A stretch of 64,000 bases of DNA. It comes from Prevotella sp. UBA2725 (GTDB lineage: Bacteria; Bacteroidota; Bacteroidia; Bacteroidales; Bacteroidaceae). This document shows, in pieces, positions 1 to 64,000 of this stretch (positions are counted from its first letter, which is position 1; each line of letters begins with the position of its first letter). Where the stretch lies: positions 17,001 through 81,000 of the forward strand of contig DEKJ01000003.1 in the NCBI GenBank assembly GCA_002353825.1, read 5' to 3'. Both the position numbers and the translations under genes were made by a program. The notes beneath the pieces are model-generated. The model had not been told where the DNA came from. It searched no databases and worked only from the letters and a program-made list of their open reading frames with translations.

Positions 1-2
1 TC

Positions 3-197
3 AAGAAGAATATCAGTTATGCAACTTTCCATCGTGCCATTGAACAGTTTACTGGACGAAAGATTGGGATTGACACTCCTCAGAAACGCTATGGCGAATT
101 GAAAGACTTTGAATTTCATGGACCACAGAAGGGAAGTTGGGCTAGGGCTAAAGCCATTATATATCATTGGTCTGATATATTTGCATCAGTAGTGTAA
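3..197 (+). CDS. 3' end of hypothetical protein (partial, runs in from window edge)
   Basis: Open frame KKNISYATFHRAIEQFTG...WSDIFASVV* ending TAA 195-197, followed by a terminator hairpin. Confidence 0.6.
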   Translation, partial: KKNISYATFHRAIEQFTGRKIGIDTPQKRYGELKDFEFHGPQKGSWARAKAIIYHWSDIFASVV

Positions 198-223
198 GAC
201 CCACTTCATAACTTTTTTACATG

Positions 224-262
224 ATAAGCAGATAATCGGTGTAATGCTGATTGTCTGCTTAT
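224..262 (+). terminator. Intrinsic terminator
   Basis: ataagcagataatc...gattgtctgcttat stem followed by T-rich tract. Confidence 0.6.
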
Positions 263-362
263 TTTGTTGATATACCGTTAATAAACATTGATTCTCCTCT
301 CATAAAATGGTCGGTTATATTAAGGTATAAATAAGCCGACCAATGTCCCATGGAAATGTCAT

Positions 363-370
363 TACCTTTG
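363..370 (+). promoter_or_regulatory. Bacteroidota -7 promoter element (TAnnTTTG)
   Basis: TACCTTTG about 75 bp upstream of ATG 444. Confidence 0.5.
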
Positions 371-443
371 GGCTCGGAATTGGTTCCAAAGAGATTCATT
401 GAGGTTCTGCAGACCTCGTAGTATCAATTTAAATGACATTAAA

Positions 444-779
444 ATGGATATAAACGATTTGAAACAAAAACCTGTGGCAATGATGACAGGAGAGGAACTG
501 AGTTTCCTCATTGACAGCCGTATGGCTACTTGGGCTACTGAGATTGCGAGTCTGAGTCAAAGACGTATCTACTATGGCATTGAAGGCATCGCTCAAATAT
601 TTGGTTGCAGTGTTCCGACAGCCAACCGCATCAAGAAGAGTGGCGTGATAGACGATGCCATCACCCAAATTGATCGTCAGATTGTAATCGATGGCAACCT
701 TGCCCTTGAATTGGCAAAGAAAGTAGGGACCATTAAGGTTAAAGGCGAGAAAACCACGAAAGAGCATGACGTACATTGA
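444..779 (+). CDS. DUF3853 family protein (excisionase-like HTH)
   Basis: KPVAMMTGEEL...YYGIEGIAQIFGCSVPTANRIKKSGVIDDAITQ matches the family typical of Bacteroidota mobile elements; ATG 444 preferred over TTG 399. Confidence 0.85.
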   Translation: MDINDLKQKPVAMMTGEELSFLIDSRMATWATEIASLSQRRIYYGIEGIAQIFGCSVPTANRIKKSGVIDDAITQIDRQIVIDGNLALELAKKVGTIKVKGEKTTKEHDVH

Positions 780-1236
780 TTACATGAATCAGTTCTGGCG
801 CGCTTCTGCTATGGAGTACATGTCCACCAGCGAGGTTGCACTCTACGCTTTCTTAGTGAACGAGTGCAACCAACACCGCTGGAACATGCCAGTGCCATGC
901 TCTACGGTACGGATCTGCGAGATGCTGCACATGTCCAAACAGACACTTTGCACCGCTCGTAAGAATCTTGCCAAGCGTGGACTTATCTCTTTTACTGAAG
1001 GCAAATCACGTCATGTACCGTCTAAATATTCACTACTAATTTGGACGGATAACTTGACGGTAGAGTTGACGGATGGATTGACGGCAAACTTTACCCCTTT
1101 AAAAGATAAAGAGAAAGATAATTATAATAAAAAGGATTCTGTCAAAATTTTAAGCAATGGAAAAGAAACTCACAATCGACGTAGAGGCGTTAAAGAAATC
1201 TCTACTACAGCGTCGCCCTATGAAGGCTCGTTTTAA
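766..1236 (+). CDS. Phage-type replication initiator (winged-helix N-terminus)
   Basis: MTYIDYMNQFW...LYAFLVNECN..W...ICEMLHMSKQTLCTARKNLAKRGLISF, then KDKEKD linker; overlaps a DnaC-like gene. Confidence 0.65.
   Translation: MTYIDYMNQFWRASAMEYMSTSEVALYAFLVNECNQHRWNMPVPCSTVRICEMLHMSKQTLCTARKNLAKRGLISFTEGKSRHVPSKYSLLIWTDNLTVELTDGLTANFTPLKDKEKDNYNKKDSVKILSNGKETHNRRRGVKEISTTASPYEGSF
1042..1084 (+). repeat. Iteron-like T(T/G)GACGG x4, 12-bp period, inside initiator gene
   Basis: TGGACGG 1042; TTGACGG 1054, 1066, 1078; followed by AT-rich 1100-1140. Confidence 0.7.
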
Positions 1237-1822
1237 GTTGCCCATGTCAGAAGACGAGGCGTATGCCTATTTGTTGGCAGCAATGATGGCTGAGGTGGAA
1301 TATCGCCACCGTAGCTTCTGTACTAGCGAGGATATGGAGAATCAACTTCAAGAGATAGCTCATTGGCTTACCTCGTCATCCCCCAAGTTCGGTCTGTTGC
1401 TATGCGGTGGCTGTGGCAATGGCAAAAGCACTATGCTCAGAGCATTCCAACAGTTGCTCAACAACTTGCGTATTCCGAAATCATTCAACGATGGTACATA
1501 CGGAATCCAGATAGTGGATGCGAAATACATTGCATACTTGTGCAAGAACAACTATGAGGCATACCGTAAACTCATCAGTGTAGATATGCTTGGTATCGAT
1601 GATCTTGGCACTGAGCCTTCGGAGGTGATGGATTATGGCAACGTCTATACTCCAGTCATTGACCTGTTGACAAAGCGCTACGAAGAGCAGCTTTTTACCG
1701 TCATCACCACTAACCTCACTCCACAACAAATCCGAGAGCACTACGATGACCGCATCGCAGACCGTCTAAACGAGATGGTGGAGAAAATAGTATTCAAGAA
1801 CGGTACATACCGCAATAATTAA
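1157..1822 (+). CDS. DnaC/IstB-like P-loop ATPase (helicase-loader type)
   Basis: Walker A GGCGNGKS, Walker B LGIDDLGTE, ITTNL and RIADRLNEM motifs. Confidence 0.85.
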   Translation: MEKKLTIDVEALKKSLLQRRPMKARFKLPMSEDEAYAYLLAAMMAEVEYRHRSFCTSEDMENQLQEIAHWLTSSSPKFGLLLCGGCGNGKSTMLRAFQQLLNNLRIPKSFNDGTYGIQIVDAKYIAYLCKNNYEAYRKLISVDMLGIDDLGTEPSEVMDYGNVYTPVIDLLTKRYEEQLFTVITTNLTPQQIREHYDDRIADRLNEMVEKIVFKNGTYRNN

Positions 1823-1855
1823 CTAATTCACAAACTTTTTAAATCTTGTAAAATT

Positions 1856-2398
1856 ATGATTTCAAACATCAAGACCGTGACACTTAGATTGTCACAGAAA
1901 GAATTCAATTTCCTCATGAACGGCGTTAATGCCAAGTTCTTCATGGACATCATGTCCCATCTCACAGCATCGTTTTCTATGGATGAAGACGATACAGATC
2001 CTCAACTCGTGTATGGGCCTACAGCCTTCTTCCATCTCTACGAACTCGCAGAGCGTTGGGAGGTTGCTCCCGAGGATGTGCTCAACATCATGTTCAATCT
2101 GGAGCAGAACGGATTGATAAAGTATTCACTATCCGAGAATGAATTCGCTATCGAGCCATGCATCACAAGTTTCGTCTCAACTGATGATGTGGTGCATAAG
2201 GGGACTAATTGCGACACTCATCTTGATGAACTTTGCTTTGAGATGATGACTAAAAAGCAGATTTTTGAAGCTATCGCTCGTTACGACAGCTTGATCACTC
2301 TTCATTTTCCTATGGTTACCCTCAAAGCATTCTCTCTCAAAAAGGACGGGAATGAGAACACTTACGAGAGCATCAACGGAGTTGTAGTGAATCCCTAA
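1856..2398 (+). CDS. Hypothetical protein of mobile element
   Basis: 180-aa ORF co-oriented, followed by hairpin 2409-2455. Confidence 0.6.
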   Translation: MISNIKTVTLRLSQKEFNFLMNGVNAKFFMDIMSHLTASFSMDEDDTDPQLVYGPTAFFHLYELAERWEVAPEDVLNIMFNLEQNGLIKYSLSENEFAIEPCITSFVSTDDVVHKGTNCDTHLDELCFEMMTKKQIFEAIARYDSLITLHFPMVTLKAFSLKKDGNENTYESINGVVVNP

Positions 2399-2520
2399 CT
2401 GCTAACGGAGAATGGCTGGCTGTCGAGACTCTGCATCAAAGCAATCAGCCATTCTAATTGAGATAAAGATAGGGAAAGGAATGCCACCTAAAGGAGCCTG
2501 AATTGTCGTACTCTCTAAAC

Positions 2521-2607
2521 AAGAAGTGTCAATGTCCGACAATCCGCTTCGCTACTTGCCAGACCGTTTGACCTCTTGCAATACTCGCAGGCTCGCATTG
2601 AGTTGAC
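2521..2607 (+). other. Candidate oriT 1
   Basis: Homologous to 4061-4148 (AAGAA..CAATGTC..ACAA...CTCGCA(G/A)GCTCGCATTG(A/G)GTTGA); each copy lies directly upstream of a mobC. Confidence 0.6.
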
Positions 2608-2646
2608 CAATCCCAGTTATAATTTAACGATAAAACACATCTACAA

Positions 2647-3009
2647 ATGGACAAGATATTAGAACCCAAAGGGCGTAATCCACGTATTACCGTGTGTTAT
2701 ACGCCCGACGAGAACCAGAGGGTTATAGAGATGGCTTCCGCCTGTGGATTGAAGAAAAGCCAGTATATCCATGACACTTCCTTGGGACAGAAGCCAAAGG
2801 TAATGATGAGCAACAAGGAGGCTGATGCCCTGATGTCACTGAAAGCTGCCCGTGGTGAGCTGGTCCTAATTAAGAATGCCCTTCATGGCACTACCCAGGA
2901 ACAGCGTAAGAAGTACTTCCGCAACGAGCAGTTCATGCGCCAATGGATTGAGGGTGTAAACAGCCTTATCCGCAGATTAGTAGAAATAGAAAGTATGTTC
3001 AGAAGATAA
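2647..3009 (+). CDS. mobC: MobC-like relaxosome accessory protein (copy 1)
   Basis: RHH-like N-terminus (RITVCYTPDE...ASACGLKKSQY) directly upstream of relaxase. Confidence 0.75.
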   Translation: MDKILEPKGRNPRITVCYTPDENQRVIEMASACGLKKSQYIHDTSLGQKPKVMMSNKEADALMSLKAARGELVLIKNALHGTTQEQRKKYFRNEQFMRQWIEGVNSLIRRLVEIESMFRR

Positions 3010-3013
3010 TGGT

Positions 3014-3943
3014 ATGATAGCTAAAGCAAGGTCTATATCGCATGGTTCTGCCATGACAAACTATGCCACCAAGCATAATCGTGCAGACATAGTGCTGACA
3101 CGTAATCTTGGCGAGGGACTTACTCCTCTCGCCATGTGGGGAGCAATGGAAACCATCCATCAGAAGTATGAACCGAAATTCAGGCGCAAGCCCGTCACCA
3201 AGCTGACCCTTCGGATGGAGGTTTCCCCATCCCTTGAAGAAACAAAGGGCTGGACACTCAATGACTGGTACGACTATGCGATTCGGTTTCTTGATGAGTT
3301 CAAGAAAGAAGCCCAAGCCAAGGAGGGAAAGAAGCGAGGAAAGAGCAAGTTCAATCTGGACAGAGCACAGATATTTGTATGTCTTCACTTTGATGCGAAG
3401 TCTGGCATTCCTCACCTGCACATCCTCATCAACCGCATTGACCTTGACGGCAATCTGATGAATGACTCCTTCATTGGCGATAGTGTAGTCAAGGCTGCCC
3501 ATGCCATCAACATTGAGCGTGGCTGGGAGTTGCCCGAGGATATTCACAAGGCTCACGAGAAGGAAATAACGGCAGATTGTTACGACATCCTCCGTGGAAT
3601 ACAGAGCTACGACTGGAGTAGTTATAAGCATGGTCTTGAAAGTCGTGGTTACAAAGTCCATGAGCAGCGTGACAAGCAAGGTATCTTGCATGGTTATACC
3701 ATACTTCGTGGCAACTCCCGTTTCAAGTCATCCACTTTGGGTAAGAATTGGCACACTTCAAGTGCAAATGTCAAAGAGAGAGGAAACTCAACATCAAGAA
3801 GAATTGCCGTTTTAATAAAAAATAAGGGAAGAAAAGAAAGGCTTCGCATCACTTTTGAAAATCGGCGATACTCTTTAATATGTCCCCTTTCCCCTAAAGT
3901 TAAGCCCAAAAGAATAAAAAGTAAAGAGATAATAATAGTTTGA
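3014..3943 (+). pseudogene. Relaxase copy 1, probably C-terminally truncated/chimeric after about 3745
   Basis: MIAKARSISHG start, HFDAKSGIPHLHILINRID HUH motif; similarity to copy 2 ends at FKSSTLGK; lacks the GGGGG-GW tail of copy 2. Confidence 0.65.
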
Positions 3944-4060
3944 GCAATAATAAAAGGTGACAAGGGACAATACTTTCTCTTTTCGCCAGCAATACAAATC
4001 TTGATATGTAAAGAGAATTAATCATCATGGTGTACAACCAAACCGATAGCAGTGCTATGC

Positions 4061-4148
4061 AAGAAATACCAATGTCATACAAACGCACTTCGTTTGTCCG
4101 TATGCCAATGGACTTCTTGAACGCTCGCAAGCTCGCATTGGGTTGAAC
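4061..4148 (+). other. Candidate oriT 2
   Basis: Homologous to 2521-2607; upstream of second mobC. Confidence 0.6.
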
Positions 4149-4173
4149 ACTTTTTATAGAAGCAATACTAGGT

Positions 4174-4545
4174 ATGAATAAGAAAAATATAGAAAAGGAG
4201 GCACCGAAATACACGAGCCGCCTGGTAGTAAGGCTTACGCCGCAACTCCATAAGGAGATAGCGGAATATGCAGCCCTTTGCGGACTGACCACAAGCGCAT
4301 ACGCACGCAAGCGGTTGGAGGGCAAATATCCCAAACAACGCTTGACTGACAAAGAAATGAAGGCTTTGAACAGCCTATCGGATGCCAGGGGCGATATACA
4401 AAAATTGTTCGGCTTTCTCAAAGGACGTCCGCTTACGGAACGTGAGAATATTCTCCGCAGCGAAATCTTCATGAAACGATGGAGAACAAGTGCAGAGGTA
4501 ATCTTGAACCGCATGATTGAGATAGAGAAATACTTAACACAATAG
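4174..4545 (+). CDS. mobC: MobC-like relaxosome accessory protein (copy 2)
   Basis: RLVVRLTPQLHKEIAEYAALCGLTTSAYAR; divergent paralog of 2647-3009. Confidence 0.75.
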   Translation: MNKKNIEKEAPKYTSRLVVRLTPQLHKEIAEYAALCGLTTSAYARKRLEGKYPKQRLTDKEMKALNSLSDARGDIQKLFGFLKGRPLTERENILRSEIFMKRWRTSAEVILNRMIEIEKYLTQ

Positions 4546-4559
4546 AACATACGACATAT

Positions 4560-5783
4560 ATGATAGCGAAAGCAAAAGTAATAAGTCATGGCGCAAATGC
4601 CATACGTTACTCAGTAGATAAGGACAAGGCAGAGATTGTTAAGACAAATCTCTTGCCCGATGATATTTCCCCAACGGCAATGTGGGCGAGAATGCTTGTC
4701 TTGCAGAAGAAGTTTGAAGGCAAGTTGAATCGTTATCATCCGCTCAAGCGTAACATGATACGTATCGAGGTTTCCCCAACCTCGGAGGAAACGCGAGGTT
4801 GGACAATGGAGGACTGGCAGAGGTTGGCGAATGACTTTATCCGTGAGTTTGATGCGGTTGACCTTTCAGCCAAGTCGAGGCGCAAGAGTGCAAAGGCTAC
4901 CAATCTCAAAGGCAGCCAATATGTTGTTGCGCTTCATCGTGACAGCAAGAGTGGCATTATGCACCTTCATATTGATGCGAACCGCATAGATATGAGGGGC
5001 AACGTGAATGATGCCCATTATATCTACGAGAGAGCGATGGCTGCTGCCGCCAAGGTTGGGCAACAGCGTGGATGGAAAGATGCCCAAGAGGTAAGCCGCC
5101 AAAATAAGGAAGTGATAACCAATGATTGTCTTTCCGTTTTGACTAAGATGCCGTACTTTGATTGGGGACTATACACAAAATGCCTCACGCAAATGGGATA
5201 TGATGTCAAACTGCGATCCGACAACAAAGGACAAGTGCGTGGATATGCCATCAAGCGAGGCAACTCCATTTATAAGTCCTCGGAACTTGGCAAAGGTCGT
5301 TGTCTGATGCCCTCAAAGATTGAAGGTACTTGGGCAAAACTGCATCATCAAGAATTGGAGAAACCAGTTTCAACTCCAACAAAGAATACCCAACAGCCAA
5401 AGATTATGACTGTTCCCAAACCTATGCCTACTGCGGACAACACTCCAAAGATACGTCACTTCGACTTTTATACGGACGAGTTTCATCATTATCCTGTTGA
5501 TATTCCTCAGAATTGTCTGGATGTCATCGACAAGAATATAGCTTTGGATGCCGACAATGTGTTTGCCAAGATAGGTGATGTGCAGAAGACCGCCATTCTT
5601 CTCTTTGCTGAATACATTGATGCTGCCACAACCATTGCCGCCCAGTCTGGCGGTGGCGGAGGTGGTGCTACCTCAGGTTGGAGGCGTGACAAGGACGAGG
5701 ATGAACTGTCATGGGCGCATCGCTGCGCTATGATGGCTAATTGCCTGTGCAGACCTCGCAAGAAGCAAGGGTATGGCAGATAA
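4560..5783 (+). CDS. Relaxase/mobilization nuclease (full length)
   Basis: MIAKAKVISHG, ALHRDSKSGIMHLHIDANRID HUH motif, C-terminal GGGGGATSGWRRDKDEDE typical of Bacteroidota Mob proteins. Confidence 0.9.
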   Translation: MIAKAKVISHGANAIRYSVDKDKAEIVKTNLLPDDISPTAMWARMLVLQKKFEGKLNRYHPLKRNMIRIEVSPTSEETRGWTMEDWQRLANDFIREFDAVDLSAKSRRKSAKATNLKGSQYVVALHRDSKSGIMHLHIDANRIDMRGNVNDAHYIYERAMAAAAKVGQQRGWKDAQEVSRQNKEVITNDCLSVLTKMPYFDWGLYTKCLTQMGYDVKLRSDNKGQVRGYAIKRGNSIYKSSELGKGRCLMPSKIEGTWAKLHHQELEKPVSTPTKNTQQPKIMTVPKPMPTADNTPKIRHFDFYTDEFHHYPVDIPQNCLDVIDKNIALDADNVFAKIGDVQKTAILLFAEYIDAATTIAAQSGGGGGGATSGWRRDKDEDELSWAHRCAMMANCLCRPRKKQGYGR

Positions 5784-5812
5784 CCGAATGTTCAACCAAC
5801 AACATTGATACT

Positions 5813-6358
5813 ATGCCGATAGGTAAAAGCAAAATCTCGGATATGGATTTCGGATCTTTCGAGAATACGATTGACAAGAATATCGAAGCGAACAAGGCTT
5901 CGGACAAGTTTGACCAACAGCTTCAAGCCTACAAGGATGCTGGCAATAGTTTGACTTCGGCAAAAAGTGGCCTTGAAATGGCTACTGCTTCCATGCATGA
6001 AGCAAAAGACAAATTAAGTGAAGCCTCAGATAAAGCGAATACTGTCACCAAAGCTATTGAAGCCTACATTGGCAAAGTAAAAGACATAACTGTCAAAGCT
6101 AAGGTTGATGATGCCGATATGGAACAGGCAATCAACAACAGGAACAAACTCATTGGCGATGAGTCCAAACTTCTTGAAAACCACCGAAAAGCGAATAAGG
6201 AAATCCTTACTCGCCATTTCTATGACATGTCTAATATGATGTCAAGAAATGAAGGTGTGTGGTTGTCAAATGGTTGGGTGAAGACTTTGCTTTGGATATT
6301 TATTCCATCTATTATTTATACTATAGTGTCTGTCGTTTATTTTATTTGCCATCTTTAA
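5813..6358 (+). CDS. Coiled-coil protein with C-terminal TM helix (mob-associated)
   Basis: Heptad-rich body, hydrophobic C-terminus TLLWIFIPSIIYTIVSVVYFI; start uncertain. Confidence 0.65.
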   Translation: MPIGKSKISDMDFGSFENTIDKNIEANKASDKFDQQLQAYKDAGNSLTSAKSGLEMATASMHEAKDKLSEASDKANTVTKAIEAYIGKVKDITVKAKVDDADMEQAINNRNKLIGDESKLLENHRKANKEILTRHFYDMSNMMSRNEGVWLSNGWVKTLLWIFIPSIIYTIVSVVYFICHL

Positions 6359-6467
6359 GCTACAATATATTAGCTTATTATTTATATCTTATTAACTATT
6401 GTTCATGCAGTTATTTTCCGTAATGGATTATCTTAATATATAAAGCGCAAATTCATTTGTACTAAAC

Positions 6468-8132
6468 ATGGATATAGAAGAACTGATAGAACGAATAAAA
6501 GAAGGAGACAATGTAGCTCTGGAAACATTATATAAAACATACGCTCCGATGATGAGAAATGTATGTGTCAACATAACCAATGAGGACGAGGACATAGTGA
6601 ATGACCTCGTCCAAATGGCGTTTATTCGTGCTTATTATTCTCTCTTCCAACTCCGAGATACTTCAAAGTTTGGAGAATGGGTGGCTACAATTACTAAGAA
6701 TGTTGCTTTGAAACATCTGGCACAGAAACGAAAGATGCGATTTGTTCCCTTTTCAAGTAAGATGGAAGAAGAATTGGAGATAGGTTGTACCTTATCCTCC
6801 GATTCGCTATTGGCAGAAAAGGAAATACATGAGTTGATCGACCAATTGCCTAAAGGATATGGGCGAGTGTTTAGAATGTCTGTTATAGAAGGTTATTCGC
6901 ATCAAGAAATAGCCGAAAAATTGGGCATTGAGCCGCATAGTTCTTCTTCTCAATTGTCAAGGGCAAAGGCTTTGTTGCGTAAGATGATTAACAGAAGGGG
7001 GATGGGGATTGTTATATTTGTATTGGTATGCACTCCTCTTGGCATATATTTGCTCAAAGACAGAGGTAAGGAGGAAATACAAAAAATCAATATAGCCAGT
7101 GAAAAGAAAAATATAATTAGGCAAGTAGAAAACAAAGCCCCTAATAATGCAGCGAATGTGGCTTCTGCAAATTCAGTTGCAGAAATACACTGTAATCAAT
7201 ATGGTGTATCATCCATTATTCCTGAGGAAATTCCATCAAATGATAGCATATATACTCCAAAGGATTCCATACAACATAAGTTGTTGGTTGTAGAAAATAA
7301 TGATAGCATCCTGCTAGATACATGCAAACAACCTTGCATAGAGACAGAGCATTACCTTGCAGACAATGAGCAAACAAGCAAAAAGCATCAATGGCAGTTG
7401 CTTGCAGCGGGTTCTCTTGGCTCAGCTTTGGCTCAGAATGCTTACAAGCTGTTTGTGGGTAATGCTAGTAGTGATTTTGATGGGCCTCAACCTTCTGGCC
7501 CTGAAACATACTCAACTTGGGAGGGTTATTATCATTATCTGCAACAGAATGCGCATGATGATATGTCGAAGAAAGACAAAGCTCTGATGGATATTGCCCA
7601 AAATAATAAGGGGAAAATCGAGGAACATGAACACCACGACAAGCCAGTTACCTTTGGTCTCTCGGTAACAAAATCATTGGGGAATAATTGGAACTTGGAA
7701 ACAGGTTTGCAGTATTCTCTGTTAAAGTCCGACTTCACGTTAGGCGAAGGTGCATATTACATCAATCGTAACCAAAAGGTGCATTATTTGGGAATACCTT
7801 TGCGAGTGTCGTATAAATGGCTTGATGTCAAGAACTGGTCAGTTTATTCTTCGCTTGGCGGTGCTTTGCATATTCCTATATACGGTAAAACCAGCGAAAG
7901 GTATATTGTAGGAAATACTACACCATATATGGATAATTGGCATTTCACACCTTCGCTGCAATGGAGCATTGGCACAAGCATTGGAGTGCAATATAAGTTC
8001 GCTCCTATGTGGGGTGTCTATATTGAACCTTCATTCAACTGGTATGTGCCAAACGGCAGCTCTATCCATACAATTTGGACTGAGCATCCGTTCTCTTTCA
8101 CAATACCTTTCGGCGTTAGGTTTACATGGTAA
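6468..8132 (+). CDS. ECF sigma-70 factor fused via TM helix and linker to an outer-membrane beta-barrel
   Basis: Sigma2 (DLVQMAFIRAY...FGEWVATITKN), sigma4 (GYSHQEIAEKLGI...SQLSRAK), TM GIVIFVLVCTPLGIYLL, barrel HYLGIPLRVSY...GVRFTW. Confidence 0.9.
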   Translation: MDIEELIERIKEGDNVALETLYKTYAPMMRNVCVNITNEDEDIVNDLVQMAFIRAYYSLFQLRDTSKFGEWVATITKNVALKHLAQKRKMRFVPFSSKMEEELEIGCTLSSDSLLAEKEIHELIDQLPKGYGRVFRMSVIEGYSHQEIAEKLGIEPHSSSSQLSRAKALLRKMINRRGMGIVIFVLVCTPLGIYLLKDRGKEEIQKINIASEKKNIIRQVENKAPNNAANVASANSVAEIHCNQYGVSSIIPEEIPSNDSIYTPKDSIQHKLLVVENNDSILLDTCKQPCIETEHYLADNEQTSKKHQWQLLAAGSLGSALAQNAYKLFVGNASSDFDGPQPSGPETYSTWEGYYHYLQQNAHDDMSKKDKALMDIAQNNKGKIEEHEHHDKPVTFGLSVTKSLGNNWNLETGLQYSLLKSDFTLGEGAYYINRNQKVHYLGIPLRVSYKWLDVKNWSVYSSLGGALHIPIYGKTSERYIVGNTTPYMDNWHFTPSLQWSIGTSIGVQYKFAPMWGVYIEPSFNWYVPNGSSIHTIWTEHPFSFTIPFGVRFTW

Positions 8133-8205
8133 TGCTCTCGTCATGCAGTCTTTTGAACTTTTGTCGCCTCTTATTGATAGAAGCACAAAAGTTTCTGAAA
8201 ACGAA

Positions 8206-9276
8206 ATGTACAAGACAACAGATTACCTGCGCAATGGGGTGCTATACCTCAACAATATTCTTCGCCCTCAACATAAGAAACTGAGCACGTTGATGATTTA
8301 TACCACGACAAAATGCCAATCGCGCTGCAAGCATTGCTCCATTTGGCAAAAGCCAGAAGAACATTTGTCGTTGCGTGACATACAGAAGATTATGGCAAGC
8401 CGCTGCGTTACCAAAAATACGGTTGTGGGCTTGGAAGGTGGAGAGTTTATTCTTCATCCTGAATCCACAGCCATCATGGAGTGGTTCATGCGCCACCACC
8501 CCAACTACACCCTGCTATCTAATTGCCTCAATCCACAAAAGATCATTGACGCTGTGCGTAGATACAATCCCCGGCATTTGTATGTGTCGTTGGATGGCGA
8601 CAGAGATACATACAAGGAAATGAGAGGATGCAATGGCCATGACAAGGTGATAGAGGTGGTTGAGGCCTTGAAAGATGAGGTTCCCATTTCTTTGATGTTC
8701 TGCCTCTCTCCATGGAACACCTTCAAGGATATGGACTATGTGATTGGAGTGGCGAGGAAATATAAGGTAGATGTACGCATCGGCATTTATGGCACGATGG
8801 ACTTCTTCAACACCACGGCTGATTTGCTTCGTACAGATAAGACAAACTACTTGCAGAGTATTCCAGACAATATTCATGAGACGGAAGAAAATTTTGATTT
8901 TGTAGCATTGTATGAGGAGTGGAGAAACGGCCATCTGAAACTGCAGTGTCAAAGCATATTCAGCGAACTGGTTATTCATTCTAATGGGGATGTGCCGTTG
9001 TGCCAAAACTTGGGTGTGAAACTTGGCAACATACACAAGCACTCTTTGGATGAGATATTCAATTCTCGCCAAACAGCCCATGTGCAATGCCAATATTCCA
9101 AAAACTGCAACGCCTGCTGGATTAACTTCCATCGTAAGTATGATATCATCTTGTTGCGCAACTTCGAGAAAGTCGTCCCCAAGAAGATGATAGAATGGTT
9201 CTACGGCAAATATCAATGGACAGGCAATGAGAATGACACCTACAAACAATACATGAATCGGATTATCAGAAGATGA
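8206..9276 (+). CDS. Radical SAM protein with SPASM/twitch-like C-terminus
   Basis: CxxxCxxC (CQSRCKHC), GGEFILHP, GDVPLCQ..LGNI, CNACW; start 8206 preferred over 7969. Confidence 0.9.
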   Translation: MYKTTDYLRNGVLYLNNILRPQHKKLSTLMIYTTTKCQSRCKHCSIWQKPEEHLSLRDIQKIMASRCVTKNTVVGLEGGEFILHPESTAIMEWFMRHHPNYTLLSNCLNPQKIIDAVRRYNPRHLYVSLDGDRDTYKEMRGCNGHDKVIEVVEALKDEVPISLMFCLSPWNTFKDMDYVIGVARKYKVDVRIGIYGTMDFFNTTADLLRTDKTNYLQSIPDNIHETEENFDFVALYEEWRNGHLKLQCQSIFSELVIHSNGDVPLCQNLGVKLGNIHKHSLDEIFNSRQTAHVQCQYSKNCNACWINFHRKYDIILLRNFEKVVPKKMIEWFYGKYQWTGNENDTYKQYMNRIIRR

Positions 9277-10313
9277 GATACACAAAGCAATTAATCGACC
9301 GCTACAAGCGTTTCCGAAATACAAGTCTTTTAAGACACGACTATCATGCTAGGTATGCTTTCGTCGGTATAGGCAATCATAGCATGAACAATCTTTATCC
9401 AGTGCTTGCCTTCCTGCATGTGCCCTTGAAGTATGTTTGCTGTAAGTCTGCTGACAAACTGCCTTTAATCGAGCGAGCTTATGCTGGTGTGCATGCCACT
9501 ACTTCCTTGCAGGAAATACTGGCAGACGAAGAAGTGAAAGGCGTTTTTGTCTCAACAGCTCCACAAGCGCATTTCGCAATAGCCACAGAAGTATTGAAGA
9601 GCGGCAAGGCACTGTTTATCGAAAAGCCTCCATGCCAAAGTTTGGAGGAATTGGCGCAACTGTTGGATTTGCAAAAGGCGCATGACGCTATTGTGGAGGT
9701 GGGGTTGCAGAAGCGGAACTCGCCTATCATGCGTCTATTGAAAAAGGAGTTGAAAAAGAGCAAAGCCTCTGCATGCTATAACCTTAAATATCTTACAGGT
9801 GCCTATCCGGAAGGCGATGCCTTACTCGATCTCTTTATCCACCCATTAGATTGCATGACCTATCTGTTTGGCGAAGCTCAAGTGAAATATGCGGAAAGTG
9901 CGGGATGCCATACCTTGATGCTCATTCTTGAACATCGTTGTGCCACAGGCATGCTGGAACTGTCAACTGGCTATTCTTGGAATGACGCAAAAGAACATTG
10001 GACGATCAACACAGTTAGAGGCATCTACGAGATGGACCAATTCGACAGTTTGACCTTTCAGCCCAAGCCCCAAATCATAATGGGCATCCCAATGGAAAAA
10101 ATGTTTCCGTGCGGAAAGACTACCGTCAGTCTGCTTGAAAGAAATAACTTTGTTCCTTTGCAGGAGAATAACCAAATTGTGTCCCAAGGCTATTACGATT
10201 CGATAAAGGGTTTTGTTGATGCCGTAGAGGGGAAGAATATGCGAGTGCCATCTTCATTGGAACACCTAACTCACACCTACTCTTTGATAGAGAATATACG
10301 AACATTAATATAA
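9273..10313 (+). CDS. Gfo/Idh/MocA family oxidoreductase
   Basis: FVGIGNH Rossmann motif, HFAIATEVLKSGKALFIEKPP, DLFIHPLD. Confidence 0.9.
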   Translation: MRYTKQLIDRYKRFRNTSLLRHDYHARYAFVGIGNHSMNNLYPVLAFLHVPLKYVCCKSADKLPLIERAYAGVHATTSLQEILADEEVKGVFVSTAPQAHFAIATEVLKSGKALFIEKPPCQSLEELAQLLDLQKAHDAIVEVGLQKRNSPIMRLLKKELKKSKASACYNLKYLTGAYPEGDALLDLFIHPLDCMTYLFGEAQVKYAESAGCHTLMLILEHRCATGMLELSTGYSWNDAKEHWTINTVRGIYEMDQFDSLTFQPKPQIIMGIPMEKMFPCGKTTVSLLERNNFVPLQENNQIVSQGYYDSIKGFVDAVEGKNMRVPSSLEHLTHTYSLIENIRTLI

Positions 10314-10325
10314 AATGGAGGATTT

Positions 10326-10838
10326 ATGAAAACAACATTATTCGGATGTGTCTTATCAGCACTCATGTTGGCCTCTTGCTCGTCTGAACAAAATGTAACA
10401 GAGCCTGTGAGATTGAGCGACATCGTTAATACTGGGTGTACAAGATCTTTCTCTGCAAAAGAGAGTCGACCTGAGTATTACAGAAGTGAAATGGAAAAGA
10501 AGCCCCAAGTGTCTATTTCCGTTGATAAGAATGGGGTGGCGACCTTCAACTTCACAGACCTTGAAGCTAATTGCATTGTGAATGAATTCCGTCCGTCTGT
10601 AAAAGCTAATGACGGAGAAATCGCCATAGTGTTGATACCGTATACTCCAGACCCGACAGTGGAAGCCGATTGTTATTGCAGATACGATGTAAGTTTCAAA
10701 CTCAGCAATGTGGTATCAGGCAAATACTGCATAAAAATTTATGAGTCGGATTATTATGGCAAATACGACACCGTACATCCATCTTATGAAGGTTTAGTTT
10801 TATTTGCGCCAAACAAGTCTTTTGAATTTGACCTTTAA
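10326..10838 (+). CDS. Lipoprotein of unknown function
   Basis: Lipobox LASC; NTGC, EANC and DCYCRYD cysteine motifs. Confidence 0.8.
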   Translation: MKTTLFGCVLSALMLASCSSEQNVTEPVRLSDIVNTGCTRSFSAKESRPEYYRSEMEKKPQVSISVDKNGVATFNFTDLEANCIVNEFRPSVKANDGEIAIVLIPYTPDPTVEADCYCRYDVSFKLSNVVSGKYCIKIYESDYYGKYDTVHPSYEGLVLFAPNKSFEFDL

Positions 10839-10844
10839 CGATTA

Positions 10845-10883
10845 AAGTCCCATCCGCATATATACTATATGTCGATGGGACTT
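10845..10883 (+). terminator. Intrinsic terminator of cargo operon
   Basis: aagtcccatc...gatgggactt stem. Confidence 0.7.
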
Positions 10884-10925
10884 GTTGTTTTGATTGTATG
10901 GTTGCTGAGTATCACAGAGCATCAT

Positions 10926-11024
10926 TGCGTAAACACACCTAACTCAAACAGTTTGTTTACGCATTGTTTACGCAATTACACAAAAAAAGCAGCTACGAAA
11001 TTCGTAACTGCTTCATTTTCAGTG
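10926..11024. other. Candidate att end: three TGCGTAAACA motifs plus hairpin adjacent to tRNA 3' end
   Basis: TGCGTAAACA 10926-10935 (+), 10954-10963 and 10965-10974 (-); aagcagctacgaa/ttcgtaactgctt hairpin 10987-11013. Confidence 0.55.
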
Positions 11025-11098
11025 TGGACCAGCTAGGGCTTGAACCTAGGACCTCCAGATTATGAGTCTGTTGCTCTAACCAACTGAGCTACAAGTCC
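11025..11098 (-). tRNA. tRNA with CAT anticodon, probably tRNA-Ile2 (lysidine), otherwise elongator Met
   Basis: GGACTTGTAGCTCAGTTGGTTAGAGCAACAGACTCATAATCTGGAGGTCCTAGGTTCAAGCCCTAGCTGGTCCA cloverleaf. Confidence 0.92.
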
Positions 11099-11230
11099 AA
11101 TCGTTGTTAGATGGTGCCACGAAGGCAATATCTAATCGGTTGTGCAAAGGTAGGCATTTTTTCTTGAAGGAACAAATTTTTGGCAAGATTTTCATAGAGT
11201 TTTTAATGGGTAAGAGTGAGATATCATCGC

Positions 11231-11316
11231 GCCTCGTATGTGTCGCGTTTCCGCCTCGTATGTGACGCGTTTCCGCCTCGTATGCGTCGCGTTTCCGCCT
11301 CATATGTGACGCGATT
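11231..11316. repeat. 22-bp tandem repeat x4 (gcctcgtatgtgacgcgtttcc)
   Basis: Units at 11231, 11253, 11275, 11297; related to 35330-35416. Confidence 0.9.
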
Positions 11317-11350
11317 GCGCTACTGCTATCGGTAAGTTTCCGCTACGGCC

Positions 11351-11388
11351 AAAAAAGAAAGGGAATAAGCCGATGAAAGCTTATTCCC
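11351..11388 (-). terminator. Terminator of sdh operon
   Basis: gggaataagc/gcttattccc stem with T-tract on minus strand. Confidence 0.75.
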
Positions 11389-11479
11389 GAGATTCCACCC
11401 GGCGGCTTATCGTGGCGATATGCTGCCTTAGATGACGTCTGTGCGAATGCTAAATAATGTGCGTTCGACTAATGTGCGA

Positions 11480-12235
11480 TTAGTCGGCGAGCTTAGCCTT
11501 GATGAACTCACGGTTGAGGCGAGCGATGTTGGCGATCGACTCGTTCTTCGGGCACTCAGCCTCGCAGGCGCGGGTGTTGGTGCAGTTACCGAAGCCAAGC
11601 TCCTCCATCTTAGCCACCATGTTCTTCACGCGGCGAGCAGCCTCTACGCGGCCCTGGGGCAGGAGAGCGAATTGGCTGACCTTGGAAGAGACGAAGAGCA
11701 TGGCTGAGCCGTTCTTACAAGCAGCGACACAAGCGCCGCAGCCGATGCAGGTAGCGCAGTCCATAGCCTCGTCGGCAGCATCCTTAGAGATAAGGATAGC
11801 GTTGGCATCCTGAGCCTGACCAGTACGCACGCTGGTGTAGCCACCGGCAGCGATGATCTTGTCGAATGCGGAGCGGTCTACCATGCAGTCCTTGATGATG
11901 GGGAATGCAGCAGAACGCCAGGGCTCCACGGTGATGACATCTCCGTCGTGGAAGCGGCGCATGTAGAGCTGGCAGGTTGTAGCACCCTGTGCAGGTCCGT
12001 GGGGATGACCGTTGATATAGAGCGAGCACATACCGCAGATACCCTCGCGGCAGTCGTGGTCGAAGACGAAAGGCTCGTTGCCACCCTCGATGAGCTGTTC
12101 GTTCAGGATGTCGAGCATCTCGAGGAACGAAGTGTCGCCAGGGATGTCCTTCATCTCAAAGGTGTCGAAGTGACCCTCTGCTTTAGGTCCATTCTGACGC
12201 CATACCTTCAGCGTGAAACTAATATTTGTATCCAT
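11480..12235 (-). CDS. sdhB: Succinate dehydrogenase/fumarate reductase Fe-S subunit
   Basis: [32 protein letters not shown]. Confidence 0.97.
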
Positions 12236-12311
12236 GTTTTTGTATTCTGAATTTAATATGTTGTTTATTAGCGCTCCTCACCCCCTCTACGGGAGGGGGC
12301 TGGGGGAGGCT

Positions 12312-14276
12312 TTAGCTCTTGTAGTTACGCGTCTGCACCTTGATGTACTGGTAGTTGAGGTCTTCCTTGTAGAGCACTGGAGCCTGGTCTTCGCCCTTGT
12401 ACTCCCAGCAAGCGACGTACATGTAGTGCTCGTCGTCACGCTTAGCCTCACCATCCTCAGTCTGGCTCTCCTCGCGGAAGTGGCCACCGCAGCTCTCGTT
12501 ACGCTCGAGAGCATCGTAAGCGATGAGCTCACCCATGAGGATGAAGTCGCGGAGGTGGATAGCCTTGTCGAGCTCGACGTTGAGGCCTTCCTTAGAACCC
12601 GGCACACGCACGCAGGTGTTGAACTGCTCGCGCACGTCCTTCAGCATAGCGAGCGCCTTCTTCAGGCCTTCCTCGTTACGGGCCATACCGACGTAGTTCC
12701 ACATGATGTTGTAGAGCTCCTTGTGGATAGAGTCGACACTCTTCAGCTTCGACTTGTCGGTCTGCTTGTTCTGGATGTCCATGATACGGTCGATCTCAGC
12801 CTGCACACCCTTCTCAGCCTCTACGAACTCAGGAGCGTCTGTGCTCGGCTTCTTCACCTGGATCTGGTCGGAGAGATAGTTCTGCATGGTGTAAGGGATG
12901 ACGAAGTAACCGTCGGACAGACCCTGCATCAGTGCGGAAGCACCGAGGCGGTTAGCACCGTGGTCGGAGAAGTTGCACTCACCGAGGGCGAAGAGACCCT
13001 TGATGTTTGTCTGCAGCTCGTAGTTGACCCACAGGCCACCCATGGTATAGTGAATGGCGGGGAAGATCATCATCGGGTTCTCGTGCGGATCAACGTCCGT
13101 GATCTCCTGATACATATCGAAGAGGTTACCGTAACGCTGGTCAACGACATCGCGGCCGAGACGCTGGAAAGCCTCAGAGAAGTCGAGGAATACAGCCAGG
13201 CCAGTGTTGTTCACGCCATAGCCCTTGTCGGTACGCTCCTTAGCAGCACGTGAAGCCACGTCACGAGGCACGAGGTTACCGAAGGCAGGATAACGGCGCT
13301 CGAGGTAGTAGTCGCGGTCCTCCTCAGGAATGTCGCGGCCCTTGAGCTCACCACGCTGCAGCTTCTTGGCATCCTCCAACTTCTTTGGTACCCAGATACG
13401 GCCATCGTTACGGAGAGACTCTGACATCAGAGTCAGCTTCGACTGCTTGTCGCCGTGTACAGGGATACAAGTCGGGTGGATCTGCACGAAGCAGGGGTTA
13501 GCGAACCAAGCGCCCTTACGGTAAGCCTGGATAGCAGCTGTACAGTTACAGCCCATAGCGTTGGTAGAGAGGAAGTAAGTGTTGCCGTAACCACCGGTAG
13601 CGAGACATACAGCGTGAGCGGAGTAGCGCTCGAGCTTGCCTGTTACGAGGTTCTTGGCGATGACGCCACGGCAGCGACCGTCGATGATGACGATATCCTC
13701 GATCTCCGTACGTGTGTGGAGCTCCACAGTGCCGTGATGCACCTCTTTCATCAGCGAAGAGTAAGCACCGAGCAGCAGCTGCTGACCTGTCTGACCCTTG
13801 GCGTAGAAAGTACGGCTCACCTGCACGCCACCGAAAGAACGGTTAGCCAGCATGCCGCCATACTCACGAGCGAAAGGCACGCCCTGAGCCACGCACTGGT
13901 CAATGATGTTGGCACTGACCTCAGCCAGACGATAGACGTTGGCCTCACGTGCACGGTAGTCACCGCCCTTGATGGTATCGTAGAACAGACGGTAGACGGC
14001 ATCACCATCGTTCTGGTAGTTCTTAGCTGCATTGATACCGCCCTGAGCTGCGATAGAGTGAGCACGGCGCGGAGAGTCCTGGATGCAGAAGTTGATTACG
14101 TGGAAGCCCATCTCGCCGAGAGAAGCAGCAGCGCTGGCACCAGCCAGACCTGTACCTACGACGATGATGTCAAGCTTACGCTTGTTGGCGGGGTTCACCA
14201 GTTTCTGATGAGCTTTATAGTTGGTCCATTTTTCGGCCAGGGGGCCTTCTGGAATTCTTGAATCTATCTGAGTCAT
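12312..14276 (-). CDS. sdhA: Succinate dehydrogenase/fumarate reductase flavoprotein subunit
   Basis: [42 protein letters not shown]. Confidence 0.97.
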
Positions 14277-14319
14277 TTTGTTTAATGATTTAAAGAGTTG
14301 TGAGCTTATAGGTTCACTT

Positions 14320-14347
14320 TAACACCTAACACCTAACAGCTATCACC
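14320..14347. repeat. Heptamer repeat TA(A/T)CA(C/G)C x4
   Basis: taacacc taacacc taacagc tatcacc between sdhC stop and sdhA start. Confidence 0.6.
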
Positions 14348-15025
14348 TTATTTGAAGCTGGGTGCGAAGCCGAGCCAGAAAGAGAGCACGAGGAATACGA
14401 AGACAGCCATGAGGATCGAGACATAGATGATGCCGATCGTCTGCCAGCGCTTCAACCAGATCTTACCGCTGATACCGAGCGTCTGCATAGCGCTCCAGAA
14501 ACCGTGGCTCAGATGGAACCAGATGGCGCACATCCACACGATGTAGAGGATAGAGAAGACGGGGTTGGCGAAAGTCTGCTGGATCCAGCCGAAACCGTCA
14601 GTAGGAGCCGGAGTAGTGGGGCAGCCAGCGAGCTCAGCGAACATCATGTGAGCCCAGAAGTTGTAGAGGTGCAGGATGAGGCCGAGGAGGATGATGATAC
14701 CCAGGACGAGCATGTTCTGCGAAGCCCAGGACACCTCAGGACGGCGGCTTGTCACCTCATAGCGCTGCGGGCCACGAGCGCGGCGGTTCTGCGCGGTAAG
14801 GATAAACGCGTAGACGATGTGGCACACAGCCAGGAAGGCAAGTGCCAGCGTTCCTACTACAGCATACCAGTTGCTTCCCAAGAAAGCGCAGATCGTGTTG
14901 TACGCATTCCCAGAGAAGAATGCGGCAACATTCATGCAGCAGTGGAAAGTCAGGAAAAGGATGAGGCAGATGCCAGTGACAGACATCACCACTTTTCTAC
15001 CAATCGGAGAATTGATTAACCACAT
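14348..15025 (-). CDS. sdhC: Succinate dehydrogenase/fumarate reductase cytochrome b subunit
   Basis: SPIGRKVVMSVTG, five TM segments with His ligands, HLSHGFWSAMQTLG. Confidence 0.95.
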   Translation of the reverse strand: MWLINSPIGRKVVMSVTGICLILFLTFHCCMNVAAFFSGNAYNTICAFLGSNWYAVVGTLALAFLAVCHIVYAFILTAQNRRARGPQRYEVTSRRPEVSWASQNMLVLGIIILLGLILHLYNFWAHMMFAELAGCPTTPAPTDGFGWIQQTFANPVFSILYIVWMCAIWFHLSHGFWSAMQTLGISGKIWLKRWQTIGIIYVSILMAVFVFLVLSFWLGFAPSFK

Positions 15026-15237
15026 AAATGATTGATTTAAATATTAATGTTATGTTTTTGTATATATATCATTTTTGGGCTTGCACATACCACACATTAG
15101 GTAGCTGTAGCGCGTTTCCGCTGCAAAAATACTATTATTTTGGCGATTGTACAAATTTACCCCTAAAATTTCCACATCATTAATGCATAATTACATAACA
15201 TTTGACATCTTCTGCCGAGATCGTGGTCGATAATAAC

Positions 15238-15290
15238 CGTTATCGCATCTCCATTTCATCGTTATCGCATCTCCATTCCATCGTAATCGC
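15238..15290. repeat. 22-bp tandem repeat x2.4 (cgttatcgcatctccatt(t/c)cat)
   Basis: Units at 15238, 15260 and partial 15282. Confidence 0.8.
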
Positions 15291-15321
15291 GGTGTGATTT
15301 AAGTGGAATCGCAATCCCGAA

Positions 15322-16094
15322 ATTCACAATTCACAGTTCACAGTTCACATTAAGGTCGTTCTCACACGGATAAAATGTACGGTTAGTGGATTACAATGTC
15401 AGATGGAAAGATCAACCACAGATGATAGCAATGAAAAACAATAAACTGCAAAAGTAACAAAGTAACATATTAACAGGTAACATTAAGGTCGTTCCCATGA
15501 TGACGGAAGATGCCGAAGTTTAATAAAGATAAATATTGTTCTTATATTATAATAATATTAACAATATATTATTAATATAATAATATATATAGTAAAGAAT
15601 GTTAATTCGAAATCGACTCTCGGTCTTCTCCCGGCTGGCGAGAAAGTATGGAAGGACCTTAATGTGAACTGTGAACTGTGAACGCTGCGCGGCTGCTCCG
15701 GAACTGCATTCGGAGTATGGAACGACCTTAATGTTACCTGTTAATATGTTAACATGTTACTTTTGTAGGGTGGGCAGTTCACCGTAGGGGCGGGATTTGG
15801 CAATGGGGACCGTTCTAAGCGGTACATAGATTGGTCGATCTGTCTTTGTCCCGAAGCTATTTGAGAGACATAGATAATTTTTCTCATAGAAAATTTGGTT
15901 TATTCTGATCCTTTTTCGTAAATTTGCAACTGCATAGGTTCTTCTTGATGCTTGGAGACTTTAAGTCGTTTGGCGAGCCGGTGAGCGTGGGGCGTGAGCT
16001 GCATAATGCCGACTGGATGACGTATGATGAGGCGGTGGAGAGATATTCACAGTTCACAATTCACAGTTCACATTAAGGTCATTCTCACACGGAT
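15322..16094. repeat. Complex of direct and inverted repeats sharing core ACATTAAGGTC
   Basis: A: 15322-15371 (+), 15649-15682 (-), 16045-16094 (+); B: 15450-15495 (+), 15719-15764 (-); very AT-rich 15520-15605. Confidence 0.85.
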
Positions 16095-16099
16095 CTTTT

Positions 16100-16150
16100 T
16101 CTCACACGGATCTTAATGATTTTAAAGATGGTTACGCCGCTTCGCGGCTT
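16100..16150. repeat. Partial copy of cacacggat palindromic repeat family
   Basis: tctcacacggatcttaatgattttaaagatggttacgccgcttcgcggct matches the reverse complement of the right arm of 29333-29474. Confidence 0.7.
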
Positions 16151-16338
16151 CACGGTGGATGCTTTTAACGTCAATCTCCAGCAACTAATGTTTTGTGTCA
16201 ACATCGCCAACAGGTTGAAATGTATGGTCTATATATGATGTACGTTAAAAGAGATTCAAATCTTACAATTAGGATTGCAGTATATCCAATAAAAGTCTTA
16301 TCTTTGCAAGCAGAAAGGATCCTATAAAGACAGAAGCT

Positions 16339-17886
16339 ATGAACAGATACCCTATAGGCATACAGACCTTCGAGGAGATACGGAAGAATGATTTATATTA
16401 TATAGATAAGACGGACCTTATCTATAAGATCGTTAAAGGCTCGAAGAACAATTTTCTGAGCCGTCCCCGTCGTTTTGGCAAGTCATTGCTTGTCACGACC
16501 TTGCAGTCTTATTTCGAGGGGAAGAAGGAACTGTTCAAGGGGCTTGCCATCGAGAAGTTGGAGAAGGACTGGGTGAAGTATCCTGTCATCCATCTCGATT
16601 TGAGCAGTGGAAAATACTTTGAAATACAGCGAATAAAGTCCACACTTGATCTTCTCTTGTCCCGCTATGAACTCTATTATGGTCTCAATCCAATAGACCG
16701 AAGTGCTTACGGAGATCGCTTAAACAACATCATTCAGACCGCTGTCACAGCATCCGGTCAGAAGGTTGTCGTCCTCATCGATGAGTACGATGCGCCAATG
16801 CTTGACAGCAATAATAAACCGGAACTGCAAGCTCAGATCCGTGACATCATGCGCGATTTCTTCAGTCCGTTGAAGGCGCAGGAAGGTAACCTTCGCTTTG
16901 TCTTCCTCACTGGCATCACGAAGTTCTCTCAGCTCAGTATCTTCAGTGAACTGAATAACATCAAAAACTACAGCCTTGATGACGAGTTCGGTGCGATATG
17001 TGGGTTTACAAAGGAAGAGATTTTAAATACGTTCCATGAGGGTCTCAATGAGCTCGCGAAGGTTAACGGGCTCTCTTTTGATGAAGCAGTGGATAAGATG
17101 CAGGAACAGTATGATGGCTATCATTTTACGCCACACTGTCCTAACATCTATAATCCTTATAGCGTGCTGAATGCTTTGTATGACAAGAAGTTCAGCAACT
17201 ACTGGTTTGCTACTGGTACCCCGACCTTCTTGTTGGAACTGCTTACGGAGAACAATATCGATATGCCTCAATTGGAGGGTATAGATGCTACAGAGGATCA
17301 GTTTGATACCCCGACAGACAATATTAGCAACCCCATTCCTGTATTGTATCAAAGTGGCTATTTGACCATAAAAGACTATGATGAGGGTATCTATACCCTT
17401 GGCTACCCCAACGAGGAAGTGCGTATGGGACTGAACAGGAGTATGTTGAACTACATTGCTCCCCGGTATGGTCTGCGGTCAACGGCTTTTGCAGTACAGT
17501 TCAGAGCTGCCATGCGCAAGGACGATATTGATACAGCGATGGAAGCATTGCAATCTTTCCTCGCCGGTTTCCCTTATGACATTCATCATAATCGTGAGGA
17601 CTACTTCCAGGCTATTCTCTATACGATATTCATAACCCTGGGTTTCACGATCCATGCGGAAGTGAAGACAGCCCGGGGACGTGTCGACCTGCTCGTTTCG
17701 ACAAAGAACAGTATCTTTGTCATGGAGTTGAAGTTGAATCAGAGTGCGGAAAAAGCCTTGGAGCAGATTGATGCCAAGGACTATTCGCTGCCTTTCAAGC
17801 ATGATGGCCGCCGCATCTTCAAGGTTGGCATCAACTTCTCCACGGAGAAGCGAACAGTAGATGAATGGAAATACAAGGAGGCATAA
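16339..17886 (+). CDS. AAA-ATPase-like protein with C-terminal PD-(D/E)XK nuclease domain
   Basis: MNRYPIGIQTFEEIR, SRPRRFGKS, LIDEYDAP, GRVDL...VMELK. Confidence 0.92.
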   Translation: MNRYPIGIQTFEEIRKNDLYYIDKTDLIYKIVKGSKNNFLSRPRRFGKSLLVTTLQSYFEGKKELFKGLAIEKLEKDWVKYPVIHLDLSSGKYFEIQRIKSTLDLLLSRYELYYGLNPIDRSAYGDRLNNIIQTAVTASGQKVVVLIDEYDAPMLDSNNKPELQAQIRDIMRDFFSPLKAQEGNLRFVFLTGITKFSQLSIFSELNNIKNYSLDDEFGAICGFTKEEILNTFHEGLNELAKVNGLSFDEAVDKMQEQYDGYHFTPHCPNIYNPYSVLNALYDKKFSNYWFATGTPTFLLELLTENNIDMPQLEGIDATEDQFDTPTDNISNPIPVLYQSGYLTIKDYDEGIYTLGYPNEEVRMGLNRSMLNYIAPRYGLRSTAFAVQFRAAMRKDDIDTAMEALQSFLAGFPYDIHHNREDYFQAILYTIFITLGFTIHAEVKTARGRVDLLVSTKNSIFVMELKLNQSAEKALEQIDAKDYSLPFKHDGRRIFKVGINFSTEKRTVDEWKYKEA

Positions 17887-17900
17887 TGAGGTCCATGTGG

Positions 17901-18242
17901 CTATATCTTCTTCCCATGCAGATATTGCCACAGATAGATGGCGTAGTCGCACTGGCGAAGCTTGACAATAGCAACCTTCACAAGATCCTCCACCTCGCGG
18001 ACAGTCATGTCGAAGTCCTCTGCGATACGTGCCGGGCGGTGGGGCGTGCAGCCGATGCCGAAGTAACGCTCTACGATGCTCTGCTCGTGCTCAGTGAGCT
18101 GCTGCCGCATCAGGTTGTCGATGTGGTGCAGCAGTTCGTTGCGCATGATGCGGTCGTATGCTTGGCCCTCGCGCTTTTCTTCATCCCATAGTTCGGATAG
18201 CTCTGCGGGTATTGAATGCCGATGATATTGTCGTCTGTACAT
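17901..18242 (-). CDS. Small stand-alone sigma-70 region 4 protein
   Basis: LTEHEQSIVERYFGIG...IAEDFDMTVREVEDLVKVAIVKLR resembles RpoD region 4. Confidence 0.7.
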   Translation of the reverse strand: MYRRQYHRHSIPAELSELWDEEKREGQAYDRIMRNELLHHIDNLMRQQLTEHEQSIVERYFGIGCTPHRPARIAEDFDMTVREVEDLVKVAIVKLRQCDYAIYLWQYLHGKKI

Positions 18243-18305
18243 TGTTGCTTATCTGATAAAGACAAAAAGAAAGGGTTAAAGTTCTTAGAACTCTAACCCT
18301 TTAGG

Positions 18306-18379
18306 CGCTCCAGGATGGGCTTGAACCAACGACCCCCTGATTAACAGTCAGGTGCTCTAACCAACTGAGCTACTGAAGC
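18306..18379 (-). tRNA. tRNA-Asn (GTT)
   Basis: GCTTCAGTAGCTCAGTTGGTTAGAGCACCTGACTGTTAATCAGGGGGTCGTTGGTTCAAGCCCATCCTGGAGCG; terminator hairpin 18270-18302. Confidence 0.95.
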
Positions 18380-18578
18380 ATTTTGTTTGTTATTGTGCTC
18401 GTCATTTCTGATTTGCGGTTGCAAAGGTACACACATTTTGCGAACCCACCAAACATTTTCGTAACTTTTTTATCATTTTCCTTCAAAAAACTTATTTTTG
18501 CCGCTTTGAGCGCATGAAAGGACGCGATTATTCGTATCTTTGCACCTATTATATAGTAACGGAGAAATTATTATAGCA

Positions 18579-20297
18579 ATGAAAAAAACATATCTGCTGT
18601 TGCTCTGCCTCTTCACCGGCATCATGGGTTATGCCCAGACGAAGGACGAGCATTATTTTAAGGTGGCGAAGAACCTCGATATCTTCAACACTATCTACAA
18701 GAACCTCGACATGATGTATGTCGACACGCTGGATGCTGACGTCACTGTCGGCACAGGTATTAATGCTATGCTCCACAGTCTTGACCCTTACACGGAGTAT
18801 TATCCGGCAAGCAAGAGCGGTGACGTGAAGATGATGCTCACGGGCAAGTATGCGGGTATCGGCTCACTCATCCGTTACAACTACAAGATTGGCCGCGTGT
18901 GCATCGATGAGCCTTACGAGAACATGCCGGCTGCTGAGGTTGGCCTGAAGAAGGGCGATATCATCCTCTCCATCGATGGTGAGGATATGACGAAGAAAGA
19001 CAATGAGTATGTCAGCAACCACCTGCGTGGCGATGCCGGCACAACCTTCGAACTGAAGATTCACCGTCCGTCAACGAACAAGGATATGAAGTTCAAGATC
19101 ACGCGCCGTGCCATCCAGTTGCCTGCCGTGACCTATTATGGCTTGCAGAAGAACGGTTTTGGCTATCTCAACCTCAATACTTTTACTGAGGGCTGTGCCA
19201 AGACGGTGCGCAATGCTATCATCGAGATGAAGGAGAAAGGCATGAAAGGACTCGTCTTTGACCTGCGCGGTAATGGCGGCGGCTCGGAGTATGAGGCTGT
19301 GAATATCGTCAACTGCTTCGTGCCTAAAGGCCGTCTCGTGGTGAGTAATAAGGGTAAGATGAGAAAGGTGAACCACGACTACTATACGGAGTCGGAGCCT
19401 GTCGACACAGTGATGCCGGTGGTGGTTCTTGTCAATGGCAACACAGCCTCGGCTGCTGAGATCACGAGTGGCTCGCTGCAGGACTTTGACCGCGGTGTTG
19501 TCATGGGTACGAAGACCTTCGGTAAGGGCCTCGTGCAGACTGTCATGGACCTGCCTTACAATGCTCAGATGAAGATGACAACGAACAAATATTATATTCC
19601 TTCCGGCCGTTGCATCCAGAAGATCAACTATAAGCACAATGCCACGGGTGGGGCAGAGGTCGTTGCCGACTCGCTGACGCATGAGTTTAAGACGCTCCAT
19701 GGTCGTATCGTACGCGACGGCGGTGGTATCATGCCTGACATTAAGGTTGAGGCTGACTCCATGCCGAACATCACTTATTATCTTGCTGCTGTGCGCGACT
19801 CCAATGAGCTCATTGACACTTGGGAGGAGAAATATATCGCTGCGCATCCTACGATTGCCAAGCCTGCAGAGTTTAAATTGACGGACGATGACTTCAACGA
19901 CTTCAAGAAGTCGGTGCTCGCCAGTTCCTTCAAATATGATGCCATGAGTGGCAAGCAGCTCGATGAGCTGGAGAAGCTCGCTAAGTTTGAAGGCTACTAC
20001 GACGATGCCAAGGCAGAGTTTGATGCGCTCCGCAAGAAGTTGCACCATAATCTTGCCAAGGATCTTGACCTCGCCAAGACGAGCATCATGCAGGTTCTGC
20101 AGAGCGATATCGTCACGGCTTACTACTATCAGCGTGGTGCAGTGGAGAATGGGTTACAAGCTGACAAACAGGTGCAGGCAGCCTTTGACCTCCTGGCTGA
20201 CAAGGCTAAGTATGACGACATATTGAAGCCGAAGCCGCAGACGATACCCATGACAAAGATTCAGCCTGCACAAAAGACCCAGAAAAAGAAAAAGTAG
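18579..20297 (+). CDS. S41 family carboxy-terminal protease
   Basis: Signal peptide, PDZ, DLRGNGGG, TASAAEI, KTFGKGLVQ. Confidence 0.95.
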   Translation: MKKTYLLLLCLFTGIMGYAQTKDEHYFKVAKNLDIFNTIYKNLDMMYVDTLDADVTVGTGINAMLHSLDPYTEYYPASKSGDVKMMLTGKYAGIGSLIRYNYKIGRVCIDEPYENMPAAEVGLKKGDIILSIDGEDMTKKDNEYVSNHLRGDAGTTFELKIHRPSTNKDMKFKITRRAIQLPAVTYYGLQKNGFGYLNLNTFTEGCAKTVRNAIIEMKEKGMKGLVFDLRGNGGGSEYEAVNIVNCFVPKGRLVVSNKGKMRKVNHDYYTESEPVDTVMPVVVLVNGNTASAAEITSGSLQDFDRGVVMGTKTFGKGLVQTVMDLPYNAQMKMTTNKYYIPSGRCIQKINYKHNATGGAEVVADSLTHEFKTLHGRIVRDGGGIMPDIKVEADSMPNITYYLAAVRDSNELIDTWEEKYIAAHPTIAKPAEFKLTDDDFNDFKKSVLASSFKYDAMSGKQLDELEKLAKFEGYYDDAKAEFDALRKKLHHNLAKDLDLAKTSIMQVLQSDIVTAYYYQRGAVENGLQADKQVQAAFDLLADKAKYDDILKPKPQTIPMTKIQPAQKTQKKKK

Positions 20298-20340
20298 GGA
20301 TTATTTGTAGCGTAAAAATGATCCGGACATAACAAATAAG

Positions 20341-20377
20341 AAAGGACCGCATGCTCTCGATAGAGCGGCGGTCCTTT
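20341..20377. terminator. Bidirectional terminator
   Basis: aaaggaccgc...gcggtccttt between convergent genes. Confidence 0.7.
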
Positions 20378-20472
20378 CTACGTTAGTATGTTATGAAAAA
20401 TTTGAGAGAATCGAAACTTCACAGTTTCTTTGTTGTTTTACTAATTGATTTATAGAGAAAGCATAGAAAAAA

Positions 20473-20967
20473 TCATTTGAGAACCGGCATCGTCGCTGGG
20501 GCATCCGGTGTAGCCAAGCTCTGCTGCAACGTGTCGACCATTGAACTGTCACCGATGGCGACATTGGTACCGTTGTCGAGCTCCGGCTTGTAATAACCGT
20601 CATAGTTACTGATAGGATCCTGATTGCTCTTAGAGAACGGCACCTGCATAGCATTGCCGAGTGTGAGCAGGATAGCTACCATAGCGGCGGCTTTGAGGAG
20701 CGGTTTGAAACGCTGCGTCATCGTGATGACGCGTGCTTTGACGGGCTTACGCTCTGCGATAGCTGCGAAGAGCTTCTCGTCAAACTCATCTCCCAATACA
20801 TCACGCTTCGCCTCCGTTGCTTCATAGCTGAACAAGGGCTTGTAACGTCTCAACTCGGCCGGGATATTCTCCTGACTGAAGAACGCGCGGAGGATGTCTT
20901 CCTCTTCCAGCGTGGTCTCACCACGCCAATAGCGCTCCAATAGCTGATTGATGTATTTATAGTCCAT
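20473..20967 (-). CDS. Anti-sigma-like single-TM protein
   Basis: YINQLLERYWRGETTLEEEDILRAFF N-terminal domain then KAAAMVAILLTLG TM segment. Confidence 0.65.
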   Translation of the reverse strand: MDYKYINQLLERYWRGETTLEEEDILRAFFSQENIPAELRRYKPLFSYEATEAKRDVLGDEFDEKLFAAIAERKPVKARVITMTQRFKPLLKAAAMVAILLTLGNAMQVPFSKSNQDPISNYDGYYKPELDNGTNVAIGDSSMVDTLQQSLATPDAPATMPVLK

Positions 20968-21049
20968 TATTTTGGTGTTTCTATATGGACGACGACGGGA
21001 CGGCTGAATAGTTACAGCCGCCCCGTATCTTTTAACATTAGTTTAATGT

Positions 21050-21265
21050 TTACTTGTCGTCGTCTTTATAGTCAGACCAAGGCTCAAACCTTTTGTATTC
21101 GAATCTCTGAGGCTGCATGGCCTCCGTATCAATGCCGTCCATGAAGCGACGCTTGCCATCAGCATGGTCGAATTCTCGATCTCTACCGCTTCCAGCCAGA
21201 ATATGCTCTGGCTCGTACGCGCGGATGATTTGAACATCCGGCTTCATATAATATTTCTTTTTCAT
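21050..21265 (-). CDS. Small protein with MKKxYxKP...LAGS N-terminus
   Basis: MKKKYYMKPDVQIIRAYEPEHILAGSG; 31 bp downstream of T9SS gene. Confidence 0.7.
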   Translation of the reverse strand: MKKKYYMKPDVQIIRAYEPEHILAGSGRDREFDHADGKRRFMDGIDTEAMQPQRFEYKRFEPWSDYKDDDK

Positions 21266-21296
21266 CTTTCTTCAATATTAATATGTCACATCATCC

Positions 21297-24200
21297 TTAA
21301 TAGACCACAACCTTCTTGCCGTTGACCACGTAGATTCCGGCTGTCAGAGAGAGTTCGGTCTGCTGACCGTTCTTGAGGCTCTTGGCGAAGACTTGTTGTC
21401 CGGAGGTGCTGAATATCTTTACGTTCACGTCGTTGTTAGCCTTGATAATCAGTCCTCCGACGATGCTCTGGATAGAGAGATTAGAGTTGGCCTCGTTTGT
21501 CACCAGGCTGATACCCGTCGTTGTCAGTTCGTCGTAGGTGATCGTGAAGGCGCTCAACTTCTTTGCATTACCTCCGTTGTTTGCAGTGCTGTAGTAAGCA
21601 CGGAACGGATAAATGTACACATAAGGACGACTTGCACTTAGATTAGATGAATTCAAGAATCTGTTGTTGGCAAAGTAATAGTAACTGCCTGACTTCGCAT
21701 ATTTCTTGCCAGAATAAGACCCTTGACAAGTGAATGTGTATGAATCACTACCGATAGTACCTGTAGAGGTTCCGCCCGTGAAAGTGTAGTCATTATTCAT
21801 TGTGCAGGTAGCGTCGTCACTTGCTGAAGGACAGGTTGCAGCTACATCTGAGCCATATTGGGTAGCGATAAACGATACAGTCTCATCGTCAGGGGCATTC
21901 GTTACCTCCACCATGTAAGGCATGTTCGGAGTTGTGCTACTGGCTGTCACGGCGTCAAACTTAGCCTTGCCGATGTAGTTGGTTGTGGTCTGAGCCTCAT
22001 TCTCGTCCAGTGTCATGCAATTGTCAGTCGTCATTTGTGAGACCTTGAAAGTGCAGGCATCCGAGGTTACGTTCGTATGTATGCCATCCTGAAGTTCGAG
22101 TGAGAAAGGCAGGATGATGCTGGCTCGTGCGACCTTACCGTTCATCGGCACCGTGATCAGTCGAGTATAAGTAGCATAGTTCTCAGCGGGCACCGTAATC
22201 TTATAAGGAGTGAAGAACGGCTGCTTGTCGGTGATGACGATGTTCTTGCAGGCGCGATAGCTTCCGCTCTGTGTCTTCTGCACGTAGTTGTCCTCGTTGT
22301 AGTTCGTACGCTCAGGGAAGAAGATGAGCACGTTGGGGTTGTACAGATTCTTGATCTCAGTCATTCTCTCCTTGCTCTCTATAGAGACTGAATAGAGGTT
22401 TGTCAGATCGAGATAGAGTACCTGTTTCTTGTCGGCATTAACCTTCTTCAATGCACTGTTCAGTGCGTTGCACATCATGTCGGTCGTCAGATAAGCTTGT
22501 GTGCTTGGGATTTCATAGCCTGATTCACCGGGATGTCCGGTCTCGTAAGCCTTGAAGACGGCACCGTACATGGGTACCTCTTTGTCGCCATCGTAGCAGG
22601 TAGCGGTGTAGAGCGTCTTCAGATCAGCATATGCGTCATAGTCTTTCTTCGTCAGCTGAATATCCATGAGGTAGTAAGCATACTTGCGGTGCTCGAGGGC
22701 TGTCGTCGGTGCAATGTTGTAGCGCGTCTCATCACCGGTGAAGAGGTAGCATTTCTTCTCACCATCAATGGCAATCTCGATATCGGTCGTGAAAGTACCA
22801 CCTTGTGAGGTATAGAGAGCTTCAGAATAAGGATACTCCACTAAAGAAGCCTCAGTGACACCTTCCGTTGTATTGGAAAGCTCAGAAGCGTTATTGTATT
22901 TGAACTCCTTATCGCCACATGCCTCTGACTTCACCTTTATGGAAGCCTCCTCATTGCCAGTAGCTGTGTACTGCTTGCCATCGCCATAACTATTATAGTA
23001 GTCAGACTTCACAAGATAGTTGCGGGAGTTACCCGTGGTACCGTGACCATAGGTCGCGTCCATGTACTTACTCGTCAAGTTTTCGAAAGAGAACTTACAG
23101 GTCTGACCGTCATCGACGAAGTCGGAGGGGACATAGAAGATGAACTCACCACCTGCGACCTGGAAGTCGTTGCTTGTGAACTGCTGGACGAGCTCCGGCG
23201 TGTTGGCCTTCGGCGACTTACACACGATGTCGAGCGTGTTGATGAAGGGGTTCAGCGCCTCCATGTTGAGGCTGTAGGTGATCAGCGCTTTCGTGCCATC
23301 TGCAAGTCCGGAGATCGTGAACTTCACAGCGTCGTTGTTCAAACCTGAGACGGAGAGAGTAGCGTTTTTATTGCTTGAGGATACATTGGCCATCTCCTCA
23401 ACATTTTCCTTGTTTGTTCCATATAAGGATATCTTAAAGTCGGACGGCGTATAGGCTGGATTCTGAGCGGATGAAGAGATCACATTCCAAGTAGTAGCAT
23501 AATCAGAGTAATACTTGCTTACAACCTGGGCATAGCTACGAACATTCGAACAAATGATATACTTATCTCCATACATTAACTGTCCATTGACAAGTTTAAA
23601 TGTAGATGCCTTAGAAGCATCGGTGGTTCCACGTAAGAAATAGTATGTATTACCTCCATAAGTAGTTGTGGATACGTATAGATAAGTGTTACCACTATAC
23701 AGTTTACCATACTTGTTCAGGTACCAGGTGACGGATGCATTATCCCATGAGCCATTGGTCTGGAGATAATAAGTTGTTGTTCCAAACCATCCATTTGAAA
23801 CTGAATAAGTTATCGTACCAATATTCCCGTCATAGGAAATCGTGGAAGCACTAGCCTTAGTACCATAGTGTCCTTTGATCGTTGCACCGGTGATACGGAA
23901 GCCGAGCGGAATGCTCTTGCCAGACTGGTCTGTGGTAGAGGTTGGAGTCTCAATATAATAGGTACCATTGCCGAGGGCATAGTACAGATTGCCACCGTTC
24001 TGCAGCGTCTGGATATTACCCGATCCAGCTGTCGTGGGCAACTTCTTGTCGCTTGTTACGGCCTCCTTCTGATAGAGGTAGTTCTCAGCCGTCAGCTCAC
24101 GCACAGCCGTGTAGTCATAGCTGAAATAGGTGGAATTGTTCTTGGTGTTGTTTGTCAGCAGACCGAGGTCGAGCTTACCTGTATTGAACGGTGTAGCGAC

Positions 24201-24887
24201 CATGTTCACTCCTTCAGAAATGATGCTGGCAGGAGATTCCGGGGTACCCTCCACGTTGAAGGCGCTCTCAGCCGTGAAATAGAGCTCGATGCTCTTGATC
24301 GTAGCAGCGTAGAAGCCGGTCGTACTATGACCAAAGTAGAAATACAGGTTGTTGGTCATGTCTGTCTCCGTCTTGCTCGTACGCTCTATGACATACTCCT
24401 TGCTGTCGGTTGCTGCGGGCATTGTGACGACGGAGGTCAGATTCGTCTGGAAGTTCTTGTCCATCTCTGCAAAGGTCTTGCTCATGGCGGTCAGCTGCAT
24501 GTTATGGAAGTTACTGCGCTTGCCGATGTTGTTGAGCAGGACAATCTTGTAACCCGTGAAACGGAATCCTTTCGGCAACGATATGCTCATGTGGGTATTC
24601 GTTGTTGTAGGTTCTCCGCCGCAGATCACATAGAGATTCTTGTTCACGGTATTATCCAGCACGATGTCTCCTGCCGGATCATAGAGGATACCCGTCTCTG
24701 TGAGCGTGGAATGGTCTGACACTAAAAGGGTAAGGGGAAGCTGCTTGTGTCTCCATAGAGAAGACCAGCCATAACTAAAGCCCACTTCATTTGTACCCGT
24801 CACACCGGCAATCAGACTACCGGAGGAGGGAGAAATGGTGACATTCTGTCCTTTTACTGGCATGAGGCTTGCCCAAAGACAGATCAT
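21297..24887 (-). CDS. Large secreted protein with T9SS type A C-terminal domain; start may lie upstream (about 24947)
   Basis: C-terminus TTGISLV...VKIFSTSGQQV...GIYVVNGKKVVVY; N-terminal hydrophobic signal ending VKGQ. Confidence 0.85.
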   Translation of the reverse strand: MICLWASLMPVKGQNVTISPSSGSLIAGVTGTNEVGFSYGWSSLWRHKQLPLTLLVSDHSTLTETGILYDPAGDIVLDNTVNKNLYVICGGEPTTTNTHMSISLPKGFRFTGYKIVLLNNIGKRSNFHNMQLTAMSKTFAEMDKNFQTNLTSVVTMPAATDSKEYVIERTSKTETDMTNNLYFYFGHSTTGFYAATIKSIELYFTAESAFNVEGTPESPASIISEGVNMVATPFNTGKLDLGLLTNNTKNNSTYFSYDYTAVRELTAENYLYQKEAVTSDKKLPTTAGSGNIQTLQNGGNLYYALGNGTYYIETPTSTTDQSGKSIPLGFRITGATIKGHYGTKASASTISYDGNIGTITYSVSNGWFGTTTYYLQTNGSWDNASVTWYLNKYGKLYSGNTYLYVSTTTYGGNTYYFLRGTTDASKASTFKLVNGQLMYGDKYIICSNVRSYAQVVSKYYSDYATTWNVISSSAQNPAYTPSDFKISLYGTNKENVEEMANVSSSNKNATLSVSGLNNDAVKFTISGLADGTKALITYSLNMEALNPFINTLDIVCKSPKANTPELVQQFTSNDFQVAGGEFIFYVPSDFVDDGQTCKFSFENLTSKYMDATYGHGTTGNSRNYLVKSDYYNSYGDGKQYTATGNEEASIKVKSEACGDKEFKYNNASELSNTTEGVTEASLVEYPYSEALYTSQGGTFTTDIEIAIDGEKKCYLFTGDETRYNIAPTTALEHRKYAYYLMDIQLTKKDYDAYADLKTLYTATCYDGDKEVPMYGAVFKAYETGHPGESGYEIPSTQAYLTTDMMCNALNSALKKVNADKKQVLYLDLTNLYSVSIESKERMTEIKNLYNPNVLIFFPERTNYNEDNYVQKTQSGSYRACKNIVITDKQPFFTPYKITVPAENYATYTRLITVPMNGKVARASIILPFSLELQDGIHTNVTSDACTFKVSQMTTDNCMTLDENEAQTTTNYIGKAKFDAVTASSTTPNMPYMVEVTNAPDDETVSFIATQYGSDVAATCPSASDDATCTMNNDYTFTGGTSTGTIGSDSYTFTCQGSYSGKKYAKSGSYYYFANNRFLNSSNLSASRPYVYIYPFRAYYSTANNGGNAKKLSAFTITYDELTTTGISLVTNEANSNLSIQSIVGGLIIKANNDVNVKIFSTSGQQVFAKSLKNGQQTELSLTAGIYVVNGKKVVVY

Positions 24888-25061
24888 TAAGATTAATGAT
24901 CCAAGGGTGAAGTGCCCCAGTCCGTGAAGTAAATTCTCATGTTTTATGTTTCTTCTAAGTTGAAATGATTATTCAAAATGTTATGTTCAGGCAATATGCG
25001 CTTTTTGCTTTCGCCGGTTGCAAAGTTAGGAGAAAAAGTCTTTGCAACTAAGTTTTTTGGG

Positions 25062-25110
25062 GGTGCAAAATGACGCAAAGCCTCAAAAAAGTGGTGCAAA
25101 ATGACGCAAA
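25062..25110. promoter_or_regulatory. 18-bp direct repeat x2 (GGTGCAAAATGACGCAAA) between divergent promoters
   Basis: Copies 25062-25079 and 25093-25110; TAACTTTG elements at 25020-25027 (-) and 25128-25135 (+). Confidence 0.6.
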
Positions 25111-25179
25111 ATCAAAAAAAACTTCATTAACTTTGTGGCATGAAACTAAGAAATTTTCCGCGCGGCTCGTCATCTTTTC

Positions 25180-26139
25180 GTGGGACGGGTAAAAGGAAGG
25201 CAAGATGAGATCCGGTTGACCGTTTATCTGCTCACTTGCATCATCCCTATCCTCGGCATGCCTATTCATTTCTTGAATCTGGCAGGCCTTCCGGACTCAT
25301 TTCTTATCACGATTTCAGCAACTTTATGGGTAACTGCTATCATAAGTCTGATCTTGTTTCTTACCCGGGTCGTTTCCCTGGTTCATTCTTTTACCGTTTA
25401 CGGAATCCTTGCGGAGCTCATGGAGAGCATCGGGCTCGTCTATATTGCTGTCACATTGCCACCGCATCATGTAATCGGTTTCTTCTCCAATATCATTTCT
25501 ATGATGACCGTCCTCCTGTTGCTGTGTATGGGTATGATGCGTTATTCGGCTTTGGTAGCTGCCATTATCGGTACTACAGCAGCAATAATCTCTACAGTTA
25601 TTCATCCCTTCAATTCATACATTCAGATGACGTGCCTTTGGGGGGTAATAGTGTTCAGTTGCATTGCCTATTCGCTCTCATTAATAAAGATGCTCAAGCA
25701 AAATGATGAGGAGACGCAAGAATACAAAACGCAGTTGAGCTCCATTCTCGACTTCTTCAATATAAGTTTGCACGAGATGTCTATACTTATCCAGCTGTGC
25801 AGTGGTAAAACGAATGATGAAGAGAATCTCAACATGTCCCATCAACTCTCCTTCCAAACAAAATATAATCTGATCGAGATCGGCAATCAGCTTAAAAATC
25901 GTCAATTGGGACAGAAAAGTGATATACAGGCCCTTTTCCCTAACCTGTCAGCTTCCGAGCAGGAGGTCTGCTACTATATTCTATTGGGGAGAACCTTGAA
26001 AGATATATCCCAACTAACTGATAAGAGCGTAAGTAATGTTAGTACGGTGCGGGGAAATATTCGTAGGAAACTGTCTTTGCAACCTTCAGACGACTTGCGT
26101 GCCTATCTTGTTAATGTCATTCAGAATAGTAGAAAATGA
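25180..26139 (+). CDS. Membrane-anchored LuxR-type regulator 1
   Basis: Multiple N-terminal TM helices; C-terminal LSASEQEVCYYILLGRTLKDISQ...VSTVRGNIRRKL HTH. Confidence 0.85.
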   Translation: MGRVKGRQDEIRLTVYLLTCIIPILGMPIHFLNLAGLPDSFLITISATLWVTAIISLILFLTRVVSLVHSFTVYGILAELMESIGLVYIAVTLPPHHVIGFFSNIISMMTVLLLLCMGMMRYSALVAAIIGTTAAIISTVIHPFNSYIQMTCLWGVIVFSCIAYSLSLIKMLKQNDEETQEYKTQLSSILDFFNISLHEMSILIQLCSGKTNDEENLNMSHQLSFQTKYNLIEIGNQLKNRQLGQKSDIQALFPNLSASEQEVCYYILLGRTLKDISQLTDKSVSNVSTVRGNIRRKLSLQPSDDLRAYLVNVIQNSRK

Positions 26140-27131
26140 AATATTTTGTTTTCATCCAACGTTACTTCAACTCTCTTCTTGAAAACCGTACTTCGGGCAA
26201 GGAAGAGCAAATCCGACTCGCTGTGTACCTCATGGCGTGTACGATGTCGATTCTCGGTTCCTTTCTTCATTTCTTTGGAGCCATTGGTGTCGTAGAATGG
26301 CCATTGCTGATGGTGTCTGTCCTTTTCTTTCTGACCACCATCCTCTTCCTGATGCTTTTCCTTACCCGCAAGACGACATTGTCTCAGTCTTTCTCCTGGG
26401 GATGCGTTACGGCTCAGGTCTTGACTGGCTTCCGGGTTGTCTATCTGTCCATAGCAAGGCCGGAAGGAGCTTTGATGGCTCTGCTTCTCAACTCCATGGT
26501 GACCTTTCTAATCCTTCTCCTCCTCTTTATGGGTAGTATTCGAAAAGCACCTGTCATCGTAATCGTACTGGGTCTTGGAACTTTTATTGCTGCTCATATT
26601 ATCAGTCCGCAACTGGTACCGGTCCCGGTAATATCTATCCTGATATTCTTGGAGTTGAGTATCTTCTTCTACTTTCTTTTCATGAACAGGTTTGTAGGAG
26701 ATTCATTCAAGACATTGGCCCTTTACAAAAGTCAGTTGACCACTGTGCTTGACTTCTTCAATATGAGTAAGGAAGAGATGGTGACGCTCATTCAGCTGTG
26801 TCGCCATCAGGGGTCTTATGAGGAGTCGATGGATATGATGAATCAGAATCTTTCTCTTCGCACAAAGCGTAATCTGATCCGTGTCGGGGAATACCTTCAG
26901 GAACCGAAGGAAGATTACATCGAAGAGTTGGGAAAACGTTTCCCCGAGCTTTCTAATACAGAACTCGAGGTTTGTCAGCTTCTCTTGAAAGGAATGACTT
27001 CCAAAGAGATAGCGACAAGCCTCGGGAAAAATCTTAGCAACATTGGAACGGTCAGGGGAAACATCCGGAGAAAGCTCAATCTGGATCTGGATGTTGACCT
27101 GAAAGCCTATTTGTCCAAGTTGATGAAATAG
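26136..27131 (+). CDS. Membrane-anchored LuxR-type regulator 2
   Basis: Paralog of previous gene; LSNTELEVCQLLLKGMTSKEIA...IGTVRGNIRRKL. Confidence 0.88.
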   Translation: MKYFVFIQRYFNSLLENRTSGKEEQIRLAVYLMACTMSILGSFLHFFGAIGVVEWPLLMVSVLFFLTTILFLMLFLTRKTTLSQSFSWGCVTAQVLTGFRVVYLSIARPEGALMALLLNSMVTFLILLLLFMGSIRKAPVIVIVLGLGTFIAAHIISPQLVPVPVISILIFLELSIFFYFLFMNRFVGDSFKTLALYKSQLTTVLDFFNMSKEEMVTLIQLCRHQGSYEESMDMMNQNLSLRTKRNLIRVGEYLQEPKEDYIEELGKRFPELSNTELEVCQLLLKGMTSKEIATSLGKNLSNIGTVRGNIRRKLNLDLDVDLKAYLSKLMK

Positions 27132-27140
27132 AGGATATTG

Positions 27141-29294
27141 TTATTCTGCACCGATCTCCTTGAGCAGGCGGTCGGCGTGTCCCCACTTATCTATCATGTA
27201 GACGACATAACGGATGTCGACGCCGATGCAACGCGCCAGGCGCGTGTCGAAATTGATGTCGGACGAGAGGCTGTCCCAGTTTCCGTCGAAGGCCAAGCCA
27301 ATGAGCTGTCCCTTGCCGTCGAAGATCGGTGAACCACTGTTGCCACCCGTGATATCGTTGTTTGTCAGGAAGCAGAGGTTCAGTGTGTGGCTCACAGAAT
27401 CGGTGTAGCGGCCGAAATCAGCGGCTGACATGAGCTGATGCATGATAGGCTCAGCCTGATAGTCGATGACGCCCTTGTCGCCTTGCTGCATCTTTTCCAC
27501 GATGCTCTTGTCCGTGGTATAGTAAGCCTTGTTGTTGCCGCGTGCAAGCGGTGTCACCTGACCATAGGAGAGACGCATCGTGAAGTTGGCGTCGGAGTAG
27601 TGAGGCTTGTCCATCTCCATCTGCACCTTGTTGGCGCAGAGATAGCGCTCCTGGAGGTCAATACTGTCGTTGAGTGTCATAGCTCCCTTCTTTCCGTATC
27701 CAGCAGCCTTGTTGATCTTGTCGAAGACGGCGCTGATAGACTTGGCATAAGCCACGCCCGGGTCTTGACAGTACTGCTTCGTGTTGAGGTAGATCTTACC
27801 CGGCTTGAGCAGCATGGACGTCTTGAAGAGCCAGTCCACATATTTATTATAGTTGCCTTTAAACTTTTTGTCGATTGTGTTGTATACGGCTGTAGGCAGA
27901 AAGTCGGCATCGGCGTGTGTGCGATAGTTCTTCAGCAGGGCAGCGAGCATGTCGGCATCCGTAGCAGCGTCCCACTGGTCGCTATTGTTTTCAAACTGAT
28001 AGTAGGAGCCTTTCTTATCTTTCTTACCTTTGAGTGGTCTCTGCTCGTCTACGAGTCGGAGGGCACGCGTATTGAACTCAATGTTGCTGCGGCGGCTGAA
28101 GGTCTCTGACCACTGTGTGAGGGCCTTTGCAAGGCGACTGGCGCGTGTATAGAGCTTGGCGAGAAGCGGGAAGTCGACTTTATGCTCGACATACTTGGCC
28201 GTGTCCTGCCACTGCGCTATCTGCGCTTCGTAGGCGCGTTTTTGGTTCACGAGTCCGATGGAATCGATACATTTATTCATGCCGATCGAGTTTTTCCAGT
28301 AGTTGGAGCTCTGGGCGAACTTTGAATCGTATTTGATGCGTACAGCCTCGCTGGCTCGCATGTGGCGGAGCATCACCTCTTGCTTGACGCCACGGATCTG
28401 CTGGCGCGGGTCGTTGGAACAGTCGCGCATCATCTGGATGCCGTAGCTGGAGAGGTAGCGCTCGGTGCTGCCTGGGTAGCCGACGGTCATGGCGAAGGAG
28501 CCGTCATGGTAGCCGTCAAGGCTCACCTTGGCCCACGATTTAGGATGATAAGGTACGTTATCCTTAGAGTAAGGTGCCGGGCCGCCAGTCTTCGGATCGC
28601 AATAGATACGGAATACGGAGAAGTCGCAGGTCTGGCGCGGCCACATCCAGTTGTCTGTCTCACCACCGAACTTACCCATCGACTTTGGAACGGTGAAGAC
28701 GAGACGCAGGTCGGTAAAGTCCTGATAAGTCGTGGCGTACCACTTGTTACCTTCATAGAACGGGTCGATGTCGACATGGAGCGTCGAGTCAATCTTCTTC
28801 ACGGAGTCGGTCATCACCTGGGCCAGAGAGTCGACGAGGTCAGCCACCTCCGTCTTTGGGAGTCGGTCGACGCCGAGGGCCTGCAGACGCGCTGTGACAT
28901 CTTGTTGGCTCTTCATGAATGAGACAAACATGTTCTCGTTGGGCAGTTCTTCCGCATAGCTCTTGGCCACGAAGCCGTTGAGCATGTAGTCGTGGTCCAC
29001 GGTACTGTGGGAACGGATCGACTCGAAACCACAGTGGTGGTTCGTGAAGACAAGGCCGTCGGGAGAGACGACGACACCGGAGCAGTAGCCGGAGAAATTT
29101 ACAACGTTGTTCTTGATGGCATTGGCATCGGTGTAAAGCGCGCTTTCAGGCAGTTGGAAGCCGTAGCTCTGCATGGTCTCGTAGACCTGCGGCGGCAGGT
29201 TGTAGAGCGTCCACATGCCTTCGTCGGCATGAACCGTGAGAGGAGCGAGGGCAAAGGCAGCGAGGCCAAGAAGAGTCTTGTTGATTCTTTTCAT
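27141..29294 (-). CDS. S46 family dipeptidyl peptidase (DPP7-like)
   Basis: ADEGMW, TNHHC, DITGGNSGSP; FDGNW (Gly, DPP7-type) rather than FDRNW. Confidence 0.93.
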   Translation of the reverse strand: MKRINKTLLGLAAFALAPLTVHADEGMWTLYNLPPQVYETMQSYGFQLPESALYTDANAIKNNVVNFSGYCSGVVVSPDGLVFTNHHCGFESIRSHSTVDHDYMLNGFVAKSYAEELPNENMFVSFMKSQQDVTARLQALGVDRLPKTEVADLVDSLAQVMTDSVKKIDSTLHVDIDPFYEGNKWYATTYQDFTDLRLVFTVPKSMGKFGGETDNWMWPRQTCDFSVFRIYCDPKTGGPAPYSKDNVPYHPKSWAKVSLDGYHDGSFAMTVGYPGSTERYLSSYGIQMMRDCSNDPRQQIRGVKQEVMLRHMRASEAVRIKYDSKFAQSSNYWKNSIGMNKCIDSIGLVNQKRAYEAQIAQWQDTAKYVEHKVDFPLLAKLYTRASRLAKALTQWSETFSRRSNIEFNTRALRLVDEQRPLKGKKDKKGSYYQFENNSDQWDAATDADMLAALLKNYRTHADADFLPTAVYNTIDKKFKGNYNKYVDWLFKTSMLLKPGKIYLNTKQYCQDPGVAYAKSISAVFDKINKAAGYGKKGAMTLNDSIDLQERYLCANKVQMEMDKPHYSDANFTMRLSYGQVTPLARGNNKAYYTTDKSIVEKMQQGDKGVIDYQAEPIMHQLMSAADFGRYTDSVSHTLNLCFLTNNDITGGNSGSPIFDGKGQLIGLAFDGNWDSLSSDINFDTRLARCIGVDIRYVVYMIDKWGHADRLLKEIGAE

Positions 29295-29332
29295 TATGCG
29301 TATTTTTTATGTGTTTATTCTGATGATTTTTA

Positions 29333-29474
29333 TTTCACACGGATCTTAAAGATTTTAAAGATGGCTACGCTGTTCGCTACGCGGTGGAAGGCGCTCACTA
29401 AGGGTGTCCCTATGAGGTATGTGTAGCCGCAAAGCGGCGTAACTATCTTTAAGATCTTTAAAATCCGTGTGAGA
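29333..29474. repeat. About 140-bp palindromic MITE/REP-like element (family A)
   Basis: Terminal inverted arms TCACACGGAT-TT-AAAGAT..; internal GCCGCAAAGCGGC hairpin; second copy at 47793-47933. Confidence 0.85.
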
Positions 29475-29518
29475 AAAATTATATCTTCTGAAAATATATA
29501 TTCAAGAGTGGAAGAATC

Positions 29519-31015
29519 TTATTTCTTTCTGAAGTATTTTCCGATGAAGGGCAGGCCGGCGAGCGGCAGGTCATGCTTCACGACATAGACGACGTAAACG
29601 ATGAGGAGGACGGTGTTGATGCCGAGAGATGCCCACATCGACAGTTTCTCATTGCTCCAGGTCATGCCCGCGAAGAGGATGAGAGCAAGCACAACATACA
29701 TGGCGATGCTCTTCAGCGGATATTTGATAGGGTAGTATTTCTGTCCGAAGAAATAGCTCAGCACCATACTCACGGTGTAGCTCACGAAGCCGGCCCAGGC
29801 GCATGCCCAGTAGCTGAAACGCGGGATGAAGATGATGTCCACGGCAATCAGTACGGCAGCACCAATACCGGAGAAGTATGCACCCCAAATAGTCTTGTCG
29901 ATGAGCTTATACCAGAAGCTGAGGTTGAAGAATACGCCGAACATGATCTCAGCAGCCATGACGATAGGCACAATCTCCAGGCCCTCCCAGTAGCTGCGGC
30001 CAACGATGTAACGGATGAGATCCATGTAACTGATGACACAGAGAAAGGCGAGGAGCGTAAAGATGATATAGTATTTCATCACCTTGGCGTAAGTCTCCTT
30101 ACTGTTCTTCTCCTTCGACTGTCCGAAGACGAACGGCTCGTAGGCGTAGCGGAACGCCTGGGTAATCATGACCATGATCATGGCTATCTTAATGCAGGCA
30201 CCGTAGATACCGAGCTGTACACGGGCCTCTTCCGGTGTGCCGTTGAAGACGTAAGGGAAGATGATCTGTGAGGCGCACTGGTTGAGCTGACCGGCAAGTC
30301 CCATGACGAGAAGTGGCCAGGTATAGGAGAGCATGCGCTTGCATGTTGCCTTGTCGAAAGGATTAGCGAAGCCTTTCAGCTCCTTGCCGAGGAGGAGGAG
30401 CGTGAGGATGGAGCCGGAGAGCTCAATCCAGAAGATCCACACTACCTGAAGGTCGAAGTTGGCATCGTAGATACCGAAGAGGTTGCAGTGCATTGCGGGG
30501 AGCACGATGAGGTAGAGACTCACGCCGACGAGGTTGACGACGATGCTCACCATCTTCAGCAATGCAAACTTCAACGCTTTATGCGCATAACGCAGATAGG
30601 CAAAGGGGATAGCAGTGAAGGCGTCGACGGCGACACATGTACCCATGATCATGATGAACTCAGGATGGTCGGGATAGCCGATGGCCCGTGCGATGGGGTG
30701 GAGGAAGACCCAGAGAAGGAGCACGAAGACAAGCGATGTCGTAGCCACCATGCGCAAGGTGGTGGCATACACTTTCTTCGGGTCCTCGCCCGGTCGGTTC
30801 ATGAAGCGGAAGAATGTCGTCTCCATGCCGTAGGTGAGGATGATAATGAGCAGGGCGATGTAGGCATAGATATTCGTGATGATGCCATACTGTCCGCCGG
30901 CGGCATTGAACTTCGCTGTCTCGATAGGGACAAGGAGATAGCCGATGAAACGCGCCGCAATGGAGCTCAGTCCGTAGATTGCGGTTTCCTTAAGAAGAGA
31001 TTTTAAGTTTGCCAT
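29519..31015 (-). CDS. Polysaccharide biosynthesis flippase-like protein (Wzx/MATE-like)
   Basis: KETAIYGLSSI, TYGMETTFFRF, about 12-14 TM segments. Confidence 0.88.
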   Translation of the reverse strand: MANLKSLLKETAIYGLSSIAARFIGYLLVPIETAKFNAAGGQYGIITNIYAYIALLIIILTYGMETTFFRFMNRPGEDPKKVYATTLRMVATTSLVFVLLLWVFLHPIARAIGYPDHPEFIMIMGTCVAVDAFTAIPFAYLRYAHKALKFALLKMVSIVVNLVGVSLYLIVLPAMHCNLFGIYDANFDLQVVWIFWIELSGSILTLLLLGKELKGFANPFDKATCKRMLSYTWPLLVMGLAGQLNQCASQIIFPYVFNGTPEEARVQLGIYGACIKIAMIMVMITQAFRYAYEPFVFGQSKEKNSKETYAKVMKYYIIFTLLAFLCVISYMDLIRYIVGRSYWEGLEIVPIVMAAEIMFGVFFNLSFWYKLIDKTIWGAYFSGIGAAVLIAVDIIFIPRFSYWACAWAGFVSYTVSMVLSYFFGQKYYPIKYPLKSIAMYVVLALILFAGMTWSNEKLSMWASLGINTVLLIVYVVYVVKHDLPLAGLPFIGKYFRKK

Positions 31016-31109
31016 AGAAGCCTATCCAAGCACTCCCCTCGGGCTCCCCTCGTTATCGAGGGGCAGAAATCCCTAAAGGGAGGGGTGTTGATATGTTTAT
31101 TTTGTATTA

Positions 31110-32339
31110 TTATCCGAAGAAGATGTAAGCGATGCAGATAGCCGCGATGGATCCGACAAAGTCGGAGAGCAGACCGCAGGCTACGGCATGACGTGTGTAT
31201 TTGATGTTTACGGAGCCGAAATAGACGGCCAATATATAGAATGTGGTGTCGGTGGAGCCTTGAAGGATACACGACAGCCGTCCGACGAACGAGTCGGGGC
31301 CATAGTTCTTCATGGCTTCGAGCATCATTCCGCGTGCACCACTACCCGAGAGCGGTTTCATAAAGGCTGTAGGCAGGGCGCCGACGAAGTCTGTGTTCAG
31401 GCCGCATTGTTTCACGCACCATGAGATGCCGTTGATGAGCATGTCCATGGCACCCGAGGCGCGAAACACGCCCACGGCTACGAGGATGGCGACGAGGTAT
31501 GGGATGATGCGCACGGCGGTCTGGAAACCTTCCTTGGCACCTTCGATGAAAGCGTCGTAGACATTGATCTTCTTTACGAAGCCACCGATGATGAACGCTA
31601 CGATGACCGACAGCAGGATGACGTTGCCACCAACGGAGGTCACCTTACCCATCGTATCTTTGTCCATGCTTCCGAAAGCAGCGATGACAAGGCCTACAAA
31701 CGCACAAAGCCCGCCAAGGATGGCGAGCATGGAGGGTTTGAAGATATTGGTGTGTTGGAAAAGGCAAGTGATGATGATACCAAATAAGGTTGCTACAGTT
31801 GTAGCTAAGAGGATAGGGATGAACACATCCGTGGGCTGGGCGGCTCCATAGCTCGACCGGAAGGCGAGAATGGTCGTGGGGATGATGGTCAGGCCTGAAG
31901 TGTTCAGGACGAGGAACATGATCATCGGGTTCGTCGCCGTGTCTTTCTTCGGGTTGAGCTCCTGCAGTTGTTGCATGGCTTTCAGACCTGTCGGTGTGGC
32001 GGCATTGTCGAGGCCGAGCATGTTGGAAGCTACGTTCATAAAGATGGAGCCCATGGCCGGATGGTTCTTAGGAATGTCGGGGAAGAGGCGTGAGAACACA
32101 GGGCTGAGCATGCGTGCCAGCACGTTCACTGCGCCGGCTTTCTCGCCTATCTTCATGATGCCGAGCCAGAGGGCGAGTACACCGGTCAGTCCTAAGGCTG
32201 TCTCAAAGGCTGTCTTTGAGGTGTCAAACGTAGAGTCGACTATCTTCTGAAAGATAGTGGCATCGCCCATCAGCAGTTGAACAATGGCGAAGATGAAGGA
32301 TACGACAAAGAATCCTATCCAAATGTAATTCAGTACCAT
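31110..32339 (-). CDS. Nucleoside-recognition (SpmA/SpmB fusion) membrane protein
   Basis: MVLNYIW, NMLGLDNAATPTGLKAM, KPLSGSGARG, GSTDTTFY. Confidence 0.92.
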   Translation of the reverse strand: MVLNYIWIGFFVVSFIFAIVQLLMGDATIFQKIVDSTFDTSKTAFETALGLTGVLALWLGIMKIGEKAGAVNVLARMLSPVFSRLFPDIPKNHPAMGSIFMNVASNMLGLDNAATPTGLKAMQQLQELNPKKDTATNPMIMFLVLNTSGLTIIPTTILAFRSSYGAAQPTDVFIPILLATTVATLFGIIITCLFQHTNIFKPSMLAILGGLCAFVGLVIAAFGSMDKDTMGKVTSVGGNVILLSVIVAFIIGGFVKKINVYDAFIEGAKEGFQTAVRIIPYLVAILVAVGVFRASGAMDMLINGISWCVKQCGLNTDFVGALPTAFMKPLSGSGARGMMLEAMKNYGPDSFVGRLSCILQGSTDTTFYILAVYFGSVNIKYTRHAVACGLLSDFVGSIAAICIAYIFFG

Positions 32340-32394
32340 ATTGGGTGCAAAGGTACTGAATTTATTTGAGGTAGGAAGCTGATTGGTAATATTT

Positions 32395-33798
32395 TTACTT
32401 TACCGTATAGCGCACGCCGATGTTCAGCGAGAAGCTCGTGGGGCGGTCCTTATAGACGTTGGTGACCGAACTGTGGTTGTCGAAATAATAACTCACACCT
32501 GGCTCTGCATAGACGCTCAGCGAAGGGGTGAAGTGATAAGCACCACCAAGGGCCGCCTTGGCAGAGAACTGTGGACGGCTCTCTTTGATCTTCTCGTCAT
32601 GGCTAGATGGCAGATTACTCTCCGATGAAACCGTGCCTTTTACGAGTTTCTCAATTTCTCCGCCGGCTGTGACATACACCTCTGCCTTGCGGCTCTTCAG
32701 CACACTGTAGCTTGCTGAGAGTGGGATGCCGACATAGTGTAGTTTCTGCGTCTGCTTCGGCTCGCCGTCTGCTGTGAAGTCGGAAGAGAGATAACTGTAG
32801 GTCACACCGGTGTTGACCGCCCAGCGATTCGTCAGCGCGTAGCCTACGCTCACGCCGACTTTGATCGGCTGATTATGGTGTGCCTTCATCTTTTTGCGGT
32901 CGACAGCTACAAAGCCGTTCTTGTTGGCTCCTGTCAGCATGTCGATAGATGTGATGCCGTAAGGTGCGGCATCTGACATCAGGAAACCTCTCGACATGCC
33001 ACTGCCGTTGCCAGAGCCCGAACCAATGCCGCCACAGTAGGCGGTCAAGCTGAGTGTGTTGGGTGATGGGTGATGGGTGTTGGGTGTTAATGATGTGTCA
33101 TAAGACGAATAGTCGTAAGAACGCCTTGGCTTCGTCGATGGGGTCTGCTGAGCTTTTGGGGCTGATTGCGGCTTGGAGGATACTTGTGTGTCGGGTGATG
33201 TCTGGGTGTTAGGTGTTGGGGTGTTGGGTGATGTCTGGGTGTTAGATGTTAGGGTGTTGGGTGTTAATGGTGTGTCAGATGATGCATTGTTGGAGGCAAT
33301 GTATGGAGTTGCTGAAAAAGAAGACGATACGGCTGCTTCGTTTGAAGAAGTTGCTGCGGATATCGCAGACTGCATAGCAGAACGGGGGCTGACATCTGTT
33401 TTGCGGAGGGCAGAGGATTGTCCGCCATGAATCGCCGACGAAGCTATCTCGCTGTCTTCCTTGTGCAGCATATGGATGGTGACAGGCAGCGCAATGGCTA
33501 CAACGATAGCAGCGGCAGCTGCCCAACGGTAGCTGCGAAGAGGCACGATGCGGGCTTTCTGCGATGACGCGGGCTGTGCCTTGGCTTGTGCGGCAAGCTC
33601 TCGCTTCACGGCATCGAGCAGATGGTCAGGCGCCTTCACTTCGCGCTCGGCCATCAGGCGGCGGACCTCTTTGATCCACGCTTCATCGTTGATCCGCTCG
33701 TTCATTCCGTTATCGTGTATCCAGTGGTTATTCATCTGGCTGCTTCTTATCTTATCATCGTTCGTTCTATGATTGTTCATTTGTGTTCCTCCCTTCAT
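32395..33798 (-). CDS. Putative dual-membrane-spanning anti-sigma factor with C-terminal beta-barrel (start 33798 or 33780)
   Basis: Short cytoplasmic N-terminus, TM WAAAAAIVVAIALPV, long S/T/P linker, barrel HYVGIPLSASY...IGVRYTVK; coupled to ECF sigma by TAATG overlap. Confidence 0.85.
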   Translation of the reverse strand: MKGGTQMNNHRTNDDKIRSSQMNNHWIHDNGMNERINDEAWIKEVRRLMAEREVKAPDHLLDAVKRELAAQAKAQPASSQKARIVPLRSYRWAAAAAIVVAIALPVTIHMLHKEDSEIASSAIHGGQSSALRKTDVSPRSAMQSAISAATSSNEAAVSSSFSATPYIASNNASSDTPLTPNTLTSNTQTSPNTPTPNTQTSPDTQVSSKPQSAPKAQQTPSTKPRRSYDYSSYDTSLTPNTHHPSPNTLSLTAYCGGIGSGSGNGSGMSRGFLMSDAAPYGITSIDMLTGANKNGFVAVDRKKMKAHHNQPIKVGVSVGYALTNRWAVNTGVTYSYLSSDFTADGEPKQTQKLHYVGIPLSASYSVLKSRKAEVYVTAGGEIEKLVKGTVSSESNLPSSHDEKIKESRPQFSAKAALGGAYHFTPSLSVYAEPGVSYYFDNHSSVTNVYKDRPTSFSLNIGVRYTVK

Positions 33799-34340
33799 TA
33801 ATTTTGTGTTTGTTGACTCTTTAATATTTTCGCCAGCATGTTCTTCGCGCGGTGGTATTGTGATGCGGAAGTGTCTGGCTTGATATTCAAGATCTTGGCT
33901 ATCTCCTTGTGGCTCTTGCCTTCAATGGCGTAGAGGTTGAACACCGTGCGGTAGCCGTCGGGCAGCATCAGGATGGCTGCAGCCACCCTGTCAGCGTTCA
34001 TCTCGTCAGGATCGGGTGGGTCCTCTGCTTGGTCGGGAATCTCATGGTCGTCATCTACGAAGAGCATCTTCTTTTTGTTGCGAAGAAACATCAGTGCTTC
34101 GTTGACGACGACGCGCGTGAGCCACGCCTTCAGCGAGCCACTGCCTTTGTACTGGAACTTAGAGATAGAGGTAAAAACCTTCACGAGGGCTTCCTGTAAC
34201 ACATCGCAAAGGTCATCATATTGGGGAATGTATCGGCTGCAAACACCCGTGAGATAATCGGCATAAACAGCGTACAGCACATCCATCGCACGGTTATCAC
34301 CCCGCGCGAACATCTGTAGGATATGCTGTTCGTTGTCCAT
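33798..34340 (-). CDS. ECF sigma-70 factor
   Basis: DVLQEALVKVF, LKAWLTRVVVN, LPDGYRTVFNLYAIEGKSHKEIA. Confidence 0.95.
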   Translation of the reverse strand: MDNEQHILQMFARGDNRAMDVLYAVYADYLTGVCSRYIPQYDDLCDVLQEALVKVFTSISKFQYKGSGSLKAWLTRVVVNEALMFLRNKKKMLFVDDDHEIPDQAEDPPDPDEMNADRVAAAILMLPDGYRTVFNLYAIEGKSHKEIAKILNIKPDTSASQYHRAKNMLAKILKSQQTQN

Positions 34341-34375
34341 CAATTATTTCTGTTACCTCCCTTTATAAGGTTCGC

Positions 34376-34473
34376 TCTCTTCGAGGCCGACAGTTAAGTT
34401 CGTTACTGTCATTCTCAACCCCAGGTTACGGCTGCGCCTCACCTGGGGCTAACCATATTGGCCCTCTTCGAGG
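34376..34473. repeat. Half unit of REPIN-like family B
   Basis: CTCTTCGAGG - AACCCCAGG..CCTGGGGCT - CCTCTTCGAGG, matches right half of 45336-45587. Confidence 0.8.
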
Positions 34474-34492
34474 ACCCTAATACGAAGGTTTG

Positions 34493-35179
34493 TTACTTTC
34501 TTGTTTTATACTTGAACGTCACACTCTTTTCACCCGCAAAAGAGGTCCATTTCAATGTGATGTCCTTGTATTTGCCTTCTGTGTCTGGCAGATCATTGAG
34601 GCGGAAAGCGATGAGGCCGTCACCGACGCGTCCCTGGATATCATTGTTGGCGTCGTGATAGAGCGTCACTGTGTTGTCACCTGTGCGTACGAGGCGCAGT
34701 GTGTGCGTAGCTGCTCCGCCGAAATACGTGCGGAAGCGGAGGGTGAGGTAGCCGTCCTCGCAGACTGTTGTCCAGTCGTTGACAATCTCCAACGGGTCGT
34801 TGCCGTAGACCTTATCCATGTTGTCTACAGCCGGTGACATCATCTTCGTGCGGATGCTGTCGAGGCGGTCGACATATACGCAAGGATAGTTCTTGTCAGC
34901 ATTCTCACCGGTATAGCGGATGATGGCGAGGGCACGCACCTCTTTGTTGCCATATGGCGACTGCTTCATGCCGGTAGGCAAGAGCTTCACGGAATCGTTG
35001 AGCTGCAAGTAGCACAAGCCCGTAGAGCCGGTCTTCACCGTTACGATGGCATTGGCACCCAGGAATGGGTCTATTCCATAGTGGTTGTCATCATCATCGT
35101 CGTCACACGACTGTAAGCTGCACGCTCCTGCTACAAGCAAGAGGGCAAGGCCTAGAAATCTAAATAATTTGTTCTTCAT
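34493..35179 (-). CDS. NigD-like lipoprotein
   Basis: Lipobox LQSC followed by acidic DDDDDD; NAIVTVK, DPLEIVNDWTTVCEDGYLTLRF. Confidence 0.85.
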   Translation of the reverse strand: MKNKLFRFLGLALLLVAGACSLQSCDDDDDDNHYGIDPFLGANAIVTVKTGSTGLCYLQLNDSVKLLPTGMKQSPYGNKEVRALAIIRYTGENADKNYPCVYVDRLDSIRTKMMSPAVDNMDKVYGNDPLEIVNDWTTVCEDGYLTLRFRTYFGGAATHTLRLVRTGDNTVTLYHDANNDIQGRVGDGLIAFRLNDLPDTEGKYKDITLKWTSFAGEKSVTFKYKTRK

Positions 35180-35329
35180 AGTTTTTGTCCTTTCTCTGCT
35201 TTGTAAATGCAGGGAAAGTCAAAATCTTGCACCGCATGTTTATTTTTTATTGCATAGCACTGTTTTGCAACTTAAGCGCTACCGGCTCTAAATCTTATTG
35301 TCATCGTCCCTCGGCCGCGTCACAATCAC

Positions 35330-35416
35330 GCCTCGTCCGTGACGCGTTTCTGACGCATATGTGACGCGTTTCCGACACATATGTGACGCGTTTCCGACGC
35401 ATATGTGACGCGATGC
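35330..35416. repeat. 22-bp tandem repeat x4 (gacgcatatgtgacgcgtttcc)
   Basis: Units at 35330, 35352, 35374, 35396; same family as 11231-11316. Confidence 0.9.
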
Positions 35417-35423
35417 ACTACGC

Positions 35424-35954
35424 CTAATGCAAATACTCTTTCAGCTCTTTAAAGGTGTTTGCAACCTTGATATAGTCGCTCCATTGTCCTCGGATGAAGC
35501 CACGCGTCTGCATGTCGTCGAGCATCTCGATGGTCTTATTCCAGAAGCCATTGATGTTATAGAGGATGACCATCTTTCCGTGATATCCGATGTTGTGGGA
35601 AGCCGCCACAGTGAACACCTCGTCGAGGGTACCGATGCCACCGGGCAGGGCGATGCAGGCATCTGCCTGGGTAAGCATCATCTCTTTGCGGTCGGCGAGG
35701 TTGTCGCACGGAATCTCTACATCAAGGTAGTCGGGGCGTTGCCCAGCCCTCACAAGGATCTGCGGAATGACACCAATGAGCTGTCCGCCGCTCTCATGCA
35801 CGGCCTGACCTACGCAACGCATGAGCCCACGGTCCTGACCGCCGTAGACGAGCATGTGACCGTTAGAGCCTATCCAACGACCGAGCTCTTCAGCGGCAGT
35901 GAAGTAACATTTGTCGATATTGTCGTTTGCCGAACAAAATACTGCTATCTTCAT
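35424..35954 (-). CDS. LOG family protein (TIGR00730-like)
   Basis: LVYGG..GLM, PGGIGTLDE. Confidence 0.92.
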   Translation of the reverse strand: MKIAVFCSANDNIDKCYFTAAEELGRWIGSNGHMLVYGGQDRGLMRCVGQAVHESGGQLIGVIPQILVRAGQRPDYLDVEIPCDNLADRKEMMLTQADACIALPGGIGTLDEVFTVAASHNIGYHGKMVILYNINGFWNKTIEMLDDMQTRGFIRGQWSDYIKVANTFKELKEYLH

Positions 35955-36013
35955 ATCTATTATATTATTATTTTATGTTTTTGTATTTTGAATTTTCAAT
36001 AACCGATGTACAG

Positions 36014-36294
36014 CCTCGGAGAGGCTGGATTATTAATAACCCCAGTCTAAGGAGCATAGCGACGCAGACTGGGGTTTAGGAAGGGACGGTGACTCTTGAC
36101 CTTCTGCCTCGGAGAGGCAGACTGCACGTAGTGCGCAATATATCTAATGCGCGTTAGTTAACATTGCGCGCCTAAAGACGCATTCAGCCTCTTCGAGGCA
36201 GGAACTCAGGATCACTATCGCAGTCTCACCCCCCAGACTGCAGTCGCTATCGCTCCTTTAGTCTGGGGTTATGAATGATTGTGCCTCTCCGAGG
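36014..36294. repeat. REPIN-like palindromic element family B, full copy
   Basis: Four CCTC-NNN-GAGG mini-hairpins and two CCCCAG..CTGGGG hairpins arranged as inverted halves. Confidence 0.88.
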
Positions 36295-36495
36295 CACCCT
36301 TCACCCCAGAAACGGATAAATCTTATATTTGTCCACATGCGGGTATTTGTCCACATGTGGGCGGTTCCTAATCAACCCTATCTGCCCCCGCATTGTTTAT
36401 TCTTGCAAAGATAACAATAATTATCATCTTTTTCTCGTCTAATCGCTTACTTTCCCGTAACTTTGCACATTATTTATATTATATAGCTATATTTT

Positions 36496-38382
36496 TTGAA
36501 AACATTTGAAGAATTGGGCGTGAACGAGCCTATTCGCCGCGCCATTGAGGAGCTTGGGTTTGAGCAACCCATGCCCGTACAGGAGGAAGTAATCCCTTAT
36601 CTGCTTGGAGAGCACAACGATGTCATTGCCTTGGCACAGACGGGTACCGGTAAGACGGCTGCCTATGGCATACCTGTGCTGCAGCGCACCGATGCCACGA
36701 GGAAAGACACACAGGCGCTGATCCTCAGTCCTACGCGTGAGCTGTGCCTGCAGATTGCTGACGACCTCAGTTCGTTTGCGAAATACATCCCGCATATGCA
36801 CATCATTCCTGTGTATGGTGGTGCATCTATCGGTACGCAGATCAACGAGTTGCGTCATGGTGCTCAGATCATCGTGGCTACGCCGGGTCGTCTCATCGAC
36901 CTCATGGAGCGTGGCAAGGTGAAGCTCGATAACATCCGCAACGTGGTGCTCGATGAGGCTGACGAGATGCTGAACATGGGCTTCTCCGACAGTATCAATG
37001 CCATCTTTGAGCAGGTGCCTGAGGATCGTAACACGTTGCTCTTCTCCGCTACGATGAGCAAGGAGATTGAGAAGATTGCAACCAACTATCTGCATGATTA
37101 TAAGGAGATTGTCGTAGGCTCGCGCAATGAGGGCGCCGAGAATGTCAATCATATTTATTATCTTGTCAACGCCAAGGATAAATACCTGGCGCTGAAGCGT
37201 ATCGTCGACTATTATCCCCGTATCTATGCCATCATCTTCTGCCGTACGAAGCTCGAGACGCAGGAGGTAGCTGATAAACTTATCAAGGATGGATACAATG
37301 CCGAGTCGCTCCATGGTGACCTCTCGCAGCAGCAGCGTGACCTCACGATGCAGAAGTTCCGTCAGCATCTCGTGCAACTGCTTGTGGCTACGGATGTGGC
37401 TGCACGCGGTCTCGATGTCGATGACCTCACGCATGTCATCAACTATGGTCTGCCCGACGATGTGGAGAACTATACTCATCGCTCCGGGCGTACGGGACGT
37501 GCCGGTAAGAAGGGCACGAGCATCTCTATCATTCATATTCGCGAGAAGTTCAAGGTCAGAGCCATTGAGAAAGTAATCGGTAAGGAATTTGTAGAAGGCA
37601 CACTCCCCACACCGGAGGAAATCTGCAAGAAGCAGCTATATAAGTCGATGGACGACATCATGAAGACGGATGTTGACGAAGACCTCATCGCACCTTACAT
37701 GGCTGATATCAACCGTCAGTTCGAATATATTGACAAGGAGGATATCATTAAGAAGATGGTGTCGAACACCTTTGGTAAGTTCCTCGACTATTATAAGAAC
37801 GCACCGGAGATCGTTCCTCCGCGTGCTTCGGAGCGTAAGAATAAGGAAGAAAGAAGAGAAGGTGGACGAGGCGGTAGGCGAGGAGACCGTCAGCATGGTC
37901 CTCGCAAGGCTGAGGCTGGCTATCGTCGCTTGTTCATCAATCTCGGTAAGACCGATGGGTTCTATCCGGGTGAGGTGATGCAGTTTATCAACCATCATGT
38001 CCATGGCCCGAAGCAAGAGATCGGACATATCGACCTGTTGTCGAAGTTCTCGTATATCGAGGTACCCGAGAAGGATGCTGACAAGGTGATGCGCGCACTT
38101 AATGGCGTACGGTATAAAGGTCGTGAGGTTCGATGCAACGATGCAGACGAAGGCGCTCCGCGTGACGCTTCGCGCTCTAACGCTTCGCTAAAGAAGAAAG
38201 AATACGGAAGAAAGAATACAGGGAGCAGAAGGAGTGGTGCCGGGAGCCGTAAGGATAATGACGGCGCTAAAGGCAAGGACGACTGGCGCGCTCTGATGAA
38301 AGGTGGCGACGTAGAGTTCAAAGATGAAGAACCCGACTTCTCCGAAGAAGGATGGGCACGCCGTTATCCCAAGAAGAAATAA
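36496..38382 (+). CDS. DEAD-box RNA helicase with DbpA-type C-terminal domain
   Basis: AQTGTGKT, DEAD, SAT, HRSGRTGRAG; TTG start. Confidence 0.95.
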   Translation: MKTFEELGVNEPIRRAIEELGFEQPMPVQEEVIPYLLGEHNDVIALAQTGTGKTAAYGIPVLQRTDATRKDTQALILSPTRELCLQIADDLSSFAKYIPHMHIIPVYGGASIGTQINELRHGAQIIVATPGRLIDLMERGKVKLDNIRNVVLDEADEMLNMGFSDSINAIFEQVPEDRNTLLFSATMSKEIEKIATNYLHDYKEIVVGSRNEGAENVNHIYYLVNAKDKYLALKRIVDYYPRIYAIIFCRTKLETQEVADKLIKDGYNAESLHGDLSQQQRDLTMQKFRQHLVQLLVATDVAARGLDVDDLTHVINYGLPDDVENYTHRSGRTGRAGKKGTSISIIHIREKFKVRAIEKVIGKEFVEGTLPTPEEICKKQLYKSMDDIMKTDVDEDLIAPYMADINRQFEYIDKEDIIKKMVSNTFGKFLDYYKNAPEIVPPRASERKNKEERREGGRGGRRGDRQHGPRKAEAGYRRLFINLGKTDGFYPGEVMQFINHHVHGPKQEIGHIDLLSKFSYIEVPEKDADKVMRALNGVRYKGREVRCNDADEGAPRDASRSNASLKKKEYGRKNTGSRRSGAGSRKDNDGAKGKDDWRALMKGGDVEFKDEEPDFSEEGWARRYPKKK

Positions 38383-38401
38383 ACTTTAAATTAACAATAC
38401 T

Positions 38402-39547
38402 ATGAAGAAAACAATTCTTACAATGGCTGCATTGACGTTGCTGGCTGCATCGGTCAATGCTGCGGACGAGAAAGGGAGCGTGAACTTCTCTGGTAACCTT
38501 AAGGGCCTGAAAGACACGCTCATCGTGATGACACCGCTGGAGCACGGCATGAAGCGTGACACGGTGCTGACGAAAGACGGACAGTTCAACTTCACCGTCA
38601 ATGTCGAGAAACCGACGGATATCTATGCTTACACACCGGGCACTCTGCGCCGTGAAGAGCGCATCGGCTTCCAGGCTATCGCTGTACCGGGTGAGAAGGC
38701 AGTGATGACAGGTGACCTGAGCTCCTCTTATTATTTCAGCGGCAGTAAGTTCTACGAGGAGTATAATGAGGCTGACCGTGCCAATGATGCTGCCCAGAAG
38801 CCGTTGAGCGATCTGATGGCTTCGCTGGAGAAGCGAATGGCTAATGGAGAGAAGCTGGATGTCTTATCGAAAGAGTATGTGGAGAAAGCGCCAGCCTTGC
38901 AGAAGCAGGCAACAGCTGCTATGGTCGATTTCATCGCCAAACATCCCGACTCGGAGGGTGCTGCTGCTTTCATCCCGCGTCTTGAAGATGTCGACGCTAT
39001 GAAGAAAGCTGCCGCCGCGCTCTCTGACAATGTGAAGAACGGTCGTATACACGACTATTATCAGAGCGTTATCGATGAGGCTGCCAAACGGGAACAGGCT
39101 GAGCAAGAGTCCGCCAAGAAGCAGGCTGCAGGCATTGTGGCTCCCGACTTCACGCTCAACGACCTCAACGGCAAACCGCTCAAACTGTCAAGCTTCAAGG
39201 GTAAGTATGTACTGCTCGACTTCTGGGGCACATGGTGTGTCTGGTGCGTGCGCGGCATCCCAAAGATGAAGGAGTACTACAACAAGTATAAGGCCAACTT
39301 TGAGATTCTGTCCATCGACTGCAACGAGACACAGGACAAGTGGAAAGCCGGCGTAAAGAAATACGAGCTGCCCTGGAAGCATGTGTATCAGCCGCGTTCC
39401 GGTGCCGTGAACACGCTGGATCTCTACGGAGTCACGGGCTTCCCGACAAAGATCCTTGTGGGTCCTGACGGCAAAATCGTGAAGACCATCGCGGGCGAGG
39501 ATCCTGCTTTCTATACCTTCCTCGACGAGAAGTTCGGAAAGAAATAA
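38402..39547 (+). CDS. TlpA-like thiol-disulfide oxidoreductase (exported)
   Basis: Signal peptide; APDFTLND, DFWGTWCVWC. Confidence 0.9.
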   Translation: MKKTILTMAALTLLAASVNAADEKGSVNFSGNLKGLKDTLIVMTPLEHGMKRDTVLTKDGQFNFTVNVEKPTDIYAYTPGTLRREERIGFQAIAVPGEKAVMTGDLSSSYYFSGSKFYEEYNEADRANDAAQKPLSDLMASLEKRMANGEKLDVLSKEYVEKAPALQKQATAAMVDFIAKHPDSEGAAAFIPRLEDVDAMKKAAAALSDNVKNGRIHDYYQSVIDEAAKREQAEQESAKKQAAGIVAPDFTLNDLNGKPLKLSSFKGKYVLLDFWGTWCVWCVRGIPKMKEYYNKYKANFEILSIDCNETQDKWKAGVKKYELPWKHVYQPRSGAVNTLDLYGVTGFPTKILVGPDGKIVKTIAGEDPAFYTFLDEKFGKK

Positions 39548-39568
39548 TCTGGAATTATTAATAACTTT

Positions 39569-39602
39569 GCAAGGGGGGCGGCCACATGGCCGCCCCCCTT
39601 GC
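39569..39602. terminator. Bidirectional terminator
   Basis: gcaagggggg cggcc..ggccg ccccccttgc perfect stem between convergent genes. Confidence 0.8.
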
Positions 39603-39622
39603 GTTTCTACCCATTGCTTATT

Positions 39623-40549
39623 TTACTCCTTGCATAAGGGCGAATCGGCAGGTATATAGTTGTAGATACTCTTACACGCCTCGGCAGAGAAGCGCTGTCC
39701 GCTGGCGATGCATTCATCCCACTGCTCTTCCGTCAGTCCGTTCTCTATATCGCGGCGTGTGATGCCATATTTCATCAGTCCATAGATGAAACCGGCATTG
39801 AAATTGTCACCGGCACCGATGGTGCTCACGGTCTCGGTATTGATAACGGGATAGCTCTTGCGGAAGCCACCGTCGGCATAGAGGTGCACAGGCTTGGCAC
39901 CACTTGTATAGATAAACTTCTTGCAATAGAAACTTATCTCTGCCTGATACACTTTGTCAGGGTCATCAATCTTATAAAGTACATCGAAATCTTCGCGCGA
40001 ACCACGCACAATGTCTGCATACTCAAGGTTCTCCAGATAGTTGGGCGTGATCTTCATCACGTCATCCTTGTGCGAGTTGCGGTAATTGACATCGTAATAG
40101 ATGATAGCGCCATGGGCACGCGCATAGTCGAGCAAACCCACGATCTGCGGACGGATCACGGGGTTCACAGCATAGAAAGAGCCGAAAAGCACAATGTCAT
40201 CAGGCTGGATGTCGGGATAGACAAAGTCGAGCTGGTCATGCGGGTGATCCTTATAAAAGATGTATTCGGCATCATTGTTCTCATCGAGGAAGGCCAAGGA
40301 TACCGGTGACTTTGCCCCAGGATAGACACTCACGTTGCTTGCGTCGACACCGTTGTCCTTCAGAAACTTAATGATGTTTTGTCCTATCCGGTCCTGACCA
40401 GCCTCACTGATAAATGAAGTCTGTACGCCGGAGCGAGCCAGTGAGATGATAGCATTGAATGTCGACCCGCCGGGGTAAGCGCCGATGGGTTGTTCTTTCT
40501 TGAAGATGATGTCAAGCACCGTCTCTCCTATACCTATTACTTTACGCAT
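39623..40549 (-). CDS. PfkB family carbohydrate kinase
   Basis: MRKVIGIGETVLD, STIGAGDNFNAG; start 40549. Confidence 0.92.
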   Translation of the reverse strand: MRKVIGIGETVLDIIFKKEQPIGAYPGGSTFNAIISLARSGVQTSFISEAGQDRIGQNIIKFLKDNGVDASNVSVYPGAKSPVSLAFLDENNDAEYIFYKDHPHDQLDFVYPDIQPDDIVLFGSFYAVNPVIRPQIVGLLDYARAHGAIIYYDVNYRNSHKDDVMKITPNYLENLEYADIVRGSREDFDVLYKIDDPDKVYQAEISFYCKKFIYTSGAKPVHLYADGGFRKSYPVINTETVSTIGAGDNFNAGFIYGLMKYGITRRDIENGLTEEQWDECIASGQRFSAEACKSIYNYIPADSPLCKE

Positions 40550-40641
40550 AATTTCTTTCTTAATTTTATTATCGGCAAAGATAATGCAAAAGAAAGAGAC
40601 TGCAAAGAATCCGTTCCAACTTTTTTCCGTAATTTTGCAAT

Positions 40642-41901
40642 ATGGAACAAAATAAGAATACAACAAGATACGCGACATCTGTCTTGCCGAGTGGCTTGCG
40701 CACGATCCATCTGCCTTCCGACTCGCCTGTGGTTTACCTCGGTTATCAGATTGCGGCAGGCTCTCGCAATGAGCAGCCGGACGAGGAAGGCTTGGCCCAT
40801 TTCTGTGAGCATATGACCTTCAAAGGTACGGAGCACCGCAGTGCGTGGAATATTCTCAACTGCTTAGAGAGCGTAGGTGGTAGTCTCAATGCCTACACCA
40901 CGAAGGAGTGCACCGTCTTCTATGCTGCTGTGCCCGCCGAATATGTCCGTAAGGCTACGGATCTGCTCACGGACATCGTCTTCCATTCTGTCTATCCGCA
41001 GAAAGAGATCAATAAAGAGGTAGAGGTCATCTGCGATGAGATAGAGAGCTACAACGACTCACCAGCTGACCTTATTTATGATGACTTTGAGAACGTGATC
41101 TTCAAAGGCCATCCGTTGGGCCACAATATTCTTGGTACGTCAGCGCGTGTACGTGCCTTTACCACAGGCGATGCCCTACGCTTCACCCGCAAGTTCTATA
41201 AGCCCGAGAATGCCGTGTTCTTCATGTATGGCGGTAAGCGGTTGCCTTCTATCCCCATCGACGCTTCGTATAAAGCTGTGCCTAATCTCCCGGAATCATC
41301 GGTTTCATCGACTGTCTTTGACAATGTGTCGAAGACGTCCACTGATAATATTATCGTTCGCGAGAAAGATACCCATCAGGCACATGTCATGATTGGCTGC
41401 CGAAGCTTTAGTGGTAGCGATGCACAGCTTCGGGAGCGCATGAGTCTCTATCTGCTCAATAATATTCTTGGCGGCCGAGGGATGAATGCACGCCTCAATG
41501 TGGTGCTGCGTGAGCACCGTGGACTCGTCTATACGGTGGAGAGTACGATGGTCACATACGGTGATACTGGCCTGTGGTGCACCTATCTTGGATGCGATGA
41601 AAAGGACGTAAAACGCTGTTTGAGGCTTGTTCACCGTGAGCTTGATAAGTTCCGTGATACCCCACTTACACAGCATCAATTGGAGGCTGCGAAGAAACAA
41701 ATTAGGGGGCAGCTTACGGTAGACTGCGACAACCGTGAAAACTACGCGTTGGACTTCGGCAGCGTGTATCTCTTCCACAACAAGACAAGAGAATTGTCAA
41801 CCATGTTTCGCGATATCGATGCCGTTTCGGCTGAGGATATTCAGCGCATCGCGCAAACCATCTTTGATCCGGACAAAATGACTACACTTATCTATAGGTG
41901 A
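40642..41901 (+). CDS. M16 family metallopeptidase
   Basis: GSRNE, HFCEH (HxxEH), NAYTTKE. Confidence 0.93.
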   Translation: MEQNKNTTRYATSVLPSGLRTIHLPSDSPVVYLGYQIAAGSRNEQPDEEGLAHFCEHMTFKGTEHRSAWNILNCLESVGGSLNAYTTKECTVFYAAVPAEYVRKATDLLTDIVFHSVYPQKEINKEVEVICDEIESYNDSPADLIYDDFENVIFKGHPLGHNILGTSARVRAFTTGDALRFTRKFYKPENAVFFMYGGKRLPSIPIDASYKAVPNLPESSVSSTVFDNVSKTSTDNIIVREKDTHQAHVMIGCRSFSGSDAQLRERMSLYLLNNILGGRGMNARLNVVLREHRGLVYTVESTMVTYGDTGLWCTYLGCDEKDVKRCLRLVHRELDKFRDTPLTQHQLEAAKKQIRGQLTVDCDNRENYALDFGSVYLFHNKTRELSTMFRDIDAVSAEDIQRIAQTIFDPDKMTTLIYR

Positions 41902-41929
41902 TGTACCTTTGTCCATATCTATATGATGT

Positions 41930-43252
41930 ATGAACATTACCGATGAAACCGTTCGATTTATCCAGCAGCACCGCTTAGAAGATGTGCGTGCGTTGGCGCT
42001 CAAAGGCTGCAAGGACAAGGCTGTCGATATGCCGTTTGCCTTGGACCAGATTCAAGGATGGCAGACGGCAAGGACGAAGTTGCCTACCTGGGCGGCTACG
42101 GAGGGTATCATCTATCCACCTCACCTCAACATGGAGCAGTGCTCGAGTGAGGAAACGGCACGCTATAAGCGCGAATGCCTTACTTGGCTCTGCAATATAA
42201 GCGAAGCAACGCTTATCGACCTCACGGGTGGCTTTGGCGTCGATTTCTCGATGATGTCCCGAAAATTCCGCCATGCGGTCTATGTGGAGCGGAATGCGCA
42301 GCTCGTGGAAGTAGCCAAGCATAACTTCGATATGCTTGACTTACAAAATGTGGAAGCGGTCAATGGGGATGGGGTAGAATATCTTCATCAGTTAGCTTCA
42401 GAAATGCAATTATCAGCTTCATATAAAGGTAGCGATGAGGCTGAGGCTAATCGAAAAATTATAATCTTTCTTGATCCCGCTCGTCGGGATGTTCATGGCA
42501 AGAAGGTTTTCCGCTTGGAAGACTGCACGCCTGATGTGCTCGGTATCCGTGATGAACTCCTTCAATGTGCGGATGTTGTCATGATCAAACTCTCTCCGAT
42601 GCTCGACTGGCATGAAGCAGTGAAGCAACTAACGGCTAACCTTCCTTCAGAGAGAAATAATGTGCATTGTGAAGTGCATGTGGTTTCAGTCAAGAACGAG
42701 TGCAAGGAACTGCTTATCATTCTCCAACCTCAGACATCGGAAGACATTCCCCAGTCAGTAGTTGCTGATAACCATCGGATAAAACTTATATGTATTAATG
42801 ACGATCAGCGATTCGAGACTGAGATAACGAAAGATGCTCAGCAAGAGCCTCTGTTGTTGGATAGAGAGTTAGGCGACGAGACCGGTCATTACCTCTTTGT
42901 ACCGAATGCCTCCATCATGAAAGCTGGCATCTTCGCGCAGTTATCCCAGGCTTATGGCATTCCGATGCTCGACCAGGATACACATTATTATATAGGAGAC
43001 CACGATATAGAACGCTTCCCCGGTCGAAGGTTTCATATCCTTGCAGTTTCAACAATGAACAAGAAGGAACTTAAGAGGAAGTTGGCAGGAATCACTCAGG
43101 CCAACATCGCTGTACGAAACTTTCCGCTTTCTGCTGTAGAGCTCCGTAAGCGACTAAAACTTAAAGATGGCGGGGATAAGTATCTTTTTGTCACGACTGT
43201 ACAAGGAAACCATGTCGTTCTTGTTTGCCAGAGTGTCAAATTGTCGCTCTGA
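41930..43252 (+). CDS. Class I SAM-dependent methyltransferase with THUMP-like C-terminus
   Basis: MEQCSSE, DLTGGFGVD, FLDPARR, KLSPMLD. Confidence 0.85.
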   Translation: MNITDETVRFIQQHRLEDVRALALKGCKDKAVDMPFALDQIQGWQTARTKLPTWAATEGIIYPPHLNMEQCSSEETARYKRECLTWLCNISEATLIDLTGGFGVDFSMMSRKFRHAVYVERNAQLVEVAKHNFDMLDLQNVEAVNGDGVEYLHQLASEMQLSASYKGSDEAEANRKIIIFLDPARRDVHGKKVFRLEDCTPDVLGIRDELLQCADVVMIKLSPMLDWHEAVKQLTANLPSERNNVHCEVHVVSVKNECKELLIILQPQTSEDIPQSVVADNHRIKLICINDDQRFETEITKDAQQEPLLLDRELGDETGHYLFVPNASIMKAGIFAQLSQAYGIPMLDQDTHYYIGDHDIERFPGRRFHILAVSTMNKKELKRKLAGITQANIAVRNFPLSAVELRKRLKLKDGGDKYLFVTTVQGNHVVLVCQSVKLSL

Positions 43253-43258
43253 CAAGAA

Positions 43259-43292
43259 TTGACGGCGGTCAAGCGCCTTGACGGCGGTCAAG
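43259..43292. promoter_or_regulatory. Tandem TTGAC-N4-GTCAA palindromes (FNR/CRP-box-like)
   Basis: ttgacggcggtcaa at 43259-43272 and 43278-43291. Confidence 0.45.
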
Positions 43293-43425
43293 AAAGCGTG
43301 TCCTTTATACACAATAATGTCACTTCTTTTTGCAGGTTTCCCTAAAGGCACTACCTTTGCAGTGTCAATAGAGAAAGACAACAAGATAATAAGTATAAAG
43401 GATAACATATAAATAGTTTAGAATT

Positions 43426-43518
43426 ATGACATTCAGTACGTTTATTGCTACAGCAGCATTGATGTTTGGTCTTATCGCTCTCGTTGGTGTCCACATGGGC
43501 AGAAACGCTGAGGCTTAA
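43426..43518 (+). CDS. 30-aa hydrophobic small protein (not in ORF track)
   Basis: MTFSTFIATAALMFGLIALVGVHMGRNAEA*; TACCTTTG promoter 43352-43359 and terminator 43592-43632. Confidence 0.65.
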   Translation: MTFSTFIATAALMFGLIALVGVHMGRNAEA

Positions 43519-43591
43519 GACTAGAGAATGAAGATTGGAGGAACCACACTCGAGAGAGTGTTATAGAGAAAGCATAGAACTTGATATATAG

Positions 43592-43632
43592 AAGGCCGCA
43601 AGCAGAACTTGTTTCCGCTTGCGGCCTTTTTT
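43592..43632 (+). terminator. Intrinsic terminator
   Basis: aaggccgcaagc...gcttgcggcctt followed by TTTT. Confidence 0.8.
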
Positions 43633-43717
43633 GCGTTATCGTTTGCTTTGCAGGGGCTGCCCCTGTGACCGCCCGCAACTACTCAGTCTTACTTTTGGGG
43701 TTGGTATCACTTTACAG

Positions 43718-43994
43718 CCTCGGAGAGGCTGACTTTACATAACCTCAGTCTAAGGAGCGCAGCGACGCAGACTGGGGTTTAGGATAGCGTCGCGATACCT
43801 GATTTTCTGCCTCGAAGAGGCAGACTGCACGATAGTGCGCTATGTCTTAATAGGTATTATTATACATAACATAGCGCGCCAAGGCGCAGTCAGCCTCTCC
43901 GAGGCTGGAAATCAGTAATCCGTTTTCCTTACAAACCCCAGGCTACGTCGCTACGCTCCTTGCCTGGGGTTAGAAAGAGTGTGCCTCTCCGAGG
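43718..43994. repeat. REPIN-like element family B, full copy
   Basis: Collinear with 36014-36294; flanked by 15-bp inverted repeat 43677-43691 / 44025-44039. Confidence 0.88.
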
Positions 43995-44101
43995 CACTCT
44001 TCATCTCGAAAAACTGAGGAATCATAAGACTGAGTAGTTACGGCTGCTCGCATGTACAATTAATAATTGTTAAATCAATTCACTGTTTTGTCGCAGCTTT
44101 G

Positions 44102-45112
44102 TCATAACTGTTTGAGTTTCAACCGGCAATCTTCTAAGATCTTGACAACTTCATCGACGGTGTTTGCCCGCAACATAGCGATACGCGTCTGCCGGAAGTT
44201 GGGTATATTCTTAAAGATCGGGGAGGCGGCGAGGTGTCGGCGCGTATGCAGGATGCCGCGGTACTCGTCAATACGTTCCACATTGATACGCAGCTGTTCC
44301 TCTAAGATGTCTATTTTATCATCGATTGTTAAGGGTGCAGCAGGTACGTAATCTGCACCCTCTTTTTGCGCCTTTGAATCCATAAAGTCGCGGCATTCCT
44401 TGAAAAACCAAGGCCTCCCGAAGGTGGCGCGGCCAATCATCACCGCGTCAACACCATACTTGTCAAAGGCTTCCTCAGCCTTCTCCGGGGTTGTGATGTC
44501 ACCATTGCCGATGATAGGGATGTGGATACGTGGGTTCTTCTTTACTTCGCCAATCAGCGTCCAGTCTGCTTCGCCAGTGTACATCTGCGAGCGGGTGCGG
44601 CCATGGATGGTAAGTGCCTGGATACCACAGTCCTGCAGTTGCTCTGCAAGGGTGGTTATAATCAGATTCTCCTTATCCCATCCTAAGCGGGTCTTGGCTG
44701 TCACGGGAGTATGCACAGCCTTCACCACTTCACGTGTGATGTCCAGCATGAGTGGGATATTCTTCAGCAGTCCGGCTCCTGCGCCTTTACCAGCCACTTT
44801 CTTCACTGGACAGCCAAAGTTAAGGTCGATGATATCGGGGTGGAATGTCTCCACGATCTTCGCTGCTTCGACCATCGAGTCGACATCGTGCCCGTAGATC
44901 TGGATGCCTACCGGCCGTTCATCGTCATCTACCTTCATCTTTGATAAAGTGCTTGGGATAGAGCGGATTATAGCGTCTGCGGAGACAAACTCCGTGTACA
45001 CCATCGCCGCCCCATAGCGTTTGCAAAGCTTACGGAAGCCAATGTCAGTCACATCCTCCATGGGTGCAAGAAACAATGGCCTGCTACCAAAGTCTATATT
45101 GCCTATCTTCAT
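44102..45112 (-). CDS. dusB: tRNA-dihydrouridine synthase B
   Basis: LAPMEDVTD, DLNFGCP, TIHGRTR, GNGDI, MIGRA. Confidence 0.95.
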   Translation of the reverse strand: MKIGNIDFGSRPLFLAPMEDVTDIGFRKLCKRYGAAMVYTEFVSADAIIRSIPSTLSKMKVDDDERPVGIQIYGHDVDSMVEAAKIVETFHPDIIDLNFGCPVKKVAGKGAGAGLLKNIPLMLDITREVVKAVHTPVTAKTRLGWDKENLIITTLAEQLQDCGIQALTIHGRTRSQMYTGEADWTLIGEVKKNPRIHIPIIGNGDITTPEKAEEAFDKYGVDAVMIGRATFGRPWFFKECRDFMDSKAQKEGADYVPAAPLTIDDKIDILEEQLRINVERIDEYRGILHTRRHLAASPIFKNIPNFRQTRIAMLRANTVDEVVKILEDCRLKLKQL

Positions 45113-45240
45113 ATGAATCGTCTATTATTGCCTTATTATAAATGCTTTAATATAATGGATCTTTTCTGATCCTTTCTGCAAAGTTACGGCTTTTCCTTGC
45201 AATAACCATCATAATTTTGGTTCTTCAACTTTTTCGGGTT

Positions 45241-45288
45241 GATTTATGAAACCAACCTATCATAGATTTATGAAACCAACTTATCATA
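45241..45288. repeat. 24-bp tandem duplication
   Basis: gatttatgaaaccaac(c/t)tatcata x2. Confidence 0.75.
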
Positions 45289-45335
45289 AACAAAGTTGAT
45301 GATGCTTGGGCGGTAGGTTGAGTTGGTCGCCCGCA

Positions 45336-45587
45336 CCTCGGAGAGGTGCCACATGGTTAGCCCCACGTGAGGCGCAGCCGAAACGTGGGGTTAGAATAGT
45401 GTAGATGACCTGAATTCCGGCCTCGAAGAGGGCGAACATGGTTTAAATACCCATCAGCTTTAGCCAGCATTCCGCCCATGTTCGCCCTCTTCGAGGCCGA
45501 CAGGTCAGGTTAAATCGCCTGCCCCGAACCCCAGGTTGCGTCGCTGCGCTCCTTACCTGGGGCTAACCATGTACAACCTCTTCGAGG
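45336..45587. repeat. REPIN-like element family B, divergent copy
   Basis: CCTCGGAGAGG, AGCCCCACGT..ACGTGGGGTT, CCTCGAAGAGG | CCTCTTCGAGG, AACCCCAGG..CCTGGGGCT, CCTCTTCGAGG. Confidence 0.85.
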
Positions 45588-45624
45588 TTGACTGCAGTAT
45601 CAACCCGAAAACCGGAAGAACACC

Positions 45625-47685
45625 TTATTTTATCTCTGTGTTGACATACTGATACCACACCTGTGCCTTGTGGGCTGCTTGTTTATCGGCATGCTTCAAT
45701 GGGATCTCGACTGTGGTTCCGTCTGCCATCCACTTCACGCTATATTGGCGGACGCGGCGGACGGGGGAGAGGACGGTGAGGTGTCCACGCTCATAATAGC
45801 CTAAATCCTGATAGGTTGCCATGAACGCACGAGGCGAATAGGTTGGAGAGAAGACGTTGGTACCTGCAAACCGTACCTGGACATGCAGATGGAGCATCGA
45901 CAGCAGTGTAGGCATGACGTCAATCTGCGAGCATGTCTTCTTGAATGCTTGGGGAACGATGAAGCCCGGACTGTAGACGAGGCAAGGGATGTGATACTTG
46001 TCGAGCGGCAGACTTGTCTTGCCGGCGCTGGAGGCACAATGGTCGGCAATGACGATGAAAACAGTGTTTTTGAACCATGATTTCTTGGAGGCTTGCGAGA
46101 GGAACCGCCCGATGGCGTAGTCGGTGTATTTCACGGCAGCGTCGCGACACTGGGGATTACCGTCAAACTGGATACGGCCTTCCGGATAGGTGTAAGGCCG
46201 GTGGTTGCTCGTCGTCATGATCTGCGCAAAGAAAGGCTTGCCTTTCCTACTGTCAACATCGAAGACCTGCAAGCCTTTGTCGAAGATATCCTCATCGCAG
46301 ACGCCCCAGATATTCTCAAAGTGGATATCTTTCTGCGCGATAGAGGCACGATCGATGACTTCATAACTGTTGTGTGAGAAATAGTCGCGCATGTTGTCGA
46401 AATAGCTGTCGCCTCCATAGAGGAACTGTACGGTATAGTCTTGTTTCTTTAGTACAGAGCCAACCGATAAGTTACCCATGTGGTTCTCCGGTCGTTTGAT
46501 GATACTCTCGCCGGCCGATGGCGGAATGCAGAGTGATAGCGCTTCAAGGCCTCGTACCGTGCGGTTGCCGCAGGCATAGAGACTGTCGAAGACGAGACTC
46601 TTGCTGACGAGTCGGTCAAGATTCGGCGTGATATGATTCTGATTGCCATAGCGTGTCATGAAGTCGGCGCTCAGACTCTCCACTGTGATGAGTACAATGT
46701 TCTTGCGTAGTGGGCTCAGGCTGTCTCCAAGCATCTTTTCACCCTTTTTATTGAGTCCGGCTTGCTGACGGTATTCGGCTACACACGTTTGTTGCGGCAT
46801 CATCGGATAGAACTTCTTATAGTCGAGCGTGTTGCTGCGGAAGGCAATGACGAAGTCGCAGGCGCCGTTTTGTTCCAACTGGTTCACATACTGGTCGCCG
46901 CTGTCTAAGCCATGTGTCCAGGATACTAAGCCAAAGCTGCACAGACAGAGAACGACATAGACTGCTTCGTTGCGGACCAATGGCCGCCACTCGCTGACGG
47001 TATCTAAGTGGATGCGGAGGAAATGAGCTTGAAGCCAGATGATCAGTGCTGTTAAGGCTATGAGTATCGCCATCAACGGCACGATGTTGTAGCTCTCCAT
47101 GATATTACCGATGACCTCATTGGTATAGACGAGATAGTCGACAGCGATAAAGTTATAGCGCACGCCAAACTCCTGCCAAAAGAAATACTCACCGGCAGAG
47201 ATGCAGAGCAGTAAAAATATGTATACAGCCCACAAGGCATAGACCGATACGCGTCGCCAGGCCGAACGGATGCCGGGAATGAGCCAGCGCAATGAGAAGC
47301 TGATAGCTTTCCAACCAAAGAAGATGCGAGCCACCATCGGGGCACCACCACCGTACTGTTTGAAGATGGAGAATGGCATCCAGGAATAGATGAAAGCCAG
47401 CCACCACAGTGCTCCGAAGAGATAACTCCATGGCTTATTGTATTTCCACGTGTTGAGGCCTGGGGCGATGACAGCCATCGGGATGCACAAGAGAACGCCC
47501 ATGCCTAAGTCGGATAGGAAACCAACGGAAAGGCTGCGCAGTATTTCGCCTACCGTGTAAGAGGCGTCGGCGGGAGAGGCGGCTATTAACACAAAGCGGA
47601 GCAGGAAACCTACAAAGATGTAGGTTACGAGGAAACTCACGAAGACGAAAGGAATAGGTCTTCTCAGAACATTCGATCCATTCAT
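45625..47685 (-). CDS. LTA synthase family / sulfatase-fold membrane protein
   Basis: N-terminal TMs; ITVESLS, GNRTVRG, TTSNHRPY, IADH. Confidence 0.9.
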   Translation of the reverse strand: MNGSNVLRRPIPFVFVSFLVTYIFVGFLLRFVLIAASPADASYTVGEILRSLSVGFLSDLGMGVLLCIPMAVIAPGLNTWKYNKPWSYLFGALWWLAFIYSWMPFSIFKQYGGGAPMVARIFFGWKAISFSLRWLIPGIRSAWRRVSVYALWAVYIFLLLCISAGEYFFWQEFGVRYNFIAVDYLVYTNEVIGNIMESYNIVPLMAILIALTALIIWLQAHFLRIHLDTVSEWRPLVRNEAVYVVLCLCSFGLVSWTHGLDSGDQYVNQLEQNGACDFVIAFRSNTLDYKKFYPMMPQQTCVAEYRQQAGLNKKGEKMLGDSLSPLRKNIVLITVESLSADFMTRYGNQNHITPNLDRLVSKSLVFDSLYACGNRTVRGLEALSLCIPPSAGESIIKRPENHMGNLSVGSVLKKQDYTVQFLYGGDSYFDNMRDYFSHNSYEVIDRASIAQKDIHFENIWGVCDEDIFDKGLQVFDVDSRKGKPFFAQIMTTSNHRPYTYPEGRIQFDGNPQCRDAAVKYTDYAIGRFLSQASKKSWFKNTVFIVIADHCASSAGKTSLPLDKYHIPCLVYSPGFIVPQAFKKTCSQIDVMPTLLSMLHLHVQVRFAGTNVFSPTYSPRAFMATYQDLGYYERGHLTVLSPVRRVRQYSVKWMADGTTVEIPLKHADKQAAHKAQVWYQYVNTEIK

Positions 47686-47792
47686 GATAATTTTACTTTA
47701 TTGTTCTATCCCTTAAACGAATTACTCTATATATTATTGTAGAAGGATAGATTTATTATTGAAAAGCCAACGAACTCTTCCGAAGATTGTTT

Positions 47793-47933
47793 TTTCACAC
47801 GAATTTTAAAGATCTTAAAGATGGCTACGCTATCCGCTACGCTGTGGAGAGCGCCCACTAGGGGTGCTCCTACGGGTATGTGTAGCCGCAAAGCGGCGTA
47901 ATAATCTTTAAGATCTTTAAGATCCGTGTGAGA
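47793..47933. repeat. About 140-bp palindromic MITE/REP-like element (family A)
   Basis: Collinear with 29333-29474. Confidence 0.85.
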
Positions 47934-48015
47934 ATAATCTATGTGAGAAAGAACACTGGGGGCGGCCTCTGCAAACAATACCGAAGCATTATTTAGCGTG
48001 TCAGGTCATCGTCCG

Positions 48016-48103
48016 TCGAACGTCCGCCGATTGTTTGTCGAACGTCCGCCAATTGTTTGTCGAACGTCAACCAATTGTTTGTCGAACGTCGAACAATTGT
48101 TCG
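48016..48103. repeat. 22-bp tandem repeat x4 (tcgaacgtccgccaattgtttg)
   Basis: Units at 48016, 48038, 48060, 48082. Confidence 0.9.
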
Positions 48104-48164
48104 ACGTACGGCAGACAATCTCGTTGACGAGATATGGCAAACTCATTTAACGATAGTGAGCTTA

Positions 48165-50444
48165 TCATTCAACCACCGTGAGCTTGACAGAATTGACATC
48201 TCGACTGTTCGGTCCAATCATGATGTCGAAGTCACCTGGCTCTAAGACGGTGTTGCCATTAGCATCATAATAGCTGAGTGTTGAGGCATCTATGTCGAAA
48301 GACACCGTCTTGCTCTCACCTTTTGCGAGATGGATGCGCTGGAAACCTTTGAGTTCTTTTACGGGTCTGACGATGCTCGCAAAGCGGTCGTGAATGTAAA
48401 ATTGCACGATTTCATCGCCATCACGGGTACCTGTGTTCGTGATGGTGGCAGTTGCTGTAACTTTGCTACCTTTCTTTATCGTTGTGGCAGAGAGAGTTAC
48501 GGGACTGTATTTATACGTGGTGTAGCTCAGTCCGTATCCGAAGGGGTAGAGCGGTCCCTGGGGCACATCCGTATAGTTGCTCTGATATTTGCGGAACACC
48601 TTGTTGCCATCTTCTACGGGGCGACCTGTATTCAGATGGTTGTAGTAGAGCGGCTCTTGGCCTGTTGTGCGTGGAAGGCTGTTCACGAGTTTTCCTGTTG
48701 GCACCTTGTCACCGAAGAGCACGTCGCAAAGTGCGTCGCCTGTCTCTGAGCCAGCAAACCATACGTTCATGATGGCCGGTACATGCTCTGCTTCCCAGGA
48801 GAGCACCGTGGGGCGACCGGCAAAGTTGAGCAGTACTACCGGCTTGCTTGTTGCTACTAAAGCTTTTAGCAATCGGGCTTCAGCATCGGGCATGTTGAGG
48901 TTGGATCGGGCTGAACTCTCACCGCTCATCTCAGCCATTTCTCCGAGGCAAGCCACGATGACATCGGCCTTTTTCGCTGTTTCTACGGCTTCATTGAGGA
49001 GCTGCTGGGTGTTACCGCGTGGGATCGGGCGGCCAAACTCCACGGCAGCTTGTTGGATACTGTCATCGTAGATATTGGAGCCTTGAGCATAGAGCACAGT
49101 TGCATTGTTGCCAAGGTAGCGTTGCATGGCTTCCTTGACCGTACTGTATTTCTCAGGTGTGTCACCGGTCGACCAACAGCCGGGAAGGTTGTTGCGGTTG
49201 TCGGCAAGCGGGCCTATGAGTGCGATGGAACCGTGCTTTTTCAGTGGCAGGAGGTTGTTCTCGTTCTTCAGCAGGACGAAGGTCTGTGCAGCAATGTCGC
49301 GAGCCGTCTGCCGATGGGCGGCGGTGTAGAGGTCGTTCTTCTCTCGCTTCATGTCGCAGTAGCGATAAGGATTGTCGAAGAGCCCGAGCTTGTATTTAGC
49401 CTCGAGGACGCGACGTACCGCCTGGTTGAGTTCCTCCATCGTCACGGAGCCATCAGCGAGGCAAGCCTTGAGCTGAGCGGTATAAGCACCGGAGCACATG
49501 TCCATGTCTGTTCCGGCTTTCATAGCTTGTGCCGAACTTGTCTTCTGATCGCCGAATCCCCAGGATGTCATCTCGTTGATTGAACCGTAGTCGGTGACGA
49601 GGAATCCGTTGAAGCCCCATTGCTTCCGCAGTACATCGGTCAGCAGCCAGCGGTTGCCTGTAGCCGGGATGCCGTCGACGATATTGAATGATGACATCAC
49701 GGAGCCGACACCTGCCTTTACGGCAGCCTTATAAGGTGGCAGATACTGGTTGTACATACGCAGGCTGCTCATGTCAACGGTATTGTAGTCGCGCCCGGCC
49801 TCTGCGGCACCGTAAAGCGCATAGTGCTTCAGACATGCCATGAGTTCGTTGGCAGCATAGCCTTTCTGTTCTCCGCTGCCCTGGTAACCCCGTACTGCTG
49901 CTGCTCCCATAACAGAAGAAAGATAAGGATCCTCACCATAGCCTTCCGCCACGCGGCCCCAGCGGGCGTCGAGCGCTACGTCGACCATCGGACTGTAGTC
50001 CCAGCAGATGCCGCTTGCCGTCGCTTCTTCAGCAGCCATGCGTGCTCCGGCCTCAATAGCGTCCGGGTTCCAAGAGCAGGCTTGGGCGAGAGGAATCGGT
50101 AATACTGTTTCAAAGCCATGGATGACATCGAGGCCAAAGATGAGTGGGATGTGCAGGCGACTCTTCTTCACTGCCACTTCCTGTAAGGCTTTGATCTTTG
50201 CGACACCTTTGGTGTTTAGCACGGCCCCGAGCTGTCCGTTCTCGATGAGGCTGACAAGCGGCGAGTTGGTCTTGGCACCTGTCGTGAGGTCGGTGCCGGG
50301 CATAAGGTTGAGTTGTCCGATCTTCTCTTCTACGGTCATCTTACTCATGAGGTCATCGATAAATGCTCCCATAGGCTTCTTCTGGGCGAAGAGCGAACTA
50401 GAGAAGAGAAGGAGCGATGTTAGTAATACAGTTGCTTTCTTCAT
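48165..50444 (-). CDS. bglX: GH3 beta-glucosidase BglX-like
   Basis: GLDVIHG, RWGRVAEGYGED, KHYALY, VTDY nucleophile, FnIII-like C-terminus. Confidence 0.93.
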   Translation of the reverse strand: MKKATVLLTSLLLFSSSLFAQKKPMGAFIDDLMSKMTVEEKIGQLNLMPGTDLTTGAKTNSPLVSLIENGQLGAVLNTKGVAKIKALQEVAVKKSRLHIPLIFGLDVIHGFETVLPIPLAQACSWNPDAIEAGARMAAEEATASGICWDYSPMVDVALDARWGRVAEGYGEDPYLSSVMGAAAVRGYQGSGEQKGYAANELMACLKHYALYGAAEAGRDYNTVDMSSLRMYNQYLPPYKAAVKAGVGSVMSSFNIVDGIPATGNRWLLTDVLRKQWGFNGFLVTDYGSINEMTSWGFGDQKTSSAQAMKAGTDMDMCSGAYTAQLKACLADGSVTMEELNQAVRRVLEAKYKLGLFDNPYRYCDMKREKNDLYTAAHRQTARDIAAQTFVLLKNENNLLPLKKHGSIALIGPLADNRNNLPGCWSTGDTPEKYSTVKEAMQRYLGNNATVLYAQGSNIYDDSIQQAAVEFGRPIPRGNTQQLLNEAVETAKKADVIVACLGEMAEMSGESSARSNLNMPDAEARLLKALVATSKPVVLLNFAGRPTVLSWEAEHVPAIMNVWFAGSETGDALCDVLFGDKVPTGKLVNSLPRTTGQEPLYYNHLNTGRPVEDGNKVFRKYQSNYTDVPQGPLYPFGYGLSYTTYKYSPVTLSATTIKKGSKVTATATITNTGTRDGDEIVQFYIHDRFASIVRPVKELKGFQRIHLAKGESKTVSFDIDASTLSYYDANGNTVLEPGDFDIMIGPNSRDVNSVKLTVVE

Positions 50445-50682
50445 ACGTTTATAGATTTGAAAGTTATTCCTTGTTTCATTGATGCAAAGTTAAGAAAAAA
50501 GTGACTATCGCACAATAATTGATACCACTTTCTATAGACTTTCTATTTCTGATTAAAACATTGTGTCTCAAATAAATAGTAGAATTAATGCTTTTCTTTA
50601 AACCACTTTCTTTCTATATAGTCTTTTCTTGCTATCATTTTTTTATTAAATTTGCATACAAGTAAATTCTAAAATATGAGAC

Positions 50683-52926
50683 ATGAAAAGACTAGCGATT
50701 AAAACTAAGCATTTAGCAGTGCTTGTGATTTCTGCATTCTTGCTTTTTCCGTCTGTGGCGGTGATGGCACAGCAGCAGTCGGAAGGTATTGAGCAACAAG
50801 TGGAAAATTATCTCTCCCGTATGACACTCGATGAGAAGATTGCTGTGATTCATGCACAAAGCAAGTTCTCAGCTCGTGGAGTTCCCCGCCTCGGACTTCC
50901 TGACTTCTGGACCGACGACGGTCCTCACGGTGTGCGTCCTGACGTGCTGTGGGATGAGTGGGAACAGGCTGGCCAGACCAATGACTCGTGTGTCGCCTTC
51001 CCTGCGCTGACGTGCCTTGCGGCGACGTGGAACCCTTCCTTGGCGCACCTCTATGGCAAGAGCTTGGGTGAAGAGGCACTTTATCGGGGCAAAGACATGA
51101 TTCTAGGTCCGGGGGTCAACATCTACCGCACGCCGCTCAATGGCCGCAACTTCGAGTACTTAGGCGAAGACCCGTATCTCTCGTCCACAATGGTTGTGCC
51201 TTATATACAAGGTATGCAGGAGAATGGGGTAGCGGCTTGCGTGAAGCACTATGCACTGAACAACGATGAAGAGCATCGCTTTCAGGTCAATGTCAAGGTC
51301 TCTGACCGCGCCCTGCATGAGATCTATCTGCCTGCATTCAAGGCAGCCGTGGAGAAAGGCCATGTGTGGGCACTCATGGGAGCGTATAATCTCTACAAGG
51401 ATGAGCACAACTGCCACAACGAGTATCTGATCAACAAAATTCTCAAAGGCGACTGGAAGTTTGATGGTGTTGTGGTGAGTGATTGGGGCGGTACTCATGA
51501 TACCGATCAGGCTGTGAAGAATGGACTTGACATGGAGTTTGGCACGTGGACGAATGGCTTGAGTGCTGGTGTGTCCAATGCCTACGACAACTATTATCTT
51601 GCCAATGCTTATAAGAAAGGCATATTGAATGGGAAATATACAGAGAAAGAACTCAACGACAAGGTGCGTCGCGTGCTTCGCCTCTATTTCCGCACGACGA
51701 TGGCACAGCGTGGCCACGGCTTCCTTTGTTCTGAAGCACATTATGATGCAGCGAAGAAGATTGCCGAAGACGGCATCGTGCTGCTTCAGAATAAGGGCAA
51801 TGTCCTGCCTATGGTATTCAATGGCCAACGCAAGCGTGTGCTTGTGGTCGGCGAGAATGCCATCAAGATGATGACCGTTGGTGGTGGTAGCTCATCACTG
51901 AAGGTGCAACGGGAAATCTCGCCACTCAAAGGTCTGCAGGACCGCCTAAAAGATATTGCTGATGTTGAGTATGAGCGTGGCTATGTAGGTGATACGACCG
52001 GTAGCTATAATGGCGTGACGACCGGACAGAATCTCAAGGACAGCAGGTCGAAACAACAGCTCATCGATGATGCAGTAGAGAAAGCAAAGAAAGCGGACTA
52101 TGTCATTGTCTTTGGAGGACTGAATAAGAGCGACTATCAGGATTGTGAAGGCCATGACCGCAAGCAATACGGACTGCCTTATGCACAAGATAAGTTGTTG
52201 GAGGCTTTAGCGAAGGTTAATAAGAAACTCGTCTTTGTCAATATCTCCGGCAATGCTGTGGCGATGCCTTGGAAAGATGAGGTACCGGCTATTGTGCAGG
52301 GATGGTATATCGGCTCGGAGGCTGGCGAGGCACTTGCTGCCGTGCTGTGTGGAGATGCCAATCCGTCGGGTAAATTGCCATTCACGTGGCCTGCTTCATT
52401 GAAGGATGTCGGCGCCCATGCCTTGGATGCTTATCCGGGTGTATGGCGCAAGGGACATAAGATTATTGACGAGGAATATAAGGAAGGCGTCTATGTCGGT
52501 TACCGTTGGGCTGATGCTCATAAGACCCACCCGCTCTTCGCTTTTGGTCATGGACTAAGTTATACTTCTTTCAAACTTGCGAATCTCCGCCTCTCCAATA
52601 CAGCGATGACACCTGAAGATAGCTTGAAGGTGACTGTGAGCGTGACGAATACCGGCAAACGGGCTGGTGCTGAGGTCGTGCAGCTCTACATTCATGATGA
52701 CGAAGCCAGTGTGGACCGTCCCTATAAAGAACTGAAGGGCTTTAGCAAAGTGTTCCTGCAGCCCGGCGAGACAAAGGACGTTGAGATGACGATCGGCAAG
52801 GATGCTCTGAGCTTCTATGATGAAACAACTTCATCTTGGAAGGCAGAGCCTGGCACATTCACGGTACTTGTAGGTGACGCCTCAGATAATATTACGCTGA
52901 AGAAAGGCTTTCGCTTGGAGAAGTAA
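50683..52926 (+). CDS. GH3 glycoside hydrolase (exported)
   Basis: DDGPHGVR, PLNGRNFEYLGEDP, KHYALNN, VSDW. Confidence 0.93.
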   Translation: MKRLAIKTKHLAVLVISAFLLFPSVAVMAQQQSEGIEQQVENYLSRMTLDEKIAVIHAQSKFSARGVPRLGLPDFWTDDGPHGVRPDVLWDEWEQAGQTNDSCVAFPALTCLAATWNPSLAHLYGKSLGEEALYRGKDMILGPGVNIYRTPLNGRNFEYLGEDPYLSSTMVVPYIQGMQENGVAACVKHYALNNDEEHRFQVNVKVSDRALHEIYLPAFKAAVEKGHVWALMGAYNLYKDEHNCHNEYLINKILKGDWKFDGVVVSDWGGTHDTDQAVKNGLDMEFGTWTNGLSAGVSNAYDNYYLANAYKKGILNGKYTEKELNDKVRRVLRLYFRTTMAQRGHGFLCSEAHYDAAKKIAEDGIVLLQNKGNVLPMVFNGQRKRVLVVGENAIKMMTVGGGSSSLKVQREISPLKGLQDRLKDIADVEYERGYVGDTTGSYNGVTTGQNLKDSRSKQQLIDDAVEKAKKADYVIVFGGLNKSDYQDCEGHDRKQYGLPYAQDKLLEALAKVNKKLVFVNISGNAVAMPWKDEVPAIVQGWYIGSEAGEALAAVLCGDANPSGKLPFTWPASLKDVGAHALDAYPGVWRKGHKIIDEEYKEGVYVGYRWADAHKTHPLFAFGHGLSYTSFKLANLRLSNTAMTPEDSLKVTVSVTNTGKRAGAEVVQLYIHDDEASVDRPYKELKGFSKVFLQPGETKDVEMTIGKDALSFYDETTSSWKAEPGTFTVLVGDASDNITLKKGFRLEK

Positions 52927-53047
52927 ACACCAATCTGAAGAATAAAAGACGGTTTCGATATTATTTATCCGATAAAAACATTAACTTTGCACAATAATGT
53001 ATAAGCGAATGTTTTTATCGGATTTTTTATTCGGAAAGGTATAGACT

Positions 53048-54259
53048 ATGCAACAGATAATCAAGCATTTCACCGACGACGACCTCTATAAGTTCTCCAT
53101 GTGCTGCGCCGTCATTGACAACTACCCGCGTGCACAGGTTAAATATGCGTTTGTAGACCGCAACAACACAGTTTACCCCGAGGGCTTTGCTGAGCTTGTC
53201 AAGGAGCAGATCAAGATGTTGGAGAATGTCGTCATCACGGATGAGGAGATTGCTTTCATGCGCCGCAAATGCTATTACATGCCCGAGTGGTTTTTCACTT
53301 ACCTCCGTGGCTTCCGCTACGACTCGCGCTGGACACACGTCAGTCAGGATGCTGAAGGACACCTGCATATCGAGTTTGAGGGTGCTTGGAGCGATACCAT
53401 TCTGTTGGAAGTGAAGGTGCTCGCCATTGTCTCGGAACTCTATTATATGGTGACGGGATTGAACAAGGACTTCGACTACGACGATTATTACAAGCGTACC
53501 TACGAGAAGGGAGAGAAGTTGCTCTCTGCCGGATGTATCTATAGTGACTTTGGCACACGCCGCCGTGCTTCGTTCAAGGCTGAGGATGTCATTGTCAGGG
53601 CTTTCCGCGACTGTCAGCAGAGTTGCTCTGACTGGAAGGGCCGATTCGTAGGTACGAGCAATGTCTACCTCGCTATGAAATATGACCTCACGCCGGTCGG
53701 TACGATGGCGCATGAGTTTATCTGTGCTATCGGCGGTATGTACGGCCCGCAGATGGCTAACAATATCGCAATGAACGCTTGGCGTCATACGTTCAATGGA
53801 GCACTCGGTACTTATCTCTACGACTCCTTCGGCTGGGATATCTTTGCGCTTAATTTCTCCGAAGACTTTGCCAATCTCTTCAAGGGTCTGCGTGTGGATA
53901 GTGGCGATAACCGTAAGGAGTTGGCTAAGATCGTGGCGAAATATAAGTCGCTGAACATCGACAGTCGTACAAAGCAGGTCATCTTCTCCAATGCGCTCAC
54001 GACCGATGAGGCTATCGAGATTCAGGAGTATGCCTCAAAGGTTGTCAAGCCCTCCTTCGGTATCGGTACCCATTTCACGAACGACTTCCCGCATGTGGCT
54101 CCAATGAATACGGTCATCAAACTTGTGGCTGCGAAGATCACCGAGTCCTGGCCTTTCTATAACGACACGTGCAAGATCTCAGAAGACGATGGTAAGCATA
54201 CGGGTAAGCCGGAAGTGATAGAAAGATTCATGAAAGCTATACACTACACGAAGGGCTGA
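53048..54259 (+). CDS. pncB: Nicotinate phosphoribosyltransferase
   Basis: DDDLYKFSM, DFGTRRR, GTMAHE, RVDSGD, FGIGT. Confidence 0.95.
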   Translation: MQQIIKHFTDDDLYKFSMCCAVIDNYPRAQVKYAFVDRNNTVYPEGFAELVKEQIKMLENVVITDEEIAFMRRKCYYMPEWFFTYLRGFRYDSRWTHVSQDAEGHLHIEFEGAWSDTILLEVKVLAIVSELYYMVTGLNKDFDYDDYYKRTYEKGEKLLSAGCIYSDFGTRRRASFKAEDVIVRAFRDCQQSCSDWKGRFVGTSNVYLAMKYDLTPVGTMAHEFICAIGGMYGPQMANNIAMNAWRHTFNGALGTYLYDSFGWDIFALNFSEDFANLFKGLRVDSGDNRKELAKIVAKYKSLNIDSRTKQVIFSNALTTDEAIEIQEYASKVVKPSFGIGTHFTNDFPHVAPMNTVIKLVAAKITESWPFYNDTCKISEDDGKHTGKPEVIERFMKAIHYTKG

Positions 54260-54296
54260 ACGGATTAACGAGTGAACGAATCAATGGGTGAACTGC

Positions 54297-54926
54297 TTAA
54301 TAATAGAACAGTTCGCCCATAGCTTTTCCCCAATGACCTTTGCGAAGATCATCGGGGTGCATGAAGATATAATACATGCCACAGTCGTAAAAGCGTAATC
54401 CCCAGCGGTCTTCTTCGTCAATCTGCAAGAGGCATACGTCTCCTGTGTGAGCCTCTTGCACTTCATCTTGATAAGGTTCGCCAAGCATCCTTATCCCATC
54501 TCCCGTCTTGTTGTTATCAAGGCTAAACACCATCTCTTCTGCTTCGCGGAAGATACTCTCTGACGTGCCTTCCCAATGAATATCATAAGGATGTAGATCG
54601 TTTATGTTGTCTGTATATAGCACAACGGGCGGCTCATGATAATCTAAAGGACTGTCCGTCTCTCCGAGGAAATAATCGAGTGGTGCGAAGAAATAGAGCA
54701 TGCCAGTCTGCGGCAATATATGGTCGAAATCGAACTTTGCTATTTCTTCGCATCGGACTTGACAAATGAAGGTCAGCGGTTCCTCATAATTACCATCCTC
54801 ACCCAGTATCGTTACCGTTGGATAGGGTGTGTCTGCCGGTAAGTCCGGAGCTCCCCACCAATGACTCTTGCCGATGAGAGTGGCATTCATTGTCTTCGTT
54901 TCTATTCTGATTGCCATAATATTCAT
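54297..54926 (-). CDS. DUF1963 (YwqG-like) protein
   Basis: SHWWGAPDLP...PLTFICQVRCEEI...GMLYFF; LLQIDE...DCGMYYIFM..DDL. Confidence 0.8.
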   Translation of the reverse strand: MNIMAIRIETKTMNATLIGKSHWWGAPDLPADTPYPTVTILGEDGNYEEPLTFICQVRCEEIAKFDFDHILPQTGMLYFFAPLDYFLGETDSPLDYHEPPVVLYTDNINDLHPYDIHWEGTSESIFREAEEMVFSLDNNKTGDGIRMLGEPYQDEVQEAHTGDVCLLQIDEEDRWGLRFYDCGMYYIFMHPDDLRKGHWGKAMGELFYY

Positions 54927-54949
54927 CTTTAATGTGAAGAGTAATCCAG

Positions 54950-56266
54950 TTAAGAGTAAGCATCGTAGCGTCCGTCGTCGTCTTCCTCATCCTCATCATC
55001 TCCAGTGATCTCTTCCATTCGATTTAGTTCTTCTTCCATCTTTTGTTCGAATTGCGGGAGATAGATCTGCTCTATTGGAGCGGCATGATGGTCGAGCATA
55101 CCTTTCCTGTATCCTTCGATGACAGTCTGTAGCGTATCACCGCGCAGCATCAGTGCTTTGTAGGCACATTCGTAGGCATAAGCCTCGTCGTATTTCTTGG
55201 GCGCTGTTCGGTCGTTGAGAATCATCCGGACCAGCGCAGAGAAGCAGGAAGGCTCACGCAGCAAGGCTCCTGCTGAGTACCATTTCCATGCCTCACCATA
55301 ATCTCTCGGAAAGCCATACAACCCTTCCTCGTAATAACCTCCTAAGTAGAGAGGGGCAATAGACTCGCCGAGCAAGCTTGCATAGCGCAGATCGTCGAAG
55401 AGCGATTGATGGATCGCCGCCTTGTCCTCATCTGCCAAGTCATCGTAGAGTTCCTCGTATATGAGCATGGGATAAGCAAGGAAAGCCTCAGAAGCTGTCA
55501 CTTCACGAGCCTTATCCATGATGTTCAGGAATTCCTCGCGATCCTCTACGTTGCCGTTGTCGTCACAGCAACTATAATAGGCTTGCCAGAAGTAGGCGGA
55601 ACTGCATCCTTTGCGGGCGGCAGTTTCATAGTTGTATAGCGCATTGCTCACGCGCCCAAGCTGAATGTCCGCATCCCCCATTAGACTGTAATAGATTGGG
55701 TCCGGCACTTCGTGGTTGCGGATTGCTTTACTGATAATCTGCTCGATCTTGTCATAGGCCTGCTCTGGAGCCTTCTCCTTTTCGAACTGGCCATAGATGG
55801 CATCGCGTAGTTCTTGTTGGATAGCCTTCTCGCTACCTTCGTCAGCAGCCACTTTCGTCAGTCTGCGATAAAGAGCCACATCCGCCTCTCCATAGTCGCC
55901 GTCACGATACGTCAGCGCTAAGAAAGCACGGGCATCCGAGATACGTGCGTTGAGATAGGCCGAGATATAACAGTCTCGTTTAATGCGGTTGGAACTTTCC
56001 GACTGGGGAATACAGTCGTGAAGACGAGCCACAGCATATTCCATATAAGGATTGCCGCTGTTGGCTAATTGGTTTATCCTTGCAGCGTCTTCCTGGAGCA
56101 ATGCCACATTGTTACGTTGCCGGAGCAGACTCAGGAAATAACGCTGATGATCCTCGTTGTGCTCTATGTCTTCAGCGGCAGCCCAGAAAGCCTCCCGCAC
56201 TTTATAGTCGAGGATGAGTTGCTGTATTGAGTTCATGTCCACTTTGCTTTTCATTGTTTCAATCAT
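54950..56266 (-). CDS. Sel1-like/TPR repeat protein
   Basis: ARAFLALTYRDG, ALYNYETAARKG, LGGYYEEGLYGFPRDYGEAWKWYSAGA. Confidence 0.8.
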   Translation of the reverse strand: MIETMKSKVDMNSIQQLILDYKVREAFWAAAEDIEHNEDHQRYFLSLLRQRNNVALLQEDAARINQLANSGNPYMEYAVARLHDCIPQSESSNRIKRDCYISAYLNARISDARAFLALTYRDGDYGEADVALYRRLTKVAADEGSEKAIQQELRDAIYGQFEKEKAPEQAYDKIEQIISKAIRNHEVPDPIYYSLMGDADIQLGRVSNALYNYETAARKGCSSAYFWQAYYSCCDDNGNVEDREEFLNIMDKAREVTASEAFLAYPMLIYEELYDDLADEDKAAIHQSLFDDLRYASLLGESIAPLYLGGYYEEGLYGFPRDYGEAWKWYSAGALLREPSCFSALVRMILNDRTAPKKYDEAYAYECAYKALMLRGDTLQTVIEGYRKGMLDHHAAPIEQIYLPQFEQKMEEELNRMEEITGDDEDEEDDDGRYDAYS

Positions 56267-56280
56267 TCAATCTTTCAATC

Positions 56281-56952
56281 TTAGTCGAACATCACTCCCG
56301 GATTCATCATGTGGGGTGAGCGCCATCTGATGCCGTACATCTGCAGAACTTGCTCCTTGTAATACCACAGTGCATGGCAGAAGCCCATACCGCGTGGATG
56401 ATCATAAAGGATCAGGTCAAGTTCCCGCTCTACATCATCAATGACATTCTCATACTGAAGCGTCCATTCCACAGGGTCATCTTTCAAATGGCCATCCGTT
56501 CTGATTTCGTCAAGCATTCCTTTGTCGGCGAGCATTATGTTACGCTGGAGCCTGTCAATCTTTTGAGAAGCATGTTCAGTTGTTGACAGATCATGTTGCT
56601 GCTGGGTCTCAATACGCCTCAAGACTGTCAGATACATTTGCCAGAGTTTTAAGCTCAGTCGAGGATGCTCGAAGAGCGTGTCGGTCATTCGGCTGAGCGC
56701 TTCACTCAGAAACGGGAGCATGGGGTCGAAGCATTCAAGCCATGCTGCATAGCGAAGCAGAACCCTCGTCAGCTCACTGTTCTCCCAGAAGCGTCTCTGT
56801 GCCCGCAGATTATCCTCAGCGATGAGCACACAACCGCAGCATATGTCTTTATACAGTTCAAGGTCGCTGGCTCCCGAGCCGAATGCTTTCCCCTCGGCAG
56901 TCCTCAGAACCTTCATGTATTCTGAGCGGATCGTTACAATATTCTCTTCCAT
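56281..56952 (-). CDS. Conserved hypothetical protein with C-terminal GMGFCHxxW...WRSP..MNP..FD motif
   Basis: 223-aa ORF inside operon; helical N-terminus. Confidence 0.7.
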   Translation of the reverse strand: MEENIVTIRSEYMKVLRTAEGKAFGSGASDLELYKDICCGCVLIAEDNLRAQRRFWENSELTRVLLRYAAWLECFDPMLPFLSEALSRMTDTLFEHPRLSLKLWQMYLTVLRRIETQQQHDLSTTEHASQKIDRLQRNIMLADKGMLDEIRTDGHLKDDPVEWTLQYENVIDDVERELDLILYDHPRGMGFCHALWYYKEQVLQMYGIRWRSPHMMNPGVMFD

Positions 56953-56975
56953 AATCGGTAGTCAATAATAAAGGG

Positions 56976-58979
56976 TTATACACGTCGGTACAGATTGCCA
57001 TAGCTGTCTCGGTACAGCGTTTCTCCTCTGCCGCCTCCAAGAAGTCCACCGGCGAGAATACTTAGTCCGAAGAGTCCGCACAAAAGCGGGATGAGCACTT
57101 TCAGTACAGCCACGACCAGTCCACCTATCGCAACCATGCATCCGATGATGTAGACGAGTACGAAAGCCGTGATAAGGGAGCCTTTCAGTGCGCCTACCTC
57201 ATGGATATTGCGCACAAGCGTGATGATGGCGCCGGTGAGAATAATGCCGAAGAACAGAACTACTGAGGTCCATTCGGCCGTTGTCTCTTTCCAGTCCAGG
57301 ACCTCCTCCGTCAATAGCAGGCAGGCAATGAGAGCCGGGATGCTGATGCAGAAACTGATGACAGCAGGCTTCATGTGGATCTTTTTCCCACTCTGTTCAC
57401 CGCGGAAGAGCAGTCCCTCATACCACCAGATACTGAACACTTGAACCATCACGACGATGAGGAAGGGAAGAATGCGAAGTACGGAGCCTAAAAAGCCGTA
57501 TCGATCCTTGTCGCACCACCAGAAAGCCTGACCGCCGAAGAGCAGATAGTCACCGACTTCTATTGCTGCTACTCCAAGCAGACACAACGGCATGATGATG
57601 ACCATGGCATCGAGAAGGGTCAACTGCACTTGTCTCATGCGTTCGAAGCGCGACAAGAGGAGAGGAAGGATGATCGTGAACAACAGGGGCAAGGATACCA
57701 GACCAATCACGAGCCAGCATGGCCAGAGCGTAGCGAAGAACACCCCTAAGGTGCTGTGCTGCCGTGCTATCTTTGTGGAGAGTCCCGTTTGCAGACTGTC
57801 GGTGTTCGTCTGGCTCCACAACAGATCCGCCTTACGTATCTGATAATGTTTCCCATTGTTTACGAAGATAACGCTGTACTTCGTAGAATTTGGCTTTCCA
57901 CACGAATCTATCATTAATCCACGCGGAAACACTTTCTTGCGGCTATAGTCCTTCACGATCCATGCCGTATCCTTCAACACCGCACGATAACAGGTCACAC
58001 TGTCATACAGCAATGGGTCGATGATATATTGTGGTGCTCCGGCGTTAGCAAGTTGAGCTATGGCACCTTTCCCTCCGTTGCTTAGGTTCACTGTTTGTGG
58101 TTTACTGCTTGTAGCGCTGAGGATGTTTCCGTTGAGAGAGCAGCCTTCTGGTGCAATGAAGAGTCTGTAGTTATCCGTCAAGCTGTCACCTGTAACGTTT
58201 TCAGTCAGATTCATGTAGCATCCTTCCCGCTGAATGGATAGAATGCCTCGCAGGCTGTCTGTCTGCAATCCGTTTCTTGTTTTAATGAACATCCTTGCAG
58301 AGACAGTATTGCTATAGGCAGAATCAACGATAAGTGTCGAGGGTTGCCCGGCTACTTCTCCATTCCATGAGCCCATCAGCAGCTTGGCATAGTCGTAGGG
58401 CACTATTGTCGTCGCTTTATCCCACGCTACCCACGCACCCACACCAATCACTACAAGGAAAACAAGGACGGTTGCGAGTGTAGGCCCAGTCTGCCTCAGA
58501 TAGCGCATGACAGGACTTGACGACCTTTGTGTCCTTTGTGGCTTCCTGTTTCTGCGATTATTTGTTGAGGCTGGTTTATGGGAGGTAGGACGAGGAGACT
58601 GAGGTCTCTGCACTGTCCGTCTCGATTGTTGACTCGCGGACAACCTCGGTCCGCCATTTGCTTTCTGCATGGCATCAGCAAACTGGCGGAGCGTAGTGGC
58701 ATCGGTAGTGTACATCTCCTTTGCCACTGCCCGCAGGTCTTTGCTGGCCTGGACAATCTCACGGTTGTTGCCGTGAAGCTTATCCGAATCGCTCAATAGT
58801 TTCACCATCCGCTCTACACGGCGTGTGCAGTCGGTGCCGAATTGCGCTGTTCGCCACAGATTCCTCAGGGTGTTGATAGCATCCTGTTCTGACGAATGCA
58901 GGCTGTCGGTATTCGCTTCTAATACCTTGAGCGCTTCACCCCACTTTTTCAACCGGATATTGAAGATTGCCTCTTGCAT
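56976..58979 (-). CDS. Multi-domain membrane protein
   Basis: Helical N-domain, R/P/S/Q linker, TM, extracytoplasmic beta-rich domain, about 6 C-terminal TMs, Gly-rich tail. Confidence 0.8.
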   Translation of the reverse strand: MQEAIFNIRLKKWGEALKVLEANTDSLHSSEQDAINTLRNLWRTAQFGTDCTRRVERMVKLLSDSDKLHGNNREIVQASKDLRAVAKEMYTTDATTLRQFADAMQKANGGPRLSASQQSRRTVQRPQSPRPTSHKPASTNNRRNRKPQRTQRSSSPVMRYLRQTGPTLATVLVFLVVIGVGAWVAWDKATTIVPYDYAKLLMGSWNGEVAGQPSTLIVDSAYSNTVSARMFIKTRNGLQTDSLRGILSIQREGCYMNLTENVTGDSLTDNYRLFIAPEGCSLNGNILSATSSKPQTVNLSNGGKGAIAQLANAGAPQYIIDPLLYDSVTCYRAVLKDTAWIVKDYSRKKVFPRGLMIDSCGKPNSTKYSVIFVNNGKHYQIRKADLLWSQTNTDSLQTGLSTKIARQHSTLGVFFATLWPCWLVIGLVSLPLLFTIILPLLLSRFERMRQVQLTLLDAMVIIMPLCLLGVAAIEVGDYLLFGGQAFWWCDKDRYGFLGSVLRILPFLIVVMVQVFSIWWYEGLLFRGEQSGKKIHMKPAVISFCISIPALIACLLLTEEVLDWKETTAEWTSVVLFFGIILTGAIITLVRNIHEVGALKGSLITAFVLVYIIGCMVAIGGLVVAVLKVLIPLLCGLFGLSILAGGLLGGGRGETLYRDSYGNLYRRV

Positions 58980-59012
58980 CTTACATATAGCTTTTAACTC
59001 CTATCTCCTAAC

Positions 59013-60602
59013 TCACTCTACAACTGTCTTTCCTATTGCCGCAATCGACTTGCTCAGCTCCTCACCTGTCTTTACGCCTTGTATGCGGAGCGTGAAGTCG
59101 AGTTGTTCGCTACTTACCTCGGCATGGACATGGAGGATACCCTCTCCGTCGACATCGAAGATGACCTTGACCGGGGTGCCTTTCGGCCACTTCTGATGGA
59201 TATCAAGATAACGGTCTTCAAGGAGTGTGCAGAAACGCTCCTCCACTACCTTGTCGGTCTCTGGACTGGTGAAGTCGCTCTCAAGCACCTTCACCGGCAC
59301 CTGGGTCTGGTTGTCGCACATCGTATTGAAGGTCTCTTCAGCACGTGTCGGCAAGGAGGTGTTGGCAAAGATAAGATTGCTCACCATCTTGTTGCCGTCA
59401 GCATCCATGAAGTCGGTACCATAAGTCTTGCTTGTGACATTCACCACACGTGCCCGCGGTCCCCGCATCGTCTTGGGCTTCACATCACTGTCGCCATTCT
59501 CATAGTCCTCAATGGCTTTGTTGTATGCCTCATTCATGGCGTAGATAGCAGCACCTTTCGCTACACACTGGTCCGGGTCGCTCAGTTTGGCATCACAGTT
59601 GAACTCTGCATCGAGCCGTTGTTTCACCTGTGGCATGCGACTGGAGCCACCGACAAGCAGAAACTCAAAGTCATCGTTGTAACCTTTCTCTTTGGCAATG
59701 TCGATCACCTTGCGTGTGGCGTCAATGGTCTCGTCGAGATGCGCCCGCGTGAGCTCATCGAAGAGCGCCCGTGAGATCTCAAAACGTGCAGACTGACCAT
59801 CATACTGCACATTACATTTCACATTGTCCTTTGCAGTAAGTTGTTTTTTCTTCGTTTCTGCCTCAAGCAGGAGCGTGTACTTCAGTTCCTCATCGTCCAT
59901 CGTGTAACTGCCGCCGGTCTGTGCATTGAATTGATCGAGCATATAGTTGGCAAGCTCAGTGTCCCAGTCGACACCGCCTAAATGATGGTCACCGCCTGTA
60001 GCTATGACTTTAATGGCTCCACCGTTAACATTGATGATCGTCACATCGAAGGTACCGCCTCCAAGATCATACACGAGGACGGTCTTGCGCTCTGTCGTCT
60101 TCATGCCGTAGGCGATGGCAGCTGCCGTGGGCTCGTTGATGATGGCAAGCACATTGAGTCCAGCTATCTCTCCGGCCTGTTTGGTCTGCATGCGCTCTTT
60201 CGTGCCAAAATAGGCCGGGCATGTGATGACCACATCCTTGACGGGTTCGGGATTGTCGCCGAGGTCGTTGGCGTCCTGAACGAGCTTCTTCAAGATCAAG
60301 GCTGATATCTCGGATGGATCATAATGATAAGGGAACTTGTTGGTTGCCTTGTCGAAATCAGCGTCCACACCCATGGATCGCTTCACGAAACTCACGCAGT
60401 TGTGAGGCTCCGTGGCGAGCATGCCTTTAGCTTCTGAGCCTACCATCGTCTTGTCCTTACTCTCAAAGTAGACGACAGACGGCGTCGTCTGGTTGCCTTC
60501 AAAGTTGGTGAGAACGATAGCCTGGTCGAACTTGTCAACCTGTGCGATGCAACTGTAAGTAGTGCCTAAGTCTATGCCGTATACGGCGCGTGTCTTGTCC
60601 AT
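59013..60602 (-). CDS. Non-canonical Hsp70 family protein (DnaK paralog, no helical lid)
   Basis: GIDLGTTYS, CPAYF, NEPTAAA, DLGGGTFD, GGSSRMP; start 60602 gives 529 aa. Confidence 0.92.
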   Translation of the reverse strand: MDKTRAVYGIDLGTTYSCIAQVDKFDQAIVLTNFEGNQTTPSVVYFESKDKTMVGSEAKGMLATEPHNCVSFVKRSMGVDADFDKATNKFPYHYDPSEISALILKKLVQDANDLGDNPEPVKDVVITCPAYFGTKERMQTKQAGEIAGLNVLAIINEPTAAAIAYGMKTTERKTVLVYDLGGGTFDVTIINVNGGAIKVIATGGDHHLGGVDWDTELANYMLDQFNAQTGGSYTMDDEELKYTLLLEAETKKKQLTAKDNVKCNVQYDGQSARFEISRALFDELTRAHLDETIDATRKVIDIAKEKGYNDDFEFLLVGGSSRMPQVKQRLDAEFNCDAKLSDPDQCVAKGAAIYAMNEAYNKAIEDYENGDSDVKPKTMRGPRARVVNVTSKTYGTDFMDADGNKMVSNLIFANTSLPTRAEETFNTMCDNQTQVPVKVLESDFTSPETDKVVEERFCTLLEDRYLDIHQKWPKGTPVKVIFDVDGEGILHVHAEVSSEQLDFTLRIQGVKTGEELSKSIAAIGKTVVE

Positions 60603-60622
60603 AGTAGGTATTATTAAAGGGT

Positions 60623-61177
60623 TTATATTCCGTTCTGTTCGTCTTTTAGTTTGTAGACCACAATGCGTGCCTGACGCAGTACTCTGCCGGTTGCCTCGTC
60701 CTTGAATCCTCCAGACAGACATTCGGCTATGGTGTTAGCCTTCGCTTCGTCGTCGGTATCTACCGTGCGCATGGCCTTATGCTCCTTAGGCTTATAGGGG
60801 TCGCCTGCAAGAGGCGTGAAGCGCTCGATGGAGTATTCGTCCTCAAGCATATCGGAGATATAGAGAATATTGTTCTCTATCAGTTTCTTGGCTGAGGCAG
60901 GATCAGTAGCTTCTTCCGATGGACCAAGATGCATGCAAGTGTCGGAGAGGCGTTCATAGATATTGATGATGCTCATGACGTAACCTTTGCTGATATCAGC
61001 AATGAGACCCTTCTTGTATTGCTGCAACTCTTGGTGCAGATCGCGGATAATCTCTTCCTGATAAACGGCTGTGTCGATCTTGTCAGGCAGGCCCTGTAAC
61101 TTCTGAATCTCCTCTTTGAGTTCACCGATATTCTTCTTGATGTTCTCCAATTCCTCTCTGTAGTCAATTGTTTCCAT
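60623..61177 (-). CDS. grpE: GrpE-like nucleotide exchange factor
   Basis: N-terminal coiled coil; GDPYKPKEHKAM...GGFKDEATGRVLRQARIVVYK. Confidence 0.8.
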   Translation of the reverse strand: METIDYREELENIKKNIGELKEEIQKLQGLPDKIDTAVYQEEIIRDLHQELQQYKKGLIADISKGYVMSIINIYERLSDTCMHLGPSEEATDPASAKKLIENNILYISDMLEDEYSIERFTPLAGDPYKPKEHKAMRTVDTDDEAKANTIAECLSGGFKDEATGRVLRQARIVVYKLKDEQNGI

Positions 61178-61359
61178 GGCTCATAGTATTTGGTTCTGCC
61201 ACAAAATTAGGAAACGGAAGTCATCACCACAAGAGCAGATGGTCAAGTTTACTGTTTGGTGTAAACGTTTTTACTTGTTGGCGCTTATTTTACGGATTGA
61301 AATCTCAGTAATCTCAATTGTTTTTCGTATCTTTGCCCACGTCCAACACCTACTGCTAT

Positions 61360-62403
61360 ATGGATATAGAAGCAAGCATACGGCTGAGAGACTTTTCATG
61401 TGGATTGTTTTTCATGTTTCAGATAATAGGAACGCTCGCGCTGTTCCTCAAAGGCCGTACGCACCGTCTTCAGCGGTCGGCATTCCATTTCATGCTCTAT
61501 CTGCTATTGATCAGTGTCTTTGAGGCTTACGTTTTCTTTATCCATAACTTCTTGGGTGAGCAGGAGAGGCCTGTGACGAACCTGCTCCAGTTAACAGTGG
61601 TACCTCTTGCCTTGTTGTTTCTTTACCGTCTGACGCACACACAGGGGATGCGCCTTCTTCCTGCTGTTCTCAATTTCGCACCTTATATCGTTGCCTTCGT
61701 CTTGTATATATGTACATTGTCGAAGGAAATATACGATGGTATCATGTTGGTTGCATTCGTTCATGCCTTCTCCATCATCGTTTATGGGTTCATTGCCGTG
61801 AGGCAGTTCAATAGGATGTTAGTGGCTAACTTCTCTTCAGACGAGCACATGTCGCTTCACTGGCTTTGGCTTTTTCTTTTGTTGTATGTAGCGCTCGGTT
61901 GCGTTTGGCTGTGGGCTACATGGTCTGGATCATTGTTCGTTGCCACATTTTATAATATTACGATTGCCATCATCCTTGCCTTGCTATGCTATTTTGTCTA
62001 CAGACAGGAGGATATGTTGGAGAATTTAGGAAAGGTCGAAGATGATACGCCAAAGGAAGACTGTACCAAAGATTATCATTTTGCAGATAACTTTGAGAAC
62101 GTGTTCAGTATCGATCGGATCTATCTGAACCCAAAGCTGAACATCAATGACTTGGCGCGGGCATTGGGTACGAACCGCACTTATGTCTCCAATTATATCA
62201 ATCAGCAACTCCACACGACCTTCTACGAGTATGTGAATAAATGGAGGATAACGCGCGCCAAGCAGTTGCTGCTGTCTACGTCTTTGCCCCTTGAGGATAT
62301 CGCAGAGCAGTCTGGTTTCAACTCGCTGAGCAGCTTCCGCCGTTACTTCGTCAGTTCTGAGAACATGACGCCCATGGCTTACAGAAAGTTCAGAGGTAAG
62401 TGA
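61360..62403 (+). CDS. Membrane-anchored AraC family regulator
   Basis: About 7 N-terminal TMs; YLNPKLNINDLARALGTNRTYVS, SGFNSLSSFRRYF; TATCTTTG promoter 61328-61335. Confidence 0.9.
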   Translation: MDIEASIRLRDFSCGLFFMFQIIGTLALFLKGRTHRLQRSAFHFMLYLLLISVFEAYVFFIHNFLGEQERPVTNLLQLTVVPLALLFLYRLTHTQGMRLLPAVLNFAPYIVAFVLYICTLSKEIYDGIMLVAFVHAFSIIVYGFIAVRQFNRMLVANFSSDEHMSLHWLWLFLLLYVALGCVWLWATWSGSLFVATFYNITIAIILALLCYFVYRQEDMLENLGKVEDDTPKEDCTKDYHFADNFENVFSIDRIYLNPKLNINDLARALGTNRTYVSNYINQQLHTTFYEYVNKWRITRAKQLLLSTSLPLEDIAEQSGFNSLSSFRRYFVSSENMTPMAYRKFRGK

Positions 62404-62486
62404 TGTTTCTCATAATAAATGGGGGATGTTAGTGAGAGAAAATTACTAACTTTGCACTCACATTTAATAATCATTGGTTTAGATTC

Positions 62487-63410
62487 ATGGCTTCTCAAAG
62501 TAATAATAGTACTCAAACCTCTCCTCTTAACTCCCAACGCATTGCAGCGCATAGTTCTTTGCTTGTAGCGAATATTATCTTTGGACTTGGTGTCCCTATC
62601 ACCAAGCTCTTGCTTGACAACTGGGTGTCGCCGATGGCATGGATGGCGACACGCTGCATCGGTGCAGCAGTCATCTTTTGGGTTATCTCTCTCTTCACGC
62701 CGAAGGAGAAGGTGCCAATCAAAGACCTCTTCATCATTATGATTGGTGGACTGATAGGCTTCCTCGTGTCGCAGACTTTTACGGCATGGGCCATTGATTT
62801 CAGTACACCGACCTACGTGTCGCTTATCGGTACCCTTACACCTGTGATGACGATGGTGTGTGCAGCGCTTTTCATCGGTGAGCGCGTGTCTGCGAAAGGC
62901 ATTATAGGTGTTGTCATCGGTATTGTTGGTGCTATGCTCATGGTCGTGATGAACTGGCAGGGAGGTACCGGAAAGAATGATGTCGTTGGCATCGGCTTTG
63001 CCTTACTGAGCCTGTTGACTTGGTCTATCTATCTTATCATCACACGCCATGTATCCCCCAAGTATTCTGCCGTGACGCAGATGAAGTGGATCTTCCTCGT
63101 TTCGACGGTGGCTATCCTTCCGTTCTCGTGGGGCGACCTCATGCACAGCACGCTCTATAGCAGTGCATGGCAGTGGAGTGGGGTGCTGGAGATGGCTTAT
63201 ATCGTTGTGCTTGCCACGGTCGTCGGTTTCTTTGCCATTCCCTTTGCCTCCCGTTACTTGAAGGCCACGACGGTCAGCGTCTATACAAACCTTCAACCTA
63301 TCGTTGCCTCCTTTGTGGCGATTATCCTTGGTCAGGATGTGCTGACGTGGGATAAGCCCGTAGCACTCGTGCTCGTGCTGCTGAGTGCGTATATGGTCAG
63401 CAAGAAATAA
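62487..63410 (+). CDS. DMT/EamA family transporter
   Basis: Ten TM segments with duplicated EamA pattern. Confidence 0.92.
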   Translation: MASQSNNSTQTSPLNSQRIAAHSSLLVANIIFGLGVPITKLLLDNWVSPMAWMATRCIGAAVIFWVISLFTPKEKVPIKDLFIIMIGGLIGFLVSQTFTAWAIDFSTPTYVSLIGTLTPVMTMVCAALFIGERVSAKGIIGVVIGIVGAMLMVVMNWQGGTGKNDVVGIGFALLSLLTWSIYLIITRHVSPKYSAVTQMKWIFLVSTVAILPFSWGDLMHSTLYSSAWQWSGVLEMAYIVVLATVVGFFAIPFASRYLKATTVSVYTNLQPIVASFVAIILGQDVLTWDKPVALVLVLLSAYMVSKK

Positions 63411-64000
63411 TCAATGGAACCTTATGGCATCGTAATTGTACTTATCCAGTACGATGCGCTTGGGGCAATGGTACTTCTTGCTGAGAATATCAAGCGATGG
63501 ACGATAATACTTTGTCCTCAAGCCAGCGAGATGGAAGAGCATGTTGCAGATGATGTCGGAGGACATCGGCTTGTGGAGTGAAGCCTTGATTGCCTTCATA
63601 ATCTCCGGATGCTTGGTCTGATAGGTATCTGAGCACCAGATGACGAAAGGAATATCGAACTGATACTTCAATACGTTGGCACACATAGGAGTTGCATTTC
63701 TTCCCATGCTTGGCCTCCAGTCGTAAGTTTCTTCGCCATGGTCGGAGAGATAGACGATGACTGCATTCGTCTTTCGGTAATGGTTGATGACCTGCTCGAT
63801 GAGTGCATCGTTGTAGTAAGTAGCATTGTCGTATTCTGCAATGGTTTGTCGCATACTCGATGTCAGCCATGGTTTCTTAATGGTGATGCTGTCTTGAGTG
63901 AAGTGGTTAAACTGTGCGGTGTGGGGATAGCGCGTTTTTGCAGCTACATGTTGCCCCCAAAGATGCAGAATTGTGAAGTTGTTCTGAGAGGTTGGGAAGT
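63411..64000 (-). CDS. Phosphoethanolamine transferase (EptA-like) C-terminal part, partial
   Basis: Frame stays open upstream of 63854: LHLWGQH...YDNATYYND...YLSDHGEE...DIPFVIW. Confidence 0.85.
   Translation of the reverse strand, partial: FPTSQNNFTILHLWGQHVAAKTRYPHTAQFNHFTQDSITIKKPWLTSSMRQTIAEYDNATYYNDALIEQVINHYRKTNAVIVYLSDHGEETYDWRPSMGRNATPMCANVLKYQFDIPFVIWCSDTYQTKHPEIMKAIKASLHKPMSSDIICNMLFHLAGLRTKYYRPSLDILSKKYHCPKRIVLDKYNYDAIRFH

Follow-up and report, generated by a model that had tools for sequence, protein, structure and literature searches.

The closest described counterparts of the protein reported here are the Dma proteins of Bacteroides. In Dma1/Das1 and Dma2/Das2 of B. thetaiotaomicron and in Reo/EcfO of B. 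fragilis, a transmembrane (TM) helix, a disordered linker and an 8-stranded barrel extend across both membranes and control an ECF sigma factor, for which activation by proteolysis has been proposed. Dma1 was found experimentally to be one polypeptide with its barrel in OMVs, and proteolytic fragments were detected (PMC10927553). A sigma-fused Dma architecture has been published for Dma3 (BT_2778) of B. thetaiotaomicron (Pardue et al. 2024, PMC10927553). Dma3 is described as structurally the most unusual of the Dma proteins, and what it does is acknowledged to be an open question, with neither phenotype nor regulon known (Pardue et al. 2026, PMC13088901). Deletion of dma3 in B. thetaiotaomicron causes no detectable phenotype (PMC10927553, PMC13088901). 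In dma1 and dma2 mutants, bt_2778 is induced together with its neighbour bt_2779, a methyltransferase gene (PMC13088901 and its supplement).

Other sigma factors are also held at the membrane. Pro-sigmaK of Bacillus is membrane-tethered, with its sigma activity restrained, and is freed by proteolysis. In IutY of Pseudomonas putida (ECF243), a fused sigma/anti-sigma protein, the sigma is freed by Prc and RseP (PMC5411451, PMC8999054). Actinobacterial ECF48/52/53 proteins carry C-terminal TM extensions that hold the sigma at the membrane, and release by proteolysis has been predicted or shown (PMC8999054). Unlike the protein described below, ECF48/52/53 and pro-sigmaK belong to monoderm hosts and lack an outer-membrane barrel, and their extensions differ (ZAS or carbohydrate-binding).

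In the window (the whole 64,000-nt stretch of DNA that was analysed), one gene encodes a single 554-aa chain composed of an ECF sigma factor (sigma2 and sigma4), a TM helix, a disordered linker and an 8-stranded OmpA-like barrel:

6468..8132, plus strand: sigma-barrel fusion gene, 554 aa, ATG start, Dma3-type
6528..6977, plus strand: ECF sigma domain, with sigma2 at residues 21-89 and sigma4 at residues 119-170 (Pfam, invariant columns)
7002..7058, plus strand: single TM helix, residues 179-197, continuous with the last sigma4 helix (AF2, hydrophobicity)
7065..7382, plus strand: disordered polar linker, residues 200-305, pLDDT 24-35, variable alignment columns
7383..7622, plus strand: conserved pre-barrel subdomain, residues 306-385, one strand and three helices, with WQLLAAGSLGS... 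and STWEDYYQYLQQ... (alignment, AF2)
7623..8129, plus strand: 8-stranded outer-membrane beta-barrel, residues 386-554, C-terminal PFGVRFTW (Pfam OMP_b-brl_2, AF2, Foldseek)

The three Pfam matches of this protein lie above the gathering score (Sigma70_r2 at 21-89, Sigma70_r4_2 at 119-170 and OMP_b-brl_2 at 394-517), and no FecR domain was matched by Pfam. PF04542, PF08281 and TIGR02937 are all over their cutoffs in the sigma domain, which identifies it as ECF (group 4); NCBIfam assigns it to the sigma70-ECF superfamily (E 8.5e-23), and the barrel scores 38.9 bits with PF13568 against a cutoff of 27. The AlphaFold2 (AF2) model, built from a 24-sequence alignment and of modest overall confidence (mean pLDDT 59), contains a folded sigma2 (pLDDT 79-90) and a sigma4 with a pLDDT of about 60-69. 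Helix 156-199 is unbroken: it begins as the last helix of sigma4 and continues into the hydrophobic segment GMGIVIFVLVCTPLGIYLL, and it includes a hydrophobic stretch of 19 residues. Residues 200-305 have no structure (pLDDT <35), helices are located at 321-379, and eight long strands occupy residues 386-553 (pLDDT 70-85). In Foldseek comparisons with the PDB, the N-terminus matches ECF sigma structures (SigL, sigmaE, AlgU and SigW) and ECF holoenzyme structures, and the C-terminus matches 8-stranded barrels (the OmpA TM domain, OmpW, OprF-N and Ail). The first-pass annotation had read the gene as sigma2/sigma4, TM, linker and barrel in one polypeptide and had proposed structure prediction as a check; this reading is borne out by Pfam, Foldseek, the GVRFTW C-terminus and an AF2 model that gives a folded sigma, one helix, an unstructured linker and eight strands.

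By domain order, the window protein is Dma3-type. BT_2778, compared here by its published description, has the same N-terminal ECF sigma, one TM, disordered linker and C-terminal OMP_b-brl_2 barrel; Pardue et al. define Dma3 by homology over >=95% of the length of BT_2778 (WP_011108473.1). The same annotation had mentioned, as unverified, that a sigma-fused Dma member exists, and Dma3 is such a protein (PMC10927553). Identity between the window protein and BT_2778 is probably below about 40%, because B. thetaiotaomicron is absent from the 80 best genomic matches. Its absence from these 80 loci follows from the use of a closer alignment (A1) in the genome scan, for which a 43-sequence alignment reaching down to 28% identity was too diverse. 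The window protein is not of the Dma1/Dma2 type, since its N-terminus is a complete sigma2-sigma4 and no conserved sigma gene adjoins it. In the Dma1, Dma2 and Reo systems an N-terminal stretch of about 40 aa binds a separate ECF21 sigma, whereas in the window protein the sigma replaces this stretch, which leaves the protein without an anti-sigma domain. The tether between sigma4 and the TM helix is only 5-13 aa long among 98 representatives and offers no room for such a domain. IutY likewise is a single polypeptide, with an ECF sigma in the cytoplasm, one TM and a regulatory part outside the cytoplasm. In IutY, however, the periplasmic domain is FecR-like and the protein depends on IutA, a separate TonB-dependent receptor, whereas the window protein has no FecR and carries its outer-membrane part in the same chain. 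No conserved partner gene was found upstream of family members, and neither a sigma gene nor a TonB-dependent receptor is conserved beside them.

The fusion is widespread. More than 2000 homologs were found; among the best 120, most are full-length proteins that carry these three Pfam domains, and full-length homologs span identities from 96% to about 29%. The 342 clusters obtained at the 50% identity level (E<=1e-30) include full-length fusions down to about 29% identity, and 414 genomic stretches with family members were found among species representatives. The identical 554-aa protein is encoded on 9 independent contigs, and full-length fusions are also present in complete genomes, such as Segatella copri chromosomes. 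The five short homologs that were inspected are truncated or frameshifted fragments, which begin or stop within domains or bear frameshift tails, and none is a split gene. These 9 identical copies, the full-length clusters, the genomic loci and the fragment inspection refute the idea that two separate genes were joined by read-through, a frameshift or faulty assembly; the first-pass annotation had named a read-through or assembly artefact as fatal to its proposal. A few short homologs exist, but no support for an artefact was found, and we give it practically no chance. The family ranges over Bacteroidota, mainly Bacteroides and Prevotella-group genera, as Dma3 does; six loci labelled Firmicutes or Opitutae, on 3-14 kb contigs from MAGs or bin-derived assemblies, are most likely mis-binned.

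Conservation is highest in the sigma domain. Across 28-64% identity, 12 of the 19 invariant columns lie in this domain, 11 of those 12 in sigma4 including the recognition helix, whose PHSSSSQLxRAK sequence is nearly invariant; invariant residues cluster in sigma4 and in the DxSKFxEW loop of sigma2. The EEHEHHDKP stretch is invariant, and G549, R551 and W554 are invariant in close homologs. The linker (residues 200-305) is the sole poorly conserved part and is unalignable at the nucleotide level in diverged loci.

Two copies of a predicted ECF-type promoter flank the sigma-barrel gene:

6406..6437, plus strand: P1, predicted ECF-type promoter of the sigma-barrel gene, -35 box TGCAGTT at 6406-6412 and -10 box TTATCT at 6428-6433
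8144..8175, plus strand: P2, predicted promoter of the same type, -35 box TGCAGTC at 8144-8150 and -10 variant GCCTCT at 8166-8171

P1 is located about 60 nt 5' of the ATG, and P2 lies in the 73-nt gap between the sigma-barrel gene and the following radical SAM (rSAM) gene. The family motif, TGCAGTC followed after about 15 nt by GTATCT, stands ahead of nearly every member, with a second copy ahead of the adjacent gene. TGCAGTC is expected <=130 nt upstream of the sigma-barrel gene in 0.59 of 80 loci but is found there in 67, and GCAG[TA] is present in all 77 upstream regions examined. The strict pattern TGCAGT-N16-17-TATC has 135 matches in 1.35 Mb, 68 of them upstream of a sigma-barrel gene; about 58 of the other 67 are immediately upstream of the neighbouring gene, whichever its strand. 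In diverged loci, nucleotide homology begins at 6403-6405, exactly at the -35 box. The window promoters are off consensus in the -10 box of P2 (GCCTCT) and the -35 box of P1 (TGCAGTT), and the GCCTCT variant recurs in the closest relatives (loci L009, L010, L012, L013 and L016). Two other strict-pattern matches in the window (15424-15450, minus strand; 16276-16302, plus strand) have non-consensus -35 boxes and are probably due to chance. From these sequence patterns, the sigma domain is predicted to use P1 and P2, and the invariant residues of sigma4 fit the invariant -35 box. Metatranscriptome contigs cover the cassette, which indicates presence only, as DNA carry-over is possible.

The gene adjoining P2 opens a short operon, a linkage that the first-pass annotation did not mention:

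8206..9276, plus strand: radical SAM/SPASM enzyme, 356 aa, CxxxCxxC at residues 37-44 (Pfam)
9273..10313, plus strand: GFO/Idh/MocA-family NAD(P) oxidoreductase (GFO), its start overlapping the rSAM stop (Pfam)
10326..10838, plus strand: Cys-rich lipoprotein of 170 aa, the last cassette gene in the closest relatives (14 loci)

The true start of the rSAM gene is 8206, not 8143, and the start ATGTACAAGACA is conserved in all type-A loci. The rSAM and GFO genes are syntenic in about 30 loci. The mean column identity of rSAM is 81%, and it keeps 58-97% identity where the sigma-barrel protein drops to 36-48%. A single-query search of the PDB returned no sequence relative of rSAM, a profile search gave a weak SkfB match (E 2.6e-6), and every NCBIfam match was far under cutoff; the lipoprotein matched no family. 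The neighbour differs by locus: the window gene is followed by the rSAM, GFO and lipoprotein genes and lies on a mobile element, whereas a class I SAM methyltransferase gene adjoins bt_2778 in B. thetaiotaomicron, an arrangement shared by 32 other family loci, which gives indirect support to the link of the family with BT_2778. Two further neighbours were without matches, one of 352 aa (F10) in Pfam and NCBIfam and one of about 940 aa (F12) in NCBIfam. These differences suggest that the output differs between subfamilies, and the sigma-barrel protein probably switches on the adjacent enzyme operon. The papers cited here do not describe a promoter pair or a neighbour-gene regulon for Dma3. New here are the conserved promoter pair, the locus-dependent neighbour operon and the status of the cassette as cargo on a 15.6-kb element.

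We consider the following account reasonably probable as a whole: a Dma3-type layout, a P1/P2 regulon, proteolytic activation and carriage of the cassette by an integrative mobilizable element (IME). The sigma domain would be cytoplasmic, with fewer than about 13 residues linking it to one helix in the inner membrane, from which a disordered stretch of about 105 residues would cross the periplasm to a small helical subdomain and the 8-stranded outer-membrane barrel. It would recognise TGCAGTC and, about 15 nt further, G-N-[A/C]-TCT, so that P1 ahead of its own gene would provide positive autoregulation and P2 ahead of the rSAM/SPASM, GFO and lipoprotein operon would provide the output. Since the two copies would serve its own gene and the adjacent operon, the 4.5-kb cassette may form a self-contained sensor, regulator and output unit. 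The tethered sigma is most likely inactive. We infer that a cue arising in the outer membrane or periplasm, possibly a barrel that has failed or been damaged, would trigger proteolysis: the linker would be cut first, a site-2 protease would then cut the TM helix, and the free sigma would bind RNA polymerase. Such release is plausible because of the Dma1 and IutY precedents and the 5-13 aa tether. An earlier proposal of a one-component trans-envelope sensor is strengthened in its first part, because there is no conserved upstream partner, the tether is short and the promoter is family-specific; the proteolytic release of the sigma that it also invokes rests on analogy with Dma1 and IutY and on the shortness of the tether.

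The sigma domain might instead be active while tethered. In the RNA polymerase holoenzyme, sigma4 has its C-terminus at the periphery, and a full-length protein might recruit the polymerase to the inner membrane and drive P1 and P2 uncleaved, with the barrel and linker modulating it by conformation or clustering. Full-length Dma1 is a stable membrane species (PMC10927553), which suits such a mode of action, as does the distribution of a helix-breaking Pro in the TM helix: this residue is frequent in site-2 protease substrates, yet it is present in only 57 of 98 representatives, and it was dropped as a signature of such a protease for that reason. However, 5-13 residues between the recognition helix and the bilayer, within one continuous AF2 helix, would leave little room for the beta-flap and -35 DNA, and IutY, the sole characterised fused ECF, requires cleavage by RseP (PMC5411451, PMC8999054); we regard activity of the uncleaved protein as unlikely. 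A sigma domain that is vestigial, in a protein serving mainly as an inner/outer-membrane tether or OMV-related factor, would leave the motif to another sigma. The induction of dma3 in dma1 and dma2 mutants (PMC13088901) means that another ECF, Das1 or Das2, could drive the promoters, and the dma3 deletion is without phenotype. Against this stand the conservation of the sigma domain, the best in the protein, with its invariant residues in sigma4 and the sigma2 DxSKFxEW loop, and the strict co-occurrence of the motif with the gene family, including on mobile elements of different hosts. Loss of sigma function is, on this evidence, highly improbable.

Proteolytic activation as favoured above can be refined by naming the signal. 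The barrel may report its own assembly: if BAM-dependent folding failed or the outer membrane lost its integrity, the barrel, left unfolded, would be degraded together with the linker and the sigma freed, in a built-in version of the sigmaE/RseA/DegS logic that involves no external ligand. A minimal OmpA-like fold of eight strands, which lacks large surface loops and ends in a canonical aromatic beta-signal, is consistent with this role, and the authors of the Dma work suggest that Dma proteins sense perturbation of the outer membrane (PMC10927553). The helical subdomain before the barrel and the invariant EEHEHHDKP stretch could, however, form a ligand or metal site, and we hold self-assembly reporting to be doubtful as the specific signal.

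The sigma-barrel gene had been suspected to lie on a mobile element, and it is contained in a 15.6-kb IME that extends from a tRNA-Met 3' fragment to the full tRNA-Met:

1..11023, strand not applicable: right-hand 11 kb of the roughly 15.6-kb IME (comparison with locus L089)
399..779, plus strand: DUF3853 backbone protein (PF12964, E 8.5e-32)
2647..3943, plus strand: mobilization module 1, NikA-like protein at 2647-3009 and MobA/VirD2-type relaxase at 3014-3943 (Pfam)
4174..5783, plus strand: mobilization module 2, NikA/MbpA-like protein at 4174-4545 and MbpB-like relaxase at 4560-5783 (Pfam, NCBIfam)
5813..6358, plus strand: 181-aa coiled-coil protein with a C-terminal TM, which travels with the mobilization module, not the cassette
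11015..11098, minus strand: attR, with the full tRNA-Met at 11024-11098 (ARAGORN)

Locus L089 equals window positions 1-11098 at 99.3% identity and reaches 9.2 kb further left. The left 4.6 kb of the element, beyond the window, contains attL, HTH/HipA toxin-antitoxin genes, a tyrosine integrase of 496 aa (Phage_int_SAM_5, a weak Pfam match in L089) and DUF6043. The 3' part of tRNA-Met plus 9 nt (11015-11066) is repeated at the left end of the element, as a 52-bp perfect repeat in locus L092 and as a diverged 43-nt copy in L089, where attL is a 43-nt tRNA-Met 3' fragment at 4607-4650. The integrase, the two NikA/relaxase pairs, the lack of conjugative transfer genes and the 43-52 nt tRNA-Met repeats at both ends identify the element as an IME. 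Bacteroidales IMEs of the NBU or mobilizable-transposon type share the tyrosine integrase, the NikA/MbpA-like accessory protein and relaxase without a conjugation apparatus, the integration at a tRNA 3' end with direct repeats and the variable cargo slot. In contrast to these, the backbone (DUF6043, DUF3853 and a duplicated mobilization module) was matched here to no named element, and the cargo is a regulatory cassette, not resistance or defence genes. Homology of the cassette breaks at 6312, within the 3' end of the 181-aa coiled-coil gene, and elsewhere the same backbone carries other cargo (type I R-M genes in L094). By sequence comparison, the sigma-barrel cassette is cargo in the variable slot of this tRNA-Met element. 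A survey of mobile-element association, which had been suggested as a check, places the window gene on an IME but gives no family-wide tie: mobility genes are near at least 9 of 80 representative loci, the mobilization genes of the window do not accompany the family in general, and a link of the whole family to this element was dropped.

Dma3-type cassettes could tentatively be viewed as portable envelope-sensing units, each with a sensor, its attached sigma, two promoter copies and output enzymes that would modify a cell-envelope component. Needing no other host component, such a unit would remain functional when mobilizable elements carry it from one gut Bacteroidales host to another. Its output enzymes would be an rSAM/SPASM enzyme with an oxidoreductase and a lipoprotein, or a methyltransferase, and the barrel may report its own assembly. 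The conserved promoter pair and the neighbour-gene pattern lead to the testable prediction that Dma3-type proteins control themselves and one adjacent SAM-dependent enzyme module. Carriage on widespread mobilizable elements implies that such envelope-response modules pass between gut Bacteroidales from humans, from dogs or wolves, and from cattle, and the apparently self-contained sigma/promoter pair could be adapted as an orthogonal switch for gene expression in engineered Bacteroides. Within the element itself, the relaxase of mobilization module 1 is 309 aa long in the window and 411 aa in loci L090 and L091, and homology to the long version stops at window position 3744.

The gene at 6468-8132 encodes a sigma factor, a transmembrane (TM) helix, a disordered linker and a barrel in one ORF. 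The first-pass annotation had read this order from the sequence, and Pfam, NCBIfam, AlphaFold2 and Foldseek bear it out. The protein and its immediate surroundings comprise the following features.

6406-6437: P1, predicted promoter before the sigma-barrel gene
6468-8132 (+): sigma-barrel ORF, ATG start, 554 aa
residues 21-89: Sigma70_r2 (Pfam, over gathering score)
residues 119-170: Sigma70_r4_2 (Pfam, over gathering score)
residues 394-517: OMP_b-brl_2 (Pfam, over gathering score)
8144-8175: P2, second predicted promoter, before the rSAM gene; perfect -35 box at 8144-8150 and -10 variant GCCTCT, in the window and its closest relatives
8206-9276: rSAM, radical-SAM/SPASM gene
9273-10313: GFO, GFO/Idh/MocA oxidoreductase gene
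11024-11098 (-): tRNA-Met, downstream of the cassette and followed by core fumarate reductase genes

NCBIfam places the N-terminus in the ECF superfamily. In the AlphaFold2 model, built on an alignment of 24 homologs, sigma2 and sigma4 are both folded, and residues 156-199 form one helix in which the last sigma4 helix continues into the hydrophobic segment GMGIVIFVLVCTPLGIYLL. Residues 200-305 are without structure (pLDDT <35), residues 308-379 form a short strand and three helices, and residues 386-553 form eight long strands (pLDDT 70-85). Foldseek matches the N-terminal part to ECF sigma structures and the C-terminal part to 8-stranded barrels, such as OmpA, OmpW and OprF-N. The aromatic C-terminal end noted earlier (GVRFTW) reads PFGVRFTW in full, with G549, R551 and W554 invariant in close homologs. 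Of 19 columns invariant across 28-64% identity, 12 lie in the sigma domain (W71 in sigma2 and 11 in sigma4, the recognition helix HSSSSQL.RAK included), in agreement with an invariant -35 box. Residues 384-393 (window 7617-7646), at the entry of the first barrel strand, form an invariant His/Glu-rich stretch, I-E-E-H-E-H-H-D-K-P; its alternating pattern would line one strand face, and the stretch may bind a metal or ligand or else line the lumen.

The possibility raised at first, that the fusion is a read-through or assembly artefact and homologs are split, does not hold. An identical protein is encoded by nine independent metagenomic contigs. More than 2000 homologs were found, the best 120 being mostly full length with the same domains, and when cluster representatives were searched exhaustively, 342 clusters reached E<=1e-30, with full-length fusions down to ~29% identity. 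Relatives are encoded in 414 stretches of species-representative genomes, complete Segatella copri chromosomes among them. Split genes were rejected for the five short homologs inspected, all of which are fragments that start within sigma4, end within the TM or carry frameshift tails.

The architecture alone is not new. The dual membrane-spanning anti-sigma (Dma) family was defined by Pardue et al. 2024 (PMC10927553). Its member Dma1, orthologous to Reo, the anti-sigma for EcfO in B. fragilis, combines a TM with a disordered linker and an OMP_b-brl_2 barrel of eight strands, and was demonstrated to be a single polypeptide whose C-terminal part is found in OMVs (PMC10927553). The sigma-fused member that the annotation had mentioned exists: Dma3 (BT_2778 of B. 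thetaiotaomicron) carries a sigma factor at its N-terminus, occurs in 10 of 29 Bacteroidota, chiefly Bacteroides and Prevotella, and can be deleted with no phenotype (PMC10927553). A 2026 follow-up calls it the most structurally unusual Dma, of unknown role, and reports that dma1 and dma2 mutants induce bt_2778 and bt_2779 (PMC13088901). The window protein shares the N-terminal sigma fused to a TM-linker-barrel and is, by architecture and against the published description of BT_2778, a dual-membrane protein of the Dma3 type with a fused sigma, which adds a member to a recently described kind. What is added here is a predicted promoter pair and compact regulon for a Dma3-type protein, the variation of output modules across the family, and the placement of the window's copy as cargo of a tRNA-Met integrative mobilizable element.

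The 120 nt before family start codons contain a bipartite motif, y-r-TGCAGTC-t-TT, ~11 more nt, then GTATCTATA, which lies ~60 nt before the ATG irrespective of the sequence further upstream. This layout resembles that of classical ECF promoters such as sigmaW of B. subtilis (TGAAAC-N16-CGTA). Relative to the G, T -1, T +4, C +5 and T +7 are conserved at 89-97%, and of the 71 unique upstream sequences, 60 have TATC at +21 or +22. TGCAGTC occurs on the coding strand within 130 nt upstream at 67 of 80 loci, against 0.59 expected. At 6406-6432 the sequence fits the strict pattern TGCAGT-N16-17-TATC, for which chance predicts 0.26 matches in the whole window; across 1.35 Mb of loci the pattern matches 135 times, 68 of them upstream of a sigma-barrel gene. 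Among the other 67, ~58 lie immediately upstream of, and in the same orientation as, the adjacent gene (rSAM, methyltransferase, or the neighbour protein clusters F10 or F12), divergent pairs included. Two further strict matches, at 16276-16302 (+) and 15424-15450 (-), may be chance because their -35 boxes are non-consensus (TGCAGTA, TGCAGTT). One of them precedes an AAA-ATPase_like/PDDEXK_9 gene (16339-17886) by 63 nt; at nine other loci (e.g. S. copri L058-L062) a gene of this family is the immediate upstream neighbour of sigma-barrel.

P2 also bears on the start of rSAM. Some gene callers begin a 377-aa rSAM at ATG 8143, which is part of the promoter box cATGCAGTC, whereas ATG 8206 is the start common to all related loci (MYKTTDYL..., ATGTACAAGACA). 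Because ATG 8143 falls within the -35 box of P2, the longer call is probably an over-extension, and the start is placed at 8206, giving 356 aa. In diverged loci nucleotide homology starts at 6403-6405, exactly at the -35 box, so that the conserved unit consists of promoter, sensor-sigma, promoter and enzymes.

Searches that used the genes around sigma-barrel as queries found rSAM and GFO, which follow it immediately, conserved beside homologs, and did not find the window's mob genes there. At loci where identity of the sigma-barrel protein drops to 36-48%, rSAM still has 58-97% and GFO 47-97%. The rSAM enzyme has a CxxxCxxC motif and SPASM cysteines, and its mean identity per alignment column is 81%; the only related solved structure, SkfB, is a weak match. 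Clustering of all neighbour genes of family loci gave three main arrangements and no conserved partner gene upstream.

Main cassette types
Type A: order sigma-barrel, rSAM, GFO; a 170-aa lipoprotein in addition in the closest 14 loci
Type B: class I SAM methyltransferase adjoining sigma-barrel; 32 loci, either strand
Type C: 352-aa protein with no family match adjoining sigma-barrel; 7 loci

Type B is the B. thetaiotaomicron arrangement, since BT_2779 is annotated as a class I SAM methyltransferase (PMC13088901 supplement). The cassette is modular: locus L042 has rSAM, GFO and the class I methyltransferase, with rSAM-GFO and the methyltransferase each behind its own promoter copy, and L022 (Segatella copri 1A8_2) is without rSAM and GFO and has the second promoter directly before the lipoprotein gene. 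Several genomes carry two paralogous sigma-barrel genes (L035/L049, L059/L081, L041/L051, L031/L034, L017/L056), sometimes of different cassette types, which suggests parallel units, possibly without cross-talk despite the common -35 box.

We propose that the fused sigma drives P1, as autoregulation, and P2, as output, which agrees with the co-induction of bt_2778 and bt_2779 (PMC13088901). The sigma would be inactive while held against the membrane and would be freed by cleavage of the linker, then of the TM. Proteolytic release is supported by the proteolytic fragments of Dma1 and its authors' model, which includes proteolysis (PMC10927553), by IutY, the one fused ECF that has been characterised, which Prc and RseP set free (PMC5411451, PMC8999054), and by the steric problem that a tether of ~10 residues poses (5-13 from recognition-helix end to TM in 98 representatives, a set in which no anti-sigma domain was found). 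A sigma active while still tethered is less likely, as the IutY precedent and the short tether point the other way. As the signal for release, assembly or integrity of the minimal barrel itself is an attractive option; another is a ligand or metal, for which the conserved subdomain ahead of the barrel, together with the invariant EEHEHHDKP residues at barrel strand 1, would be the binding site.

As weak evidence of transcription, the cassette forms a single contig spanning 6312-10832 in metatranscriptome assemblies from bovine gut; in one of them (X6) its depth is 28 versus 7.6 for the mob region, in contigs that do not resolve transcript starts and may reflect DNA carry-over. Position 6312 is a recurrent breakpoint and coincides with a homology boundary in contig L090, which supports movement of the cassette as a block.

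The sigma-barrel gene is preceded by DUF3853, small ORFs, two pairs of NikA-like and relaxase genes, and the gene for a TM-bearing coiled-coil protein. Contig L089 matches window 1-11098 at 99.3% and reaches 9.2 kb further left, through genes for a tyrosine integrase of 496 aa, for DUF6043 and for an HTH/HipA pair. A 43-nt copy of the tRNA-Met 3' part stands at L089 4607-4650; it is an incomplete tRNA that stops in the anticodon loop and has four T-arm substitutions. In L092 the same relative place holds a 52-bp sequence that repeats window 11015-11066 perfectly. The element is thus ~15.6 kb, integrated at the tRNA-Met 3' end, and mobilizable, not conjugative; the window begins 4.6 kb inside it. 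The integrase, relaxases and tRNA-Met repeats confirm the earlier placement of the gene on a mobile element.

The backbone's 156-aa protein is listed in 488 index blocks. Contigs with the same integrase-DUF6043-DUF3853-mob backbone reveal two variable cargo slots: in L094, DUF2130/DUF932/type I HsdR replace the cassette, in L090 an IS (DDE) transposase precedes it, and in L091 and L093 AbiTii-TIR and AAA_14 occupy the left end instead of HTH/HipA. At L019, L031, L050 and L081, sigma-barrel genes adjoin a mobilizable backbone of another kind (Mob_Pre relaxase, Toprim primase, DUF5906, Abi_2). In a query-set survey, mobility genes turned up at 9 of 80 representative loci, a lower bound; at most loci this query set detected none.

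Six family members (L012, L015, L024, L030, L048, L067) come from MAGs or bin-derived assemblies, on contigs of 3-14 kb; the labels are Oscillibacter, Cellulosilyticum, Clostridia, Roseburia, Acetatifactor and Opitutae. Because an outer-membrane barrel is senseless in monoderms, these Firmicutes- or Opitutae-labelled loci are most likely mis-binned Bacteroidales mobile DNA. Within the two tandem NikA-like/relaxase modules (2647-5783), the first relaxase has 309 aa, the versions in L090 and L091 411 aa, and homology to these two contigs ends at 3744; the window's copy appears truncated, and the element looks like a recombinant of two related backbones. An 11-bp unit, TTGTTTACGCA, occurs twice at 10953-10974, just within the right element end, and a similar AGTTTGTTTACGCATTGTT lies at L089 ~4755-4780, just within the left end; these repeats may be integrase arm-type binding sites. 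Outside the element, a 22-bp unit, CGCCTCGTATGTGACGCGTTTC, is repeated 4.1 times with 88% match at 11230-11320, in the interval that separates tRNA-Met from the gene for the iron-sulfur subunit of fumarate reductase.

Follow-up and report, generated by a model that had tools for sequence, protein, structure and literature searches.

The window, i.e. the whole stretch of 64 000 nucleotides of Prevotella sp. UBA2725 DNA that was analysed, contains between positions 6404 and 10892 of the plus strand four co-oriented genes followed by one strong terminator (table 1). In order, they encode an ECF sigma/barrel fusion, a radical SAM/SPASM protein, a Gfo/Idh/MocA dehydrogenase and a lipoprotein (lipoprotein A in the following). 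This arrangement, which the initial annotation had described as four co-oriented genes with short or overlapping gaps and a single terminator, was verified in the open reading frames, in the ATGA overlap (9273–9276) between the radical SAM stop and the dehydrogenase start codons and in the terminator hairpin.

Table 1. Features of the cassette and of the element that carries it, in window coordinates.
Feature	Position	Strand	Product	Basis or remark
Mobilizable element backbone 5' of the cassette	399..6358	+		Pfam labels on identical loci L001-L005
NikA-like/relaxase pairs, two	2647-3943, 4174-5783			in backbone
Membrane-anchored protein	5813-6358		181 aa	in backbone
Promoter P1, ECF-type	6404..6443	+		conserved motif before fusion gene
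Sigma/barrel fusion gene	6468..8132	+	554 aa	Pfam, TIGR02937
Promoter P2, second motif copy	8142..8181	+		gap between fusion and radical SAM genes
Radical SAM gene	8206..9276	+	356 aa	Pfam
Gfo/Idh/MocA gene	9273..10313	+	346 aa	Pfam
Lipoprotein A gene	10326..10838	+	170 aa
Intrinsic terminator	10845..10892	+		interrupted hairpin and U-rich tract
tRNA-Met (CAT)	11024..11098	-		integration site of the cassette-carrying element

The dehydrogenase and lipoprotein A genes are separated by 12 nt and the fusion and radical SAM genes by 73 nt with an internal promoter in between; the operon has two promoters and is not a simple tight one. The 73 nt value follows from the corrected start of the radical SAM gene at ATG 8206. 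Two other starts were discarded, namely the first start of the open reading frame at 7969, as the homologues have approximately 355 residues, spanning 94% of the longer form, and ATG 8143, the choice of gene callers, which sits within the conserved P2 motif. At the other end, the terminator consists of a 17-base-pair interrupted hairpin (10845–10883) followed by UUGUUGUUUUG, with a folding energy of −25 kcal/mol (z = −6.2 with respect to shuffled sequences), and it was not picked up by a simple terminator scan because its apical part is above the loop limit of the scan. Metatranscriptome contigs terminate at 10832–10852, and single contigs span 6312–10832 (run X5) and 6250–11032 (run X1), in unstranded assemblies in which DNA carry-over is possible.

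The cassette is carried as cargo on a mobilizable element of gut Bacteroidales, at the end next to tRNA-Met. It is located at the right-hand extremity of this integrase/relaxase element, for which the tRNA-Met gene is the insertion site; the integrase is past the left edge of the window, and the sequence common to the element copies reaches the 3' part of the tRNA, to approximately 11067. Besides the genes listed in table 1, the backbone holds a DUF3853 gene and several small open reading frames. An identical radical SAM protein recurs in no fewer than three different flanking contexts, and the index of the assembly collection lists it in 161 blocks, so that the element is widespread. The position of the cassette and these contexts argue that the unit, as had been anticipated, is transferable.

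The fused sigma factor and a conserved promoter motif

The N-terminal part of the fusion protein (residues 1–175) corresponds to regions 2 and 4 of an ECF sigma factor (Sigma70_r2, 38.3 bits; Sigma70_r4_2, 51.4 bits; TIGR02937, 80.8 against a cut-off of 42.9), and PDB sequence matches are confined to it. It is followed by a single hydrophobic membrane helix (approx. residues 178–197, with RR on the inner side), by a linker of approximately 190 residues, poorly conserved according to the conservation profile, and by a predicted C-terminal outer-membrane β-barrel domain (approx. residues 389–554, ending in RFTW; OMP_b-brl_2 match at residues 394–517, 38.9 bits with a cut-off of 27). Between sigma region 4 and this helix, no anti-sigma domain could be discerned. 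By taking into account the Pfam match, the hydrophobic helix and analogy, a topology in which one polypeptide spans both membranes is predicted. The architecture is of the Dma3 type, published in 2024, and hence not new (PMC10927553).

The novel element of the analysis is a conserved ECF-type promoter with the consensus TGCAGTC(T/A)TT-N16-(G)TATC/GGACT, present as P1 and, internally, as P2. In P1, approximately 60 nt ahead of the start codon of the fusion gene, the −35-like element TGCAGTT (6406–6412) and the −10-like element TATCTTAAT (6429–6437) are separated by a 16-nt spacer; in P2, the same spacing separates TGCAGTC (8144–8150) from CCTCTTATT (8167–8175). These are the only two matches to the pattern in the whole 64-kb window, with 0.02 expected. 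Among 58 related loci, 56 carry the core motif no more than 130 nt 5' of the fusion gene, within otherwise diverged sequence. Ahead of the radical SAM gene, 57 of the 64 fusion-containing loci have it within 110 nt, and five of the remaining seven at a distance of approximately 135 nt. The 16-nt spacer is constant, and position and spacing are kept among loci. In rumen lineages, an unrelated lipoprotein replaces lipoprotein A, its gene being placed between those of the fusion and the radical SAM enzyme, and the motif also precedes the gene of this alternative lipoprotein. The recognition helix of sigma region 4 of the fusion (IEPHSSSSQLSRAK) is nearly invariant and fits the invariant −35-like element, which suggests that P1 and P2 are recognized by the fused sigma domain, although the motif could instead be bound by some other factor. 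A self-regulated unit had been postulated, and the presence of the motif before both the fusion gene and the enzyme genes argues, at the level of sequence, for such a control.

Synteny was analysed in 80 species-level genome loci. The dehydrogenase gene is directly 3' of the radical SAM gene in all 78 loci with enough sequence, and the fusion gene is 5' of it in 58 of 68, with protein identities down to 37–45% for the fusion and 45–50% for the dehydrogenase. The expectation that the genes would recur together in other genomes was thus borne out for the first three across many species, while lipoprotein A is encoded in just eight of the 80 loci: the conserved core consists of three genes, not four. 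The enzyme pair is kept without the fusion in nine loci, and can therefore be under other regulation.

Many copies of one element share highly similar versions of the first three genes, which by itself could mimic conservation. On this basis, the genes might be uncoupled neighbours brought together by chance or hitch-hiking on the mobile element, with a motif repeated for another reason. This explanation is highly improbable: the genes are conserved at 37–50% protein identity in chromosomal loci of many genera with unrelated flanks, position and spacing of the motif are kept while the surrounding DNA has diverged, and the motif is missing where the fusion is missing, being present in just one of the nine fusion-less loci.

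The enzyme pair and its lipoprotein neighbours

The radical SAM protein (Radical SAM, 48.3 bits; SPASM, 37.1 bits) carries the CX3CX2C motif at C37/C41/C44 and seven more invariant Cys residues (C67, C166, C248, C266, C295, C301 and C304), and neither a signal peptide nor an N-terminal peptide-recognition extension was found. No NCBIfam family scores above its cut-off (the best, PTO1314, reaches 65.5 against 306), and SkfB is the sole PDB sequence match (4e-7). The AF2 model is of moderate quality (pLDDT 64), and its Foldseek neighbours are generic SPASM/twitch enzymes, namely SuiB, BlsE, SkfB, MoaA and CteB. These neighbours, by sequence or by fold, mix peptide modifiers (SkfB, SuiB and CteB) with BlsE and MoaA, and the substrate class could go either way.

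The dehydrogenase (GFO_IDH_MocA, 56.4 bits) is a cytoplasmic NAD(P)-dependent oxidoreductase, with the GxGxxx nucleotide-binding, EKP and D-x3-H motifs conserved across 76 homologues. A precedent for a radical SAM enzyme that acts on a sugar together with a NAD(P)H-dependent partner is provided by AprD4/AprD3 (PMC5461906), the radical SAM diol dehydratase and NADPH-dependent reductase of apramycin biosynthesis, which likewise form an obligate pair acting on a carbohydrate. The sugar-acting twitch/SPASM enzyme BlsE is among the closest fold neighbours of the window enzyme. The likeness, which is one of pairing and fold, does not extend to the genetic setting, an antibiotic biosynthetic cluster in one case and a putative sigma regulon of gut Bacteroidales in the other.

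Lipoprotein A has a lipobox (LAS|C, with Cys18) and, in the alignment, four more invariant Cys residues (C38, C83, C116 and C118) that include a DCxCxYD motif; it has no Pfam or NCBIfam match. A compact all-β domain with one helix is predicted by the AF2 model (pLDDT 91.3), for which Foldseek returned no significant PDB fold match. Its assignment as a NigD protein was considered and discarded, by taking into account the missing Pfam match and the non-significant Foldseek similarity to NigD-like 3qwn (E 0.14, TM 0.26). The family is small (89 representative clusters among 1.84 billion), and a diverged copy is found in a locus with the same four genes (L091). Lipoprotein B, unrelated to lipoprotein A by profile comparison, is encoded in 24 of the 80 loci. 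More generally, the enzyme pair repeatedly adjoins genes for secreted proteins or lipoproteins, among them lipoproteins A and B, a C25 peptidase and an S74 chaperone-domain protein with a type IX secretion sorting tail.

This recurrence, along with the SPASM domain, SkfB, a thioether-forming enzyme, as the lone PDB sequence match, the peptide modifiers among the top fold neighbours and the invariant Cys residues of lipoprotein A with their CxC motif, would agree with a different function of the pair, namely that the radical SAM enzyme is a maturase that modifies co-encoded proteins prior to export, in the manner of anaerobic sulfatase-maturating enzymes or sactisynthases. Candidate targets would be lipoprotein A with its Cys residues, the alternative lipoprotein or secreted proteins encoded nearby, and the dehydrogenase would complete the modification or assist in it. 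Such a function is unlikely, however. No exported family is common to all loci, and lipoprotein A is also found next to a CotH kinase gene and in a locus (L096) that contains the fusion, a diverged lipoprotein A and a methyltransferase, without radical SAM or dehydrogenase genes. Furthermore, the enzyme is devoid of an N-terminal leader-recognition domain, its cluster motif beginning at residue 37, the gaps of 73 and 12 nt are too small for a precursor peptide gene and Gfo/Idh/MocA partners typically belong to sugar or cyclitol chemistry. Lipoprotein A is regarded as an accessory member of the cassette.

A proposed regulon with exchangeable outputs

In 86 of 107 metagenomic cases, one motif variant lies ahead of a gene for a class I SAM methyltransferase (weak best matches, UbiG, TehB and TPMT), and the fusion is found with the methyltransferase in 82 of 120 loci, the corresponding fusions being 45–53% identical to that of the window. 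The enzyme output therefore differs between loci. In two of them (L032 and L151), the fusion, the radical SAM enzyme, the dehydrogenase and the methyltransferase occur together with three copies of the motif. Across the family, sensor and promoter are constant and the output is exchangeable, consisting of the radical SAM enzyme with the dehydrogenase, of the methyltransferase or of all three.

By combining these elements, it is proposed, with fair confidence, that the cassette is a self-contained ECF sigma regulon with a trans-envelope sensor, two promoters and an enzyme pair for the redox tailoring of a small molecule, carried as mobile cargo. The sigma factor would be tethered through the inner-membrane helix and the linker to the outer-membrane barrel, and an outer-membrane or periplasmic signal would release or activate it, regulated proteolysis, the mechanism put forward for Dma1, being the most likely route. 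The sigma domain would then guide RNA polymerase to both copies of its own promoter, with transcription from P1 leading to positive autoregulation and that from P2 to expression of the radical SAM, dehydrogenase and lipoprotein genes. Read-through from P1 into the downstream genes may also take place, because no terminator is found within the cassette ahead of 10845. In the cytoplasm, the two enzymes, acting as an obligate pair, would most likely carry out a two-step redox tailoring, i.e. a radical-mediated step and a NAD(P)-dependent step in which a hydroxyl or keto group is oxidized or reduced, on a substrate that is most likely a carbohydrate, a cyclitol or a lipid head-group, with lipoprotein A as an exported accessory partner. 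The roles initially suggested for the unit, in envelope stress or surface modification and in the modification of sugars or small molecules, remain conjectural.

The same architecture could serve inducible detoxification or resistance, in which the barrel would sense an exogenous compound, be it an antimicrobial or a small molecule from the diet or the host, that is inactivated in the cytoplasm by the radical SAM enzyme and the dehydrogenase here and by the methyltransferase in other cassettes. Such a function would account for the travelling of the cassette as cargo at the end of a widespread tRNA-integrating element, for interchangeable outputs of tailoring or detoxifying types and for enzymes that are all cytoplasmic, with no transporter, glycosyltransferase or flippase encoded. 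It is nevertheless rather improbable, by taking into account that none of the enzymes was found to resemble a known resistance enzyme, that nothing points to the ligand of the barrel and that in most species the three-gene core is chromosomal, among housekeeping genes (e.g. loci L040 and L082).

Among known systems, the closest is Dma3 (BT_2778) from Bacteroides thetaiotaomicron, which belongs to the dual membrane-spanning anti-sigma (Dma) family as its sigma-fused representative (Pardue et al. 2024, PMC10927553; 2026, PMC13088901). By its published architecture, Dma3 shares with the window fusion the N-terminal ECF sigma factor, the inner-membrane helix and the C-terminal outer-membrane barrel, the hosts being Bacteroides and Prevotella-type bacteria, and, as predicted for the window, a co-regulated cytoplasmic enzyme gene follows it. 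In B. thetaiotaomicron this gene, BT_2779, encodes a class I SAM methyltransferase and is co-induced with BT_2778 in dma1 and dma2 mutants (PMC13088901). The fusion and methyltransferase loci described above have the BT_2778–2779 gene order, by which they are likened to it, and the same promoter motif as the window. However, the output in the window is the radical SAM enzyme and the dehydrogenase, with the lipoprotein, rather than a methyltransferase, and the cassette, unlike the Dma3 locus, rides a mobilizable element.

In the Dma1/Das1 system (BT_4721/BT_4720), a trans-envelope sensor with an outer-membrane barrel also controls an ECF sigma factor, and a small lipoprotein gene, nigD2 (BT_4719), belongs to locus and regulon, but sigma factor and sensor are separate proteins, Das1 being held by the N-terminal 40 residues of Dma1, and the output is vesiculation through NigD1. 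ECF sigma factors with fused C-terminal regulatory extensions, e.g. groups ECF41 and ECF42, resemble the fusion in that the sigma factor is controlled by a domain of the same polypeptide and the promoter is autoregulated (Casas-Pastor et al. 2021, PMC7826278); their extensions, however, are soluble and cytoplasmic, whereas that of the window fusion would cross the inner membrane to reach an outer-membrane barrel.

Deletion of dma3 in B. thetaiotaomicron gave no visible phenotype (PMC10927553), and the published work on Dma3 reported no regulon, promoter or phenotype (PMC10927553, PMC13088901). The fusion gene itself and the radical SAM, dehydrogenase and lipoprotein genes represent a first predicted target set for the recently described Dma3-type sensor.

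Organization and conservation of the cassette

The four open reading frames found between 6468 and 10838 of the window, all on the plus strand, encode a fusion of an ECF sigma factor with a predicted inner-membrane helix and outer-membrane β-barrel, a radical SAM enzyme, a Gfo/Idh/MocA-type dehydrogenase and a lipoprotein, here named lipoprotein A (table). The overlap of the radical SAM and dehydrogenase genes reported in the initial annotation was verified in the sequence as ATGA, the 12-nt gap ahead of the lipoprotein A gene also matches it, and the one terminator it had noted corresponds to a hairpin followed by a U-rich tract (−25 kcal/mol; z, −6.2 versus shuffled sequence). A consensus scan for sigma-70-type promoters and terminators returned nothing above chance, missing both ECF-type promoters as well as the terminator. 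The start of the radical SAM gene was corrected to the ATG at 8206, since homologues are approximately 355 residues long and the earlier ATG at 8143 lies inside the promoter motif. The four-gene finding is real and non-random. A search with Rfam models for riboswitches or other RNA elements in the gaps gave no match but the tRNA. With PADLOC models no defence system was detected, the radical SAM enzyme giving only a weak, generic match to pVip (23 bits), and a defence-system reading of the cassette was therefore dropped. The G+C content falls to 0.38 over the fusion gene (6001–8000), versus 0.44–0.47 in the neighbouring 2-kb windows, and 0.56 across the fumarate reductase genes.

Coordinates of the cassette, of the element that carries it and of features in related loci
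Feature	Sequence	Coordinates	Strand	Remarks
First NikA-like (MobC-type)/relaxase pair	window	2647–3943		relaxase, 309 aa
Second NikA-like (MobC-type)/relaxase pair	window	4174–5783		relaxase, 407 aa
Candidate promoter P1	window	6404–6443	+	before the fusion gene
Sigma–barrel fusion	window	6468–8132	+	554 aa
Candidate promoter P2	window	8142–8181	+	before the radical SAM gene
Radical SAM enzyme	window	8206–9276	+	356 aa
Radical SAM/dehydrogenase gene overlap	window	9273–9276	+	ATGA
Dehydrogenase	window	9273–10313	+
Lipoprotein A	window	10326–10838	+	170 aa
Terminator hairpin	window	10845–10883
11-bp direct repeat, TTGTTTACGCA	window	10953–10974		2 copies
tRNA-Met	window	11024–11098	−	downstream of the cassette
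22-bp tandem repeat, CGCCTCGTATGTGACGCGTTTC	window	11230–11320		4.1 copies, 88% matches
Fusion, enzyme and secreted-protein genes	L023 (Bacteroides faecis MAJ27)	1546–15477
Ten-tRNA array	L019 (Segatella copri HDD05 chromosome)	5142–5971		immediately upstream of the cassette
Second island in tandem	L002	12830–18300		before tRNA-Met
Interrupted fusion frame	L016	6171–7923		ORF, 161 aa
Interrupted fusion frame	L073	1689–3380		ORF, 272 aa
Interrupted fusion frame	L020	~6200–7925

In the public assembly collection, 161 indexed blocks contain exactly this radical SAM protein, and the order of the four genes is constant across the contigs read that encode it. When one genome per species was scanned, 490 stretches encoding a relative were found, the best 80 of which were examined. 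In this set the dehydrogenase gene directly follows that of the radical SAM enzyme in 78 of the 78 loci with enough sequence, and the fusion gene is found upstream, in the same orientation, in 58/68, figures that largely bear out the proposed coupling of the sigma fusion to the two enzymes. Protein identity falls to 37–45% for the fusion and 45–50% for the dehydrogenase, mobilization genes were not detected in the 80 species-level loci, and the flanking genes look ordinarily chromosomal in the two loci inspected (L040 and L082), so that the conservation is real and extends beyond copies of one mobile element.

The neighbourhood check upheld three genes of the predicted four-gene unit and not the fourth. 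Lipoprotein A is encoded in only 8 of the 80 loci, even when searched for with a profile of diverged members of its family. An unrelated lipoprotein of approximately 185 residues (lipoprotein B) is encoded between the fusion and radical SAM genes of 24 rumen-type loci, and secreted proteins of other kinds are encoded in further loci, among them a C25 peptidase and one combining an S74 chaperone domain with a type IX sorting tail. Because lipoprotein A is rare and is replaced by other exported proteins, the conserved core amounts to three genes, accompanied by an exported protein that varies.

The mobilizable element

The element encoding the identical radical SAM protein carries a tyrosine integrase, DUF3853 and two NikA-like/relaxase pairs (L001–L005, a group of identical loci), with the cassette at its end and different host genes beyond. 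The window begins inside this element, its left end and integrase being known only from related contigs. Copies share sequence up to approximately position 11067, within the tRNA-Met; beyond it they part into at least three different host contexts. The integrase, the relaxases with their accessory proteins, the tRNA-Met at the right end and the varied flanks identify a mobilizable integrative element of the NBU-like type, and the element's end in tRNA-Met with these different right flanks largely confirms the suggestion that the module is transferable. A composite or partly duplicated element is suggested by the two NikA-like/relaxase pairs, which are consecutive, with relaxases of different length (table), and by some related contigs (L004, L006) carrying the second pair only.

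In some contigs a second island stands in tandem at the same tRNA-Met site. It was observed before the tRNA in L002, L003, L006 and L007, where its products are a KAP NTPase, RloB and an AAA_21 ATPase and where the TTTACGCA sequence is repeated within it. The 11-bp direct repeat lies close to the element's right end, at the point where this island is inserted, and the 22-bp tandem repeat just outside the element, between tRNA-Met and the gene of the fumarate reductase iron–sulfur subunit.

Other carriers were also encountered. In L023 a version of the fusion (64–69% identical) accompanies the genes of the two enzymes, followed by three co-oriented genes for secreted proteins, namely a C25 peptidase, a protein with an S74 chaperone domain and type IX sorting tail and an unknown protein; to our eye only, the genes upstream have a transposon-like look. 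The best 120 matches to the L023 fusion are all at least 97% identical, which suggests that it resides on a second, widely spread mobile carrier. In L019 one member of the tRNA array was called tRNA-SeC by ARAGORN, and genes for IS-type transposases lie downstream of the cassette.

The enzyme pair and the exported proteins

Both the radical SAM enzyme and the dehydrogenase are without a signal peptide. In the former the CX3CX2C motif is invariant (C37-x3-C41-x2-C44), and the Pfam scores (Radical_SAM, 48.3, cut-off 29.5; SPASM, 37.1, cut-off 21.5, covering model positions 1–67 of 67) place it in the radical SAM/SPASM superfamily. Seven further Cys residues are also invariant, with a C295-x5-C301-x2-C304 order that departs from the canonical CX2CX5CX3C. 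None of the curated radical SAM families searched (TIGR04133 rSAM-with-lipoprotein, PTO1314, anSME, SkfB, AlbA, BtrN-like) scored above its cut-off, the best family score being that of TIGR03961 (65.5 bits versus 306), with TIGR04133 at 25.9 versus 425. SkfB is the sole match among PDB sequences. The structural model is good in the core and poor in the C-terminal domain, and its Foldseek neighbours (SuiB, BlsE, SkfB, MoaA and CteB; TM, approx. 0.4) only place the predicted fold among SPASM/twitch enzymes. With scores far below the cut-offs and generic neighbours, assignment to a named family or to a specific structural relative was dropped.

The dehydrogenase belongs to the Gfo/Idh/MocA family (PF01408, 56.4; cut-off 24), with the nucleotide-binding, EKP (IEKPP) and D-x3-H (GD..D..xHP.D) motifs conserved in 76 homologues. 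No equivalog model scored above its cut-off, and the best matches, all weak, are inositol and sugar dehydrogenases. The genes of the two enzymes are inseparable across all loci, including nine that lack the fusion, and the two proteins therefore probably act on one substrate. The pairing of a radical SAM enzyme with a NAD(P)H-dependent partner is known from AprD4/AprD3, which acts on a sugar (PMC5461906). We favour a small molecule of the carbohydrate, cyclitol or lipid head-group type as the substrate, which is the weakest part of our account.

The main rival explanation is that the radical SAM enzyme matures the exported proteins encoded with it. Such proteins do accompany the pair, but no exported partner is common to all loci, the radical SAM enzyme has no N-terminal peptide-recognition extension and no leader-binding domain, and lipoprotein A is also found without a radical SAM gene (L096). 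Action of the enzyme pair on a small molecule remains the reading that we prefer.

Lipoprotein A itself begins with the signal peptide of a lipoprotein and matched no family model; only 89 representative clusters among 1.84 billion proteins make up its own, small family. In addition to the Cys that is lipidated, it has four Cys residues (C38, C83, C116 and C118) that stay invariant at 21–50% identity. Its predicted structure (pLDDT 91) is all-β with one helix; although the model is confident, its comparison with PDB folds gave no significant match, and assignment to a known fold was dropped. Membership of the NigD family found no support in Pfam, and the Foldseek comparison with the NigD-like structure 3qwn was non-significant (E, 0.14; TM, 0.26). 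Homology of lipoproteins A and B was rejected, as a profile–profile comparison aligned their signal peptides only. Diverged homologues of lipoprotein A were found in the same four-gene order (L091), with a fusion and a methyltransferase, the promoter motif preceding both the fusion and the methyltransferase genes (L096), and directly after a CotH kinase gene (L093). This last occurrence, along with the absence of lipoprotein A from the 120 loci of a metagenome scan, weakens the view that it always travels with the fusion. Lipoprotein A is an accessory exported component.

The sigma–barrel fusion, its candidate promoter and its predicted outputs

The Sigma70_r2, Sigma70_r4_2 and ECF models match the first 175 residues of the fusion (Pfam scores with cut-offs: Sigma70_r2, 38.3, 24; Sigma70_r4_2, 51.4, 25.7; Sigma70_ECF, 28.5, 21.1; TIGR02937, 80.8, 42.9), and sequence matches in the PDB (SigH, RpoE and SigW) are confined to residues 4–175. 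The domain thus belongs to the ECF (group 4) sigma-70 factors, which are recognized by ECF models and have regions σ2 and σ4 only, in approximately 170–200 residues. It is directly followed by a single hydrophobic stretch, RRGMGIVIFVLVCTPLGIYLLKD (residues 178–197), preceded by RR, then by a linker of approximately 190 residues, and finally by an OMP_b-brl_2 match (38.9 bits; cut-off 27), the chain ending with an aromatic residue (…RFTW). As judged from the sequence, the order of N-terminal sigma domain, one helix and C-terminal barrel is that of a Dma3-type protein. The restriction to Bacteroidota expected of Dma proteins was also found, the GTDB loci being titled Prevotella, Segatella, Bacteroides, Muribaculaceae, Paraprevotella and similar. 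A few loci from metagenome-assembled genomes bear other labels (Lachnospiraceae, Duodenibacillus, Roseburia, Wujia, Opitutae; L021, L031, L036, L037, L046 and L067), look mis-binned and are nearly identical to Bacteroidales loci, L021 closely matching L023 of B. faecis; they are most likely mis-binned contigs rather than cases of cross-phylum transfer. In L016, L073 and L020 the frame of the fusion appears interrupted, all its parts being found by tblastn; these may be pseudogenes or assembly errors.

Alignment of the DNA upstream of the fusion genes revealed one conserved block in otherwise diverged sequence, (C/T)(A/G)TGCAGTC(T/A)TT, followed by a 16-nt spacer, GTATC or GGACT and an AT-rich stretch, 50–75 nt ahead of the start codon. 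The block is found again in the gap ahead of the radical SAM gene, and rumen lineages have it ahead of the gene of the alternative lipoprotein. It precedes the fusion gene in 56 of 58 loci and lies within 110 nt of the radical SAM gene in 57 of the 64 fusion-containing loci, and approximately 135 nt upstream in five of the other seven; in loci lacking the fusion it was found once in nine. A degenerate form matches the 64-kb window at 6405 and 8143 only (versus 0.02 matches expected by chance). ECF sigma factors recognize promoters with two boxes at a fixed spacing. Because the block has this layout, and its −35-like box is invariant as is the recognition helix of sigma region 4, we read it as the fusion's own candidate promoter, present in two copies, of which P1 would serve autoregulation and P2 expression of the enzymes. 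By this comparison of sequences, the self-regulation proposed in the initial annotation is largely borne out. Single contigs in bovine-gut metatranscriptome assemblies span 6312–10832 (run X5, 4572 nt) and 6250–11032 (run X1), and run X6 gave contigs beginning at 6312 and ending at 10852; these fit a single transcription unit running from P1 to the terminator, although the contigs are unstranded and may reflect DNA carry-over. Unrelated sequence stands in front of the contig that starts at 6312, and the cassette is therefore joined to a different backbone in those samples.

Dma proteins, described in 2024 as a Bacteroidota-specific route from the outer membrane to transcription, combine a cytoplasmic N-terminus, which holds an ECF sigma factor, with a single inner-membrane helix and an outer-membrane barrel (PMC10927553). 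Dma3 (BT_2778, WP_011108473.1), in which the sigma factor is fused at the N-terminus, is known chiefly from Bacteroides and Prevotella, and deleting it gave no visible phenotype (PMC10927553); its role was still to be determined in the follow-up paper (PMC13088901). According to the supplementary tables of the latter, the adjacent BT_2779 is a class I SAM-dependent methyltransferase, and in dma1 and dma2 mutants the two genes are induced together. Unlike the cassette, the BT_2778 locus of B. thetaiotaomicron has neither a radical SAM nor a Gfo/Idh/MocA gene. A literature search for the neighbouring BT genes returned nothing relevant. Naming the fusion as BT_2778 was dropped, as the best 120 matches of two protein searches, and a cluster look-up, gave only unnamed close relatives; the link to Dma3 is indirect, made through these supplementary tables and a promoter scan of metagenome contigs.

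That scan, for one variant of the motif (TGCAGTCTTT-N10-14-GTATCTATA), gave 107 matches with a downstream open reading frame, the next gene encoding a methyltransferase-type homologue in 86, the fusion in 15 and the radical SAM enzyme in one. Fusion and methyltransferase occur together in 82 of the 120 metagenome loci, and one locus combines fusion, radical SAM enzyme, dehydrogenase and methyltransferase with three copies of the motif, an arrangement of genes also found in the genome locus L032. The fusions of the methyltransferase loci are 45–53% identical to that of the window, at least as close to it as rumen fusions beside radical SAM genes. On the basis of the motif, the gene pairings and this degree of identity, the window fusion belongs to one family of sigma–barrel fusions with a common candidate promoter and interchangeable enzyme outputs. 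The motif is also found before the gene of a 345–356-residue protein (MESLDLTSYQKYN…) with no Pfam match in the metagenome contigs L173 and L215, in the first of which a protein of this type adjoins radical SAM, dehydrogenase and fusion genes in a different order; it may be a further output of the family.

The architecture of the sensor has already been published; new are a candidate promoter with a predicted regulon, the modular nature of the enzyme output, and a radical SAM/dehydrogenase pair that is widespread and uncharacterized. A tentative reading, which we consider possible though rather unlikely, is that Dma3-type fusions act as one-protein trans-envelope switches, each with a fixed cognate promoter and interchangeable tailoring pathways (radical SAM enzyme with Gfo/Idh/MocA dehydrogenase, SAM methyltransferase, or both), the enzyme pair of Prevotella-type gut bacteria making or destroying a metabolite or envelope modification that has yet to be described; as the whole sensor and enzyme unit moves on mobilizable elements, it would form a horizontally transferable, inducible adaptive trait. 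For the Dma3 class the analysis supplies TGCAGTC(T/A)TT-N16-GTATC/GGACT as the candidate cognate promoter, predicts a minimal regulon and points to a modular output that includes a radical SAM/dehydrogenase pair with relatives in 490 stretches at one genome per species, so that Dma3 function becomes directly testable. The pair itself is a well-delimited target for enzyme discovery in Prevotella and Segatella, abundant gut bacteria with few characterized regulons.

Follow-up and report, generated by a model that had tools for sequence, protein, structure and literature searches.

A specialised GrpE-Hsp70 pair and a conserved N-terminal domain of its membrane-protein partner form a core module in Bacteroidales, joined by a separable accessory cassette in Prevotella

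How does a paralogous Hsp70 work that has a GrpE-like factor beside it and no J-domain protein? This question is raised by six tightly spaced ORFs, all on the minus strand, at positions 54297-61177 of the window (the whole 64,000-nucleotide stretch of DNA analysed, from a gut/rumen Prevotella). A preliminary description had taken them for one chaperone system acting on its membrane protein or on incoming toxin or phage proteins. All six ORFs were found to be real, encoding grpE-like, Hsp70, membrane, GMGFCH, 438-aa and DUF1963 proteins. They are two modules, core and accessory, rather than one conserved six-gene system. The features are (basis of assignment in brackets):

60623..61177, minus strand: GrpE-like nucleotide-exchange factor, 184 aa (Pfam GrpE)
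59013..60602, minus strand: specialised Hsp70 paralogue, 529 aa (Pfam HSP70; NBD, linker, SBD-beta)
58656..58979, minus strand: N-module, residues 1-108 of the 667-aa membrane protein (family conservation and AlphaFold2)
58482..58655, minus strand: low-complexity basic Pro/Gln/Ser/Arg-rich linker, residues 109-166 (sequence reading)
56976..58481, minus strand: membrane part of the 667-aa protein (Kyte-Doolittle scan)
56281..56952, minus strand: 'GMGFCH' protein, 223 aa, accessory module (homologue alignment)
54950..56266, minus strand: 438-aa helical Sel1-like protein, accessory module (likely true start 56236)
54297..54926, minus strand: DUF1963 / TYPP protein, YwqG family, accessory module (likely true start 54917)
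61318..62403, plus strand: divergent AraC-family regulator (Pfam HTH_18)
61202..61209, minus strand: candidate operon promoter TAATTTTG (matches TAnnTTTG)

In order from the grpE-like gene the intergenic gaps are 20, 33, 23, 14 and 23 bp. The range of 14-33 bp given previously thus holds for the ORF starts as called, but the later starts suggested by homologues for the 438-aa gene (56236) and the DUF1963 gene (54917) would give gaps of 44 and 32 bp. The Hsp70 ORF spans 59013-60722 and its real start is 60602 (MDKTRAVYGIDLGTTYS); with this start the protein shows 100% identity over 100% of its length to a database protein of 529 aa.

The GrpE-like protein matches Pfam GrpE with E = 2.4e-12 (score 47.3 bits, cutoff 25.8), aligned to positions 11-165 of the 165-position profile, and lies far under every NCBIfam GrpE equivalog cutoff. 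The Hsp70 matches Pfam HSP70 with E = 1.8e-103 (positions 1-501 of the 599-position profile), and scores 338 bits with NCBIfam DnaK (cutoff 648) and 306 with HscA (cutoff 709). Its identity to the E. coli proteins is 34% for DnaK and 31% for HscC, and it consists of NBD, linker and SBD-beta without the alpha-helical lid. Compared with DnaK, the catalytic set is intact (K70, N170, E171, T173, D194, D201) and the loop near G32 (EG-x-TTPS) is kept. Changes are N147G, D148T, R167A, E206N, D208N, D211 deleted, E217K and Q378Y. All DnaK residues known as J-domain or HPD contacts (PMC8215388) are altered, including those that meet the HPD motif itself (R167, Q378 and D211); R167 is missing in 84 of the 84 Hsp70 clade members. 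No HPD J-domain was detected in any of the six or in the rest of the window. On both points, the missing J-domain and the specialised, non-housekeeping nature of the pair, the preliminary description is supported. The Hsp70 reads as catalytically competent and GrpE-dependent, without the surface that canonical J-domains use, and the GrpE-like factor is read as dedicated to it. A canonical DnaJ from another part of the genome might nonetheless act on this Hsp70, which is made less likely by its lack of R167, Q378 and D211.

The partner gene suggests another solution. The first ~108 residues of the 667-aa membrane protein (56976-58979), here called the N-module, fold into five helices in an AlphaFold2 model built from a 76-sequence alignment (pLDDT 94.3, pTM 0.84). 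W13, L38, W42 and H69 are conserved in at least 90% of the sequences, E31 is invariant, and a near-invariant His is found at the helix 3/4 turn. The family comprises 98 representative clusters; the domain is nearly always N-terminal and is duplicated in 24 of 97. It has no Pfam or NCBIfam match, the best match among PDB folds reaches only E = 0.86, and hhalign against J-domains gave a probability of 1.9%; no similarity in sequence or fold to J-domains or any solved co-chaperone was detectable. The N-module is a real, previously undescribed conserved domain that marks the partner gene of the Hsp70. The remainder of the proteins varies and carries domains of envelope type, with C-terminal SH3_3 (26/84), MORN (13/84), TonB_C (5/84), FKBP (3/84), thioredoxin-like or carbohydrate-binding domains. 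P/Q/T/R-rich linkers follow the N-module in five other loci as well (L001, L005, L006, L011 and L093). In the window protein the linker leads to TM1 (residues 167-185), a predicted extracytoplasmic loop (186-422, 237 aa), about six TM segments (423-625) and a C-terminal tail, according to the Kyte-Doolittle scan. Searches of Pfam, NCBIfam, PADLOC and PHROG assigned this membrane part to no family, and full-length homologues occur in the closest Prevotella loci only.

The core module of GrpE-like protein, Hsp70 and N-module protein is conserved across Bacteroidales, with Hsp70 identities of 55-87%; in the loci from Prevotella, Butyricimonas, Alistipes, Rikenellaceae and Barnesiella the Hsp70 identity is 60-87%. 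In 68 of 84 surveyed loci the Hsp70 gene is preceded by a GrpE-like gene. Among the first 90 loci, all 11 that have an N-module carry it on the gene downstream of Hsp70. That gene follows Hsp70 immediately in all examined loci except L008/L009, which have another Hsp70 gene in between, and L122, where an IS fragment has taken the place of GrpE-Hsp70. The membrane protein, already proposed as a partner, is borne out as the conserved one, and more specifically its N-terminal domain travels with the Hsp70. In sister clades of this Hsp70 family the downstream gene belongs to one family of ~960-aa proteins (37/84 surveyed loci). At least 19 of the 37 open with a J-like domain that lacks HPD and has 'RNHPTKG' or a variant of it (probability 68% and E = 4.8e-5 when aligned to J-domains with hhalign). 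TM prediction finds a segment in 17 of these 37 proteins, and Desulfobacterales-type members have a single TM followed by an extracytoplasmic Lcl_C domain. N-module protein and HPD-less J-like protein occupy the same gene position in sister clades.

The minimal N-module protein, from L008 (p253), consists of N-module, linker and TM anchor and nothing else, a layout that would suit a tether or co-chaperone better than a passive client. E. coli DjlA is a membrane-anchored J-protein with a genuine C-terminal J-domain that works with the housekeeping DnaK. The L008 protein resembles it as a short domain on a flexible linker with a TM anchor, and may likewise couple to an Hsp70. Unlike DjlA, however, the N-module is N-terminal, is unrelated in sequence and fold to the J-domain, and has its own Hsp70.

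The Hsp70 fold, ATPase residues, interdomain linker, SBD-beta and GrpE-type exchange factor are shared with the canonical DnaK-DnaJ-GrpE machine, whereas the absent lid and HPD partner, replaced J-contacts, sub-cutoff scores and sporadic distribution set the present pair apart. By analogy its nearest counterparts would be E. coli HscC-DjlB/DjlC, Myxococcus GrpS-SglK and the Hsp70/GrpE theme of GAP1-N2 systems. HscC is also a shortened, specialised Hsp70 (HscCs 550-580 aa) whose J-binding surface is altered and lacks the D211 loop, and has dedicated partners, reported in a review to act at the membrane; its proposed clients are membrane proteins (PMC8215388). The ybeQ-ybeR-djlB-ybeT-ybeU-djlC-hscC locus of E. 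coli likewise harbours Sel1-repeat and DUF proteins. However, besides the low identity, DjlB and DjlC have true J-domains while the window has none, and HscC, which has no GrpE signature, is thought to be GrpE-independent, whereas here no neighbour of the Hsp70 gene is better conserved than the dedicated GrpE-like one. The hscC locus has DUF1266 rather than DUF1963, and comparison of the accessory proteins turned up nothing beyond a weak Sel1 match. GrpS-SglK of Myxococcus xanthus (MXAN_6672-MxDnaK2), compared by description only, pairs an additional Hsp70 with a GrpE encoded directly upstream in one operon; MxDnaK2 is functionally distinct from the housekeeping DnaK and forms a grpE-dnaK2 bicistron (PMC11019930). 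Unlike the window Hsp70, MxDnaK2 fits the DnaK (PRK00290) definition of that study and uses J-domain proteins (PMC11019930), and no N-module membrane partner is described for it.

The other three genes behave differently. The GMGFCH, Sel1-like and DUF1963 trio lies beside the core only where the Hsp70 is at least 84% identical, that is, in the nearest Prevotella relatives, and is absent from every core locus at 55-70% identity. A check on co-occurrence thus supports GrpE, Hsp70 and membrane protein throughout and the trio in this clade only. The 223-aa protein has a helical, variable N-terminal half and a strongly conserved C-terminal domain of ~70 residues ending in ...MNPGVMFD. Across 27 relatives D159, E168, R187-G-M-G-F-C192 (within the PRGMGFCH motif), W196, W210, M216-N217 and F222-D223 are invariant; the family comprises 98 homologue clusters and has no Pfam or PDB match. 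The 438-aa protein has an acidic tail, is 33% identical over 55 aa to E. coli YbeT and has relatives in close Prevotella loci only. Its earlier Sel1-repeat label is weakly supported, since no Pfam match was found at E<=0.1 and the family profile matches solved Sel1-repeat proteins (8sxq, 6e-4; 4bwr, 7e-4; 6ork; 1klx) with E values between 6e-4 and 2e-3, confined to residues ~262-365. The third protein matches Pfam DUF1963 (8.4e-19; 69.2 bits against a cutoff of 23), and members of its cluster are named 'uncharacterized protein YwqG' in the sources. For the TYPP superfamily a peptide-binding, chaperone-like domain has been proposed (PMC4275035).

It could be argued that all six genes form one integrated machine, with the trio as obligate cofactors or clients of the Hsp70, as the Sel1 (YbeQ/YbeT) and DUF1266 (YbeR/YbeU) proteins may be beside HscC. 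The six are together and tightly spaced at every locus with an Hsp70 at least 84% identical, the hscC locus has Sel1-repeat proteins too, Sel1 repeats are fused to three N-module proteins elsewhere, and the predicted peptide binding of TYPP/DUF1963 would suit a chaperone. Contigs also span the junction between the membrane gene and the GMGFCH gene, but as they come only from runs of uncertain RNA/DNA nature they are weak evidence of a transcript. However, besides the core loci that lack the trio, gene order varies: two orders with insertions are found among close Prevotella relatives, the position of the DUF1963 gene relative to the other two changes, and L005 has two unrelated genes inserted. 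GMGFCH relatives occur without Hsp70 (L090/L125, L095, L126), as does a trio of GMGFCH-like, 493-aa and DUF1963 genes (L126/L127), and L122 keeps trio and membrane gene after losing GrpE-Hsp70. An obligate six-gene machine is therefore unlikely; the accessory cassette is separable from the core. The trio may still be functionally integrated in the closest clade, because it is always present there with gaps of 14-44 bp, and in view of the Sel1 fusions.

The regulator points to the same clade. The AraC-family protein (HTH_18 2.2e-21 at residues 279-357; multi-TM N-terminal half) has orthologues of 47-55% identity, placed and oriented likewise, in L005, L010, L093, L120, L121 and L124; it is missing from core-only loci and conserved only in the six-gene clade. 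It is a probable local regulator. The Bacteroidetes -7 promoter consensus is TAnnTTTG, and TAATTTTG, ~25-32 nt upstream of the grpE-like ATG, fits it; the motif being short, it is merely consistent with a promoter. Scans of the locus for sigma-70 promoters and terminators gave no more sites than shuffled sequence.

Abortive-infection systems often use membrane effectors. Accordingly, a conflict or defence role has been considered, in which the Hsp70/GrpE switch would sense phage or toxin proteins and free or activate the polytopic membrane protein, an effector that would then damage the membrane, with the trio as sensors or adaptors. The partner C-terminal domains are highly variable, the distribution is sporadic, and the wider Hsp70 clade has GAP1-N2/GAP1-M loci (Pfam 4.3e-36), which fits the Hsp70 plus GrpE theme of the GTPase-centric systems, for which a membrane-proximal role and extracellular binding domains have been stressed (Kaur, Burroughs, Iyer, Aravind 2020, eLife; PMC7159879). 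Distant Hsp70s of the same clade (36-45% identity) indeed sit with GrpE, often a second Hsp70 and a GAP1-N2 protein, and such loci encode an FNIII/zinc-ribbon protein that begins with a J-like domain. These GAP1-N2-type conflict systems are computational predictions (PMC7159879), and only distant members of the Hsp70 clade belong to them. In contrast, the window and all Bacteroidales loci have no GAP1, GTPase, nuclease or protease genes and no FNIII or J-like domain, and have an N-module membrane protein instead. PADLOC, as had been predicted, gave no match for any of the six proteins. Around the locus lie genes of housekeeping type (NAPRTase, GH3 glycosidases, EamA, Dus, fumarate reductase) without defence-island context, no mobile element, integrase, tRNA or GC anomaly was found there, AraC synteny is stable across relatives, and the Hsp70s found in IMG/VR were those of giant viruses, apart from one truncated copy. 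None of this directly supports an action on incoming toxin or phage proteins, and the defence role is improbable.

Immunity-gene clusters typically consist of small, domain-poor proteins in variable arrays. The trio might be such an unrelated cassette, of orphan immunity-type or antitoxin-like proteins for example, that landed downstream by chance; its shuffled order, insertions, relatives independent of Hsp70 and faster divergence (identities of 48-74%, where the Hsp70 keeps 84-87%) would agree with this. However, at least six loci have stably kept the trio beside the core, none of the loci examined has a toxin, recombinase or secretion gene next to it, and the interval between membrane gene and cassette has no terminator-like site or promoter above chance, which makes a chance landing quite unlikely. 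Finally, that the locus is the housekeeping dnaK-grpE operon, as the source names 'molecular chaperone DnaK' and 'GrpE' imply, is close to refuted by scores at about half of the equivalog cutoffs, a divergent and lidless Hsp70 of 529 aa with R167A, the absence of dnaJ nearby and a sporadic family (at least ~600 pattern matches among 185,579 species genomes), while 98.9% of bacterial genomes have dnaK proper (PMC11019930).

The reading we favour, at about even confidence, is that the core is a dedicated, membrane-tethered Hsp70 machine with the N-module in the place of the J-domain, and the trio a recruited, separable cassette. The cytoplasmic N-module would dock the Hsp70 at the membrane, standing in for a J-domain protein, and may also trigger its ATPase; it could alternatively be a client tag or regulatory domain. 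The adjoining disordered basic linker is a likely built-in Hsp70-binding segment. Cycles of ATP and GrpE would then control how the membrane protein is shaped, assembled or inserted, and thereby also its envelope-facing part: here the 237-aa loop and six-helix bundle, in relatives the SH3b, MORN, TonB_C, FKBP, thioredoxin-like or carbohydrate-binding domains. In one Prevotella lineage the accessory protein-interaction proteins would have been recruited downstream of this core, and the divergent membrane-bound AraC regulator may have come together with them.

Six consecutive open reading frames were called at 54297-61177, all on the minus strand, and they encode, in order, a GrpE-like protein, an Hsp70 paralogue, a membrane protein of 667 aa, a 223-aa protein with a GMGFCH motif (p223), a 438-aa protein (p438) and a DUF1963 protein. 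The preliminary description had announced such a tightly spaced set, and all six ORFs were found. The start of the Hsp70 gene was placed at 60602, because database proteins of 100% identity have 529 aa, giving intergenic gaps of 20, 33, 23, 14 and 23 bp; the uncorrected ORF, as called mechanically, runs into grpE. Homologues point to slightly later starts for the p438 and DUF1963 genes. No match in Pfam, NCBIfam or PADLOC was obtained for the 667-, 223- and 438-aa proteins. The best-supported reading of the locus is that of a dedicated, membrane-tethered Hsp70 machine, in which an Hsp70 that depends on GrpE, has no lid and shows a remodelled J-surface would act together with a membrane protein carrying a conserved N-terminal domain, here called the N-module.

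That the Hsp70/GrpE pair is specialised and not of the housekeeping kind, as had been claimed, is borne out by scores of about half the DnaK cutoff, a missing lid and the change R167A (numbering of E. coli DnaK). The second gene product is an Hsp70 (Pfam E = 1.8e-103) that stays below the cutoffs of the NCBIfam DnaK equivalogs (337.9 bits versus 648 for PRK00290, 330.4 versus 822.55 for TIGR02350), reaches roughly half of the NCBIfam cutoffs for DnaK and HscA alike, and gave no match to any NCBIfam HscC model at E<=0.1. E. coli DnaK shares 34% identity with it, and E. coli HscC 31% over 456 aa. Its length is 529 aa versus ~640 aa for DnaK; the Pfam match stops at profile position 501 of 599 and the BLAST alignment at DnaK residue 489, with only ~35 residues beyond. 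Since the sequence ends shortly past the beta-sandwich substrate-binding domain, the protein lacks the alpha-helical lid (SBD-alpha). For a comparison of residues, 84 members of the Hsp70 clade were aligned to E. coli DnaK, with its numbering checked at eight positions given in the literature. The window protein retains the catalytic and allosteric residues K70, N170, E171, T173, D194 and D201. Altered J-contact positions are R167A, Q378Y, N147G, D148T, E206N, D208N and E217K, while D211 is deleted; R167 is missing in all 84 clade members. In DnaK itself, R167, Q378 and D211 are contact residues for the J-domain, reaching D35 of the HPD motif, and D35 bonds R167 and Q378 (Mayer review, PMC8215388).

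The first gene product is a GrpE (Pfam PF01025, 47.3 bits versus a cutoff of 25.8, profile positions 11-165 of 165), to be regarded as a divergent member because it scores under every NCBIfam GrpE equivalog cutoff. A GrpE-like gene lies upstream of the Hsp70 gene in 68 of the 84 surveyed loci. The 64-kb window holds a single Hsp70 gene. As dnaK occurs in 98.9% of bacterial genomes (PMC11019930), a separate canonical dnaK is expected in the source genome. The usual classification of bacterial Hsp70s has only three types, DnaK, HscA and HscC (PMC8215388). The window Hsp70 belongs to a further, widespread clade with at least ~600 matches in a scan of 185,579 species genomes, and the traits of this clade are a GrpE of its own and the loss of R167.

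Besides this genome scan, gene neighbourhoods were compared for homologues at falling identity. The gene downstream of the Hsp70 gene varies in size and domains by lineage. In Bacteroidales loci its product begins with a common segment of ~108 residues, the N-module, none being detectable in loci L015 and L017. These two are of the Bacteroidales type, with Hsp70s 55-57% identical to the window protein (L017:11715-13196 and L015:11611-12591); L017 encodes a helical protein of 493 aa, perhaps a strongly diverged form of the N-module, and in L015 a polyprenyl synthetase gene lies directly downstream, so that there is no obvious partner. The membrane protein of the window is built as follows.

Residues 1-108: N-module
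Residues 109-166: basic, low-complexity linker rich in Pro, Gln, Ser and Arg
Residues 167-185: transmembrane (TM) helix
After the first TM helix: loop of 237 residues
After the loop: about six further TM helices

A word-indexed search with a 113-aa N-module returned only 3 fragments; an exhaustive HMMER search then gave a family of 98 representative clusters, in which the module is nearly always N-terminal and, in 24 of 97, duplicated in tandem. Conserved positions are W13, E31, L38, W42 and H69. An AlphaFold2 model based on a 76-sequence alignment (pLDDT 94.3, pTM 0.84), which replaced a single-sequence model of pLDDT 75.5, has five helices, with H69 at the turn between helices 3 and 4. Among 84 N-module proteins scanned, the domains that follow are SH3_3 (26), MORN repeats (13), TonB_C (5), FKBP (3) and Sel1 (3), and also DUF805, thioredoxin-like, CBM and Ig-like domains. 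The minimal N-module protein, of 253 aa in locus L008, has nothing beyond the N-module, the linker and a TM anchor. A cytoplasmic head that stays constant and an envelope-facing tail that varies make up the pattern expected of a tether or a co-chaperone. Locus L008 also has a second Hsp70 gene (6701-8335, 544 aa) between the Hsp70 paralogue and the minimal N-module protein, and an AAA_21/DUF4435 gene pair upstream.

The absence of a J-domain, claimed earlier, holds for all six proteins and for the 64-kb window. The membrane protein, which had been named among the partners of the Hsp70, has no J-domain either, but a conserved, undescribed N-terminal domain of this protein accompanies the Hsp70. 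A local likeness of 'DKLH-GNN-RE' to 'KYH-PDRN' had raised the idea that the N-module is a cryptic J-domain, which was rejected by hhalign, by Pfam and by Foldseek on two models. The HPD tripeptide, which J-domains have between helices II and III, is absent from the N-module, the conserved turn being H-[GS]-[NS]-N and, in a few members, K-H-P-A-D. At E<=0.1 there was no Pfam match, to the J-domain family PF00226 or any other, and with hhalign the probability was 1.9% for six canonical J-domains and 0.7% for a set of J-like domains lacking HPD. The five helices of the model do not make the four-helix J fold, and no J-domain was among the best 50 Foldseek matches; the best match in the PDB had E = 0.86. 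What survives of the resemblance is at most a functional analogy. A BAG-like exchange factor was likewise rejected, as BAG1 chains were matched by Foldseek only at TM 0.2-0.3 with an rmsd of 14 Å.

Where the Hsp70 is 36-45% identical, other proteins occupy the partner position. In 37 of the 84 surveyed loci this is a protein of ~960 aa, and at least 19 of these 37 begin with 'ENYYILLEL..DPPE......AI.KKQ..WS..RNHPTKG'. This N-terminus is a J-like domain that lacks the aspartate of HPD (hhalign probability 68% against J-domains, E = 4.8e-5), followed by double zinc ribbons, FNIII or Lcl_C; members of the Desulfobacterales type have a single TM helix near residues 345-400. In Planctomycetes, Ktedonobacteria and bacilli a second Hsp70 is frequent in the partner position. 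Loci of the Lachnospiraceae type (L020, L021, L023, L024, L026, L028, L030, L037, L061, L070 and L085) have GrpE and Hsp70 followed by an all-TM protein of ~140 aa. They usually encode a ~575-aa protein after it as well, and a Ser/Thr kinase, an FHA protein and a JAB-like protein occur in seven or eight of them, mostly upstream; these loci represent a further form of the clade, one that combines a membrane partner with signalling genes. On the best-supported reading, the N-module protein takes the place that is held by the J-like protein in sister clades.

A working scheme for such a machine can be proposed. The Hsp70 would be docked by the N-module, the disordered basic linker beside the N-module would offer it a binding segment, and ATP/GrpE cycles would then steer the membrane protein and its envelope-facing part in their conformation, assembly or insertion. 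A bolder proposal, which we regard as rather unlikely, is that the N-module represents a new class of Hsp70 co-chaperone, a five-helix, non-J domain that docks on the J-surface-remodelled Hsp70 and triggers its ATPase, the near-invariant H69 being the functional counterpart of HPD. If this were true, it would be a natural J-domain-independent Hsp70 cycle, coupled to the cell envelope through the membrane protein.

The claim that the six genes form one system was followed up by a co-occurrence check and stood for the core (GrpE-like protein, Hsp70 and N-module protein), not for the p223, p438 and DUF1963 genes, which do not accompany it beyond loci with an Hsp70 at least 84% identical and are shuffled in order. 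These loci (L005, L010, L093, L120, L121 and L124) also contain a divergently transcribed, membrane-bound AraC regulator. The order in the window and in L005, where two unrelated genes are inserted, is membrane gene, p223, p438, DUF1963, and in L010, L093, L120 and L121 it is membrane gene, DUF1963, p223, p438. The trio diverges faster (48-74% identity versus 84-87% for the Hsp70), and it is absent from core-only loci at 55-70% Hsp70 identity. In a rumen-type metagenome contig (L122), a C-terminal fragment of a transposase/integrase (4395-4649, minus strand, …NNERPHMSLDWMTPAQAA…) stands in place of GrpE-Hsp70, next to a membrane gene with an altered N-terminus (4567-6657, MWKVIPIFKLHLKKW…); DUF1963, p223 and p438 are kept, and a GH2 beta-galactosidase gene lies upstream. 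The chaperone pair of this contig looks to have been lost by IS activity.

The GMGFCH family comprises 98 clusters with an invariant R-G-M-G-F-C...W...W...MN..V.FD in the C-terminal domain, and members also occur far from any Hsp70 paralogue. No relative of the domain was found in PDB or Pfam, apart from sub-threshold DUF7503 matches in 6 of 27 members. In a gut Bacteroidales lineage that is very common (L090:9689-10672 and L125:8509-9672; 163 index blocks), a homologue of 49% identity comes after a 97-aa gene, this pair lying downstream of gyrA and a secreted TPR protein, with HtpG and ClpB a few kb off on the opposite strand. Another relative lies beside a 427-aa helical protein (L095). In L126:9001-11723, and also in L127, genes for a GMGFCH-like, a 493-aa and a DUF1963 protein adjoin glycine-cleavage genes, with no Hsp70 or GrpE. 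The GMGFCH-like protein of L126 has 188 aa and only the C-terminal domain in common (59% identity over 69 aa); its DUF1963 protein is 28-32% identical. This set suggests that the GMGFCH domain and the TYPP protein (see below) are a module in their own right. The 427-aa protein of L095 and the 493-aa protein of L126 were rejected as p438 homologues for lack of similarity by phmmer and hhalign.

A metagenome scan for the p438 family found four close loci only. The Sel1 label given earlier to p438 is weakly supported: Pfam gave no match (PF08238) at E<=0.1, and a family profile matched, over residues ~262-365, solved Sel1-repeat proteins (8sxq, 4bwr, 6ork and 1klx, E = 6e-4 to 2e-3). In one public source a 436-aa protein of the 90% cluster of p438 bears the name 'rubrerythrin', for which there is no sequence support. 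The identity of the last gene as DUF1963 (PF09234) is confirmed by 69.2 bits, above the Pfam gathering cutoff of 23. DUF1963 is part of the TYPP superfamily, for which peptide binding and a chaperone-like nature have been proposed, with a GGxP-like motif and a conserved Gln as criteria (PMC4275035); the window protein carries 'WWGAPD' and 'LLQID'. Most simply, the trio encodes protein-interaction proteins and was recruited as a cassette by a single Prevotella lineage.

Known examples of specialised Hsp70 systems that have dedicated partners are HscA/HscB, HscC/DjlC and GrpS/SglK of Myxococcus. Like HscC-type proteins, the window Hsp70 is shortened and without the D211 loop. The HscC type, however, has a dedicated J-domain partner (DjlB/DjlC), which is missing from the window, and it has no GrpE signature and no requirement for GrpE, whereas a GrpE-like gene lies immediately upstream in the window. 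The E. coli hscC locus combines a specialised Hsp70 with partners thought to act at the membrane and with Sel1-repeat proteins, which makes a functional link between trio and chaperone plausible. The J-domains of E. coli djlB and djlC (L097:5416-6843 and 8213-9664) read H-P-E instead of H-P-D (…FHPETDPQGF… and …CHPETDPQGF…), which is natural variation of the motif in proteins that partner a different specialised Hsp70.

The locus may, though less probably, have a role in defence. Distant clade relatives occur with GAP1-N2: GAP1-N2/GAP1-M proteins gave strong matches in nine distant loci and one weak match, and these loci correspond to the Hsp70 and GrpE theme of the GTPase-centric conflict systems of GAP1-N2 type that Kaur et al. 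have predicted (PMC7159879). Such systems have Hsp70 and GrpE in common with the window, but a GAP1 homologue, found there with TRAFAC GTPase(s) nearby, is absent from the window and from Bacteroidales loci, and so is their FNIII protein fused to DnaJ or TPR from the window. The FNIII/J-like protein was found in distant loci and in none of the Bacteroidales loci. Neither the locus nor its context directly supports a defence role, nor the earlier suggestion of an action on incoming toxin or phage proteins. As had been expected, PADLOC-DB 2.0 returned only coiled-coil noise for GrpE (E>=0.0016) and nothing for the other five proteins.

A phage or mobile origin was rejected, since IMG/VR contained only giant-virus Hsp70s (~35% identity) and one truncated copy, PHROGs only generic Hsp70 families, and no tRNA, integrase or composition shift was found at the locus, its GC content being that of the flanks. 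The truncated copy (L100:3469-4863, IMGVR_UViG_3300010882_000203, classed viral) consists of a GrpE-like gene followed by an Hsp70 paralogue that shares 72% identity with the window protein and is cut after ~170 residues; possible explanations are a pseudogene, a break in the assembly or bacterial DNA wrongly classed. The surrounding genes are of housekeeping type (NAPRTase, two GH3 glycosidases, EamA, sulfatase, Dus, M16 peptidase, S46 peptidase and fumarate reductase). A 1196-aa ORF at 21297-24887 (minus strand) matched no Pfam family at E<=1e-5. The names given in database sources point to Prevotella sp. MAGs, and DNA of the locus is present in gut, bovine-gut and wastewater metagenomes.

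About 25 nt upstream of grpE lies the box TAATTTTG, which fits the Bacteroidetes -7 consensus. Scans for sigma-70 promoters and terminators gave counts at or below shuffle expectation and are thus uninformative for a genome of the Bacteroidetes. Contigs of runs labelled cDNA cover every gene and run across two junctions, Hsp70/membrane gene and membrane gene/p223. It is uncertain whether they derive from RNA, and because these runs cover everything, including the convergent neighbour, carry-over of DNA is possible. Three clear metatranscriptomes (X31-X33) contained nothing for the locus. In several metagenome or cDNA runs the contigs break at the p223/p438 junction (56266-56282) and continue in unlike sequence (loose ends at 56271-56282), and one run has a 6-base deletion at 54993. 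These breaks and the deletion indicate strain-level variation at the start and in the acidic tail of the p438 gene.

Hsp70s are generally thought to depend on J-domain proteins for targeting and for activation of their ATPase. Neither the three-gene form of Bacteroidales, nor the N-module as a domain family, nor its replacement of a J-like domain by position was found in Pfam, NCBIfam, PADLOC, PDB or the literature searched. The N-module is a partner domain without a known relative, apparently replacing the J-like partner in Bacteroidales. With this locus it could be tested directly whether a partner other than a J-domain protein is able to drive an Hsp70. If the N-module truly drives the Hsp70, this would be a new wiring of the chaperone and a compact three-protein system for asking what the J-domain is needed for; if it is only a client tag, the locus would still show clearly how a single family of membrane proteins has a chaperone dedicated to it. 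Since domains related to peptidoglycan, TonB and folding occur on the partners, study of the system may reveal an ATP-powered link from the cytoplasm to the envelope, which would concern abundant bacteria of the gut and rumen.
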